A stretch of DNA of 61,037 bases, taken from Raillietiella orientalis. Its lineage: Eukaryota. The translations under genes and the position numbers were made by a program. Below, piece after piece: positions 1-61,037 of this stretch. Under the pieces are notes generated by a model. It did no database searches. It had not been told where the DNA came from and worked only from the letters and a program-made list of their open reading frames with translations. Location: positions 6,696,001 to 6,757,037 of the forward strand of contig JAYWIR010000004.1 in the NCBI GenBank assembly GCA_036172245.1. The letters are read 5' to 3'. Each line of letters starts with the position of its first letter. The stretch's first letter is position 1.

Positions 1-3000
1 AAGGACCACGAGTTCTTCGGGTGACATACCGAGCAGGTCACTCTACCAAAGGACTCCTTTCGCCCGGGAACGAGGAGCGGCGACGTTCACCAACTAGCTC
101 GCCTTGTAGCCCTCAAGGAGTTTCTCGACTCCTGCAGAGTGGCAGGAGAACTCCCACCTAGCGAGTTGGCTGCTGTCACTGTTTTTCCTGATGGCAGACA
201 GTGCTGTAGCCAGGTCTACGACAGCTATTCGGGACCACTGCGTCTATTGCTTCAGGAGATCTTCCAGCGGTTTGCAAAGGAGCTTCCGCAGAGGAAGAAG
301 TTATTCTGGGCGCACTTCCGGAGTGGCAACCCAGAACTCTAGTGCCTTCTGCCATCAAGCAGTCCAGTCTTTTGGCCGGCGGGAGATCCAGGAATGGGCT
401 TCCAGCATTGAGAACCAGGACAGTCGCATCAGGGATCAGCCGGATCCAGTCATCGTATGCTGGCTGCGCGGCAGCAACGAAACAAGTCCCTCGATTTCAG
501 AGCATCGCCGAAGGATGAGCACAACACGGAAAGGTCCACAATCTCGCACAAAGTCTCAATAGTCCGAGCTGCACTTGCAGTTCGACTTTGTGAATGGTCA
601 AGATGCCCAAGACGGAATCCTGGCTTGACGCCACCACGACGCCACTAAGTCTTTCAGGCGGATCTGGGACCTTGCAGAGTCCCAGAGGGCTTTCCTAAGG
701 AGGTACCGCTCTTGAATCTTCACTAAATAAGATGACGGGCAAGCAAAAGACAAAATGAGCAGGAGGGGGGCAACAGAAGTATTTCAGATGGAGGCCCGTT
801 CTGGCATGATGAGCCCGCCATCTCCTGACATTCTGAAGACAGGCTGACCACGCTTCCACAGTGCAGAATTCTCCCGGCGGAACGCCAAGGTACTTGAAGT
901 ACCAATTCGTAGAGTTCCTCAGGTGGATCCAATCGGCCTGCCCCTTTCACGACGCACTCACTGGGACGACCATGCGCTTCGTCCTGTTGATGCCCATGCC
1001 CTCTTCCTGAAGGCACGTTTTCGCAGAGGCTGTTCCCTTAAGGTATGTTTCCTGGGGTGCATCCAAGGGGAGGACCCTTTGCTTCCTGCGGAAGATTCCT
1101 CTCAGCTAAGCCCCTTGAGATCGTTCTAACACCATGGGGTGAATAGACCATCGACTCGTTTGCTATAATCACCTTTTGAAGTTGCCAATTCGTGCTAAAC
1201 AGTGACGAGTTTGGAGGCAGAGACGAAATATTCACGCCCCCTTTGAGAGAGGAATTCAAATACTCTAATGAGAGGATGGCAAAAAAGTCATGTCTGTTCC
1301 TGTGGCTGTACAAGAGAATCGAAGAATCCTCGAAGGATCCTCCACAGGTTGCACGCTGCTTTGCCAGCTCGCCGTTTTTCGATTTAGCCCTGGAAGAGCC
1401 GATGCTGCTAGAGAGATGGCAGCATCTGTTTTCTCCTGGAGCCATTGATGTGCGTCGCTTACCATATCAGCGGTCGTGCAAGATCCATTTTCCAAGCGAT
1501 CCCCGAGAAGGGGTCGGATTGTACCATCCTGCGGCAGCTCACAGCTGCCTCCAGTGCAGAACCTTTGGCAAGCACAGAGAACGGCGGCGCGGGAACCTCC
1601 AGGCTTCCATGTCGAAGATGAATTGTCACAGCACCAGTCTTATCCGTAAGGATCGAATCGCAACGGTGGGCTCCTTGTTTTAAAAGGTGGGAAGGATTGT
1701 CAAGAGAAAGAGAAGGAAAAAACTCCTCTGCGTTAGTGAGTACAGAACAACTGTGGAGTCTGTTGGGAGAACAGGGTTACCGTTGAACAGGGAGACGGGA
1801 GGCAGCCGACCACCCACAAGGAGAGGGCAGAGCCCCCAAGAGCGGAAGACGAAAGAACTATGTCTCGGTGCACCACCTTGAAACTACCCAAATCGCTGAC
1901 AGATCACTCCCTTGCCCCCTTCTTCCAAATACACGACTGAAAGACATATCGGGAGCTTTCTTGTTTGGGAAGACGGTATGCGCTGGATGGGATGCATATG
2001 ATGCTGGAATAGGCTGAGTTCTTGAGTTCTCTTGAGATCCCTCACGCGCTCCCGTTCGTCCCTCACCCTTTCGAGGGTGTCCGTAGTAGCAGCATCCTAT
2101 TGCTGGCATCTAGCTCTTCATGAATCATGCCGCTTCCTCCTCTGGGAAGAAGGTAATTCCTCACTTGGGGGTAGCTACGGACGCACGCGCTTTCCCTCCC
2201 AGCATTCATCGTCGCTCCGTCGAGAAGTCTTTGAGAAGCTTCCCTCGGACCGTTGCTTTGTCAGTAGAAATTCTGCATTGGTCATGTGATGATCGATCGC
2301 GGCGACCACCGGAAGCATGCGCAGCGATCGAACCTCGTGACCATCGATGCAGAGCGCAGAAAACAGTCCGAAGTTCGAGTGGCTGAAACTGGAGGTTATA
2401 TTGCCGACGATGGAAGGTTTGGGGTACTGGAGCTGGAAGTTCTGTGAACCGCTACCAAAAGGGACCTAGTGCGACCGAAGTCGTGCAGCGAACAAAGCAG
2501 AACCGGGAGCGAACGGTGAGACACAGTGTGTGGTGACAGAGTTCCCAGTAGGCCAATGGTGTGGAATTTTGAGGTGATCAGGGCAAGCTGTCCGTACCGA
2601 GGGTGGAGATAATGCAGGAACGAAGGGTACAAGATTCTGAGATGGGGTGGAACGTAGGCGCAAGGAAAGTCAGGTTTCGAGGCAGCAGAACCTGACACTG
2701 AATCTACAGTGCAAAGAGCCGAAAGCCATAGATGCCTTAAGAACAGGAATATGTGATGTCTGTTACCAAAGCATCTTCATGTGCATATCCCTATTCCTTT
2801 TCCTCTGTCCATGAAATACTGGCATCAGAGCCTCTTTTCAATAATCTTTAAGTCTAGTGGGCAACACTTTCCGCCCTCGAGAGCTTTGGCAACGACCCGA
2901 TCCTGTTCAAGGAGAGTTTGAGGCGAGGCGTCGCTCTGCACTTGTGAGAGACAGCCACAGCTGATAGATAGAGGTCATCCTGAGAAGAGGCTTCACCGAA

Positions 3001-3300
3001 ATCCTCATTCTGCCTCCTAATCCGGCAAGGAGCACACGGGGAAATACTTCATCAGCCGATGTTTGGTCTAAGCTATGGTCTGAACGCTCCCAATGAGGTT
3101 CCATCGCCAAAATCATGTAATCAAGCGACTGTGGTACTACTGCTGAACACTTCTTAACGACAGTCGGTAGACATCGCCTTTCTCCAGCTCTCTCGTCGAG
3201 ATTCTTCGTGTCGATCGCCCCACCTTGGATTCGAATCCATCCTCTCATGTCGATCGAATCAGTAGTACCAGAAGCAGCTATGCCATGCTCAAGGAGGATG
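1..3300 (-). mobile_element. Highly degenerate DIRS-like retrotransposon remnant (ORF1/gag-like, RT, RNase H), probably continuing off the left edge
   Basis: Frameshifted minus-strand peptides in DIRS pol order: LFSTNWQ (~1190), MVVP..ERGRPI (~940), ILSFACPSSYLVK (~740; LPFGL-like), KVEL..TIETLCEIVD (~560; KSxLxPxQxIExLG-like), DLATALSAIRKN (~200; DNxTAVxxINK-like). All matches are weak and boundaries approximate. Confidence 0.4.
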
Positions 3301-5365
3301 CAGAATGTTATGAGAAAACAGAAGACTCTTGGACCAAGGATTATCGAAAGAATATTTCCTTCGGTTATCCTCGACCCAAGAGTCTAAAGGATGTGTAGTT
3401 GGTAGGTGTTCTCAGTTTGTTGAGAACTCGAACAGTTTCCGTGGAGCGAATGACAACTGATTCAAGGGAGAATGGTGATTCAATGCGCTCAACTTTTTAA
3501 TTGTTGCGAATCCTCCATCTTCGACTTTATGATTCCTTGCGTTTCGTCACTCCATGCTGGTGATGTTCCTGATGGTCGTAGTGAAGCACTTGGACATCGC
3601 ACTGTACACGAGGAATCATGTAGCATCATCAGATGGCACTCACATATCTCTTTGAAGCAGTCAGAAAGGTCTCCAGTTCCTTCTGTTAGAGCCCATCCTA
3701 ACTTGTGCTGATGGCGGCCGGACGAGGAAATCACACAGGGTGAGTTCTCGGAATGGACAGAATTGACAGCTCATACGAAACTCAAAACTTTAAAAACGGT
3801 CCTATTGAAAAGGAGTCACGGGTGTGGCATCAGAATTTTTGCAGCGAGCAGAGGGCCGAGGATTTCACGACCATGAAACCATCTGTCCCTCCGATATACG
3901 AAGATCTGAAACCACCAGCGAAACGGTCGAGAGTAGCTGCACGCTAGACAAGGCAGAACTGTCGCTCCTCAGAGCCGAGAAGCTTTGGTGTGCAAGCTTC
4001 TCAAGAAAGCCGTCCCTTTTGAGTTGTAACAAAAGCTGTGTTTATTTGAAAGAAAGAAGCGAATCGGCACACGGTTGCGACCTTATTTCGTGATAATCAT
4101 ACTATATCAAAGATCCTGATGAAGTATGGTTTCACCCCATGTGAACACCCATGTGTGTGGAATTTGTCCAAGTTTGCAATCTGAATGTAGAAAGTGATTT
4201 GCTGTATTTTAGATCGCACGTCTTTGTCGCTTATGGATGATTGGACAATCTCATTCATGTTTCAAGGGATAGTCGGAGTGTTCTAAGCGAATTAAGTGAT
4301 TTTTCTCCCAGATGCTCTGGTTCGTTATGAAAATCGGCCTCGATGATGAGAATACTGGATCTTAAGCTTAAAATGGAATTCATTCTTCATTTAATACGAT
4401 GCATTTTCAAGTAATCTGATTTAAGATAGCATTCTCGCACTATTGGATGGACGGATAGGGAAAGATTCATCAGCTGTCTAGTTCCAGGATTTGGTGGGTG
4501 GTATTCATTTGATGATAGTGCCAATAATTACAACTGAGACCTTTATTGAGGTCTGATCTGAACTCTTAGCCACCCGTCTGAATACGGACTCCGACTTATT
4601 TGTCGAATTTGACGTACCGTATTAGCACCCTTGAATCATTCCACAAGTTTGGAACATTTGACCTGCTACGAATTTAGTTGCATTTTGATTCTGAAGGAGG
4701 CTAGTATCAAAACTCATCCGAGAACATCGCTGTGTGAGTGATCTTTTATGTTTATTGTAACAATAAAAATGTTTGGTGATTTCTGAATAAGGATAATACC
4801 TTTCCTATGCTTTGAATGCGAGTGTCATCAGCTGTTGAAATTCGGGTTCCTTTCCACTTTGATATCGTGTTAGGAAAGATAAGTATCATGTTGGGATGAT
4901 TCATATCGTCTTTAAAACTTATCAGACTTTGCTTCCTTGGGCACCTGACCTGCAAGATTTCTTCTACTGCTTTTGTTTTTCAAGACTGGAGTTTCGAGTT
5001 ATTGGTCTCCACAGTAAACAGACAAATATAATAAACAATCAAACGGATCTGATTATCAGCCGGATGACCGTATCTATTGAAACATCATCTCAGGGATTTC
5101 ATTATTTCGAAGATGCTTCAGAAAAGGAAGGAAAAACACAAACAAAAACTGCGCCCTTAGCTAGGGAAAAGTATCAGATACAGTCAGAGAATCCATGCTC
5201 AAGAGCAATTGTATGAATGGATTTGAATTCTCTTATGTTAAGTGTCTTCAAATCCCTTTTTTTCCTCCTTAATATCTTAACTGTCCATTTCTTTATGTAT
5301 GGAACACCTATACCATACGATTCCCACCTTCATTATGCAACAATAGCAGGGCAGCCTTCTTAACC

Positions 5366-5623
5366 CAGCGTTTCCCAAACATCTATGCTCCGCGGAACAG
5401 TGACGTTAAGCGGAAAGTCAGTAAGTGTTCCGTCAAAATTATGAAAATTTAACGTAATTAAAATTCGAGAATAAATGTTTGTTTTGTTTTCTTACCTCTT
5501 CTATTTACTTGCTTAATTTATTTATTATGAATATCTTCCTACCTTATAAAATAACCAAGGTGTTCCGTTAAAATTTCACGATTTGTGAAGTGTCCCGTCA
5601 TAGGAAAAGTGTGGGAAACGCTG
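5366..5623. mobile_element. hAT (Buster/Charlie-type) MITE, 258 bp
   Basis: TIRs CAGCGTTTCCCAAAC ... GTGTGGGAAACGCTG; AT-rich non-coding interior; flanks TCTTAACC and CTTTGACC resemble a decayed 8-bp target duplication with central TA (5/8 identical). Confidence 0.8.
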
Positions 5624-7875
5624 CTTTGACCAATCGTCTTTTACTACACTAAAATAACCAGTACAGCTTTCAAGTAACAAGGAGCACTCTTTTCTGGAAT
5701 CAACCATTCCAAGAGCGTTTTCAGGAGAAGCGAAATAATACTTTTTCCTAAATGTTTCCTTAGAATTTGTATGCTTCAGGGGGCATGGCTATTGGTACAA
5801 TTTGCAAAATCTTCGTGTCCCCATTTCCTTATTGTGTGTCAGTCTTAACGCCATTATCGTCTACATTATCTGATTTAACAGAAATCGGTTGTTGAAAAAG
5901 GAAGGATGAACAGATGCCACCTTTCGTGCATCTTCCATAGTGTGTGTCTAATTGTGCTGTAGTTGCCTCAATGTCGCTACCACTCCTAAATTCGAAGTCT
6001 TGGAAGAGATCTTGAAAGTTCCCTATTGCAATTTTATTTCTTCTTTTGTTAAAACAAGTGAAAAATCACCGAATATTTTATAAATAGCATGACACTCAGA
6101 CTTTGTAATATATAACATTGTGCCACTATTATCGGGGAAGATTTGCTTTGATTTCTCGAGTTATTTCCTCTGGATTACATTGTATTGGTTGAATTCAGCG
6201 CACAGCTGTCTATTAGCATTGTCTGATATCCCTCTACATTTTCTCACCTTCTTAGTCCAAAGTTCAAGTGTATACTTGACAGCATTCAACTGAATGATCA
6301 ACCGACGAAACAAGTGAGAATGCAAGAACCAGGAGTTCGGTATACAAGACCTTCTGGAAAGGCTTCTTAAAGAGTTATTGTAATGTCTTTGGCTTTAGAA
6401 TAAAACAAATGGAAGCCATACTCATTCTTTGCCGACATGCTTCCATTTCTTGCACTTGAATTCCATTTCGGGTTCTCAAAACTCTGGTAACTCATCTTGT
6501 TCTCTACAGACATTTCCAAAAAATGAAAAGTTTTGATTCCAAACCTGGAACATCTCCCAAGTATTCTAGTTGGAATGATCGTGAAATGTGCTGTTTTTCT
6601 CACTCCTTTTCCAAGTCTTACTACAGAATTCACAGGTTGTGTCGAAGGTTGGTGACTTGCAGAGCAACACAGGATTCGTCGAATGATGGAAAAAAATTCA
6701 TCTTTATGCCTATTTTACAAATCGTAATGCTACCTTCAGATCTCTAAGACACACGTCATGAGAATCCAGCTAATAAGTTGGAACACATTCTGCTTAATCG
6801 CAAGGAGATTTGTAAGAACGATCTGTATCTGTTAGCGAAGTTCGCTTTCTGAGCCAGCAGAACTAGAAGCGCTCAGATTAGCAAGCAGTCACTGTAGACT
6901 TTGGTAAATACTTTCAAATGACCACCCCGGCACAGTCGGACAGAGTACATCTGACTAGAAGAAGCATTCGGGATTGTGAATATGGAAGAGAAAAAAGACA
7001 CATAAGTCTCAAATTGAATTTTCATGAACCGTGTCACTTGTATCCTCTTGAGAGGAGGAGGATCACTGAAATTTGGAAGTGGAAAATCTGCAACTGCTAC
7101 GAAAAATCAGATTAAAGCATTATTGTGATATCACCAATGTCCGAAACAGAACTACCCCAGTCACTCACCAGATTCGATCCTCAAAACTGAATAGTATGAA
7201 CAAACCACAAAGGGTAGGTTGTTTGCGTTGCAAACCAGGTCACGGTTCTCTTCGGAATGGTAGGAAATCGAATTTAAAGGAAACTGCAGTCTTGGCACAG
7301 TTGCAACCTGTGCTGTGCATATTTCGAATACCTAATCAGAAACCATGGTGATAATTGTGAAGGATCCTTCAGGATTTTCAGAAAAAACTTGAATGTATGC
7401 ATGTGCTACACCGGAGCATTCTAAATATGTTGTCATTCCGAGGTGACCTTCGCACAATTTAGAATTTTGCGACACATATGAACCTCAAGATCCATCGAAT
7501 TCGTTCGTGATCTGTCATGAAATGCATCGATTTCTCTTTGCGTCAAATTCTTGATTAGAGGGAAAAGCACGAGAACAGAAAGAAGTGAAGCTTTCGCTGA
7601 TGAAACTCAAAAAAGGAAGCGTCCTCAGACCTGATTAATGATAAATTCAGAATGAAATTGATCATCTGAGATGATCCACACAATCGACAAAATATTTTCT
7701 AAAGGAGATTTCATGGAGTTCGTCTTTTGTAAAGGCAGACGATTTAAATTATTTGCATGCCAGAATTCACTGATTCTTTTTACTCGTGATCACAATTTCA
7801 CAGAATAGCAAAAATACACGGCACTTCCGGTAATCTTCTAAACTGTTTAAATTCTCTCGAAAGGGGGATGATTGA

Positions 7876-8845
7876 TCATCTGGTAACATTGCCTGTGGAG
7901 GGGAAGAGAGGGGAAAAATTTCGCCATTTTTTTTTTTTTTATATTTGTCAAATTCTGATTGGAATTTTCACAGAATAAGTACATCAGTAATAATCTAGGA
8001 ATTTGTAGAATATCCTTTTGAAATGGATACATGTTCGATTAAGAAGAAATGTGTTATGAAAGAGAATTTATACAAGCTAGCCAGAAAACTGTATTCATTT
8101 GAAAAATATGCACTACAATGTAAGTATATCGACTTGTGATCAATGCTCAAACATGTATATTCAATGCCTGGGCGTGCATTTTATTATGATCCAGCTAATT
8201 TGTAATTTTGTTGTACCATATTACTACCTTGGACAGGGTCCATGCAAAAAGCTCTCTAAAACTGAAACTTATGGGAACTTTGCAGATACCGATCTTTTTC
8301 GGGTAGTAGAAAACCATTCCGCATTTTGGTCTGGAGCACAGCGTGCTTATTTCAACGACAAGAATCCCAAAATCTATAATGATCTTCTAAGTTTAATAGC
8401 AGACAGGAATTTAGAAACAGAAATAACAACGAATGCTGGCAAAATGAATATCTGCGTATCATCAAATGCACGGAAAGATACAGTAAGTACCAAAAACTGA
8501 ACATCAATGAAAAAGTTGTTTCCATTATTTTACTTTTATGCAGAAGTAAAATGAATGGAAAAAGGAAAAAAAAATTTGAATGTCTAATATGAAAGAACCC
8601 TTGCGATTTATGTTGTAAGAGGTTTTTTCAACCAAGGTTTTAGCTTCATAATTGGGGAACTACTCACCCTTCGTCTCTTAAGAATATTTACTAATTAGAG
8701 CTGTCCAATTTACAAAAGCTGTTTCTTATAAATGTATAATATTTATTTCATTTCATTTCATATTTTTCCCAAATCCCAATCAGAATTTGACAAATATTTA
8801 AAAAACATAGCGAAATTCTTTTCCACAGACAATGTTATCAGATGA
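7876..8845. repeat. Imperfect inverted repeat, arms 7876-7967 and 8771-8845
   Basis: TCATCTGGTAACATTGCCTGTGGA...ATATTTGTCAAATTCTGATTGGAATTT is the approximate reverse complement of AAATCCCAATCAGAATTTGACAAATAT...TCCACAGACAATGTTATCAGATGA. Confidence 0.8.
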
Positions 8846-11775
8846 AATAAATATAATGTAATATTTATTTCATTTTATTTTCTGTTTATAACTCTCTCTG
8901 GACAGCAGGAAACAGTTCCCATGAATAAATACAATAATCTTCAATGAATAGAGAATTCATCCGAACAGCAGCACGAAAAGTTTTCCTTTAATTTATGGGC
9001 TTCTTTTTTGTTTTTTCATATGTCTTATTTTTGTATTACTGGTAAAAAAAAAAAAAATCCGTAGTGCTCATAAACGAAAACAGTGGCTAACTTGTTTTTA
9101 TCTTCTGACGACTAGAAAAAAATGGATTAGAAAATACCAGTAGCCTCAAATATTTTGCATGTTTTGTGGCATTCACCTTTAAAGAATGATAATCCTTTTT
9201 TTATCTGTGAAACCCGTCATACTCAATATAATAATTTTGAGTGACAAAGGAAACTTTTACAACTAGAGATAGAAAATATGATGAATGGAGTCAGTTGAGA
9301 GGAATGAGCTTTAGCTATGGAGGCACTTACCAGATGAGGCGATGATGAAATGAAATTATGGTTTCATTTAATGAATACTTTTATCCTTATATGATAAACG
9401 TAGGTTTCCATTTTGACTCTAAGCGCATGCATGGCGTACGCAAAACCTTCCATTTCTATCCTCGATTCTAAGAACTGGCCCTGTCGAAACAGTTACACTC
9501 TGAGAAGAAAATAGTCTTTAAAAACACATGGGTAATAAAAAATATATAGTACTGTATTAAAAATTGGAAAATGCGAACTTAAAAACAGCACATAGGAATG
9601 TTTTCACAGATTTGTCTTAATAAAGTTTCAATCCAGTTTCAACTGAATCACAATTTTCAAGGCTTTTATTGCTTTTGCGTTGTATTGGATGACTACTTCG
9701 TAATGTTTTCAATGCTCATTCTTATTTTTCTGCTAATGTAAAGCAGCACAAAATATATGACAGTTTTCACTGCCGTTTCATGATCGACGACATGATCTGT
9801 TATGACACTACAGTGAGCAAAGCACCATTGCTCCATTTATATAAAGTGTGACTGTAATTGTGTTTGTGCACAGCTTGAAAACAGTTGTGACTCTTTCCAA
9901 GGCATCGGGTGCGGTTGCTTTGCATATCCTCTGCCAACATCTTTTTTCCTAAAATTACTGAAAATATAGCGATATTTAACGCTTTTTTTCCTCCTCTTCC
10001 CAATAGTTACGTCTCATCATTTTCCTTGATCATGGACTACCTTCAGGTTTTGTTCATTAAAAACAAAAATTCATTATCTTCAGGCTCCACGTGAATACCA
10101 TTGGTTTATCTTCCTTCCAGGATAAGACAAAGAAAGTTAATATTTGTATGGCACACCTTCAATATCGGAGTGCTCGATGCTGGAAAGGATGCTACATATT
10201 TGTTATACACTCGTCGAAATATGATCAGGAATGGACAATAATGAGAACACTCAACTTTCGAGGTCACAGTTCATTTGAAACCAATCTCCTTCAATCTTCC
10301 AGCACTGCTGAAGATGCTGTCTATATTGCAAGCATCGAAGGAGAGAAACCGCTAAAGCACGATGGTTGTGATTTGGATATAAGGGTACTCAGAAGATACA
10401 TGAAATGGAATACCTCAGGACAGTGATCTTTTCATTGCTTTCGAAGCTTCACAGGCACTTATTAAAGGATCTACATGACGGCAATAATTGATATCTGTGG
10501 ACCATCAAGGAGAATATCTATCTGTGGAAGATATCAAAGAATGTATTTGTGGACTTTCTTTGCGCCAAAACTAGTGGTAATTTTCCAATAAAATGGAAAC
10601 CTAGATCCAGCATCTCGGGAATGTTTCGTTTACTTTTTTGTTACTTCGGAAGAGTGAATTATAAATGAGTCATTTAGCAGAATTCCAAGACTCAATTCTG
10701 CGAGACAAAATCATTCAGCATGAAAGCACATTTTTTGCATTTTTCTTCTTCATGAAGTGACAAAAAGTTTACGGCTGCCCCTAAGCATTTGTTCAAGTGC
10801 TATTTAATTCCTTCTGTTCCTAGACTCACAATCAACAAAAATCACGGGTTGCCTAAATGGTAAATACTTGCTTCAAAATTCTGCAAACATTGTCTTAATG
10901 AGAAAGAATCAATCTTCGTCCTTCACAAGTAGTTCACGGTAGTTTTCATTAATATTCGGATTCCTTAACATGAATTCCAACAACTGCAACATCCAGTTGT
11001 TGAATAATAATACAACTCCCACAACCTGGAGCAACATCAGAATCAAAATAAAATTGCGAAATCAGAAATAAACCACTTATCAGAATCTCTAAAACGATTC
11101 GGGGCTAAAACAGTCAGCTCCAAAGGAATGTCATGGAGTCTTTGCATATCTTGAAAGTTCAGTTTCCCCGTTTCCTATGTTCTACAGTTTTTCATCTCTA
11201 CTTGCAAGCACGAGGAAATGAAGATGAAGCCTCATCTGTGACGATTTTGGATTCCGCGCCTACACCATTGTGAATTGCTTTATCGATTAGAAAGCCACTG
11301 CAATGGGATTCAAAGAAAATCTTATCCAAGACAGGCTCTAGCTTTCTGTGATTTTCAACAAAGATACAGAGATTCCTTTGTGATTTTTAGAATAATGCAA
11401 TTTCCACAGGGGCACAATTGCTGAAGAACTTGTAAACTTTATTAGGGTGATAGAAAAAACGAATGTGCACACTGTATCATTGCAACAACCACTTTTATGA
11501 ATACAGTTGAGAACACCGACACTTGGTAATACAGCCTATATAACGAAATATAGAGTGACAAATTTGCATATTGTCACTATACTTTTGTATACATTTCATT
11601 GTATATGTACTCCGATAATGCTATAAACACACTTTGCTGCATTCTAATAGACACGTGTGATCTAAGTTCTTGCGACTACGGAAAGTCAGATGTTGCCTCT
11701 TTTTCTCTTAGGTGTTTATTACCAAGTGCTGCTATTTTTCTGTGATTAATTTGTTTCTTTTCTCTTCTATATAGA

Positions 11776-11986
11776 ATGTTATGGAACGTGCATCTGGTTT
11801 TGGAAAAGCTAAACGATTCGTGCCAGCCGAAAACGATAACCCTGCTCCGAACACTTATTTCCCAAAAGATTTGAGGAACACCAAAAAAGGAACTGTGAAT
11901 TTTGTGAAATCTGCGAGAGCCACTGCAAGAAAGTCACACAAAGCATATGCGTGTTGCCATCCTGTCACGCCGGGGAAGGCATATGC
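11776..11986 (+). CDS. Exon encoding an HMMR/RHAMM-like N-terminal motif (ATG at 11781)
   Basis: Pyrimidine-rich acceptor ...TATAG|11776 and donor 11986|GTGAGT; peptide GFGKAKRF..NPAPNTYFPK..KKGTVNFVKSAR resembles the HMMR N-terminus (KRF..APSPGAYD..KGPVSFQKSQRF). No downstream coiled-coil exons identified. Confidence 0.55.
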
Positions 11987-14298
11987 GTGAGTACGTTTGT
12001 TTAGGACATTCATGTATGCGAATACAAATATCAAAGGATCCATAATTTATCTTATAAAGGCATGCGCATATCTTAAATTTGAATTTAAAAAACAAGACAT
12101 TTGTATTTCATTTAAACTATTTAATATATTTAGAGTACAATGACAATATTGCGATGCTTTTTAATAGCAAGTAATCACATTGTTTATTTATTATGCGGGA
12201 ACTTAATGAAAATCAGTAAGCTAGTCAGTGACTGACATGATACCAAAAATACGGTATAATAAGGAAAAATTTTGTTTTTTAATTTAACTTTGATATATTT
12301 AATTTATTATTAAATATGTGTACTTATGGTCATTCGTTTTTTTTCATGTTGAAAAAAGTGTAACATGCTCTGTAACAGAACAATTAACCTAAGAGATTTC
12401 ATGCCATCATATAATTTTTCTGGTGTCTTATAGCTCTCAAGAACAAAAAAATTATGGGCTAAAACTTATTAATCCACATGTCCACTTTCAATGAAAACTC
12501 AATAAGTTGATTAAATGGATTAATACACCAGCAATTTTCATTCATTCATCAATTTTTGTTTCTCAAATTAATTTCCTCTACAATGCATTACTTAGAGTTG
12601 GTAAAAGCCCTATATACTTTTCACAAATTATACATGCACACGAAAATATAGAGAATCAGCAAATGCGTGCACAATACAAAAGAAGGAAAGTGAAAGCTGC
12701 AATATAGCCATCAACTTTCCCAAACCCGTTCCTTACTTCAATGACTATTGCATTTTTATGTTTCTACACTGATTTCTACATTTGCAGACCTAGCAATCCT
12801 CCAACTGTCTTTGCAAGACTCCAATTAGTAAGGCGATCATCTGTCCTATTGCTTTAGAATACTGCTGACTCTAAAGACGACAATTATCTATTATGCGACA
12901 ATCTCCCACTTTGCTGCACTGCCAGAACATTTCAGTGGTTTAAAAAGATGCTTTTATCGTCTTTTCAACCATTCTCCTGATTCAAACAAAAAAACGAATC
13001 CACAAAAGCAGAAACAATATTAAGACAAACGAGCAAGCTTTGGGATAGCAAACAATATTAGAAAGTGGAATAACTTCTTCAAACAATTTTTCTGCAGAAC
13101 ATTCTGGAGCTTCACTTTTCTTGGAACTTCTTGGTTTCCAAAGAAAAAGTTTGCAATAATAAGTATTCAGACCAATTATTCACGATTTTTCAAATTGAAA
13201 TTTCATTGCCTAACAGATTTTACGTTGATAAAAGTTGGCAACCTCTTGGACAACATAGAGTTTTGTGATGTAGGAATTGTCACTACGTTAAAGGTGATCT
13301 CGAAACGTTGAAGTCCGTTTAATACAAACTGTACATAGTACACATAGGATATTCTTTAATAAATTGCACATAGGCCTTGAAATGATTATAAACGCGAGAC
13401 TCCCACTGGGTTGGCGATTTTCTAGGAAATGGCATTACTTTGGGAATGGAGATGTCGGTTACTGAAAAAGAGTTCCTTGCATAAGAGACAACTTTTGTTT
13501 GTCGGAAACTTAAAATAACCAGTCAATTTAAGAATTTGGTAAATTTGAAGGTATAAGAAAGCGCACGGTTGAATGTGTGGTGAAAACACTGAAATAAAGC
13601 TGTGACTTCCTTCCTCGGACTCCAAGATTGATTTTCTTCAGTTCAAACCCAAATGTTCCAGCGTTTACGTATTTTCAGACATCTTGTCTGTCGAATCAGT
13701 AACTCTGGGGAGAAAGAATATGTGGCACACTAGTAGTAACCTCTCAACAAAATAAAGTGTTTATTGTTCACTGTTTACTCTGTCATTATGCCATTTTTTT
13801 AGCAGGGGACAAAACATCAAAACATGGAATTTTAAGAACGGAAAAGAGGAAATCGTAATCATATGCAGCCCCATTCAAACCCAATGTGTCGTATGTGGGA
13901 AAACTACTACAAAGGATTATTGGGAAACTAAGCATCATGTCTTATGCCAACAATGTTTCCATACTTTTGCAAAGTGCAAGCCTGCTGATGAGGTTTTTGC
14001 TATTGGCGACTTCAAGGTATACTTACATCTGCTACATATATATGGGTTTACTACCGATTGCAGAAGGTGCGCCCTTGTCATAAGTACCACATCCACGAGG
14101 GAACACAAACGTACATCAATAAATTATTTGCTAAAGCATTTCAACGAAGACTACATAAAGAAGTTTACTTACATCAATATTTTAAAGATGACTGATGAAA
14201 ATTTATAATTAGTGTGAACAATCTCAAACTTTATTGTTTCATTTCTGTTGATCCTATATTTTCTGGATTAATACACCAGCAATTTTAAGAGTTCCATC

Positions 14299-17200
14299 TC
14301 ACTTTATGTTACTAAAACTCGCAGCAAGACGATGCTTTGTACTCATACTTCTACATTCTTGATCATGCTCAGCAAATTCATCCTCAAACTGAGAATTTGG
14401 ACTCTGACATAGTTTCTGTAAAGAACTGGAACTAAAGGAGTCTAGATCAGAATCTCTTGGATCAGTATCTGCTGCTTTGGCAGATGTGAGAACCTTCTCC
14501 AATAAAGAAGTACAAGAAAGATCAGGTCTCCCAAGCAAAGGAGGACAAGTTGGTTCCAAGGCCTCATCTAACAGCACATCCAAAAAAGACAAGGAAAATG
14601 ATTCGTTTGGATCAACATTTTCCTCAGTGTTAACTTTGTGTTCATAATTTTCCACTGGTGTCAATGACTGAGTACTGCTCCTAAAACGTTCCTTGAGCTT
14701 TTTTGTCATGGAATCCAGTTCCTTCAAGCTAGACCTAAGTGACCAAATGAGACTTTTGTACAACTATTGGCAACTTCTCTCACTTGAGATTCTGGGTCAG
14801 AAAGGAAAGCGATGCATCCTCTACAGCACTGTGACAAGTAGTTTCATCTGAATGGCAGTGAATAGGTTGTTTGGTAAATGGAGTCAAATAAGCTGTGGAT
14901 TGTGCACTCAAGCTGGGATTCACAAAGCTATTAATGGTGTTACATTCCTGATCATTTAATTCTTCAATATATTTCAGTGACCTATAGGATGTAAGAATCT
15001 GCTGAGGAATGACAGTAAGCTGAAAAAGAAAGGGGAAAAGGTCTTCACATCCATGAAATCAATATTCCTACCCACCTTTATTTGCCCCCTACAGTGACCT
15101 CCATGATCAATTATATTATACCAGCCTGAAATACACTGGATCCCAGATGTTAAAATGGAGAGATCCAGAGTCACAAAACCCAGAAAATAATGATTACACT
15201 CATTCATGTGCCATAATTTAAGCACAAGTTGTTGTTTCTGATACAGCAATTTTGTTGGGAAATCGATATCTTGCTGCCAGTTCCACACAGGATGAGTGCT
15301 TGCAGTTACAACAGGAGTTGTCAAAAGTGCGTCTTCTTCTCCACAAGGAATGGTAACATAAGTATTGGGTGCCTGTACGACCTCTTGCTTATGATCCCGG
15401 ACTAACGGTAGATGTCGAGCTTGTTCTATAAGAATATGAGCTGCAAACGTATTTGAGACTATAACTGGAGGACAGCTGACATCCTTCTCTGGAAGGTCCA
15501 CTGAACATGTCTTCAAACTCTCATAACCTCCATCTTCTCCTCCTCGATTTCTCTGTTCACTAATCAGTTCATAAGATGTCTTGTGGAAATAGGAGAAACT
15601 TTCATGACTTATATCTAGTTCTAAAAACATCTTTTTCTTTTGTGATACGGAATCACAACTGTAAAGCGCTATTTGAAAATGGCGTGTACAAACATCTTCA
15701 TTGGCAAGACAAATTAAATCACATAAATGGTGAAGATCCAGACTACCCTATATCAGATAAAATGCAACTCTTTTCAACACATAAACTCAGTTACCTTGCC
15801 AAGAAGCATGACTCTTTCCTTATCCTTTAGAGCTTGCAGATAAAACAGAAGTTCAGACTGGGACAATGAACTGAGCATATTTTGCAATTGGCAAGCTGGT
15901 GATACCAGATGGAACACATGAATCTCCTTGAATACTGGAGTTGTGCAAGAAACACTATGAGTTTGAAATTTGCTCAACTCAATCTTGAAGCTGTTATTTT
16001 CATTCTGAGAAACAACAGGAAATTCAAACTGCACTAAGCATTTCCAATCATGCCATTGTGCATCTACGCCTTTAACGTCATCTATGTGACACTCGAATTT
16101 ATGAATGACAAAACTATCTTTCTCTTTCACAGTCAGCTGAGATGAGGAACTAGTTCCCTTTAATGATCCATCACCCCTATGGCAAATACTTTCCTTCAAA
16201 GTAGTTCTTAACATCTTTAAATTTTGCACTTGCTCCAGAGAGCCAACTGCCAATAACACATTAATCTGGCCAAACACAGTTCTTGTAATTGGATTTCTAA
16301 CATCTACATATCCATCTACAGCAAAGACAGGATACTGAGCTCAAAATTCAAAACAAACTATTATCATACTACACCTGAGTCTTTAAGACACTCTGTCTGA
16401 GAGAGATATCTGAAAACACAATATAAATTGGCTGCAAGGAGATTTTAGCAATTCCAATAAAGATATCCTCAGGATCATTTTTGCTCCAGACTTCTATAAT
16501 CATAAAATTATTCTTCATCCGGTCAAGGAAGGTGCATTTGAGTTCCACAGGAAAAATCTAACATGCAAATAATACCCTGTGTAAAATGTCAAGTATCCAG
16601 ACGTTCAGAACTTGAAAACGCCAAAATACAAACTTGAAAATGCAACTTCGATAAAATTTGCAATTTAGGTTTGTTCATTTGCTAGAATGATGATCCCTCA
16701 TTCCAAACTAATTAATAATTTGGATCAGTCTTACATTTACATATAAATTTCTTTGATGTCAATATCTCTAAATAAAAATGTCTATTATTTTATATTTCAG
16801 TAACCTAGCTAAGTTTTTTTTTTTCTCTCAATGCAATAAAATTTTGTTCAAATCCTATCATGCTAGAATTAATTGAACATTTCAATCTTCAATTATTTAT
16901 GAGCATTTGTTTACCACAACATTCAAGGATTACCTTGCTACCGAGTTTATAATGCTTTGAATATATCACTAAAAAGATAAAACTTAAAATCTCTACCTCA
17001 TTCTAATTACCACTACTTTACATAAACCATTACTATATTCCACTCATAAACTTTGGAAAACCAACATTAACTTAAAATTAAAACTTAATGAAAAAATGTA
17101 TTTATTTGCATACTACGATATCCAAAAATTGATTGCATTTTGATTCCTCATCTATATTTTTAAGAAAAGCCTCACTTAAATTTTCAGTACATTCTGATTC

Positions 17201-20200
17201 ATGTTACATTAATATTAAATCCCAAAATGGTTTCCCAACATGAAATTATATTTTAAAATGAAAATCTACCAGGAAAGCATCCAGTATGAAACAAAAATCC
17301 TTGATTCATTGGAGAAAAATAATCACAAAATGGACCAATATTTTTAATAACGTATGAATTCACTTTTTCTCAAATTATTATAAATTTGATAAACTCATCA
17401 AGTTCAAAAATCAACATGAACATTAAAAACAAACAAACAATTAGTTTAAAACTTTGTTGGAAAAAAAAAAAAAAATGAAATTACATAAACCACTATGATT
17501 ACTTTTTGCTAATCAGATTCCTAATACTGAAGACTGGTGCCACACATTGACTTTTTTCCAGTATTCCAGCACATATCGGAATACTCAACGGTAACTAATC
17601 AATCAAAAATAACTTACTATTTGAAAACCGAAATCAAAGATATCTTTTCTCCAAATTATGTCACTCTGCAAACTGCTGTCTTTGTAAAACAATTTTGTGT
17701 ACAAGTAAAAATTTTCCAAGTTTTCATGAAGAAAATTTTTTGCTTCTGAGACTTTGAGAAAGCAACCCAGCACCTGAAGCTACAAGCAGGAATCAATCAC
17801 TTCATGTTTTCATTACAAATATAGCTGATAATAGCACACAATAACAGCAAATGCATCAACAAAATCACACCATTATTATACCATGAACCAAGCATGTTGT
17901 ATTTGAATTTTCAAAATAGAAAAGAATTCCACAATGAATCATTAAAACTATATTCTGGAATATTAATGCTGTTCTTATTGAACTATTAATTCAACTCAAT
18001 TAAACATGCAGTTCAAACCATGGAGAAATTCAATTATTTTTGCAATTACACTGAAACCATTTAAATGAACCCAACATAACACGTCTGTAATAATTTTATC
18101 TGCAAGATTCGAGCATGCATTCACTTTAAAATGTATCAGTAAAATTATACATAAATCGCGATTCTTGAGAATTATCAGCTCAGCAACAAAACTTCTCATG
18201 TAAACAAGACAGTAAAATTCACAAATGGAATAACTTAAGTGAATAACATAAATCAAACTTATTAACATTGAGATGATGACAATTTTTTAATAATTTAACA
18301 CCAAATGGAAGGATTGTAATGGAAAAAAACTAAAGTGTATATGACAAGGCTCTGATGAGAATTCGTGCAAGCATACAATAGATATCTGGATCTAAGTTTA
18401 TCATTTAGGAAATTCCTAATTATCGAATCAGCCTAATACATCCTTACTGAATTCTCATGAAATCTTTTGAGTATAAATACATTTGTTTGTTAAAACGTAC
18501 TCCTTTACAAAATTAGTTCTCAAAACTAAATACCCTTTGATATTTGACTCTCTACAAAATTTGCATAGCACGACTCCATAAGGTATTCATAATTTGTAAA
18601 TTATATAATAATCAGTTAAAAGAATTGGTAGTTTGACATTTCTGGAAAAGAAATCATCTAGAATAAATCCATTCATCTCAGTGCCCTTGGGCACCGAGAT
18701 GGCTTTTGGAACTGATGCATACGGCCATTAGTTCAAAGATAAAAGGTGCACTGTACTTCAGTACAAATAGTTCACACTAAACAATTTCACACAAATACAT
18801 AAACAAAGAAACTGACACAAATCATTTATGCAAAACAAGCACATATTTGTTAAGATTCACACTAAATCAAACAGCATAAAAAATCAGTAACTAAAACACT
18901 AAATTACTTCAGTTTCAGATGAAATGAATAAAAACTTTTATTTTTCATACCTCTTAGTATCCAAATATAAACATAAGCAAATATTAAATAAATTGCTTAT
19001 TAAAAAATACTTAAAGTTAGTTTATGAACTTTTAAAGTAATTCCTATCTTAATTTCTTAAGCATTTCAGCAAATGAGTAAAGTACAATGCGTTTATTAGA
19101 AAAACTCCACTCTAAAATACGCCAAACCCTAAGCATTTTTACAATGTGTGCTAAATAAACATTAAGTAGAAACTGAATACCGGGTTTTAAAGAAAATCGA
19201 AAGGGATTACTTTATACAATTCAATAGTACGTCTGCTGAAAAAATATTTGAAAGCCAAACATATTCACTAACATCTGAAGTTGCTGACTGCTGCTTTATT
19301 TTTGTACTTGCTTTTTTAGGATTAAGAATGGATTCAGTTTCATCAAAACATCGAATAAATACACTCTTTTTTATTTCTGATGAATCTACATTGTTTTTTA
19401 TGACACATTCTCCTTTGAGATCTTGATTGGTCAAAATTTTTCCTAAATCTTCTAAAAAGTCTATTTTCAAGTCCACAACTCCAAACTCATTCTGAAATTT
19501 GTTAATGGATAAATTTGTTTTTGCCCTTGAATTGATTGATTTGCCAAATAAAAGTACTTCTACTTCAGGTGTTGGAAATAGTTTTACACTGTTCTTGCTC
19601 TTACTGTCTTTAATATCAAATACGTCTTTGAATAATAACTTTGCTGTACCAATTAATAGAGGTATTCTATCTCCCAGTCCTCGAACAAATATTTTCAATG
19701 AAAGGAATGTTGTCCACCATTTTTTGGCAATATCATGAAGAATCTCATCACTAAAGGCTATGGGGTACATTCGATTGTGAACACAATAAACAACTGAAAC
19801 AAATAAACAACTGATACACTACTTATAATGAAATTTACAAAAGCTGAGAATACATCTTTCAAAATCGTAAACTAAAAGAATTTTCCTGTTTTTAAATGCA
19901 ATATGCTTTAAAAAAAAAACATTGGAAAAACAATTTGAAAGTTTAAAGAAATGTTTTCTTTAAGTTTAGATTTCTTACATGAAAATTCAAAGTTGGAATA
20001 CTGATCCTACAATGAAATAAATCCCGTCCAGTATATTCATTAAACAAATCTAGTCACACTATCTGGATTTCAAAAAAAATTATACATTTGAAGTATACGT
20101 ATAGAATATTAATAGCAACCCCTTGCCCACTCAAACAACGGACCACTTCCTCTTTACTTTCAAATTTATTTTCCATTTGAAGCGAGCTCACTGTGAATCA

Positions 20201-20722
20201 TTCAGTAGTTTCAATTAAGCATCCAAACTTATGCAGCATTTACAATTTCGTGTACTTACTTCCATTTAATCCTTTTCGTGATGTAATTCTAACTGATTTT
20301 GCATCATGGACAAATGCACACTTATCATGACAATACTGCTGGATGTTATATTCCAAACTGTAACTCAAAACAGCTGGTTTACTGTAAATCTTGAATTTTT
20401 CATCACAGATTTTACTTATGACTGAGGGATTAATCCGGACCACAATAGAATGAATTCTTAAAAATTTGGTTGACTTGAGAAAATCCCATTTGTGCTCTCC
20501 GATATAATTCTCATATCCCATTTTGGTCATCATATTCTGATTTTTTTTGTGTCTCACTGAATTATTTACTATTTCTAGAATTTCCATTTTCTTTGTTTCT
20601 GCACTATTCACACTCATCATGTATTTCCTATTTTCTGAGATCATGTAATCCACATAGTTTTCACATGACATATCATTGGGGATCTGTTTCAAAAGTATCG
20701 ATTCATGAGTTTTATACCGGTT
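14299..20722 (-). CDS. C2CD3: C2 domain-containing protein 3 homolog (centriole distal-end / ciliogenesis protein); 8 exons, 5' end unresolved
   Basis: Phase-consistent GT-AG exons: 20260-~20722, 19273-19793, 17618-17773, 16375-16557, 15795-16334, 15076-15747, 14784-15019, 14299-14734. C2CD3-like motifs: KKWWTTFLSLKIFV, DRMKNNFMIIEVW, QYPVFAVD..GQINVLLAVGS, PVWNWQQ, LDLSILTSGIQCISGWYNIIDHGGHCRGQIK, NLKSSLKELD. Confidence 0.9.
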
Positions 20723-22419
20723 TCACTATTATGCTCATCTTTGACATTTTGGCACCATTTCACAAGTTTCTTTCCACATCCGTAAGACTTAACCAGCACT
20801 TGAAACTTGAAAACGCAAACTGGAGTTTCGAATGAATCAATCTATCAATCAGTAATAGTCAAGTTCCCGCAGATATGTTTCTAAGGTTGACACTGAACCT
20901 ATTCTCCAGTCCACAACATGTCACCGTCACCCACCCATTTCGTCAACTGGCCCGCAGGGTTTGAAAACGCGCCCTTGATAAAATGTCGTGCTGTGCCCAT
21001 TCCATCGAATTTCATCAAACTAAATTAATAAGAATATTCACCGTTCTTGCATCTAAAATGATATCGTTTGTTTTCCACAGTAATGATAGCATGATAATAT
21101 TAATTATAAAAATAATTCCATTAATTACGAAATGCAGCTTCTCTCTCTCTTAAACGAGAATCAGTAAACGATCCTGTAATAATCAGTGAAACAAGGTTTC
21201 TTGGAAAAATAAATAAAAATCTTCTAATTATCTATGTCTAATTTACAGGGGATTTATTCAGATATACGTGTATTTTATTTTATCCCATAATGATGTCTTT
21301 CAAAGTAAATATTATTGTTCGAGTATTTGGTTTATTTAGTTAGTTATCTGTCTCGATGATGAACCAACATTTCTTTTTCTCATCAAGAAACAGACCTGTT
21401 ATTATTTGCATCCAAAAAACACGCAAAAAGTTTGGAAAAAATTGTGATTTGCTTGGCTTAATCTTTAATTTTAAACCAACACTGAAAGCATCGATTACAG
21501 ATGAAATGACTAAATTTATTTGGAGTCTTTTTTCTACTGAGAAATGAAGATGAAGGAGAGGGGAGACAGAAAACTGACGATGAAGACTTGTATAAAGATA
21601 GAGTGAAATCAACAACAGTGCAATGAAAGAAATGTGTTGAGATATAATGATACCTTGAAAGAAATGAACAATGAGCATTTTTGCCTACAATATTGGAAAT
21701 GCCCGAAACAGTGAACTACCCGGTGATGAAAAGCTTTTGCTGAAAAATTGCAGCAAAGCTGATTTTTCAATCAAAGGCGTCGATGGAAATGTTTGCCATT
21801 TATAGGAAATGCGAACGTAGCCTGGGAACTGAATGTTCAACTACTGTGCTAATGCTTCTTGCACATAATTTCAAAACCTAAAGTTTTAGTTTCATGAAAT
21901 TGTTGGATTATCGCCAATATTGATGTTCTAAATAGTCTTTTGGGGCAATTCTTTAGATTGTTCTATCTTTTCATATGTTTTTATTGTTTTTTTAGTTCAG
22001 ACTTTGAATCTTCTTAAGAGTGGACAAAGGTTTCCTGAGTGAGGGCTTTGAAATAACATTAGATTACATTTGACGAAAAGTGTAAATAGTGCGAATAACT
22101 CATTAACATTTTTTACGGTGGTTATGCATGTTTGATTGTTTCCAGTAAAATTTCGGTGTCTAAATGAAATCTAGGCGCTATATAAGGCAGACAGCAAAAG
22201 ATTAACGAAGCACACTATCGTTGCACAAGGTTCTTACTGAATTTTCAATGTAACACCTTGAAAAGAGGGAATTCCCTAAATGAAAAAATTTCGAAGCATA
22301 AATGTTATTGTGACTAGACATGCAGTAGACTGATCAACAATATTTATCTAGGATGTACCGTTTGTGAACCAGTATCGGCCTAAGCCGAAACGTTGTACAT
22401 TGCGCTGGAAGCGCGATAA

Positions 22420-22906
22420 GAAGCTAAGCGAAGCGACTCCAATCTTATGCTAGATATAGTGACAGGTTGATGTGCATCTGTGTGTTTATTCATGCACTCA
22501 TTAATAACTTCATCTGTCATATGCACACTAGTAGCACTAAAGTACCCTCTTCCCCAAAAACGCCTTTCCCGGTGTATTCTCTTTGGAAATTCCTGCTGAA
22601 CTTTGCGTGAGGACCTACCTTTAGCTCTTTGGACAAAGTCACTTACACTTGGTATTCCTACGAATGAATGCAAACGGTCAGATGACATCACTCCGTTTTC
22701 TCAGTTAAACCCCGTTCCTTCAGATGCTTCTGCTTTAACGATTCGTATTCTCTGCATCATGGCCATGGTTGATGGCGCACTATACGGTACTTACGATAAA
22801 ATGCTGTGTGCTTTCCTTTGTCGTACTTTGTCATAACTCTACTTTTTGAACACAGTTGTGCCACTGACAAACCAAAGTTTCTCCACTTAGAAGGTGGAGG
22901 TTTCTA
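22420..22906 (-). mobile_element. tnpA: IS200/IS605-family IS with degenerate Y1 transposase (ATG at 22834)
   Basis: MTKYDKGKHTAFY... and SVSDFVQRAKGRSSRKVQQEFP..RFWGRGYFSATS..TDEVINE are typical of IS200 TnpA; frameshifted; subterminal hairpin CTCCAC-TTAGAAG-GTGGAG at 22881-22899 upstream of the start. Confidence 0.88.
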
Positions 22907-22974
22907 CCATCTTATGGAAAGTATAATAGGGTTATAAAGTGATGTGTGACGTATTGCATAAGCAACAAATGCAA

Positions 22975-23024
22975 GCCAACACTTGCATTTGTTGCTTATT
23001 GAACTCTTCATGTAAATTTGTCCC
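22975..23024 (-). pseudogene. rplS: 5' fragment of ribosomal protein L19 gene, overlapping the trmD stop
   Basis: TNLHEEFNKQQMQVL directly follows trmD, matching the conserved trmD-rplS order; start codon mutated; truncated at a fold-back. Confidence 0.65.
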
Positions 23025-23704
23025 TTACTTCTCCACCTAATAATTCAGTGCTACGCCTTTTTGTTATCACTTATAACTGTTTCCGCCTCCACTCACTTCT
23101 TTCATTGTGATTTCCAGATAACGGGACCTCAGGCATTTCATATTCTCTCCACTACTTAGGTTTCGTATGTGGAGGGTACTCAAACATACCACCACCACAA
23201 CTAAAGCTTTCTTCAATTACTTACTACAGCAGGAAGAAGCCAAACACATGGACGGAGAACTACCATCGCAGTTGCCTCACCTCCTGAAAATACATAATCT
23301 CCTATACTTATCTCATAACCAGTACGCTCATCAACCACTCTTTCGCCAACATTCTCCAATCTATCTCACAATATTGCTATATGAAAGAATCTTATCAATT
23401 CTTTTGCAATGCTTGGATTCAATTTCGTGCTAGATGGAGTCATATAAATAAATTTAGTACCCCTAGGAGCAGAAGGCACACTATCAATTGCATCTTTAGT
23501 CACATCAGGGAGCATGATCACTCCTGCTCCACCTCCATATGGAGCATCGTCCACCGTTGAGTGCTTATCCTTAGCAAAGAAACGAATGTTTGCCACTTCA
23601 AGATCTCATAGTTTCATTCTTGATGCTTCCCCAGCAAAGAAACAGTTCAAAAGCCCTGGAAAGATCTCTGGATATATGGTTCATATTGTAACATTGAACA
23701 ACTT
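23008..23704 (-). pseudogene. trmD: tRNA (guanine-N1)-methyltransferase pseudogene, near full length
   Basis: [48 protein letters not shown] motifs, with in-frame stops and frameshifts. Confidence 0.93.
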
Positions 23705-23752
23705 TACCAATTTACACTAAAGTTGGTTAGTGAATATGCAGTTAAATCAAGT

Positions 23753-24045
23753 ATGCTACCAGGCAAAATAGTACACAATGGTAAAGCCAAATCTTTTATT
23801 CAAACGAAAGATACGTCAACTTTCGTACAGCAGTTTAAAGACAAAGTGACAGCCTTAAATGAAGAGCAACATCAAATTATTGAGGGCAAGAGAACAATCC
23901 ATAACTTCATTAGCGCTTTGATCATGGAAAAATTTGAGAATACCGGAATTCGGACACTCTTTCTGAAAACTCCGAATGAAAGAGAGCAGCTAGTAAAAAA
24001 ACTAAAACTACTTTTACCTCTTGAGAAGGTTGAGAACCTATGTTT
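23753..24045 (+). pseudogene. purC: 5' part of SAICAR synthetase, divergent from trmD, truncated
   Basis: GKAKSF..QQFKDKVTALN..IEGK..NFISALIMEK..GIRTLFLKT..EREQLVKKLK..PLE matches the PurC N-terminus; similarity ends after about 95 codons. Confidence 0.9.
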
Positions 24046-24082
24046 ACAACGCAACTGTAAAGCCAGAGTAGGAAAAGGATAG

Positions 24083-24388
24083 CTTGCTTCAAATAATGGA
24101 AAGGAGGCTACTTGGATACGCCAGAAGCCCTACAATGTTTCTATCGCTTGGTTTTGGCGTCACTTTGATGATTAGAAGAGAAGCATATCGTGAAAGGTGG
24201 GGTTCCATATAAAGGCACTAGCACTATTCTTTATCTTTCCTATTCATGGAGTGCTTCAGGTGCACAGGAACCATTTTGCAAGAAGTCTGAATAGGAAAAG
24301 CCACGTTTTCTTCCGTGTTTTAAATGAAGTTGGTACAGTATTGATAATAATCATGGTTACGATGGTAGTGGTTGAGAAAAGGAAGTAG
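24083..24388 (+). pseudogene. hemJ: 3' part of protoporphyrinogen oxidase HemJ, frameshifted
   Basis: QIMERRLL..PTMFLSLGFG, then FHIKAL..IHGVL..HFARSLNRKSHVFFRVLNEV..LIIIMVTMVVV; HemJ-type MERRL and FRxxNE motifs. Confidence 0.8.
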
Positions 24389-24434
24389 ACTTAGAGAAAG
24401 AAGGTGGCTTTCCCTTCTTCATTCTACTTAACTA

Positions 24435-24600
24435 CATGGCTAATGCAGGTACCTCTGCGCGCGTTTCTTCTGGTTCCGCGTGAGTTTCTTCGAGTTTATC
24501 ACTAGGTTTTCCCACTGCATCTGCAATACCATAAGCAGCAAGCCAAACTGCTGACGCTATGAGAGCTCTAGCCAACATTGGTAATTGAACACCGGTCCAA
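24435..24600 (-). pseudogene. C-terminal fragment of a Wolbachia-type hypothetical membrane protein
   Basis: LPMLARALIASAVWLAAYGIADAVGKPSDKLEE..: hydrophobic segment followed by a KPSxKLEE tail, inside the bacterial block. Confidence 0.4.
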
Positions 24601-26419
24601 GTAGTAAGTTAAGTGAAACGCCGCCAATATCGCGTAGCCAGTCCCTGGGCTCTTTACATTCTGATGGTAGTGATGTTGAAGTGGTTAGTAAGTAGCCAGG
24701 TCGTTAATCTGGCTGGCTATTTCACATAGCTGCTTACAAAGGATAGATGGGGCATGGCAAGTCCGAAAGTCTATGCTGTGGCCCAAAAGCGCAAGTTGAG
24801 AAGGGATAGAGGTAAAGTGTTAAGTTACTAATGTCGAGATTTTTCTGAAGATAAACACTAATCGTCCTTCAAATAGCTTTGATTGTAGTGAGAAATATGG
24901 CAGCTGGTGCTTTTTGTCAACGTTTGCAACTTTTTGGAACTATTTCAATTTCAGGAGACCACCGAAAACGCATCCCGTAAATTTCATATTAGAAATTGCA
25001 AATGCTGATGTCCGGAGTTGTCTCGATTTCTTTCCGATTCTTTCCAGTTTATTTCAATGGAATTTTCCCTTGCATTTCGTTGAGAGTTGCCAAGTGGATC
25101 AACGGAAGAACCGTCCTCTTATCAGGAAGAAATCGAGCTACACTTGCTGAATCCTCGACAGCCACATCGTCATCAAAGATTCAAATGCATGTGAAAACAA
25201 TGTGAAATGTATTTAGATAATTGAAAATTCGGAAGCTCAGATTAAACTCGGAAATGAGAGATTCCTATCCCAACGCTTCATTTTTCCCCATTTTGACAAT
25301 AGCGTCATGAAATGGTTTGCTTTTACGAAACGAACGCCTTAACAAGAACACGAATCTCTACTAGGTTTCCTTCATATAAATCCAGATGTTTCGCAAACTC
25401 TGTGTCCCCGCGTGTTATATCCTTCGAAGCACTTACGTATTCTTCCAAAGCTTTCACAAAGAATCCATGTCTGTTATCTGCGTATAGGCATGTGTAACTT
25501 TGCTCAGATGAACCACTGTAGACGCCTGCATGCCTCTGAATTCTCAATGAATTGCTTCGGCATGTCATCATCTTCAGGATAAACCAGTAGGAATGTAATC
25601 CCTCTGCTGTCTGGCTCGAGATGTTCATCCAAATGGCTGGTTTCTTAGAGAAGACTGAAAAAATATAACTGTTGGAATTCGTTTAGAAAGGCTCGCTATT
25701 TCGACCGGATTCGAAAGCTGCACTCCATTTCGCGACGACTCATTTGGGGAATGAGTCGTTGGAAATGAAACGAACTGCTGAAAACATCGATGGCTTGATA
25801 ATGAAAAAGTGAACCTGCTTGCATCTGCCTGAATCTCACGTAATTCGCAGCGTTCTTGAATTCCTGAGAGCATGCTTAGGAAGCAAGCAAAATACGGCCT
25901 GGAAGTCGTGGCTGGCCGTGGAGAAACATCTTTCCTGCCAGTCTTTCGCGCCCGGTAGATTTCATTGAAGAATAATCTACTACCCTTCTGCAGATGCACA
26001 CGATCACCGTTCGTGATCATTGATTTGCGTTTGCCATTGGCGCACCAACGAGACGCTATTAGTGGATGCAAAAAATACCCGAAAAACACGTGCGAATGTG
26101 ATCCTCAAAGGGATCGTCACCTGATATGTTGCCTGGAAGAGTGCCACTCGATGTGGATACAGCAGTTTCACACCGCGCGAAAAAGATATCTGAAATGCCA
26201 AATAGAAGGCATCACTCGCATTGCAGCAGCTGATGAATTCGAAGGTGGAAGTGCCATGACGAAAGACACGCAAGGGAGCCACTCCTCACTTTCAAGTAGA
26301 AAAGTCAGCCGGTCCATAAAATGAAAGTCGATCTGCATCCTTACGTCGCAAAATGAAAGCAAATTCACACTCCAAAGAACGTCAAAAGGAAAAGATCAAC
26401 TCTCTGTAAGCATCGATGT

Positions 26420-29166
26420 TGCACCGAAAATTTGTTTGTTCGATCATGCGTGTTTTCTTGCGAGCAGGTGCCAACTTTTGCAGCCAAACTTTGCAGGATG
26501 TGGCATAGACATAACTCTGTGAAGCTACACCACTTGCACCTAGCTTGCGACCTTTTTTTGCCTTTCTCCTGCTGGCGCAAACCAGCGAACTCGTGATCAG
26601 CTGATCGCAGCGCGCGTCCATGAAGAATACGAGAATGGCCGCACCGTGTGCACCACGTGCTTCGCTCTTCCAGCTTCAGGAGGCGAATCCATGAACGAAC
26701 GGAAAGATTCCATCCAAAACGTCGCGGCACCGCAACACGCGGCAAAAAACGGATTGCCAAAGCGTGAAAAATTGGTCATCGAAATGAATTCAAGCACAAG
26801 GGGAAACTTTTACATTCGAAAGAAAACGATATCTGCGCAAACACGATCCTTTCCGAACCACGGATGCATGCCTATCATCCTGGAGCACGCATGTGCGTTT
26901 ATCGGCTACTCGAAATAGATGATGGGTCGTGTATATTTGGATTCGCAAAGTAAGCAATGGCGGCATTCCGGCTAGAAAGTCACAGAGCATGCTGGAAAGT
27001 GCGTTTCGAAAGCGTGCTCGGTTTTCGTGTTTCATTTACGATTTCCACTGCCTAGCACTCGATCAACATTCCTTCCCTATGCAGGGCGACAAACAGACAA
27101 GAATGTAAGGGTTTCCAAGTTCGAGCACGTCATCTGGTTGAAGAAGGAGGGCTGCGCTAGGCGTGGCACTTCCACGTCGTTATCCGTTGCTCCAAGGGTG
27201 CCATATCGGGTTGTGCCACGCGTGGTGTGGTGAAAGAAAACACCGCGCGATGCCCAGATGACTGAGCGGATCTTTCCAGGGCCTGAAGGCTTGATTCGGT
27301 GCCTGCTCAATCCCGAACGTCTCAGCAGGCTGACGTGTCGGGATGCCCGATGTCGAAAGCGGTAGAAGGAGACGGAGCTGCTGGCGCGTTGGTCCAAGTG
27401 CTCGCCGGCGGCGTGGAGGATTCCGTCGGGACGGATGTCCCAACCACCTCACGCAGGGAATACAATCTTGGTGTGCAGACGAGGAAAGAATCAATCGCCT
27501 GGCAAGCAGAACCATTCCTTCAGGGGTTCGTTTGCTGATATCCTTGCTGCCGCTTCAACAAAACGCACAATACTTTGCATGCAATACTCGAACGATTGGT
27601 TTCTTCCGCACCAGGCGGCAAAGCTGCCATGAGCTGCTTGCTTCCCTGAAAAACGCTCTTCAAGGAACGTGCGAACTTTGCACCGAACCAAACCAATGAA
27701 TGGCGCTACCAGCAAGTAAACCACATGTCTTTCTTCAATCTTTAATGTCGACCATGATGTCGATTGCTTATCCAGATCTTATCCGTATGCTACCAGTCAA
27801 TGGGCAAACCTTTTATTAGCTATCGATAAGCAATCCGGATCATATGCAAAATGAAGTCTGGGAATCGGGAAGGATTCACTCTGGTCATCAGCATCCTTCC
27901 TTGCTACTCGGTGAAGCTTTCACATTATCTTTTCATTCCCTTCCATCTTCACTCGATTACTATGAGACCGGCCGAGCCTGCCGTCTATGGCCCCCCAAAT
28001 CCACAAAGTAAGGCATCCGGTGAAGCTTCTTATCATTACATGGTCGTGTGTAAGCTGCTTTCACATTTGCAGCCAGCCTTGCCACGGAATGCATCCCTGG
28101 CCAGCTACACAGCCTCGTCAAAGAATTCCGGATCCTTTCTTAACAAGCAGCAACGCTCCATCCTATCCACAACCTATCCAACTAATGATGTATCAGTGGC
28201 TGTTGGATTGCAAATCACAAATGCGGATGGTAGTCGAGGTTGCTTTCATCTTTTCCACATCAAATACTGCACAACAAAATGTCCGATTAGCAGGTGTACA
28301 AGCATTGCTTCAAGCGCAGATGAGGCTGCAGTTCCCACAGAAAACGATAACATTTCTTAGCACGAGAATTCCGACCGAACCAAAAAGAGAAATCGATGCG
28401 CTGGCTGAGGTGGCCAGCTGGCAGGCTACCTGGAAAAACACTTGAAAAGAACGCCTCCTTGCTGTGAACATCAAATTGCTACACACAATTACTACAACAG
28501 GTAGCTATTCTTCCTCAGAATCATGCGCTCTGCTAGTTCGCCATCTCTAATGCTGTCCGCTGCTTGGCTAGCAAGCTGCAAATGGGTGATGGCGTCATTC
28601 CTACAGACCACACACTTCATACGGGAAACTTGTGCGCCTTACTTTGCTGGTCGGGGTATGACGCAAGTTTTTTCTTTACCAAACACAGAAATACGTAGCG
28701 CACAATCTGGAGAATCTCACGGTTTGTACCAATTAGCATTTGGCTCAGAACACCCCCAAAATGCCCTTTACGGCACACAAGTCAACATGGCAGCCTTGCA
28801 GCACATTATTTCCTAATTCACCTTTCTTACCTTGATTTTCTCAACTCGAGGATGGGAAAAGCGCAGGTCATAGCAATGCTTGGCCAGGTTTGCGATGCCC
28901 GTGATCATTGCATACGCAAATAAGACGTATGTGGTTCAGCTTGATCAGCTGAATCGCTACAGCTATGACTGCCAGCATCTTCGTCCATCACACCATCATT
29001 TTCATGCATGATGATAGCAAGATAACAGTTGGGGTTTGACTTCCATTGCAAAACATGGTTGCAGGGAACGTGTGCTACTTCTGCTTCCAAGAGATGCTTT
29101 GACCTTGCCTCTCAAGCATTCAGCCCGAGCAGCAGTGGTTTTCCCTGTGGAGAACAGCACGATAGT
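26420..29166 (+). repeat. Module A, left copy (inverted duplicate of 52329-55068)
   Basis: Near-identical reverse complement; identical ORFs appear on opposite strands (27851..28360 + and 53133..53642 -). Confidence 0.97.
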
Positions 29167-30600
29167 ACGCTAGCTGGAAGGCTTATCAACTTATGCCTGC
29201 AGGTCCAGATAATAAGGCCGCTTCACCACTTCTTGCAACTACATCTAAAAACAAAATTTGAATGCGAATGTAACAAAAATCAGCTTGCGGACTACTTACT
29301 TGCACAGACGAGATTTCGCCCATGATCTCTAGTCTCATGCCAATTTTGAAGCTATTTGCAAAGCTTATTAGCATAACTCTGAGCACCCTGCTTGTTCCTG
29401 GTAGGCCCATAGTTGGTCACCCACACTGCACGATTGAACTTGTCAAATTCTGTTTTCACATTGCTAACAATATTGGCATCTTCCTGGAACGATACTTGCT
29501 TTTTTCTTGAGGATGACCTGCAGGGCACACCACAGTTTCGTGTTTCCTAGCGCCTGTTTTAGATTGTGGGGATTCGCGGTATCTTTGCGGCAGTTGAGGA
29601 GTGATCAGTTGAGATGCAACAATGATTTGAGGCCGCACCACATTGCATTTGTCTATTCTGAATCATTTCTAACAAATCATCTTCTTCAATCATCTCAATA
29701 TTCATATCCTTGTCTTGGAAACGTTGAGCAGATTGAATCCTTTGTTGTCTAAACTTACATTGGCGATCCTCGATTCTCCTGCATTCTAACCACACACCAA
29801 GAAGGTAGTTTTCAGCTCACAGAATGACACACACGACCCCCAAACCTACCAAATCACATCTTCTGCTGTTTCTCTTTCCATGAAATCAAGAACGTGGTCG
29901 TAGGTGTTGCTCTTTTTTGATAGTATGGAAAGCAGTTTCTGCAATGCAAAAGATAAATCACTCTTTGAGCAATAAACCTGCAAATGAAGTTCATTTCCGT
30001 AGAAAACTCCTTTAGATTCAAGTGCAAATTACCGGTTCTCTCCTTGTCGCTAAAACAGAAATGCTCGGTTGCGAATCAGGCGATTAGGACCACTAACTAA
30101 ACAGAGCTGCAATTTGTGCCCAAACCTTGGTATACGTTGAAAGTATATGTCGTCACGGAAAGATAAAGAGAGTTGCTCAGCATGTATTCTTTCTTTCTGA
30201 TACGGAAAGCAATGTTTCTAGTACGGAGAAGATACGCTCATTCTTGTAAGAAGGGTAAGTACGCCCTTATTTTCGAGATATTCACCTTTGTATTTAATGG
30301 AATGTCACAGGTTTTTTTGCTAACACGTGCTTCAAATATCCGGGCAACAACCGTCGCTCCCGCTTTCCCATCCGAAATAACTACTATGGAAGTAGTTCCA
30401 TAGACATCGAATCTCTTGGTTCAGTTTGATCACGTTCGTTTTCCGGATGTATCAAGAGGACTGGGAAGATATGGGGATATTTTGTTGAAATGGAAAGCAG
30501 TGTATCAAACATATAGAAAAAATGATTTCCTGATGAAGAATGCGGAAATCGAACGGTTTTCCTTTGCGTTCCCCTTGGAACCTAAGTTTCAGACAAAGGG

Positions 30601-31626
30601 ATTCTCTACAGGGTTGAAGAACAAATCCCTCGTAACGAATCCTCGGTTGAAGTGCTTATCCTAAACGAAGCCTGTTCCCCTGACTTGGCATTTTGTTGTT
30701 TACATTGAGGACGATCACTATCCAGTACATGAAATGGAGACTGCAGTTTTTGTTCTTTGTGTAACCAAGGAAACCATTTTCCGGAATCCTGATTTAAAAT
30801 GATTCTTTGAGCTTGATGCTGAATTCAGTGGGATTCACCTTTGGACAAAAAATGGAAATCACCTGTCATCTCTCTTTTTATGGTGATCAAATCGTCACAA
30901 ACGACTCCAGCGATGAACACCACCTCCCAAATCATGCTTCAGGCAGTGAACACTTATCTCATGGTTTACATTCAAGCCCATCTCATTCTAGATACATGCA
31001 GTGTGTGCGGTAGTTTGCGTCGTTTTCTGGTGGAATGCAAAAGGATCTTTCATATACAAGGTAGGATTCGTTCATTCACTACATCTTGGATTAAACCAAC
31101 ATTGATGCTGTATTCCTCCTTGAATTTAAATCTATTTCACGGGTTGTGATCTATTTAAGTAGCCAAAAATCCTAAATCAGCTCCGCTGCATTGGATTCTT
31201 TATTCCAAATAATGCCCTCTCCACTGAATTCGAATCCCTTAATTCTGTTTGAAGACGATCACGTTCTAGAAGACCGAAGAGGAGGGAATAGATTTTCGTC
31301 TATCTAGTTTCTATGCAGACGGGTGTCTAAAATGCAGAGAAGATGAATTCTTTGAGGAATATCCTCGAAACGAAGATGATTTCCATGGCTTTTATAGTTC
31401 TATGGATTTGCAACTCACCAGTCTTCTCTCTTTCGTTCAAAACAAACTGTTGCAAAAAAACGTGCATTCACCGCATTCTCTACAGGGTTGAAGAACAAAT
31501 CACTCGTAACGAATCCTCGGTTGAAGTGCTTATCCTAAACGACGCCTGTTCTTCTGACTTGGAATTTTGTTGTTTACATTGAGGACGATCACCTTCCAGT
31601 ACATGAAATGGTCTGCAGTTTCTGTT
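30601..31626 (+). repeat. About 150-bp direct repeat (30601-30753 and 31475-31626)
   Basis: ATTCTCTACAGGGTTGAAGAACAAATC...CCAGTACATGAAATGG occurs twice with a few substitutions. Confidence 0.92.
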
Positions 31627-31635
31627 AGGAAACCA

Positions 31636-32616
31636 ACCATCGCCTGCTTCCCTAACGCAGAGGACGATCGTGCCCGCTCGCCATAGGCGGACATCGCGCA
31701 GTCGGCGGTGCACCCTGCTCGCATCGTCTGGCAACCAGACGCCCATGAACGCGACCAGCGGAATTGCTCCGGTCCGAGTTTGCGATTCGTCAACAAGCGC
31801 CGTCCCGATGATCATGCAAGAAGTAGTAGCCCACGGAAAGTAAACGGCGAGCCTCCATTCTGGTAGGAAACTTCGGAGCACGATGGCGTGCGCAACGGTG
31901 CATCCCGATTTTCCAGTTCATCCGCGTCATCGCTTCCTGCAAACGGGAGGAAAATCGCCATCTCAATCCACTCGTACGTTCTTCATAACACTCGAATGCG
32001 GTGAAGCTGAAAAGCGTTGTGTGGTTAGCGTAAACGGTGTGTGGTTCAAAGCATCACACAACTGCTTCAGTACCGTGGACTCGAAAGGTTTTCCAATGGT
32101 ACCGTAGAGAGCAGTTCGAGGAAAGATCGCTGGTACAGCTGTACCACGCTGGTACGGCGGACTCAGGGAAACAATAACACAAGACCTCTGAAGAGTCCAC
32201 AGATTACGATCTCTGTGGTGCGGTATGGCTAAACAGACGAGACACCTCTGCTGTGCAGGCGAGCTGACGATTCGTCCTAAGCACTTGTGGGCCATCCAAC
32301 TGTCTTTGTCTTGTTCTCCTACTTCGCCAAGAGATTTGCTACCGAGCAGGACTTGACTCCGTTATAAAGGAGCCTGCTGCAAAACAGAAGTGCAAGAAGA
32401 GTGCCCACAGGACCTCGGTTGACGAGAATCCTGAAGTATCACAACGAGAACTGATTCGGAATCTCCGAAGAAACCCCACGAGTTTGCTTGCGATGTTTGC
32501 TTCCCGAAATACAAGCGTACGAAACGCACGTTCCATTCATCGGCGCCCGTCTTTCACAGCAAACGTGGTGCCTGGTCCCCGGCAGCGTACCCTTTGCATA
32601 GTTCCAATCCCCCGAT
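31636..32616 (+). repeat. Module B, left copy (inverted duplicate of 51315-52292)
   Basis: Near-identical reverse complement; the MERAFRTL.. and MAHKCLG.. ORFs are mirrored. Confidence 0.97.
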
Positions 32617-34488
32617 GCTTGCGGCTGACTGTTTTCGCGGATTGAGAATCTGGATGCATAGAAGACATTTTATTTCCGTCAATTACAGATGAGGGTTCGA
32701 AGTCCTTGTAGGGTGACGACCAGCTGGCAAGAATTCGGAAAAGAAGGGCGATGGATAACGGCATTCCGACGGTCAAGCCACTCGAGAAAGGAAGAGTTCC
32801 CGAATCCTGGAGGAAATCCATCTTCCTGTTCTCCTGTCCACGACTTGTCCGTCGGTGGCATCGGCGAGGATGGAGCCTCCTCGTGTTGGCGCGGCATGGG
32901 CGGAAGCGCCCCCCCCGAGACGCTTCCGTGCACGCGCAGCGAATTTGCCGCTTTTGCCGGGCGATGAGCCGTCCATCAGGACACGCAGTGTGTGGGAGTG
33001 TCCTGCACGGGGAAAAACGGCTGTTTGTCGGGACGTTGCCTTGGGAGGCCGGTTCCCACGCACCTGATCCAGGCGCCACAGGCCTGTTGGATGCGAGCTG
33101 GCCGCATGCCACGACACGGAGGCCGCGGCTGTCGGTGGAAAGGCAGCCAGGTGCGTGGCCATCGAAGAGGAAGCTCGCTACGAAGGTGCCCTGGTGAAGG
33201 CCGAGGCTCGATTACGCCACGCCCTCGAGGGCGGGCACGGAAGATGAACGGAGCAGACCGTAGACGGCAGCAGCAGGAGCAGGAGCAGCAAGTGAGGTCG
33301 GCAGGAGCTGATCTGACCGCCGGAAATTTGCCGAGGTCTGCTGCTGCCCCTCGTGCTCGACCGCACCTCAGGTGAACGTACACGATGCCTTGCTGTCAAA
33401 GGGGGCGGCTGTGAAGCAGCTAGCTGTGCGCAGACCGACTTACCTGATCTGCCGTGAGGGAGCACGTCGTAAGCTTCCCCGAACACGCTGGGCGCAGTTG
33501 CGACGCCTCGCACGCTTTCGGCTGGCTCTGGCAACGAGCTGCCTGCCGTCAACTTTGACCCGCCCCAGCACACTCACCTCCAAGAGCAGGGGGAAGCCGA
33601 GTGCGGCGCCAACCAGCGCGCACCGGTGAGTCGGGTGCTGGATCGTCGCTGCGGCGACTGGGTGGCACCACGTCGGTGGCGCGTGGTGGTTGGCGTTTTG
33701 GTGTGGCCTGCGGGGCGTTCGCCGAGCCGGCCAAGCGGTAGGTGGGCTCGCGCTTTCCGCTGCGTTTCGAGCGTTGAACGCCCGATCGACGCTGTGCGTC
33801 GCAAGCGCTGGCTGCGGAAGCCGCCGCCGCCCGCAGGCGGCGGGCTGCGCGCGCTTCGGGGTAGGGGGTGGGGTGGGCCGGTTCGCGCTGGCGACAAGGA
33901 GGTGCGGGTGGACGAACCCGAGGCAGCGACGAACGAGATGGCAGCGAGCGAGCGCAACAAGTAACGCTCACGCACTCGCGAGCACGCAAGCGAAGACAGG
34001 CAGGCGACGCAGGTCAGCAGCGAAACGCTGTTGCTACCTACACCTCTTCGAAGAGGTACCGGATGTCCTGCAGGATGTCCTCCTCCTTGTCTATCCAACA
34101 GCCGGTCAGCTGAACGGTAGTCATGCCGGAGAGAACGATTCTCTCGGTGCAGGGGGAGTTGGGAGGGGGCGGGGGCGATTGCCGACGGCGTTTCTGGCGC
34201 AAGCAAGGGCAGATCAGTCCTAGGATGCGGAGCAAGGAAGGCATGGCGCGTCCAAGCTGCAAAATCCGAATGAAAGTGTCGGAAGAATGGTCGTCACCGT
34301 GGAGACGATACCTGGCCGGGGGACCGCTTCCACCACGCGTGCGCGCGTGGTGGAAGCGGGTGGCCATGCGCGGAAGGAAGGGTGCGCAACTCAGCCAGCC
34401 AGGCGCAAGCGATGGTGAGCAGCTCGACTTGCAGCTGCGCGCGGAACGAGTGAAAGCAGCCGGCGTGCCACTCCTGCGCGGGCATCCC
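32330..34488 (-). mobile_element. Degenerate Ty3/Gypsy pol remnant (RT, RNase H, integrase) spanning modules C and B
   Basis: Ordered weak motifs: LTGCWIDKEEDIL (YxDD region), SVFGEAYDVLPHGR (RNase H), RRLHP..KMDFL, FEPSSVIDGN, and ERAFRTL..FLRRFR..TSGFSSTEVL (integrase ER..TGxSPxELL). Confidence 0.5.
32736..34488 (+). repeat. Module C, left copy (inverted duplicate of 59147-60856)
   Basis: Near-identical reverse complement; the right copy lacks left positions 32928-32974. Confidence 0.96.
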
Positions 34489-34749
34489 CTTTAGCGCACT
34501 GAGCTATGTCGTCTGCAGCACCAGCCAAGATACGGGAATTCGTGCTGGAAAGACGAGTCCCTTTTTTTCCGTCAGAACGAGGTTGCGAGGTGGTGCGTTG
34601 CAGGCGCGAGGGCGAGGTGGGCGTAGTGTGACTGGCTCAGTTTTTCTGTTTCTCGCAGCTGCTACGAGCGCGGGCCACCGAGGTGCACCGTGGCTTCTTT
34701 GGAGCGACCACAGTACCAGCGGGTACGCAGCATGCAGGCATCCCTGATT

Positions 34750-37500
34750 GGCTACGTTCCTGAATGCGTGCGACGAGAGATCCTGCGGTTGGGCATGGGA
34801 CGTGAAAGATGCAGCTTAGCAATCGAATGCCCCTTCGAACAGCTGCTGAAACTACATTCCTTGGATGCCATCGAACGGACCGGTACCATCACGCCAGACA
34901 TGCGGTGCTCCGCCCACTTCCATTTCGGACGGGATCGGCGGAGCGATGATTTCCTGGTTCGAGTAGGGAGAGTCCACGAAGCGCTGGAGGAATCTTGGAC
35001 TTGCAAAATCGACATTTTGAGTGATAAGAAATTCATTATGGGGGGAAGGACGTAAATCATCAGGAACTTAGGAGAGGTTAGATTTATTTGGCCGAGAGAT
35101 CATGGAGCTGAACTGAGGTTTTGGTCACTTGAGGATCGAAAAGAATGTGATGGAGGAAGGAAGTTTTTCAGGGGAGCCTCGGTGCAAACAGGGTCAATTC
35201 CTTGATTTCTGAATCACGGAAGAGCAGCAATTCTGAGTAGGAGAGAGGCAGTTCCCCCCTATTTTTCTAGGTACCGAAAGTAGGATGGTGTAGACAAAGG
35301 GAAACTATCCGTTCTGGATGCGTGGGGCTGGGAATAACGAGTGGGTTCCTTCCGATGCGAGTCCGTAAGCAAGAAAAGCGAAAAGGAGTGGAAGGGACAG
35401 TGGAAGGCTGGCCAAATCTTTGTAAAGGCCAAATCTTGGTAAAGAATGGTCGGAAAAGTCAAATGTGTCAGATGCTTTGCCAGAGGGGTGATTGAAAGTT
35501 TTGCGGTGCAATCCACTCATCATAAGATTGAGCAGAAAGGAATCGGCTAAGGTGGGGTCGGAAACGAAAAAGATTTGTTTCGGTTTATAAGCCTTTCAGG
35601 GAATTCATGTGTGTAAACAGAATGTTTTGCGGAAATAGAATGCTTGGCCTTTCTTGAGTAACCTGGAATGAGTAGGCACAGATTTCCTAGATTAATCATT
35701 TACCTTTGGAGATGTCAGCTGCTGATGAGGGCTACAGGCAGAGTTCCTCCATAGGAGTCTCTCTCTCACGGACCATCTCAGATAGAAGGCGTTTCAGACA
35801 ACCACGGTGAGGCAACGGCTACTCACGAATGGAGAGGAATCACGAACCTCCCATCGTCTGAAACGAGTACGACACCTGACTGTGAAAGTGGAGCAGTTTG
35901 CAAGGGTTCGCAGGAGGTGGGTCAGCACGCAGTTTCCAAGAAACCGGAATCTCAAGTTGAAAAGTGACTCCGTGCGACCCGCCCAATGGTCAGTATGCAA
36001 GAAATATGCTGCTGCAAGCCATGTGAACTGGTGGCAGCACTAGAACGGCTAGGAGTTTGCATCGGGCTCAGACGATAGGCGCATCTTCGAAACGTTCCCG
36101 TAAGTTCGGTATATGTTCCGATCAAGTATGCTCCAGACAAAAAAATACTCGTGAGGGTTCACCACCCAGACTTTACTCTTGCCCATTCTGGCGCCTCCCC
36201 ATGGGAAACGCTGCTCCGCGCTTCCTCCTCGACGCAAAATGGACGAAGCCACCCAGTCACATGAAACTCGTTGAGAAGGAAATGGAAACCGCAAACGCCA
36301 GCAGAGGGGCAACTCCGAGCTATGGAAGCGGCAAACAGACGGCGCACAAACCTTCCTCTACGGTCGCTAGTTCGAAATTCGCTGACGTAATGCTAGGCCC
36401 TCGATGAATCCCGACTCCGCGAACACGGCAGCGACACCAAACAGAGAGTGGCCGCAAGCAGCAGCAGCGTCTCTCTTGTCCTATTCGAGGCAGCGAGCGG
36501 GCTTTCAAACTTTTTACCAGCTTCTGCATTCTGCAATCGCTGCTCGCCATGCCCCGCATCATGAGGTAACCATGCGGAGCGCGCTCGCGGCACCATCGCC
36601 ACCTTCCTCGTTTCACTGCCTACTGAGGCAGGCGCGCGCACCTCCAAACAGGTGCGTCCGCACTGGAAGATGTCATCTGCATGCGGCGCGCCGGGGAACG
36701 AGAAAACACACACAAAAAAGGAAGAGGGAAGAGAAAAAAAAAAGAAAGAAGAAGAAAGAGGGCTACAAAAAGAGGCAAGGACGGACACGCGTTCTGCTAG
36801 GGGAGCTCAGCGTGTCCACTTGTCCCGATCCACCTTGATGTTTGCGCTGTTCGTGGAAGGTGGTTGCCGTGGAGAATCAGGACCTGGTCAGACTTGCTTA
36901 GGCAGCAGCAAGGAAGAAGGCCAAGGTGATAGTCCGGGCTGGGATGGGGAGACAGGGGCAGGAGGTAGGGAAGAAAAAGTGTCGCACGCGGAGGCCGGCG
37001 GAAGGGCGCGCCCACCACGCGTCCATTCAAACAGCGACCCCGCCGCAGAACGCGCGCTCGCTGGAGTTCGTGGGTGTTTTTATGGCGCGCCATCGAGGGG
37101 AACGCCGCGTTGTGGAATCATTGCGCGTCTCCCGTGGTAAAGCGATTCGATGTGTGGCAGTGGAGGCTCCTGTGCGCGCCCGCCCGGCCAAGGGTTGGCG
37201 GGCGATGGCAGTTCGCGACGGATCCGCTACGAGCGCGTCCATCGCCTTCGGGAGAGCTTGGAGGGAGGAGGCGAAGACGGCGAAACTTCCGCGAAGTCGT
37301 CGTTCGTAGTCATTACCGCCTTTCCCAGAAGCCAAAGGAAAACCCGAGTTGGTGGGAACCTACAAGAGCTTTGCTTCCTCCGGAAAGAGGGAGGACATCC
37401 ACGGAGTGGAAAGGGGGGAGGGAGACTCGACCCGTCCCCTCCCCTTCCCGCCATCAAAGGAAGGAAGGAGGGGGCGATTTCATCAGTTAAGCGAGTTTGA
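34750..37500 (-). mobile_element. Degenerate DIRS-like element (RT, RNase H, tyrosine recombinase)
   Basis: Ordered minus-strand remnants: LSKSDQVLILHG (RT end), VASSILRRGG..NVSKMRLSS (RNase H), PTLADSFLLNLMMSGLHR, LLFAFLAYGLASE, VCTEAPLKNFL..SFR, VRSMAS (recombinase-like). Many stops. Confidence 0.45.
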
Positions 37501-37839
37501 CGTATGTACACGTTTTGCAAAGGCGCCGCTGTGGTGCGTTTGACGGATGTACACGCAGCATGAAAAAAAAACAAAAATTCCGCCTTGCTATCAAAATTCG
37601 AAATTGAATTAAAAAGTTAAAGCAATCTCGTTTGTTTGTGTGTTTTACTTATATTCAGATCGGGACTGCAATGTGCAATGACCTTGATTTTTCATCCGAA
37701 CAGTTTTGAAGTGATGTAACGTATGCCAAGCAAACGAAAAATTCTATCTTCGTTTTCTTTTTACATACTGGATTCGTTTACACGGTTTTTACATAATTGA
37801 AGCTCAAATCGAGGAAGATTTAATCATTTGGAAGATAAC

Positions 37840-38270
37840 CAACGCATGGCTTGAAGAAGCGGAATTTCTAAAATTGAGGCTGTTCGGAAAAATAGTCAAC
37901 ATAAACGCAAATTTTTATATATTCCAGAACGAGGCATTTGCGTTATGGAAGCAGTATATACGTTCTAAAAGGAGTCGTTTTGGAATGAATTGTTTTGTCT
38001 TATGCGAAATTCCATTTGGATAGATTTGGAATTGACAAAAATACAGAAGGTGGTCAAAATTATCCTCAATATAATAAGACCGCGACTCGCATCGTTCCTG
38101 AATTTTCTCATAACCTATTATGCCAGCGATATAAATTGTATTTGGATAACTGCTACACAGGTATAGAACTCGCACAGAAAATATGTAAGACAGATATTAT
38201 TCGTACAATGGGACAGCAAAGACTAGGTGTTCCTGAAGACATCATAGCCAAGTGTACACGTCTCATCGGA
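37840..38270 (+). mobile_element. piggyBac (PGBD4-like) transposase fragment, pseudogenised
   Basis: WKQYIRSKRSRFGMNCFVLCE and YKLYLDNCYTGIELA..RLGVP match piggyBac KQYIPxKxxRFGIK and DNxYTS motifs; frameshifted, no TIRs seen. Confidence 0.82.
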
Positions 38271-39491
38271 AAACACCTTGCAAATTTATACCATCTACAC
38301 CATCAAAATCTAGTGCATCGCGAAAGTGTATCGTGTGTTGGAAAAATGGCATTTGTAAGGAAACACGATGTTGGTGCTCAAGATGTGACGTTCCACTTTG
38401 TGTCGTATCTTGTTTTTGAAAAATATCATACTGCATAATCAGACTGAATTCCCTGTGAGTGTTTTTTGTTTGTCTCCTGTGTAAAGTTTCTCATTTTGTG
38501 TAGAATAGCAAAATGTTTATGAATAGATTTTTTTTTCTTGTTTTGCGTTGATATTGACAACAGATACATTTGCTGTTTATTCGACGAATCTATTCGTTTT
38601 CGCGAATGTGAATTCACGTACTCAGAGGTAGACTTCTGAAAAAAAAAAAAAAAAAAACACAGTACTCGCTTAACAGGAGAAGAATGTTTCGGGATGCGTG
38701 TGCACTGCTGCTGGATACTGCTGAGCGTGAAGAAGTGCAGCGTTGCTGCCATCTAGTGCTGCAGGTTCGCACCAGAGCGAGCTCGACATTGTTGGAAATG
38801 TGGCATTGCTGCCAGATTTTCATCAGACTTGGTATGAAAGGGTTGGAAAGGTTTCGTTGTCTGTCATCCGGAGCTTGTTTGTGTGCGTGATGGCCCGCAA
38901 TCGAATTATCTTAATTGCAAGATTTCAACGTTTGCTGCCGGTTAGCATGCAAGTATCAATGTACGATTGCCTGAAATATGTGCATACCGGTTTCACTGGT
39001 ATGAATCTTCAACGCTTTTTGCTGATGGTGTTTGTGCTGAAGATAGGTGCGATTTTTACAGATTGCTTTTTTTTTTTTTTTTTTAAAAAAAAGAAGTGTT
39101 ATGGTGCATGGTTGCATGATTTGGTGCCGTAATTCGTGCGGTTGCTACAAAAGAGTCCGAAGAGCCATTCGGTTGGTTGCTGGGAATTTTGGCTCCTTGA
39201 TGTTTTGAAATACCAAGAAATTTATGCGCGTTCGTAAAGGTGTGTTGGTGTTGTGTCCATGTTCCCATGCGTAACTCTCATTCTTAGATTTCTGGTCTTC
39301 ATTGCTTTAGGGATCTGCGATGCGTGTGAAGAGAACAGCGAAATTTTTACGAATAATGTTTTTGTCTTTTTCCTTGAAATTTACAATAGACAAGTTTGCT
39401 GTGCGATTGACGTATATATACGTTTTCGCCAATTGTGCTTACGCACCCACGGGTACACTTGAAAAAATTAACTCGCTTAACTCCGTCTCGA

Positions 39492-41311
39492 AGGACGCCA
39501 AAGTTGTTGCAAGAAGGAAGCATTTCCGCCCCACAAGCGTTCCTCGATTTCCGAAATCTACAACATTCTGAATATAAATTCCCACGCGGTAGTCCAAAAG
39601 TCCTCTACTCTATCAAACTCGCGGCAGGCCCCAAGGGTCAGCGTCTTTCCCTGATTGCCGGGCTCTCCAGGGGTGTGAAGGCACTTCCTGCTTCCGCGCT
39701 GAATCGCGAGGGCGACGCCCCTTTTCGCTCCGCGAAGCCGAGCAATGCTCTCCTATCCCGACAACAGAGGGAGGGGGTACGCTGCGGCGGAGGCGAACTG
39801 GGATCAGGGACGGGGATGGGACAGAGGATGGAACCCTCTTCTTCCCCTTCCTACCTCCTGTTTTGTTCCCTCCGGCTGTTCCGGTCCCGAGCCGGACACC
39901 GGCTTAATTGCTTCGTAATTATAAATTATGTAGCTTGTATTAAATATTGTCCTTCAGTTTCCTTCGAACGAACCACGGCAAAAAAATGAAGGAAGTCCGA
40001 AGCACCCATTAAGAATGACGAACAGTCGAGTTGCTCAGAAGCGATTCCCGCTTCTGCACTTCCATTTGATATAAGCGTAGTGTTGTTTTCCTGGGCGTCG
40101 TAACTGTCGCAATCCCGTGATTAATTTTCATCTTTCTTAGGAACCTGTCGTTATGACGATTACTGCATTCAGAAACCAGATTTCATATTGGAAGTCGTTG
40201 AATATTCCTCCCCAGTGCTGAAATGCAAAGTCGGCAATCAAGTTGGTCAGGTGCAGTGGACCAAGGATGACTTTGCATTAGGTAAGTACGAAGCGTTTCA
40301 TATGGCCAGTGCGTTCATAAATTAACGGTGAAATATTTCGTAAGCTTTATTTAGTGGAAAGGTGAACAATGTCCTATTCGTTTGGTAGACATATTGTGTG
40401 CCCTTCGCTCTTTGTAGCCCTCTGCTGTGTAGCTCTTTGTATTTAGCGCTCCTCTATCGAACAGTCGACTTTTCGATCTCGAGATAATTCAAGCTACATC
40501 TTCTGTTTCCTTCTTGATGAATGTCACGATTTTTACATATCAAAGTACCAACCGATCTTCCTTTGGTTCCATCGAGTTCTGCTATCTGTAACCCAAATTC
40601 GTGTTCTTCCTTTCGCTATCGTTGCTTCTTCCCCCCCCCTCTCCTCCTTGCCCCAGGAAAACCAGAATTTTGCTTGTTTATTATAATCTAGCAGCAGCAT
40701 TTTTCTTTTCTTTTTATATGGAAGATGAATGCACATTTATCAATTAAGTACATAGTCGTGGTATGATAAGTGTCAAAGCGATCCTTTTCAACTGATTTTC
40801 TTTAGTGTTGTAGGTTTCCTAATAGGCTGGTTAAGTAGTGTTTGATGTGTACCTTTTGCGTGGATTTCAAGTGTTGGCAACTTTTGGTATTTCGCAGTCG
40901 TTTTCCAAAACCCCAGGACGCCAAAGTTGTCTCAAGAAGGAAGCATTTCCGCCCCACAAGCGTTCCTCGATTTCCGAAATCTGCAACATTCTGAATATAA
41001 ATTCCCACGCGGTAGTCCAAAAGTCCTCTACTCTATCAAACTCGCGGCAGGCCCCAAGGGTCAGCGTCTTTCCCTGATTGCCGGGCTCTCCAGGGGTGTG
41101 AAGGCACTTCCTGCTTCCGCGCTGAATCGCGAGGGCGACGCCCCTTTTCGCTCCGCGAAGCCGAGCGATGCTCTCCTATCCCGACAACAGAGGGAGGGGG
41201 TACGCTGCGGCGGAGGCGGACTGGGATCGGGGACGGGGATGGGACAGAGGATGGAACCATCTTCTTCCCCTTCCTACCTCCTGTTTTGTTCCCTCCGGCT
41301 GTTCCGGTCCC
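39492..41311 (+). repeat. 397-bp direct repeat pair (39492-39888 and 40915-41311)
   Basis: AGGACGCCAAAGTTGT...GGCTGTTCCGGTCCC occurs twice, nearly identical, one copy on each side of exon 40141-40281. Confidence 0.96.
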
Positions 41312-44300
41312 TAGCGCGGACATCGGCAGCGCCCGTCGGACCTTCTCACAATGTGAGCAGAGTTTCGTTGTTGGCTGGCCTGACCACCTCATCACGGGGA
41401 GACAGATGCGAATGTGACGTGATCGCAGGAAGATGTTTCCTTTCATTTAGGTTTTCTGGCGGTCAGCACATCAAGAAATGCTCGCACGGTTTTTCTCATT
41501 GAGAAAACTTGTTGCATGTTTCGATCCTTAGGGTGTTTAGGGTGCTTCCATAGCGAGGCCGAGCTGATTCTTCTGATCTGCACTGAGATCTACCGCGTTT
41601 TACATTCGTTCTCCTTTCCCAGGTTTCAATGACAGCCTCCCCAGATATGTAGTCTACAAACCAGATGGCGGTGCAGATCAGGGAGAGCTTCACTTGAGAA
41701 TTTCGAATGTCTCTTTGGATGACGATGCCGTATACCAGTGTCAAGTTGGTCCATCGAAGGCCGAAGGTCATCGTCAGATTTTGGCAGCGGGAAGACTTGT
41801 CGTACTTTGTGAGTAGCATACGGCATTCCTTGATCTCCACTGTAATTTTCCCTTTCAAAGGATTAGTAATGCAATATAGTTTCCAGACCGTGATTACGGT
41901 TCGGGATTTGCTCGTTCCGTGACGCCTTTTTCCTTACCCGCTAAACAGGGCATTGCTTTCTGTTGCTCATATTGGAAGCTTCTCATAGAAAGCGCTCTGT
42001 GGGGGAATCGACCGCCCTTCAGAATGAAGGGGGCGCAGGTTCGACAGCGGTAACCATCATTATGTCAGTTAAAACAAACACCGAATTGCTTTGCTATTGA
42101 GTAAATATGTGATTTTTTCTTGGGAGGATTTCAACAGTCCTTCAAGTGTGTCTACGTTGTGTTGAAAGAGGGTACGATATTATTGAGCCTCATTGACCTT
42201 TGTTATGATGTCGAAAATCCGATCCCCTCGTTGAGTTATGGAGATCCACTTACACCTAATTGTCCTACGTAGTCACGGACCTAATGGAAAACTTCTTTTA
42301 ACTGAAAAAATTCCGTGTTTCCCCTTCCGAAGAGTGTAGCAGCAAGATTATCAAGCGTGGAGAAAAATCTGAAGCTTTTCCTCGGACAGGTGCGAATTCC
42401 GAAGTGCTTACACGAGCTTGACTCTTTTGTGTGTGTGTGTGTTTTTATACAAAGAAACAGTATGGGCATGTAATGAGATTTTAACAAGACACACACAGCC
42501 AAGATCTTTTTGAGGGGAAGGGGCTCGCCGCGGGAGGGGCCGCGCGAGATCGAGTCGCTCCGTTCGACGAAGCGCGTTTCCCATCTCGTCGCGGCAGGGT
42601 CGCGGGAACGCGAAATCTCCTCTCATCAGCAAATCGGGATCGTACTCCGAGACGACGGGTTCGCGTTCCCGGCGTCGAGCCAACCCTCTTCCTCAGAAGA
42701 GTAGGATTCGCGTTTCCGAGAACCCGCCGGGACGCGAGACAGCTCCCGATCTGTTGAAAAGCTGGTGTTGAAAACTAAGTGTTTCCCGAGATTGCGTTTT
42801 GCTTGCGTTTAATGAATCTTGGCGCTTTTTCCGAAAGAAGCTATAGAGTGTTTGATAGGCTCTCTAGCACGTAGCAGAGAACTCTAAAATATTGCAGTTA
42901 AGAAATATAAGGCAACAATTAGGTCTCCTGGAAAATAAATTACGAGAAGAGCTGGGCCAAATCATTGCAAACTTGATCTAAGAGTGGATCATTCTTGCGT
43001 CTCAATTTCAATTGAGTCTTACAGTGTTCTCCTGCTAGCAGAAAATCCATAATAAATTTACCATTGACATTCATGTATCCATATTCAATCTGGAATGCTC
43101 TTCGACCTTCTTCAGGGGTGGCAGATGAGTCATATTGTGCCAGGTAATAAGTGTAAATTTGTTCTAAAGGAGTGGATTTCTTATCTACCCTATGAATAAC
43201 ATCATCCACAATAACATGAGATAAGAAAGTTATGAAATGCACAATTTCTTGACCTCTCATGTTTTTATGAGGAAGCAAAGAAGTCATAAAAGGAGTCAAC
43301 CAACCTTTTATGTATTGGTTAGACGAGGAAGATAAGCCTATGTCTGTGAGTTTAACAATTGTATTGCCAAATCCTGCAGCAAAATACTCCACTAGCTTTG
43401 CAGGGAAAGTAGCTACAATTCTAGGAATAGTAATAGTAGATCCTTTAATGGCGGTGCCACTAGGTCTGACTGAAATGTCAATATTGTATTTAGTTACCAG
43501 CCAACCAATTATGGTCTCTAAGGCTGGCAAGCTTTTCTTTCCTATCTTCTTAATGGAACTCCCTCTTAAGCTAAACATCATTATCAGAAAGCAGATGTCC
43601 TCAGCCAGTTCCCTTTTGTCATCATAGTTAAAAGACAAGGGGTCTGTAGCAGTTCCTCCATAAATCACTGCTACTTCTTTTCTTGATGCATGAGAAGACA
43701 TGTATTTTTCTCTATTTTGCACCAAAAGTTTGGCAATTTCAAGAGGGTTGAACCCTTGATAAGCAAATACATGTTTCAGAATTTCCCACTGGTTACTGTC
43801 TTTAAGCTTGAATATGCCGATCTGATTTAAATCCAAGGCACTGTTCACTTCAGGGCCTGCAGTTTTCAAATGAGATAGGAAAATGTCCCAACTACTCATC
43901 TTGCTGGTTTGTTTCAATCTCTCTTGCCCCTTTTCCTCGATCTTAAAGATACTTTCTTTGATTTCACTTAAGCTCTTGAACTCAAAGAAAGGATTTGAGA
44001 CTTTGAGTAAATATCTTAAATTTCTGACCCTGCTTTCCAATAACAAGATATCTTCGTCGTTTACTTTTACTGGATCTCTAGCTTTTCTAATATATAGACG
44101 AATTAATTCTCTCTCAGCTTCAGATGAACGATCTCTAATTCCAAGTGTGCCTCCTAAAGGTTTGAGCATAAAAGTTCACACGATGATTCTGTGAAACAGT
44201 GACCCATCAATGTGTTTTCGCGTATACATTTCGAGGAGGCGAAGTTGTTCGATAAGTGAGGTCTTCACTCCGGATTCCACGTTTCAGGTGTTATGGCAGC

Positions 44301-47300
44301 AAAAAGACGTGAACGGCTACGGAAGCGCAGGACATTCTGAGGCATCCATTTACTTTATGAGTTTAAGTGTTTGCTCGAACTCGACTTTTCGTCGAGGCCT
44401 CGGGACAGAACAAAACCGGGAAAATCGTGAGGTTTGGGAAAACTCGTCAGACTGTTGTGGTTTATGAAAGCATCGTGTTGGAATGAAAACTGCATCGGTG
44501 GCTCGGGCTAATGCCTGCGCCGATTCCACTTTCCGCAAGGTGCATGAAGGAGAGCACTTGCTCGACTTCGAACAAGTGTTCATTCGAGAATTTCCAGCTC
44601 GTGGAATGGTGGAGCAATTGCAGCGTGGTTTTTAGTATTGTTTTCACCACTAAGGTTTGCTATTTTTACGTCGTCAGGTTTCAGTAACTTTGAAAGTTGA
44701 ATGGCGCACACGCCAAAAGGAACTTACGGCAATAGTGATGGCCTTAAGTGTATCTCCCCAATTTCTGTTCCCTTTCTCCAAATCCACTTGCTATTCCTGA
44801 ACATTGACTTTTTTAACTGCTTAATTAATTAATTAGCCGTTTTACCTCATTTTCCAAGTGTGGACAAAGCATCAATGGGAATCCTCCAAACACGAAAGAA
44901 CGAGCATTTAACTCGGGAAAACCGGCGCAGCTATAATCAGAAAGCTCTCTCTGAAGTGCAAGTTTTTGTTCCCGTATTTGACACCGTATTTCACAGCGCT
45001 TTGGTTTTTGCTCTTTAATTTATTTATTATATTTGTAATCAAATGAGTTGCCAGTTTAGCTGCATGTTCATGCTGCATATTTCTTTTCCTTTACCTCATA
45101 GCGCCTCCGCAAACCATCCAAATTACTGGTAGAAGCGATGGCGAATCTATTGATATTCCAGAAAACGTCACCATCTATTTGGAATGCACCGTCACAAACG
45201 CCAGACCGGCAGCCACGATTAAATGGTACAGAAACAGGCAAGAATTTTTCGGTGCGTCAACTTTTTTTGTTTCGGAAACTTTTTAATAATATGAGGAAAG
45301 TGAGAACCTTTCGAGTTGTTTATATGATTTGAATGCTCTTTGTTTTGTGGTGTCTGTTTCATGTCTCGTTTTAAATGCAGCCATTCTCATCAGAAGACGG
45401 AGTACTAGCAGACGATCCCTACGATGGTTTGTTTTAGTACGAATCGATGCTTTCAATTTATAAGGCAAACAGTTGAGTTCTTGCAGTTCCTTCAAATTAT
45501 AGTTTTGTTCAAAAATTTGCGAGTGTTCCAAATTGAGCGCTCCTTGCAGACTGTGACCTCTGCAACCTTATCGCAAATTTTGCATGTCGGTACCGAGGAA
45601 ACAATTATCTGCGGTATAAAATTTTCCGCTTATTGCAGAATGCTGAAGATGCATATGGTGATTTTTTTTTTTTTTTTTTTTCTTTCCGGAAAATGCATGC
45701 GAAAAATGATTTGGGTAGTGATTTTTTCCTGCTTGTGCAAGCACGTGCAGTGGTTATGCAGCAGCAGTGAAAGCGAAGGCAGAGAGGCAGCTTATTCCCT
45801 TTCTTCCGAATGTGCTCACATATGAAAGTTTTTCAACCCAATTTCACTTGAGCTGAAACGTTCAAGTTGCAGCTGATGGTAGATTTTACATCTTCGGCAC
45901 AACCCTTTATTAAGCAGCGAATTCCCTCAGCTTAAGAAAGCCACAAGAAGACCATTGCAACTTCTGCATTGACTTGGTGGCTAACGGGAATGGCTTTTTG
46001 GAAACCGGTCGAATGTGAAGAGAAGCATCTGCGTACTGCTGTTGTACCAGGATGATACACAATTAAGGGGGGGACTCCTGCTTCCTTGCATGCAGAAATA
46101 CAGTGGACTCGCGTATAGCGCGAGGAATACGTTCCATGTTATAGGAAACCGCGTTACACGAGACATGCCTTGTCAGATGAATTTATGCAAGCTGAAACAT
46201 GAATTAATTAATCACAACCGAGACATGGATGAAACCAAATCAGTAGAATTAGCACGTGGTTCTGTTTCCAGTAACGACGCGGAAAGCTCATTCCAGATTT
46301 TTAATGACCCAGAGCAACATTTGAGTTTGGAGGCTTTAAATAAATAGCAAAAACGCTAGAAACGCATCTTATGAAAATGGAACCGTCGACAGAGAGCTCT
46401 ATTGAATTTAAAAGAAAATGGAATGATTGTCCATCCCCATATTTGCAAGCCAGAAATGATCTGGAAAAAGCATTGTTTCCAAATAACGATAATAATAAAG
46501 ACGAAACTATAGGCTCTCTAAGCTATGAATTTGTACAGCCAATGTTAAAAAAACGGTGTCATCGGCACCCATTTGTGGATACTTCCGATAGTGATTAAAC
46601 GCCTAATAGTGAAGTGTGTCCAGTTGGATGAGTTTTGATGTAGCGGGTGTGTTGGAGGGTGTAACTGGGTAAGGGATGGTTTATTAGTTTGGTCGTCATC
46701 CCTAGTGACATTCAAAGGTATGAATTCGTAGATGGCGTCTTGTGATTGTCAAAGCATAGGAATCCAATCTAGGGATGCGAAAAATTGCCAAATGACGGTT
46801 TTCTCGCGTTCTTGTGATTCTAATCCATGATAAGTGTGCATTAGAGAGAGACGCTGAATGATTCTAAAGCGATTGTTTTCTGTTTCCATGTTTAAAATTA
46901 CGAGATGATTTGTCGGAATGCTTTCAGGACCTCATGCAACGGAAGCAAAAGAAGGAACTTTGCCCAAACGTCAGAGTACTAGAAGTGGCATTTCCATCGT
47001 TCCTCGTGCTTCTGACAACAAGTCCACTTACACGTGTACTGCCTACCACCCTGCTCTTTTCATCCCTATGACCTTCTCAGTCGTTCTCAATGTCCTCTGT
47101 AAGCACAGCTTAGGTATCCTGATATCCCTTTGATCACTCGAGCGGTCTAGATCCACCTGGAGCTCCGGAGATAACTGGGTACAACGATGGACAAATCATA
47201 AAGACGAATGAGTCGGTGACGTTGACGTGTCGCCACGGATCGCGTCGCGGAAACCCTGTAGCTCAGCTTATTTGGTCAAAGAACGGGAAGGTAATCGGCT

Positions 47301-47814
47301 TCGGTTATTCTACTTCGTGGAAAATGTCCGGCTCCATCTACATTTTCAAAGCCGACGTCTTGGATCACAATGCCACATACCGTTGCGAAGCAATTAATAA
47401 AATGGCATCTTCTGCGTTAGAGGCTACCGTGAGGTTGTCCGTGGCATGTGAGTCTTATCGAGGTTACTGAAGAAAGAACAGTTTACCTGTGTCTTCGACT
47501 AGTTGGACCTGCTAGACTTACCATAATGGGAGACAGGAAAGCTCGAATGGGTCAGAGAGTTACTCTTTCATGCACCGCCTCTGGCAGCAATCCGGCAGCC
47601 AAGGTCATCTGGATTGTGGATGGGAAAGAGGCCGAAGACAACAGCAGCAGCTTGCATACGTCGACAGTCCTTTCGCCGGAAGGTGGTTGGATCACAATCA
47701 GTAATATAACGCACGCCATCGAACCTGTTCAAAGAAATGTGATGTTCAGCTGTCTCGCTTACAATGGAATCTTCGGAAAAACAATAATAAAGAGCCATTC
47801 CGTTAATGCCACAT
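40141..47814 (+). CDS. Nephrin/Sticks-and-stones/Hibris-like Ig superfamily gene, six open exons encoding Ig1-Ig4; signal-peptide exon not located
   Basis: GT-AG phase-1 exons 40141-40281, 41623-41808, 45102-45251, 46928-47098, 47151-47447, 47503-47814, all multiples of 3. Motifs VQWTKDDFALG, LRISNVSLDDDAVYQCQVGP, PPQTIQI..CTVTNARPAATIKWYR, YPPGAPEITGY..GNPVAQLIWSKNG, SNPAAKVIW..SPEGGWITISNIT. Confidence 0.9.
42940..44169 (-). CDS. Endogenous viral element: bunyavirus (Phenuiviridae-like, Tenui_N family) nucleocapsid, intact 409 aa
   Basis: Intronless open frame, AT-rich and CpG-poor relative to its flanks. FAYQGFNP, D.CFLIMMFSLRGSSIKKIGKKS, LVTKYNI and ITIPRIVATFP are collinear with phlebovirus N motifs FAYQGFD, D.KKMIVLALTRGNKP, LINKYKL and LTLSRVAA. 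Confidence 0.9.
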   Translation of the reverse strand: MLKPLGGTLGIRDRSSEAERELIRLYIRKARDPVKVNDEDILLLESRVRNLRYLLKVSNPFFEFKSLSEIKESIFKIEEKGQERLKQTSKMSSWDIFLSHLKTAGPEVNSALDLNQIGIFKLKDSNQWEILKHVFAYQGFNPLEIAKLLVQNREKYMSSHASRKEVAVIYGGTATDPLSFNYDDKRELAEDICFLIMMFSLRGSSIKKIGKKSLPALETIIGWLVTKYNIDISVRPSGTAIKGSTITIPRIVATFPAKLVEYFAAGFGNTIVKLTDIGLSSSSNQYIKGWLTPFMTSLLPHKNMRGQEIVHFITFLSHVIVDDVIHRVDKKSTPLEQIYTYYLAQYDSSATPEEGRRAFQIEYGYMNVNGKFIMDFLLAGEHCKTQLKLRRKNDPLLDQVCNDLAQLFS

Positions 47815-48099
47815 GTAGGTTACGAATCGTGATTCCAAGGACAAGTGCTTTCAATGAAAGTAGATCCACATCCCGTGCCTTACCTCGCCGCACACACGAG
47901 CAACAAACCACTAGTGGCTGGTAACGTCATCCATCTTCTGTGCAATTCTACTTGGTGGTGGTGCACCATTTTGGCGTGCTGGACTTCTTAGTGCCGTGAG
48001 CACTCTTAGTGCGTGCTATCTGCCTTGAAGGAGCGCCAAAAGCTTTGGAGGAAACTCGAAATACAGTGGAAATTGAAGATTTGAAAAGAAAGGAAAGCT

Positions 48100-49890
48100 T
48101 CAAGCTTCAGAGGCACCAAAGAGAGACGTCACACCTAGACTAGGAAGAGAATATTGACCAAGAAGGCAGGAATAAATGTCAATTGGTTTGCTTCCCAAAT
48201 TCCAATCTTTTGTCTTCTGGAAAGCACGCTGGTTGTTCATCCTAACCAGTGATCCAAGATATGGCTTCAGTAAATGTCCACTGCAAACCGTCGTCTTCGT
48301 GTTTTCTGTTTGTATGTCAGGGATCCCAAATTCCCTCAAAACCACGTCGTCATTTGGGTTCCAGCACCCAGAGATCTACCCCGTGGTGCTTCTGCTGATG
48401 CCGGCCGGTACTCTCCTTGTCAGCAGGGATAGTTTCCTGACGTAGCCTCTTTGCTTTGTCGTCCTTCTTGCAGCTCTGCCCCTGAGTGCTCAACAAGGCA
48501 GAGGTGCTATCGACTCTGATGACTTTCTGGAAGCCCACGTCCTGTTGGCGTCCTAAAGTCGTTTCCTGGGATCGCTTCGTTTAAGCTACCGGCTGTTGAC
48601 TTCAAACCAACCAGCCGGTGGTCAGTAACCATAAGCAATAACATACCATAGTCCCTTTTCTGCTTCGTCTTCGGCGCATCCCTGTATTCCAGGAGTTCAC
48701 TGGTTAATAGCTGCGTAGAAATTCTCCATTCAAACATGCGTGAATGTAGTGCAGTTTGGAATTGTCCAATAGATTTCTGTAGTCACATCATTTCATCTGT
48801 TCCAGAGGCTCTCGAATAGAATGCATTTTATTATCATGCTGGACGTCCTCTTGAAACGAGGCATGCCATCCAGAGAAACGGTAAACAACGCGTACCATCT
48901 AGCTGTACGTGCGCGAACAAGAAATCGAAGGAAATGAAGTTTCTCGAAGAATATTTGGTCCTTTTGAATTGGTTGGTTTGGAAGCGCGCGGATATTGCTG
49001 GAGCCTCAGGAAAAAGAAAACAATAAACTTCTGTGGAATTGATACGTGATTTCAAACCAGAGATAAAAATGCTGTTCAAAACTGTGATTGCTAGCGAAAT
49101 GGCGCATTTAGAAACCATGACAATAAATTAGAGATTCGCTGAATTGGATTCACTGAATGCTGGATCAGCGACCGTGATTGCCTGTGAAGAGCTTCTGACG
49201 AAACCCTCATTAATCTCGTCGTTTCCATTATTTCGGTGCAGTTGTATCGAAAAGGTTCATGTGCACGAATCTGTCCAAAGAAGAGTCGGTTTTCTTCGGA
49301 ACTGTTGAAAACCTCGTTCTCAACAGTGAGAGTTCCTTATCCGGAAGTTGTCACCGTGGTGAAGGAGGCTTTCCGGAATTATAGTACATCTCAGTCAAAT
49401 GATTCACGATAAACACAACAGGAACAAACCAACACGAATCACGAAACACCCTTCTATTTCTTCTCTTTCCTTCCTTGAAGAGTTTGGCGTCGGGAAAGGT
49501 TAGCTTCAAATCTGGCACGAAACAGCGCAGGTGCTCAGTTTGTAAAACATGCGCCGCATGATCACGCCCGCCGAACGACAACCGCGATATCCGGAATGTC
49601 ACGAAATGGCTCCATTATACCATCCCAAGACGTAAATAACCACGAAGATACCTATTTTTATTTGATTTCTTTTTTCCTCTTCACCTACCAGAAGGGAACT
49701 TCGCCAGGCATCGGGCTGGTTGCGCAGGATCTGCCTTCTTGGGTTTAGGAATCGATAGGCCATAGGATCGCAAAAATCTTGTATGTTTATTGATCACTAT
49801 AAACATCCCAGCTATTTTAAATTCGAACCGAAATGGCTCTTGCAGTTGGTCGACGAAATCTTGTGCAAAACCCAAAAGTAGCACCAATCA
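48100..49890 (-). mobile_element. Degenerate Ty1/copia RT-RNase H remnant
   Basis: VLREFGI..MNNQRAF..GSKPIDI resembles copia RNase H (LLxELG..DNQSA..xKHIDI); preceded by KSTAG and SALLST-like segments; heavily broken, upstream boundary uncertain. Confidence 0.5.
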
Positions 49891-49984
49891 ACACCAACAC
49901 CTTCGATTTCTTCCACTCTAGCAGGGAGCAACTGTCCCAGTTCTTCTGCTCCAGGCAATAGTAACATCTCATTCTACTTTTCAA

Positions 49985-50276
49985 TCAAACCTGAGTTGCT
50001 CGATGCGCATCCAGACAGAATAGATGTGACCGAGGGAGAGTCCGTGGTTCTCAACACTTCAAGAAGAAATTCTCGCAACGCCGCCTACCTCTGGACTCCG
50101 AACGGAGCGAACTTCGCGCACAGCTATGCGCCCCGTGCCGCAAGTGCCCTCATAAGTATCGACGGCCAACTTTTTCTGAAAATTGCAGTGAGTATCAGGA
50201 AAGGCACAGGAACTTACGGACAGGAGGTCATGAACACGGAAGGAACCTCTTAGATCCGTCTACATCAACATGCGGT
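49985..50276 (+). pseudogene. Decayed nephrin-like Ig exon (Ig6-like)
   Basis: KPELL..IDVTEGESVVLN..YLWTPNG..DGQLFL..GTYGQEVMNTEG; conserved Cys lost, frameshift/stop near 50251, donor GTAAGT after 50276, no clear acceptor. Confidence 0.7.
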
Positions 50277-50744
50277 GTAAGTTCGTTCTTTCCTGTCTTT
50301 CTTCTATTCGGTCAGTAAACCGAATTGTCAGTCTGGGTCCACGCGGTTCCCATCGGCAACGTTTTCGTGGATATGCGCCCCGGAGACGTAAAAGGATTTC
50401 TAGGGTGTTAATATCACACTGATCTCGTACGCATCTTCCGCAACTCTGTTTATCTCCCTTCGTGATATGCAAATTTAATGCAGGGTGGCGCCTCAACGTA
50501 GCGAGGAGCAGAAGTTTTTAGAACCTCCCTGCGTTTTGTTTGCGAGGCTTTCGGCGTTTTTAAAGTTTCATTCGGCGGATGGTTCTTAAGAGTCCCGGAA
50601 TGGGATAAGGCAAGGCGCACCACAACCTTCTACCGTCTCCAACCCGAACTATGGAAGACTTCAAAGCGCTTTTTTCTAAGCCTTCCTTGTTTCCATAGTC
50701 CTCCTGCGGTCAACGAGATCACATCTCCCGTTATCACTGCAAGC

Positions 50745-50971
50745 AGCAATGTGTTCCTGGAATCCTCAACGGAAGCCAACACTTTTGCCGACACGACAAC
50801 AACCTGGACAAGGGAAAAACTATCCCATGGAGAAACAGACCAGGTAATGTTACAGAAACGAAAAACTGACTGTACTTAACTTCTCCTGAGAAGACACTGG
50901 GATATTCATCTACGTGGCCAACAACGGTGTCAGCCAAGCAACCAAAAGGACGGCACTGCTGATAGCGAAAT
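50745..50971 (+). pseudogene. Decayed nephrin-like Ig exon (Ig7-like)
   Basis: ..LTVLNFS*EDTGIFIYVANNGV..TALLIAK followed by donor GTAAGC; in-frame stops and loss of Cys. Confidence 0.75.
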
Positions 50972-51314
50972 GTAAGCGAAGTACTTCTTTCCTCTTCGCA
51001 TTTGCGGACGAATCACCGCCAATTCGCACCTACCACACTAACAAGAGCTGGCATCGTCGATTCGCAATGTGAGCATTTGTCTTACCAACGCATGAAGGTT
51101 GAAGAGAACAAAACAAATACAACAGCAACAAAGAATCCGATTGAAGCTCGAAACGAGCCATGATGCGCCAACCGTGAATTCTTAATGAGGGATTTCTTCC
51201 TGCACAAATTGCTACTAATTATTTCAATTGGGTGCTCGTAATGATGTTGCTGCAAAAGTGCAGTGAAAGCTCAAACGCCTTGCATCGTTGGCCGCATCTA
51301 CCATGACCGAGAGA

Positions 51315-52292
51315 ATCGGGAGATTGGAACTATGCAAAGGGTACGCTGCCGGGGACCAGGCACCACGTTTGCTGTGAAAGACCGGCGCCGATGAATGGAA
51401 CGTGCGTTTCGTACGCTTGTATTTCGGGAAGCAAACATCGCAAGCAAACTCGTGGGGTTTCTTCGGAGATTCCGAATCAGTTCTCGTTGTGATACTTCAG
51501 GATTCTCGTCAACCGAGGTCCTGTGGGCACTCTTCTTGCACTTCTGTTTTGCAGCAGGCTCCTTTATAACGGAGTCAAGTCCTGCTCGGTAGCAAATCTC
51601 TTGGCGAAGTAGGAGAACAAGACAAAGACAGTTGGATGGCCCACAAGTGCTTAGGACGAATCGTCAGCTCGCCTGCACAGCAGAGGTGTCTCGTCTGTTT
51701 AGCCATACCGCACCACAGAGATCGTAATCTGTGGACTCTTCAGAGGTCTTGTGTTATTGTTTCCCTGAGTCCGCTGTACCAGCGTGGTACAGCTGTACCA
51801 GCGATCTTTCCTCGAACTGCTCTCTACGGTACCATTGGAAAACCTTTCGAGTCCACGGTACTGAAGCAGTTGTGTGATGCTTTGAACCACACACCGTTTA
51901 CGCTAACCACACAACGCTTTTCAGCTTCACCGCATTCGAGTGTTATGAAGAACGTACGAGTGGATTGAGATGGCGATTTTCCTCCCGTTTGCAGGAAGCG
52001 ATGACGCGGATGAACTGGAAAACGGATGCACCGTTGCGCACGCCATCGTGCTCCGAAGTTTCCTACCAGAATGGAAATGCCGTTTTTACTTTCCGTGGGC
52101 TACTATCTCTGGCACATCATCGGGACGGCGCTTGTTGACGAATCGCAAACTCGGACCGGAGCAATTCCGCTGGTCGCGTTCATGGGCGTCTGGTTGCCAG
52201 ACGATGCGAGCAGGGTGCACCGCCGACTGCGCGATGTCCGCCTATGGCGAGCGGGCACGATCGTCCTCTGCGCTAGGGAAGCAGGCGATGGT
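51315..52292 (-). repeat. Module B, right inverted copy
   Basis: Reverse complement of 31636-32616. Confidence 0.97.
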
Positions 52293-52328
52293 GGTAATGG
52301 GAACACCCGTGAACACTTCTTGCTGTTG

Positions 52329-55068
52329 ACTATCGTGCTGTTCTCCACAGGGAAAACCACTGCTGCTCGGGCTGAATGCTTGAGAGGCAAGGTCAAAGCA
52401 TCTCTTGGAAGCAGAAGTAGCACACGTTCCCTGCAACCATGTCAAATGGAAGTCAAAACCCCAACTGTTATCTTGCTATCATCATGCATGAAAATGATGG
52501 TGTGATGGACGAAGATGCTGGCAGTCATAGCTGTAGCGATTCAGCTGATCAAGCTGAACCACATACGTCTTATTTGCGTATGCAATGATCACGGGCATCG
52601 CAAACCTGGCCAAGCATTGCTATGACCTGCGCTTTTCCCATCCTCGAGTTGAGAAAATCAAGGTAAGAAAGGTGAATTAGGAAATAATGTGCTGCAAGGC
52701 TGCCATGTTGACTTGTGTGCCGTAAAGGGCATTTTGGGGGTGTTCTGAGCCAAATGCTAATTGGTACAAACCGTGAGATTCTCCAGATTGTGCGCTACGT
52801 ATTTCTGTGTTTGGTAAAGAAAAAACTTGCGTCATACCCCGACCAGCAAAGTAAGGCGCACAAGTTTCCCGTATGAAGTGTGTGGTCTGTAGGAATGACG
52901 CCATCACCCATTTGCAGCTTGCTAGCCAAGCAGCGGACAGCATTAGAGATGGCGAACTAGCAGAGCGCATGATTCTGAGGAAGAATTGCTACCTGTTGTA
53001 GTAATTGTGTGTAGCAATTTGATGTTCACAGCAAGGAGGCGTTCTTTTCAAGTGTTTTTCCAGGTAGCCTGCCAGCTGGCCACCTCAGCCAGCGCATCGA
53101 TTTCTCTTTTTGGTTCGGTCGGAATTCTCGTGCTAAGAAATGTTATCGTTTTCTGTGGGAACTGCAGCCTCATCTGCGCTTGAAGCAATGCTTGTACACC
53201 TGCTAATCGGACATTTTGTTGTGCAGTATTTGATGTGGAAAAGATGAAAGCAACCTCGACTACCATCCGCATTTGTGATTTGCAATCCAACAGCCACTGA
53301 TACATCATTAGTTGGATAGGTTGTGGATAGGATGGAGCGTTGCTGCTTGTTAAGAAAGGATCCGGAATTCTTTGACGAGGCTGTGTAGCTGGCCAGGGAT
53401 GCATTCCGTGGCAAGGCTGGCTGCAAATGTGAAAGCAGCTTACACACGACCATGTAATGATAAGAAGCTTCACCGGATGCCTTACTTTGTGGATTTGGGG
53501 GGCCATAGACGGCAGGCTCGGCCGGTCTCATAGTAATCGAGTGAAGATGGAAGGGAATGAAAAGATAATGTGAAAGCTTCACCGAGTAGCAAGGAAGGAT
53601 GCTGATGACCAGAGTGAATCCTTCCCGATTCCCAGACTTCATTTTGCATATGATCCGGATTGCTTATCGATAGCTAATAAAAGGTTTGCCCATTGACTGG
53701 TAGCATACGGATAAGATCTGGATAAGCAATCGACATCATGGTCGACATTAAAGATTGAAGAAAGACATGTGGTTTACTTGCTGGTAGCGCCATTCATTGG
53801 TTTGGTTCGGTGCAAAGTTCGCACGTTCCTTGAGGTTAGTTTTCAGGAAGCAAGCAGCTCATTGCAGCTTTGCCGCCTGGTGCGGAAGAAACCAATCGTT
53901 CGAGTATTGCATGCAAAGTATTGTGCGTTTCGTTGAAGCAGAAAAAGGATATCAGCAAACGAACCTGAAGGAATGGTTCTGCTTGCCAGCGATTGATTCT
54001 TTCCTCGTCTGCACACCAAGATTGTATTCCCTGCGTGAGGTGGTTGGGACATCCGTCCCGACGGAATCCTCCACGCCGCCGGCGAGCACGTGGACCAACG
54101 CGCCAGCAGCTCCGTCTCCTTCTACCGCTTTCGACATCGGGCATCCCGACACGTCAGCCTGCTGAGACGTTCGGGATTGAGCAGGCACGGAATCAAAGCC
54201 TTCAGGCCCCAAGAATTTTCTTCCAGTCATCTGGGCATCGCGCGGTGTTTTCTTTCACCACACCACGCGTGGCACAACCCGATATGGCACCCTTGGAGCA
54301 ACGGATAACGACGTGGAAGTGCCACGCCTAGCGCAGCCCTCCTTCTTCAACCAGATGACGTGCTCGAACTTGGAAACCCTTACATTCTTTTCTGTTTGTC
54401 GCCCTGCATAGGGAAGGAATGTTGATCGAGTGCTAGGCAGTGGAAATCGTAAATGAAACACGAAAACCGAGCACGCTTTCGAAACGCACTTTCCAGCATG
54501 CTCTGTGACTTTCAAGCCGGAATGCCGCCATTGCTTACTTTGCGAATCCAAATATACACGACCCATCATCTATTTCGAGTAGCCGATAAACGCACATGCG
54601 TGCTCCAGGATGATAGGCATGCATCCGTGGTTCGGAAAGGATCGTGTTTGCGCAGATATCGTTTTCTTTCGAATGTAAAAGTTTCCCCTTGTGCTTGAAT
54701 TCATTTCGATGACCAATTTTTCACGCTTTGGCAATCCGTTTTTTGCCGTGTGTTGCGGTGCCGCGACGTTTTGGATGGAATCTTTCCGTTCGTTCATGGA
54801 TTCGCCTCCTGAAGCTGGAAGAGCGAAGCACGTGGTGCACACGGTGCGGCCATTCTCGTATTCTTCATGGACGCGCGCTGCGATCAGCTGATCACGAGTT
54901 CGCTGGTTTGCGCCAGCAGGAGAAAGGCAAAAAAAGGTCGCAAGCTAGGTGCAAGTGGTGTAGCTTCACAGAGTTATGTCTATGCCACATCCTGCAAAGT
55001 TTGGCTGCAAAAGTTGGCACCTGCTCGCAAGAAAACACGCATGATCGAACAAACAACTTTTCGGTGCA
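52329..55068 (-). repeat. Module A, right inverted copy
   Basis: Reverse complement of 26420-29166 with small indels. Confidence 0.97.
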
Positions 55069-55749
55069 GCAGAACACTCGTTGTCTTGTTTGCGGCCTCG
55101 TTGGATCGCTACCACCGTCGTGAATATGTGATGGGATCTGGAATCAGTTTTACGATGCGGGACTTTTCCCGGTTCTGGGAATGATGTACGGTGATTGCAG
55201 TTCGAAATGACCGAAAAGTGAGTAGATGGCACCAAATTCACTTAAACTTTCGACCCACTTCCCTAAATGCTATGGAATTGCACGGTTCCGTGGACATTTC
55301 GACGGGACGTTGAATGAGATTACTTTCTTTACTACGGAAACTCCTGATGGCAAGCACGCTGTGTTTCGAAAGAAAGTGATGTATTTTTTGGTTTTCAATC
55401 GACGCAGCGGTATGGGTATGCGTTTATAGAATGCATACGAAAGGGAAATCGATCGCAAGCATTCGAATTTGCACTTTTGAAAATCTTTTCTCTTTTCGAT
55501 GCTGTTGCCATTAGACCAGAACACGACCAAAGCTCGTCCATGTTTTGCGTTCCCTCGTTCCAGTCGCTGGTCACACGCTGCTCATTCTTTAGTGCAATCT
55601 CCTTCCCACGTTCTGTTGTGCAAAAGAAGAAGTGTTTTCTATGCATTTCCACGAAGAGAATCACCGAAGAGCATGGATAGACTGTTAGAATACAAATGTA
55701 TTCCATGGCCTGCAGAGGAATCTGTGGATTCATGGTATGCACAAGCAAT

Positions 55750-58700
55750 TCGTGGGCGCCGGGGTCCCAGTTGATCCAGCAGATGCAAGTGGATCCCTGG
55801 GCACCACGGCAAGTGCGCGCCCCCTATCGCTGAGACCGACGGAGTCCACCAGCCAAAGTGTTCCCTGACGCAGGCGGAACTGGACTGAGTCCACTAGCAG
55901 CGTCTCGGACCTATGTGGAGGCGGGTGCGTGCGTGCCTGGAGACAAGAAGCTGCCGGTGAGCGCCGCCCTTGCCGAGCATTCGCCGTGCTTGGTGAAGCG
56001 CACCCGCGCCGGAGACGATAGGGCTGGCGATTGAGGAAGCTGCTGCGGAACGGCTTCGTGAAGGAGGGTGCATTCCCAGAGCGGGAGGCGGCGCTCACTA
56101 TCCTGAGAGCGTCCTTCCCTCTTGGGAGACCGGCGCGAACACCAGAATCGTGAGGTTTGTCCGCAGGCGGCAACTGTGCGCTGCTCCTGCTCGCTGTCGC
56201 CGACCGAGACCTGGTGATGCGTAAAGTTGGAGCTTCTCGGTTCCCATCGTGTGGAATCTGGGTTGCGCCTGCAGGTTGGGTGGGGCGCGCGCAACAACGC
56301 AAGGCCTGGCGTGGGTGCAGGCTTCTCATGGCAGGTTCGGTTGCACGCGCGTCCTGCCACGCGCCTGCGCTTAAAGTGTCGCTCGCGTCGCTCGCCATGC
56401 CACACATCCTGGCAGGAAGGCGGAGAAAGAAGGCGAGCGCCGCGTGAGGCGAGGGACACGGGGAAGTGAGCCTTCCTGGAAAAGGCAGGATGGCCTTGGA
56501 TGGACTTTTCCAGCACGAAGGCGGGAAGGAGGAGAGCTGCTCGTTCGACATGTCTTGCCTGCGTAGGAGTCCGTTCCTCACTAGTGCTAGACCTGGCGAC
56601 GTTCAGCGTCTCTACCACTGGCCAGCTGACGAGCAGTAGTTAACCCTGAGCACTGCCGTGATGCAGGGCAGCGTCCACCCCTTCGGTGAGCAACTGGCAT
56701 TCGTGCCTGCGCAGGCATGAACGCGGCCGCGGCAAGCGGCTTCTCAACGGAACTTGCAGCTGTAGTCTTTGCGAACGTTATTTGGGAGGAGGGGCAACGG
56801 TCATCCTCTTGTGCCACAGCAAGACCACGGGTGCTAATCGGTCCCTGCGACCGAATCGCAGACGGTCGGACGGCGGGCGTCCACGATTTCGTCCTTGCGT
56901 TCCCTGCAACACAACACAACACAACTCAACGTCGACCGTGCAGCATGCGTCCTGCTTGAGATGCGTGTGCCACCAGCTGTCCGCTCGCGGTGCAAAAGCC
57001 AGCAAACTTGCTGAGCTTTTGCACCGCTTGCTACCGTTGGCTGACCTTACGAGCCTCGCTCTCCTCGAGCAAAGCCAACGTCTTTGTCCGGTTGCCGCAT
57101 CGAGAAGGTCGGCGTCGCGTGCCTTTTGTGATTGCTGCAACGGTGCGTTCCAGCTTGCGTAGAAATCCCTCTATGCTTTGTGCCTACTTGTTACCTATGC
57201 CGAGATCGCGCGCGTCCAGCCACGCCGCTCCGAGAACCCACACGCAGCCCCTCCGTTTCGACGGGAGGCAATGGTCTGCGCGCGTTTGCAGGTGGTCGCA
57301 GAAGGAGAAGAAGCTCTTTGCGAGCTCGGCCCATGCTGACGGCTGCACGTTCTGCACAGGGAAGGGGAAGCGCGTCACGCTGCCTACCAGACTGCGCGCC
57401 AGGCGCCTGGCAGAGCGCGCGTCGTACGCGACGGACGTGTTTTTCCCCCCTCGGCCCGTCCGCGCTCCCGGAATTCCGGGTTGCTGCGGGCTGCGTACGG
57501 ATAGGAAGACCGGCTGTTCCGCACTCAGGAGCGAAAGTCAGTGCCGGAGGCTGCTTTCGTTCTCGAGATGGACATCTCCGCTCCCACTGATGGGCAGCTC
57601 TGCTTGCTGCTGGCCGGAAGTTCCTCCGGAGTCGATGCCGCTGCGGCAGCGCACGTTGCAGCGACGGTCGACTCGCAGTTGCAAACGTGTCGGGATGAAA
57701 GCAGCACGTCCCCGTAGTACCGCAGCCACGCAGGGAGGTCGCGGATCACGCCCTGAGGAGCGCCAGGCCGCAGGAGGGTCCTCTCGAAGAGAGCAACCGG
57801 CTGCGGCAGACTCACGTGCCCCCTCGTAGTTTGCGAGAGATGTGTGAGCCGTTGCGGATGGCAACCCCGTCAGATGGTTTTTCTGGTGGAAGAGAACACC
57901 TGGCTCGTCACTGAACGCGCTGCCTGGCTCCCGGAGTGTCTGCTTGCTTCGGGAAAGATCAACGGAGTGAGCGAGGCAGGGTACGCCTTGCTGCTGCCAG
58001 GTGTCGAGGCTCGAAAGTAATCTCTCTAGGAATTCGTGCGTAACCCACGGAAGATGCGGCGAGCCTCGTCCACCCACCACCCGCCTCTCCCAGTGATCCC
58101 ATCCCTCAGCGAGCTGCCAGCAATGCGAGAATTAAAATGCTGCATCGCTTCTAAAGAGAAAATAGTGTGCTCTTGGGCAATTTGGGAGATCACGGGCTCT
58201 TGAAGCCAAAGTGTTGCACCCCAAGGACTTGATCGCTTGAGAGAACCGTTAGGAATCCGTCCGGAGGAGGTGTAGTGGCCCCTAGCGTTCTGGAGCAGTG
58301 GCAGCCCCCTCCCTGAAGTGTCAAGAGTTGGTGTTGCAGGTGTTGCATGAGGGAATTCTTTGGAAAGGGCGCCTTCACGTTTGGACACGGCGGAACATGG
58401 GTGCAAAGTGCGACAGGTGGGGGGAGGAAGGAGACCCTGCCGCACCTAATGGTGGACCGTGGGTGCGACTCGGACTGCATTGGGATCGCCTCAAGACGAC
58501 TCGAGGATCCCCAGCAGGCGGCCCCAGGGACACCTGCTGGGCATCCTAGCGTCGTAGTCTTCCTGCCGGGGCGGGTTCGTTATCCTGCAGAAGCCTTCGG
58601 CTGATTGCGAAGTGGCGGAACGTACGGTTGGGCGAAGAAGACCGAGTACAAGGACCCGTGTAAAAGCGCACCGAATCGGTGGATCTCGCAGCGGCCAGTG

Positions 58701-59100
58701 CTGTAGTTCCTAGTAGCGCTAGCGTTCTCGTGGGTCGAATTCCATCACGTGGGGCGCCAAAGCGAGAATGGCTGGCGGAGGCAGGAGCGAGCAAAGGGTC
58801 CATCGGATGGCAGCAGATTTCTGCATACACCTGTTTTCGGTTGCCGTTTGTGAAGGAAGCAACGCGGTCAAGGAGCTGACCGATCACATGAAGAGGCGCA
58901 GCTTGTTGGGCAGATGATCCGAGACGGAGAACTCCGCCGCTCACGTCTTCGCCGAGCAACACACCCGCAAGTAGCGATTCGGTGGGCTCTGCCTGTCCGA
59001 GATGGATGTTCTGCCACGGCGAGAATGTTTCCTCTTCGGATGAGGGATCGCGCGGACCGAACTCCCGGAGGCGGCGGCGGGGGATCTCCGTCAAAATTCC
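55750..59100 (-). mobile_element. Degenerate Ty3/Gypsy internal region (gag, RT, RNase H, integrase)
   Basis: Ordered remnants: SAQQAAPLHVIG (gag), RCGR..THVPPCP (zinc knuckle-like), SLDTWQQQGV, LFERTL..DLP..YYGDVLLSS (YxDD decayed), SASLLAF..QDAC..CVVLQ (RT-RH linker), LLLP..QGHP, GLPR..IVS..GNAPSFT (integrase). Confidence 0.6.
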
Positions 59101-59146
59101 GTGCTTCTGCAGCGAAGGTAGAATTTGCGTTTCTTGAGGATGTCCA

Positions 59147-60856
59147 GGGATGCCCGCGCAGGAGTGGCACGCCGGCTGCTTTCACTCGTTCCGCGCGCAG
59201 CTGCAAGTCGAGCTGCTCACCATCGCTTGCGCCTGGCTGGCTGAGTTGCGCACCCTTCCTTCCGCGCATGGCCACCCGCTTCCACCACGCGTGCGCGCGT
59301 GGTGGAAGCGGTCCCCCGGCCAGGTATCGTCTCCACGGTGACGACCATTCTTCCGACACTTTCATTCGGATTTTGCAGCTTGGACGCGCCATGCCTTCCT
59401 TGCTCCGCATCCTAGGACTGATCTGCCCTTGCTTGCGCCAGAAACGCCGTCGGCAATCGCCCCCGCCCCCGCCCCCTCCCAACTCCCCCTGCACCGAGAG
59501 AATCGTTCTCTCCGGCATGACTACCGTTCAGCTGACCGGCTGTTGGATAGACAAGGAGGAGGACATCCTGCAGGACATCCGGTACCTCTTCGAAGAGGTG
59601 TAGGTAGCAACAGCGTTTCGCTGCTGACCTGCGTCGCCTGCCTGTCTTCGCTTGCGTGCTCGCGAGTGCGTGAGCGTTACTTGTTGCGCTCGCTCGCTGC
59701 CATCTCGTTCGTCGCTGCCTCGGGTTCGTCCACCCGCACCTCCTTGTCGCCAGCGCGAACCGGCCCACCCCACCCCCTCCCCCGAAGCGCGCTGCCCGCC
59801 GCCTGCGGGCGGCGGCGGCTTCCGCAGCCAGCGCTTGCGACGCAGAGCGTCGATCGGGCGTTCAACGCTCGAAACGCAGCGGAAAGCGCGAGCCCACCTA
59901 CCGCTTGGCCGGCTCGGCGAACGCCCCGCCGGCCACACCAAAACGCCAACCACCACGCGCCACCGACGTGGTGCCACCCAGTCGCCGCAGCGACGATCCA
60001 GCACCCGACTCACCGGTGCGCGCTGGTTGGCGCCGCACTCGGCTTCCCCCTGCTCTTGGAGGTGAGTGTGCTGGGGCGGGTCAAAGTTGACGGCAGGCAG
60101 CTCGTTGCCAGAGCCAGCCGAAAGCGTGCGAGGCGTCGCAACTGCGCCCAGCGTGTTCGGGGAAGCTTACGACGTGCTCCCTCACGGCAGATCAGGTAAG
60201 TCGGTCTGCGCACAGCTAGCTGCTTCACAGCCGCCCCCTTTGACAGCAAGGCATCGTGTACGTTCACCTGAGGTGCGGTCGAGCACGAGGGGCAGCAGCA
60301 GACCTCGGCAAATTTCCGGCGGTCAGATCAGCTCCTGCCGACCTCACTTGGTGCTCCTGCTCCTGCTGCTGCCGTCTACGGTCTGCTCCGTTCATCTTCC
60401 GTGCCCGCCCTCGAGGGCGTGGCGTAATCGAGCCTCGGCCTTCACCAGGGCACCTTCGTAGCGAGCTTCCTCTTCGATGGCCACGCACCTGGCTGCCTTT
60501 CCACCGACAGCCGCGGCCTCCGTGTCGTGGCATGCGGCCAGCTCGCATCCAACAGGCCTGTGGCGCCTGGATCAGGTGCGTGGGAACCGGCCTCCCAAGG
60601 CAACGTCCCGACAAACAGCCGTTTTTCCCCGTGCAGGACACTCCCACACACTGCGTGTCCTGATGGAAGCGTCTCGGGGGGGTCGCTTCCGCCCATGCCG
60701 CGCCAACACGAGGAGGCTCCATCCTCGCCGATGCCACCGACGGACAAGTCGTGGACAGGAGAGCGGGAAGATGGATTTCCTCCAGGATTCGGGAACTCTT
60801 CCGTTCACGAGAGCCTTCAGCGTCGGAATGCCGTTGTCCATCGCCCTTCCTTTCCG
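59147..60856 (-). repeat. Module C, right inverted copy
   Basis: Reverse complement of 32736-34488. Confidence 0.96.
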
Positions 60857-61037
60857 GCAAGTAAGTAGTCCGCAAGCTGATTTTTGTTACATTCGCATTC
60901 AAATTTTGTTTTCAGATGTAGTTGCAGGAAGTGGTGAAGCATGCGGCCAGCTCGCATCCAACAGGCCTGTGGCGCCTGGATCAGGTACGTAGGAACCGGC
61001 CTCCCAAGGCAACGTCCCGACAAACAGCCGTTTTTCC
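60857..61037. repeat. 84-bp inverted copy of 29220-29303 followed by a third partial copy of module C, running off the window
   Basis: 60857-60940 is the reverse complement of 29220-29303; 60939-61037 repeats about 60530-60628. Confidence 0.92.

What the first reader, a model, noticed from the sequence alone, without database searches (positions are those of the whole stretch)
40141..51314. Decaying nephrin paralog as a possible antisense transcript source for the viral insert (candidate piRNA/siRNA locus)
Seen: the EVE (intron 41809-45101) and the copia remnant are both antisense to the nephrin-like gene, and the unit sits between multi-kb inverted repeats of TE fragments. Known: arthropod EVEs are enriched in piRNA clusters and yield antisense piRNAs. 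Inference: the host pre-mRNA would carry RNA complementary to viral N mRNA, so a dying gene could serve as an immune-memory precursor.
Basis: inference. Interest (0 to 1): 0.72.

Follow-up and report, generated by a model that had tools for sequence, protein, structure and literature searches.

The report
Intact bunyavirus-like gene inside host intron
A complete nucleocapsid gene from an unknown bunyavirus-like virus lies backwards inside an intron of a half-decayed cell-adhesion (nephrin-like) gene; this is a known kind of viral fossil, and whether it feeds antiviral small RNAs could not be tested here.

Summary
A 411-codon open frame on the minus strand (42940-44175) is a full-length nucleocapsid (N) gene of the phlebovirus/tenuivirus fold, at most 35% identical to any protein found. 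It lies antisense in a canonical GT-AG intron (41809-45101) of a plus-strand nephrin/Sns-like gene.

Three parts of the description need correcting:
- **"Decaying" is half right.** Exons for Ig1-Ig4 (40141-47814) are intact and in phase. Everything downstream is missing or carries in-frame stops.
- **No copia remnant was found.**
- **The flanking inverted repeats are real (94-99% identical) but not shown to be transposon-derived.** No transposon domain was found in them, and one pair carries an RFC1 exon fragment.

The piRNA/siRNA idea could not be tested, because no RNA runs and no genome were available. It is an established concept for arthropod viral insertions. Two features weaken this route: the insert sits in a well-defined, probably spliced intron, and no transposon-graveyard context was shown.

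My best reading is a young or constrained insertion that is passively carried and still intact. The rivals are a small-RNA source and a co-opted N protein gene. This is a new member of a known kind, of moderate-to-low interest.

The parts
42940..44175 (-). Endogenous viral element: uninterrupted 411-codon frame plus stop (stop codon 42940-42942). ATG at codon 3 (44169-44167) and at codon 93 (43899-43897).
   Evidence: Pfam Tenui_N; HMMER 172 hits; fold
42943..43899 (-). Core nucleocapsid, M93 to S411 (319 aa). It aligns end to end with 310-340 aa homologues and keeps 9 of 9 invariant and 11 of 11 near-invariant residues of the 25-sequence alignment.
43900..44169 (-). N-terminal extension (M3 to K92), predicted as three helices, with no homologue found. 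It has the same AT-rich composition as the core. Such a stretch stays open by chance in about 1 of 10,000 shuffles.
41809..45101 (+). Host intron (3293 nt, GTGAGT...CATAG, phase 1) that holds the viral insert. No other copy of its sequence exists in the window.
40141..40281 (+). Exon A: first half of Ig1 (…VQWTKDDFALG), phase 1-1.
41623..41808 (+). Exon B: second half of Ig1 (V-set).
45102..45251 (+). Exon C: first half of Ig2 (C2-set).
46928..47098 (+). Exon D: second half of Ig2.
47151..47447 (+). Exon E: Ig3.
47503..47814 (+). Exon F: Ig4, preceded by a 55-nt intron.
47861..47945 (+). Possible start of Ig5 (…PLVAGNVIHLLCNS). The frame then loses Ig character and stops. Pseudo-exon.
   Evidence: three-frame reading; inference
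49987..50262 (+). Degenerate Ig remnant matching nephrin profile states 634-724 (11.4 bits). The second canonical Cys is lost.
50815..51009 (+). Degenerate Ig remnant (profile states 770-826, 11.8 bits). It has in-frame stops inside the conserved motif, and Cys is replaced by Tyr.
26420..29166 (.). Left arm of the largest inverted repeat (partner 52329-55068, 98.6%). Carries an RFC1 C-terminal-domain fragment at 28290-28478 (-).
52329..55068 (.). Right arm of the largest inverted repeat. RFC1 fragment at 53015-53203 (+).
31632..34488 (.). Left arms of three further inverted pairs: 31632-32619, 32736-32927 and 32972-34488. GC-rich, no Pfam domain.
51312..52295 (.). Right partner of 31632-32619 (98.1%). 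It begins where the finding's interval ends.
59147..60856 (.). Right partners of 32972-34488 (99.0%) and 32736-32927 (94.3%).
39492..39903 (+). Direct repeat, copy 1 (copy 2 at 40915-41327, 97.6%). The two copies flank exon A.
40915..41327 (+). Direct repeat, copy 2.

Best explanation
What it is (well supported): a non-retroviral endogenous viral element. It is the complete nucleocapsid gene of an unsampled phenui-related, bunyavirus-like virus of arthropods. It is inserted antisense in the Ig1/Ig2 intron of a nephrin/Sticks-and-stones-family gene. Of that gene, only the first four Ig domains are still intact.

How it most likely works (inferred): it is a passenger. The insertion is either young or under some constraint, because the whole 1.2-kb frame is still open. 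Its antisense orientation is chance or the usual retention bias, in which intronic insertions that put their own signals on the sense strand are removed. The host intron has strong splice signals, so the viral sequence would be spliced out with the intron. Some small RNAs may well map to it, as they do to many such insertions, but no feature of the sequence marks this locus as a dedicated small-RNA source.
For: Identity of the insert:
- Pfam Tenui_N is above the cut-off.
- HMMER gave 172 hits at E<=1e-3, 100 at <=1e-10 and 19 at <=1e-30, with the best at 31-35% identity.
- A profile of 25 sequences hits solved N proteins of Rift Valley fever, Toscana and SFTS viruses; 13 chains at E<=1, best 6.7e-14.
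- The AlphaFold model has pLDDT 84.6.
- Its nearest folds are N proteins of arthropod bunya-like and phenui-related viruses (best 7.6e-19) and solved phlebovirus N (about 1e-6).

Integration:
- Host exons lie in phase on both sides of the insert in one contig.
- The insert has GC 37% and GC3 35%, against 48% and 48% for the host exons.

Intactness:
- There are no stops in 411 codons, and 11 of 11 near-invariant family residues are kept.
- 191 of 3699 possible substitutions would create a stop. An unconstrained frame of this size would survive with 5% probability only up to about 1-2% divergence. This is my calculation and assumes an indel:substitution ratio of 0.1-0.2.
- The neighbouring repeats differ by 1-2.4%, so a young age fits the local history.

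Passenger reading:
- The splice signals are strong.
- No transposon or retroelement domain was found in 38-53 kb apart from one sub-threshold piggyBac-like match at 37989-38435.
- Housekeeping-type exons lie within 20 kb (C2, SHQ1-like, SAICAR synthetase). This does not look like a transposon graveyard.
- Antisense bias of intronic insertions is described for mammals (PMC3088655; I saw the search listing and the start of the abstract only).
Against: - An intact 409-codon frame that keeps all conserved residues is also what selection for a protein would leave.
- The terminal branch of the insert is long: 2.02 against a median of 1.25, fourth longest of 25. Its leave-one-out profile score is low in the family: 294 bits, rank 21 of 25. 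The insert is therefore not obviously fresh from a sampled virus.
- Surveys report piRNAs from 35.7% to 81.4% of arthropod viral insertions (10.1101/396382, passages). In Aedes aegypti about 99% of transcription from such insertions is antisense (PMC7161354, abstract and passages). 'No small-RNA role' is therefore not a safe default.
- The locus is bracketed by very similar inverted duplications, an unusual setting that I cannot explain.
- No expression data of any kind were seen.
Confidence: 0.45

Rival explanations
1. The truncated nephrin-like gene is still transcribed. Its unspliced or intron-retaining RNA has the polarity of the viral genome strand for N. That RNA is processed into piRNAs (or, together with a minus-strand transcript, into siRNAs) that can target N mRNA of a related virus.
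For: - The orientation is right.
- The insert is long and intact. Longer insertions are more often found in piRNA clusters (10.1101/396382, passages).
- Literature base rates are 35.7-81.4% (same preprint).
- An insertion outside annotated clusters can still give piRNAs (PMC8048955, passage on CFAV-EVE-3).
- The 3' half of the host gene is dead, so the transcription unit may be free to take on another role.
- About a third of 26-61 kb is repeated within the window.
Against: - The insert sits in an intron with consensus donor, polypyrimidine tract and acceptor.
- Exons A-F still look selected as coding sequence, so splicing is expected.
- The supposed second antisense element was not found.
- No transposon domains were found in the flanks.
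- In Aedes aegypti such insertions lie mostly in intergenic repeat-rich clusters (PMC7161354, abstract).
- The inverted repeats would pair with each other and leave the insert in the loop, so they would not make it double-stranded.
- No first exon or promoter of the host gene was found within 10 kb upstream by a crude scan.
- No close exogenous relative is known that such RNAs could target (best 35% protein identity; none).
Confidence: 0.22
2. Co-opted protein gene. The N frame is expressed from the minus strand as a gene nested in the intron, and is kept by selection. It could act, for example, as a decoy nucleocapsid that interferes with related viruses.
For: - The frame is uninterrupted from an ATG at codon 3, or from codon 93 with A at -3.
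- All 20 conserved positions are kept.
- The upstream 92 codons are open far beyond chance (0.0001) and are predicted helical.
- A variant poly(A) signal, ATTAAA, lies 127 nt after the stop on the minus strand.
- There is a precedent: a phantom midge fixed and expresses a captured phasmavirus N gene (PMC6620529, abstract and section 3.3 read).
Against: - Intactness is equally expected of a young neutral insertion.
- No orthologous or paralogous copy was available for a selection test.
- This exact protein, in its M3 or M93 form, is not among about 15 billion public predicted proteins.
- In Aedes aegypti only about 1.4% of transcription from such insertions is sense (PMC7161354, abstract).
- The single poly(A)-like hexamer is weak evidence.
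Confidence: 0.18
3. Artefact. The junctions are an assembly chimera or viral cDNA contamination, and the inverted repeats are a fold-back misassembly.
For: - The repeat arms are 98-99% identical.
- No reads could be laid to check the junctions.
Against: - The insert is flanked on both sides by exons of one gene that stay in phase across it.
- The repeat pairs have three different midpoints (about 40.7, 42.0 and 46.8 kb, computed), so they are not one fold-back.
- The intron flanks around the insert are unique, non-viral sequence.
Confidence: 0.04

Closest known systems
Non-retroviral endogenous viral elements (NIRVS) of bunyavirus-like origin in arthropod genomes, such as the phenui-like insertions reported in ticks and mosquitoes (PMC6580184, passages)
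   Same: An RNA-virus gene integrated in host DNA, with low identity to known viruses and derived from a segmented negative-strand lineage.
   Different: Here the whole N frame is intact, whereas most reported insertions are fragments. It also sits inside a spliceable intron of a recognisable host gene and not in an intergenic repeat cluster.
piRNA-cluster-resident viral insertions of Aedes (flamenco-like cluster, PMC7161354; cluster survey, PMC8048955)
   Same: The viral sequence lies antisense to the presumed direction of host transcription, in a repeat-containing neighbourhood.
   Different: The Aedes elements are arrays of many insertions fused to LTR-retrotransposon fragments on one strand, with measured phased piRNAs bearing a 5' U. 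Here there is a single insertion, no retroelement was found beside it, and there are no small-RNA data.
Host-captured, expressed phasmavirus nucleoprotein gene of the phantom midge Chaoborus americanus (PMC6620529)
   Same: A complete bunyavirus-order N coding sequence, and only N, is fixed in an insect-like genome.
   Different: In the midge, expression and fixation were shown and a close exogenous virus is known. None of that is known here, and the virus family differs (phenui-related, not phasma).
Phlebovirus/tenuivirus nucleocapsid proteins (Pfam PF05733; solved structures 3LYF, 4H5M, 4CSF, 4J4R)
   Same: Same fold and profile.
   Different: The core is about 70 residues longer than the roughly 245-aa phlebovirus N, there is a further 92-residue helical extension, and identity to the solved structures is only 14-20%.
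Hairpin-RNA endo-siRNA loci (long inverted repeats transcribed as one RNA; recalled from Drosophila work, no paper read here)
   Same: Near-identical inverted repeats of 1-2.7 kb.
   Different: The arms lie 18-26 kb apart, are not in mirror order, and enclose the viral insert without containing it.

Membership tests
Phlebovirus/tenuivirus-type nucleocapsid (Pfam Tenui_N, PF05733) | Significant match to the family profile | tested here: met
   E=3.8e-7, 30.4 bits against a gathering score of 25. All 10 of 10 homologues tested also match.
Phlebovirus/tenuivirus-type nucleocapsid (Pfam Tenui_N, PF05733) | Same fold as solved N proteins | tested here: met
   The alignment profile hits RVFV N at 6.7e-14. 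Foldseek gives TM 0.69-0.79 normalised to the solved chains, probability 1.00.
Phlebovirus/tenuivirus-type nucleocapsid (Pfam Tenui_N, PF05733) | RNA binding and oligomerisation through the N-terminal arm | not testable with these tools
   Only residue conservation was seen.
Non-retroviral endogenous viral element | Virus-derived sequence contiguous with host sequence on both sides | tested here: met
   Host exons B and C flank it in phase. Not verified with reads.
Non-retroviral endogenous viral element | Germline fixation or inheritance | not testable with these tools
   No genome, population or read data.
piRNA cluster / piRNA source locus | Dense 24-32 nt small RNAs with a 5' U bias and strand asymmetry | not testable with these tools
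   No small-RNA data could be reached.
piRNA cluster / piRNA source locus | Many nested transposon fragments, mostly antisense to the direction of transcription | tested here: not met
   The only match is one sub-threshold piggyBac-like hit (19.7 against 22.4 bits), and it is on the sense strand. There was no retroelement domain or motif and none in the repeat arms. Caveat: Pfam sees only protein-coding remnants, and no repeat library was on hand.
Nephrin / Sticks-and-stones / Hibris IgSF adhesion receptors | N-terminal Ig domains collinear with family members | tested here: met
   Profile states 34-432 of 1369 map in order onto exons A-F, at 40-62% identity per exon to insect nephrins.
Nephrin / Sticks-and-stones / Hibris IgSF adhesion receptors | Full architecture: 8-9 Ig domains, fibronectin-III, transmembrane segment and cytoplasmic tail | tested here: not met
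   States 433-633 and 827-1369 have no match anywhere in the window. States 634-826 have only two matches of about 11 bits, with stops and lost cysteines. Exons beyond the window cannot be excluded.
Ty1/copia retrotransposon remnant | Recognisable gag, protease, integrase or RVT_2 sequence | tested here: not met
Hairpin-RNA siRNA locus | The sequence to be silenced lies within the paired arms | tested here: not met
   The insert (42.9-44.2 kb) lies between the arms. The intron has no second copy in the window.

The most novel reading that the evidence does not exclude
A half-dead adhesion-receptor gene has been recycled as a single-strand small-RNA precursor. Its promoter and first exons drive transcription through an intron that stores a complete N gene of a still-unsampled phenui-related virus. 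The near-identical inverted duplications around it mark or trigger the locus. This would be a way to make a new 'genic' antiviral piRNA source outside classical transposon clusters.
Probability: 0.1. Interest if true: 0.65.

Novelty: new member of a known kind. Interest (0 to 1): 0.33.

Why it matters
If the insert is only a passenger, its main value is as a clean, complete record of an otherwise unsampled phenui-related virus lineage, no more than 35% identical to anything in a 1.8-billion-protein library. It also gives a datable insertion in a recognisable intron.

If it produces antisense small RNAs from a host gene's intron, or is expressed as a protein, it would add a case to the open question of how arthropods turn viral insertions into immunity outside classical piRNA clusters.

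Both alternatives can be tested cheaply with stranded long-RNA and small-RNA sequencing of this species.

Tried and rejected
- **RNA evidence.** The look-up of sequencing runs (kind rna, 40141-50140) listed no RNA holder, so read laying could not be used. This is not evidence either way.
- **Own genome.** It is not held, so copy number and orthologues could not be examined.
- **Word-based protein searches with the N frame.** The single sequence gave 0 of 4213 candidates. The alignment profile recovered only P0027, which is already in the alignment. The exhaustive HMMER search was what found the family.
- **Names for the top 10 hits.** None carried a virus name.
- **ESM Atlas.** No usable hit.
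- **Earlier notes of this scan.** Nothing by place, sequence or words.
- **The search for related loci.**
  - With P0009 in metagenomes it found none.
  - With P0001 in viral contigs and in metagenomes it found none.
- **Exact look-up of the M3 and M93 protein forms.** Neither is in the collection.
- **Bunyavirus-type terminal motifs in the intron.** These are short consensus motifs recalled from memory. Only one-mismatch chance-level matches turned up.
- **Target-site duplication.** One 9-nt repeat was found, where about 1.2 are expected by chance by my estimate.
- **Plus-strand AATAAA in the intron.** There are 2, against 1.4 expected, so no sign of enforced premature termination.
- **Copia.** See the observation check. 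Note that one Pfam call with 15-kb read-through frames failed because its output was too large; I repeated it on shorter stretches. Stretches of 38-53 kb outside those four introns were covered only through ORFs of >=45 aa.
- **Rfam, tRNA and tandem-repeat scans of the window.** All empty.
- **Signal-peptide first exon within 10 kb upstream.** A crude scan gave one poor candidate locus at 30182, with two alternative donor sites.
- **Rejected idea: the inverted repeats are a fold-back misassembly.** The pair midpoints differ, as computed.
- **Rejected idea: the arms are transposon copies.** This is not shown, and one pair holds an RFC1 fragment.

Full report
**The viral insert**

The longest open frame in the interval is on the minus strand, 42940-44175: 411 codons from stop to stop.

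- Pfam places residues 187-285 in Tenui_N, the tenuivirus/phlebovirus nucleocapsid family (E=3.8e-7, 30.4 bits, cut-off 25).
- A word-indexed search found nothing (0 of 4213 candidates).
- An exhaustive HMMER search of 1.84 billion representatives found 172 proteins at E<=1e-3, 100 at <=1e-10 and 19 at <=1e-30. The best were 31-35% identical and 310-390 aa long, and aligned to residues about 93-409 of the frame.
- The ten best sit on contigs of 1.2-1.8 kb, with one of 4.1 kb. None has a virus name.
- A profile of 25 of these sequences hits the solved N proteins of Rift Valley fever, Toscana, SFTS and related viruses (13 chains at E<=1, best 6.7e-14).
- An AlphaFold model has mean pLDDT 84.6. 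It is closest to N proteins of arthropod bunya-like and phenui-related viruses: Bunyavirus sp. at 7.6e-19, then Browner virus, Hubei bunya-like virus 3, a thrips-associated bunyavirus and OKIAV275. It also matches solved phlebovirus N.

The canonical N begins at the ATG of codon 93 (43899) and runs for 319 aa.

- It keeps 9 of 9 invariant and 11 of 11 near-invariant alignment positions.
- The 92 codons upstream have the same AT-rich composition and an ATG at codon 3, and are predicted as three helices.
- That stretch is open in only about 1 of 10,000 composition-preserving shuffles. I read it as a real N-terminal extension of the viral protein.
- Several relatives also carry N-terminal extensions.

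**The host gene**

On the plus strand there are six exons with canonical GT-AG borders, all in phase 1:

| Exon | Coordinates | Content |
|---|---|---|
| A | 40141-40281 | Ig1, first half |
| B | 41623-41808 | Ig1, second half |
| C | 45102-45251 | Ig2, first half |
| D | 46928-47098 | Ig2, second half |
| E | 47151-47447 | Ig3 |
| F | 47503-47814 | Ig4 |

They are inferred from sequence and homology, not from transcripts.

- Joined in a script, the exons give a 418-aa open frame with four Ig domains, each keeping the Cys...Trp...Cys pattern.
- The Ig3 exon finds 37 nephrin/Sticks-and-stones proteins among 187 candidates. Identity is 47-53% to insects, 38-42% to bivalves and 39-41% to crustaceans.
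- tblastn with 7 of these proteins, and a profile of 35, map residues or states 34-432 in order onto exons A-F.

The donor is GTGAGT, the acceptor follows a long pyrimidine tract, and the reading frame is preserved from exon B to exon C. The insert is therefore intronic and antisense, as claimed.

**Is the gene decaying?**

Only in its 3' part.

- After exon F there is a possible Ig5 start (47861-47945), and then the frame collapses.
- Profile states 433-633 and 827-1369 have no match on either strand of the window. These cover Ig5-6, the last Ig, fibronectin-III, the membrane span and the tail.
- States 634-724 and 770-826 match weakly at 49987-50262 and 50815-50976 (11.4 and 11.8 bits).
- The second remnant has a stop codon inside the conserved motif before the canonical cysteine, another stop upstream, and Cys replaced by Tyr.
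- No first (signal-peptide) exon was recognised within 10 kb upstream by a crude scan.

The unit looks like a truncated gene or partial duplicate. Its 5' four-domain part is either still selected or recently copied.

**The surroundings**

Self-comparison confirms four inverted pairs of 94-99% identity bracketing the unit, and a 413-nt direct repeat (97.6%) on either side of exon A. The pairs are not in mirror order and have different midpoints, so they are not one palindrome.

I could not show that they are transposon fragments.

- Of the 164 ORFs of >=85 aa outside 38-53 kb, I scanned 99.
- I then scanned 77 shorter ORFs of the left arms and the adjoining stretch to 37.6 kb, and 57 more of flanks and the right arm.
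- The only domain inside an arm is an RFC1 C-terminal-domain fragment. It is present in both copies: 28290-28478 on the minus strand and 53015-53203 on the plus strand, E=8.3e-13 each. The surrounding 401 nt are 400/401 identical.
- No other RFC1 part lies nearby, so this is a duplicated gene fragment.

The left part of the window holds ordinary host exons: C2 domain, SHQ1-like, SAICAR synthetase.

The copia remnant was not found.

- There was no retroelement domain in 99 plus-strand or 103 minus-strand ORFs of >=45 aa in 38-53 kb.
- There was none in minus-strand read-through translations of 41.8-42.9, 44.2-45.1, 45.3-46.9 and 47.9-49.9 kb.
- No YxDD or CCHC motif occurs in the window.
- The only transposase-like signal is a sub-threshold piggyBac-type match at 37989-38435 on the plus strand.

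**Age and constraint of the insert**

- 191 of 3699 possible single substitutions would create a stop. With an assumed indel:substitution ratio of 0.1-0.2, an unconstrained frame of this length has a 5% chance of surviving about 1-2% divergence.
- The frame is therefore young or selected.
- The local repeats differ by 1-2.4%, so a young age is unremarkable here.
- Against a very recent capture from a sampled virus: the nearest protein is only 35% identical, the leave-one-out profile score is 294 bits (rank 21 of 25, range 201-405), and the terminal branch is 2.02 against a median of 1.25. An unsampled donor lineage explains these as well as relaxed constraint does.
- No target-site duplication, viral terminal motif or poly(A) tail marks the borders.
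- Composition places the viral stretch at about 42.83-44.2 kb.

**The small-RNA hypothesis**

A plus-strand transcript would carry the complement of N mRNA.

Nothing could be learnt about transcription or small RNAs, so the idea is judged on context and priors.

For it, from the literature:
- In a survey of 48 arthropod genomes, 81.4% of viral insertions inside and 35.7% outside piRNA clusters gave primary piRNAs (10.1101/396382, passages).
- In Aedes aegypti about 99% of transcription from such insertions is antisense (PMC7161354, abstract and passages).
- Insertions outside clusters can also give piRNAs (PMC8048955, passage).

Against it:
- The Aedes sources are intergenic arrays of insertions fused to retrotransposon fragments (PMC7161354). 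Here there is one insert, no retroelement beside it, housekeeping-type genes close by, and an intron whose signals predict efficient removal.
- That intronic lariat RNA is a poor piRNA precursor is my inference from general knowledge, not a result.
- The inverted repeats would pair with each other and not with the insert.
- No virus close enough to be targeted is known.

I put the specific host-pre-mRNA route at about 0.2.

**Alternatives**

- **A nested, expressed N gene.** The precedent is the captured phasmavirus N of a phantom midge (PMC6620529, abstract and section 3.3). This fits the intact frame and the conserved residues, but it has no independent support (about 0.18).
- **A passively carried, still-intact insertion.** Its orientation would be chance or the known retention bias for antisense intronic insertions (PMC3088655, listing only). 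This needs the fewest assumptions (about 0.45).
- **Misassembly.** Unlikely, given the in-phase exons on both sides (about 0.04).

**Verdict**

The interpretation remains an untested application of a known concept.

The insert is a new member of a known kind. It is notable mainly for being complete and for representing an unsampled phenui-related lineage.

Noticed in passing
window 28290-28478 (-) and 53015-53203 (+): Two identical copies of a fragment of the RFC1 (replication factor C large subunit) C-terminal domain lie inside the largest inverted-repeat pair. No other RFC1 exons are nearby. This is a duplicated gene fragment, not a transposon.
   Followed up: partly
window 22383-22700 (-): An ORF of 106 aa matches Y1_Tnp, the IS200-like tyrosine transposase (Pfam E=9.2e-10, above cut-off). 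This is an unusual domain for an animal-type genome region.
   Followed up: no
protein P0030 (1883 aa): One relative of the N protein is the C-terminal part of a long protein that also carries Viral_helicase1 and RdRP_2, the alphavirus-like plus-strand replicase. Either this N fold also serves plus-strand viruses, or the contig is chimeric. P0036 (2240 aa) and P0056 (1172 aa) are also long fusions.
   Followed up: partly
window 39492-39903 and 40915-41327: A 413-nt direct repeat (97.6%) flanks exon A of the nephrin-like gene. It has no Pfam, Rfam or tRNA match and may be a short non-autonomous element.
   Followed up: no
window 32000-38000 and 55000-61000: GC-rich blocks (52-63% GC) have long open frames in all six frames and no Pfam or Rfam match. 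Parts of them form the inverted repeats. Their nature is unknown.
   Followed up: partly
window 14977-15747 (-), 20243-20722 (-), 23624-24079 (+): Ordinary host exons lie within 20-25 kb of the insert: a C2 domain, an SHQ1-like CS domain (below cut-off) and SAICAR synthetase. The neighbourhood is gene-bearing.
   Followed up: no
window 47448-47502 and 47815-47860: Very short introns (55 nt and a putative 46 nt) lie between Ig-domain exons, in contrast to the 3.3-kb intron that holds the insert.
   Followed up: no
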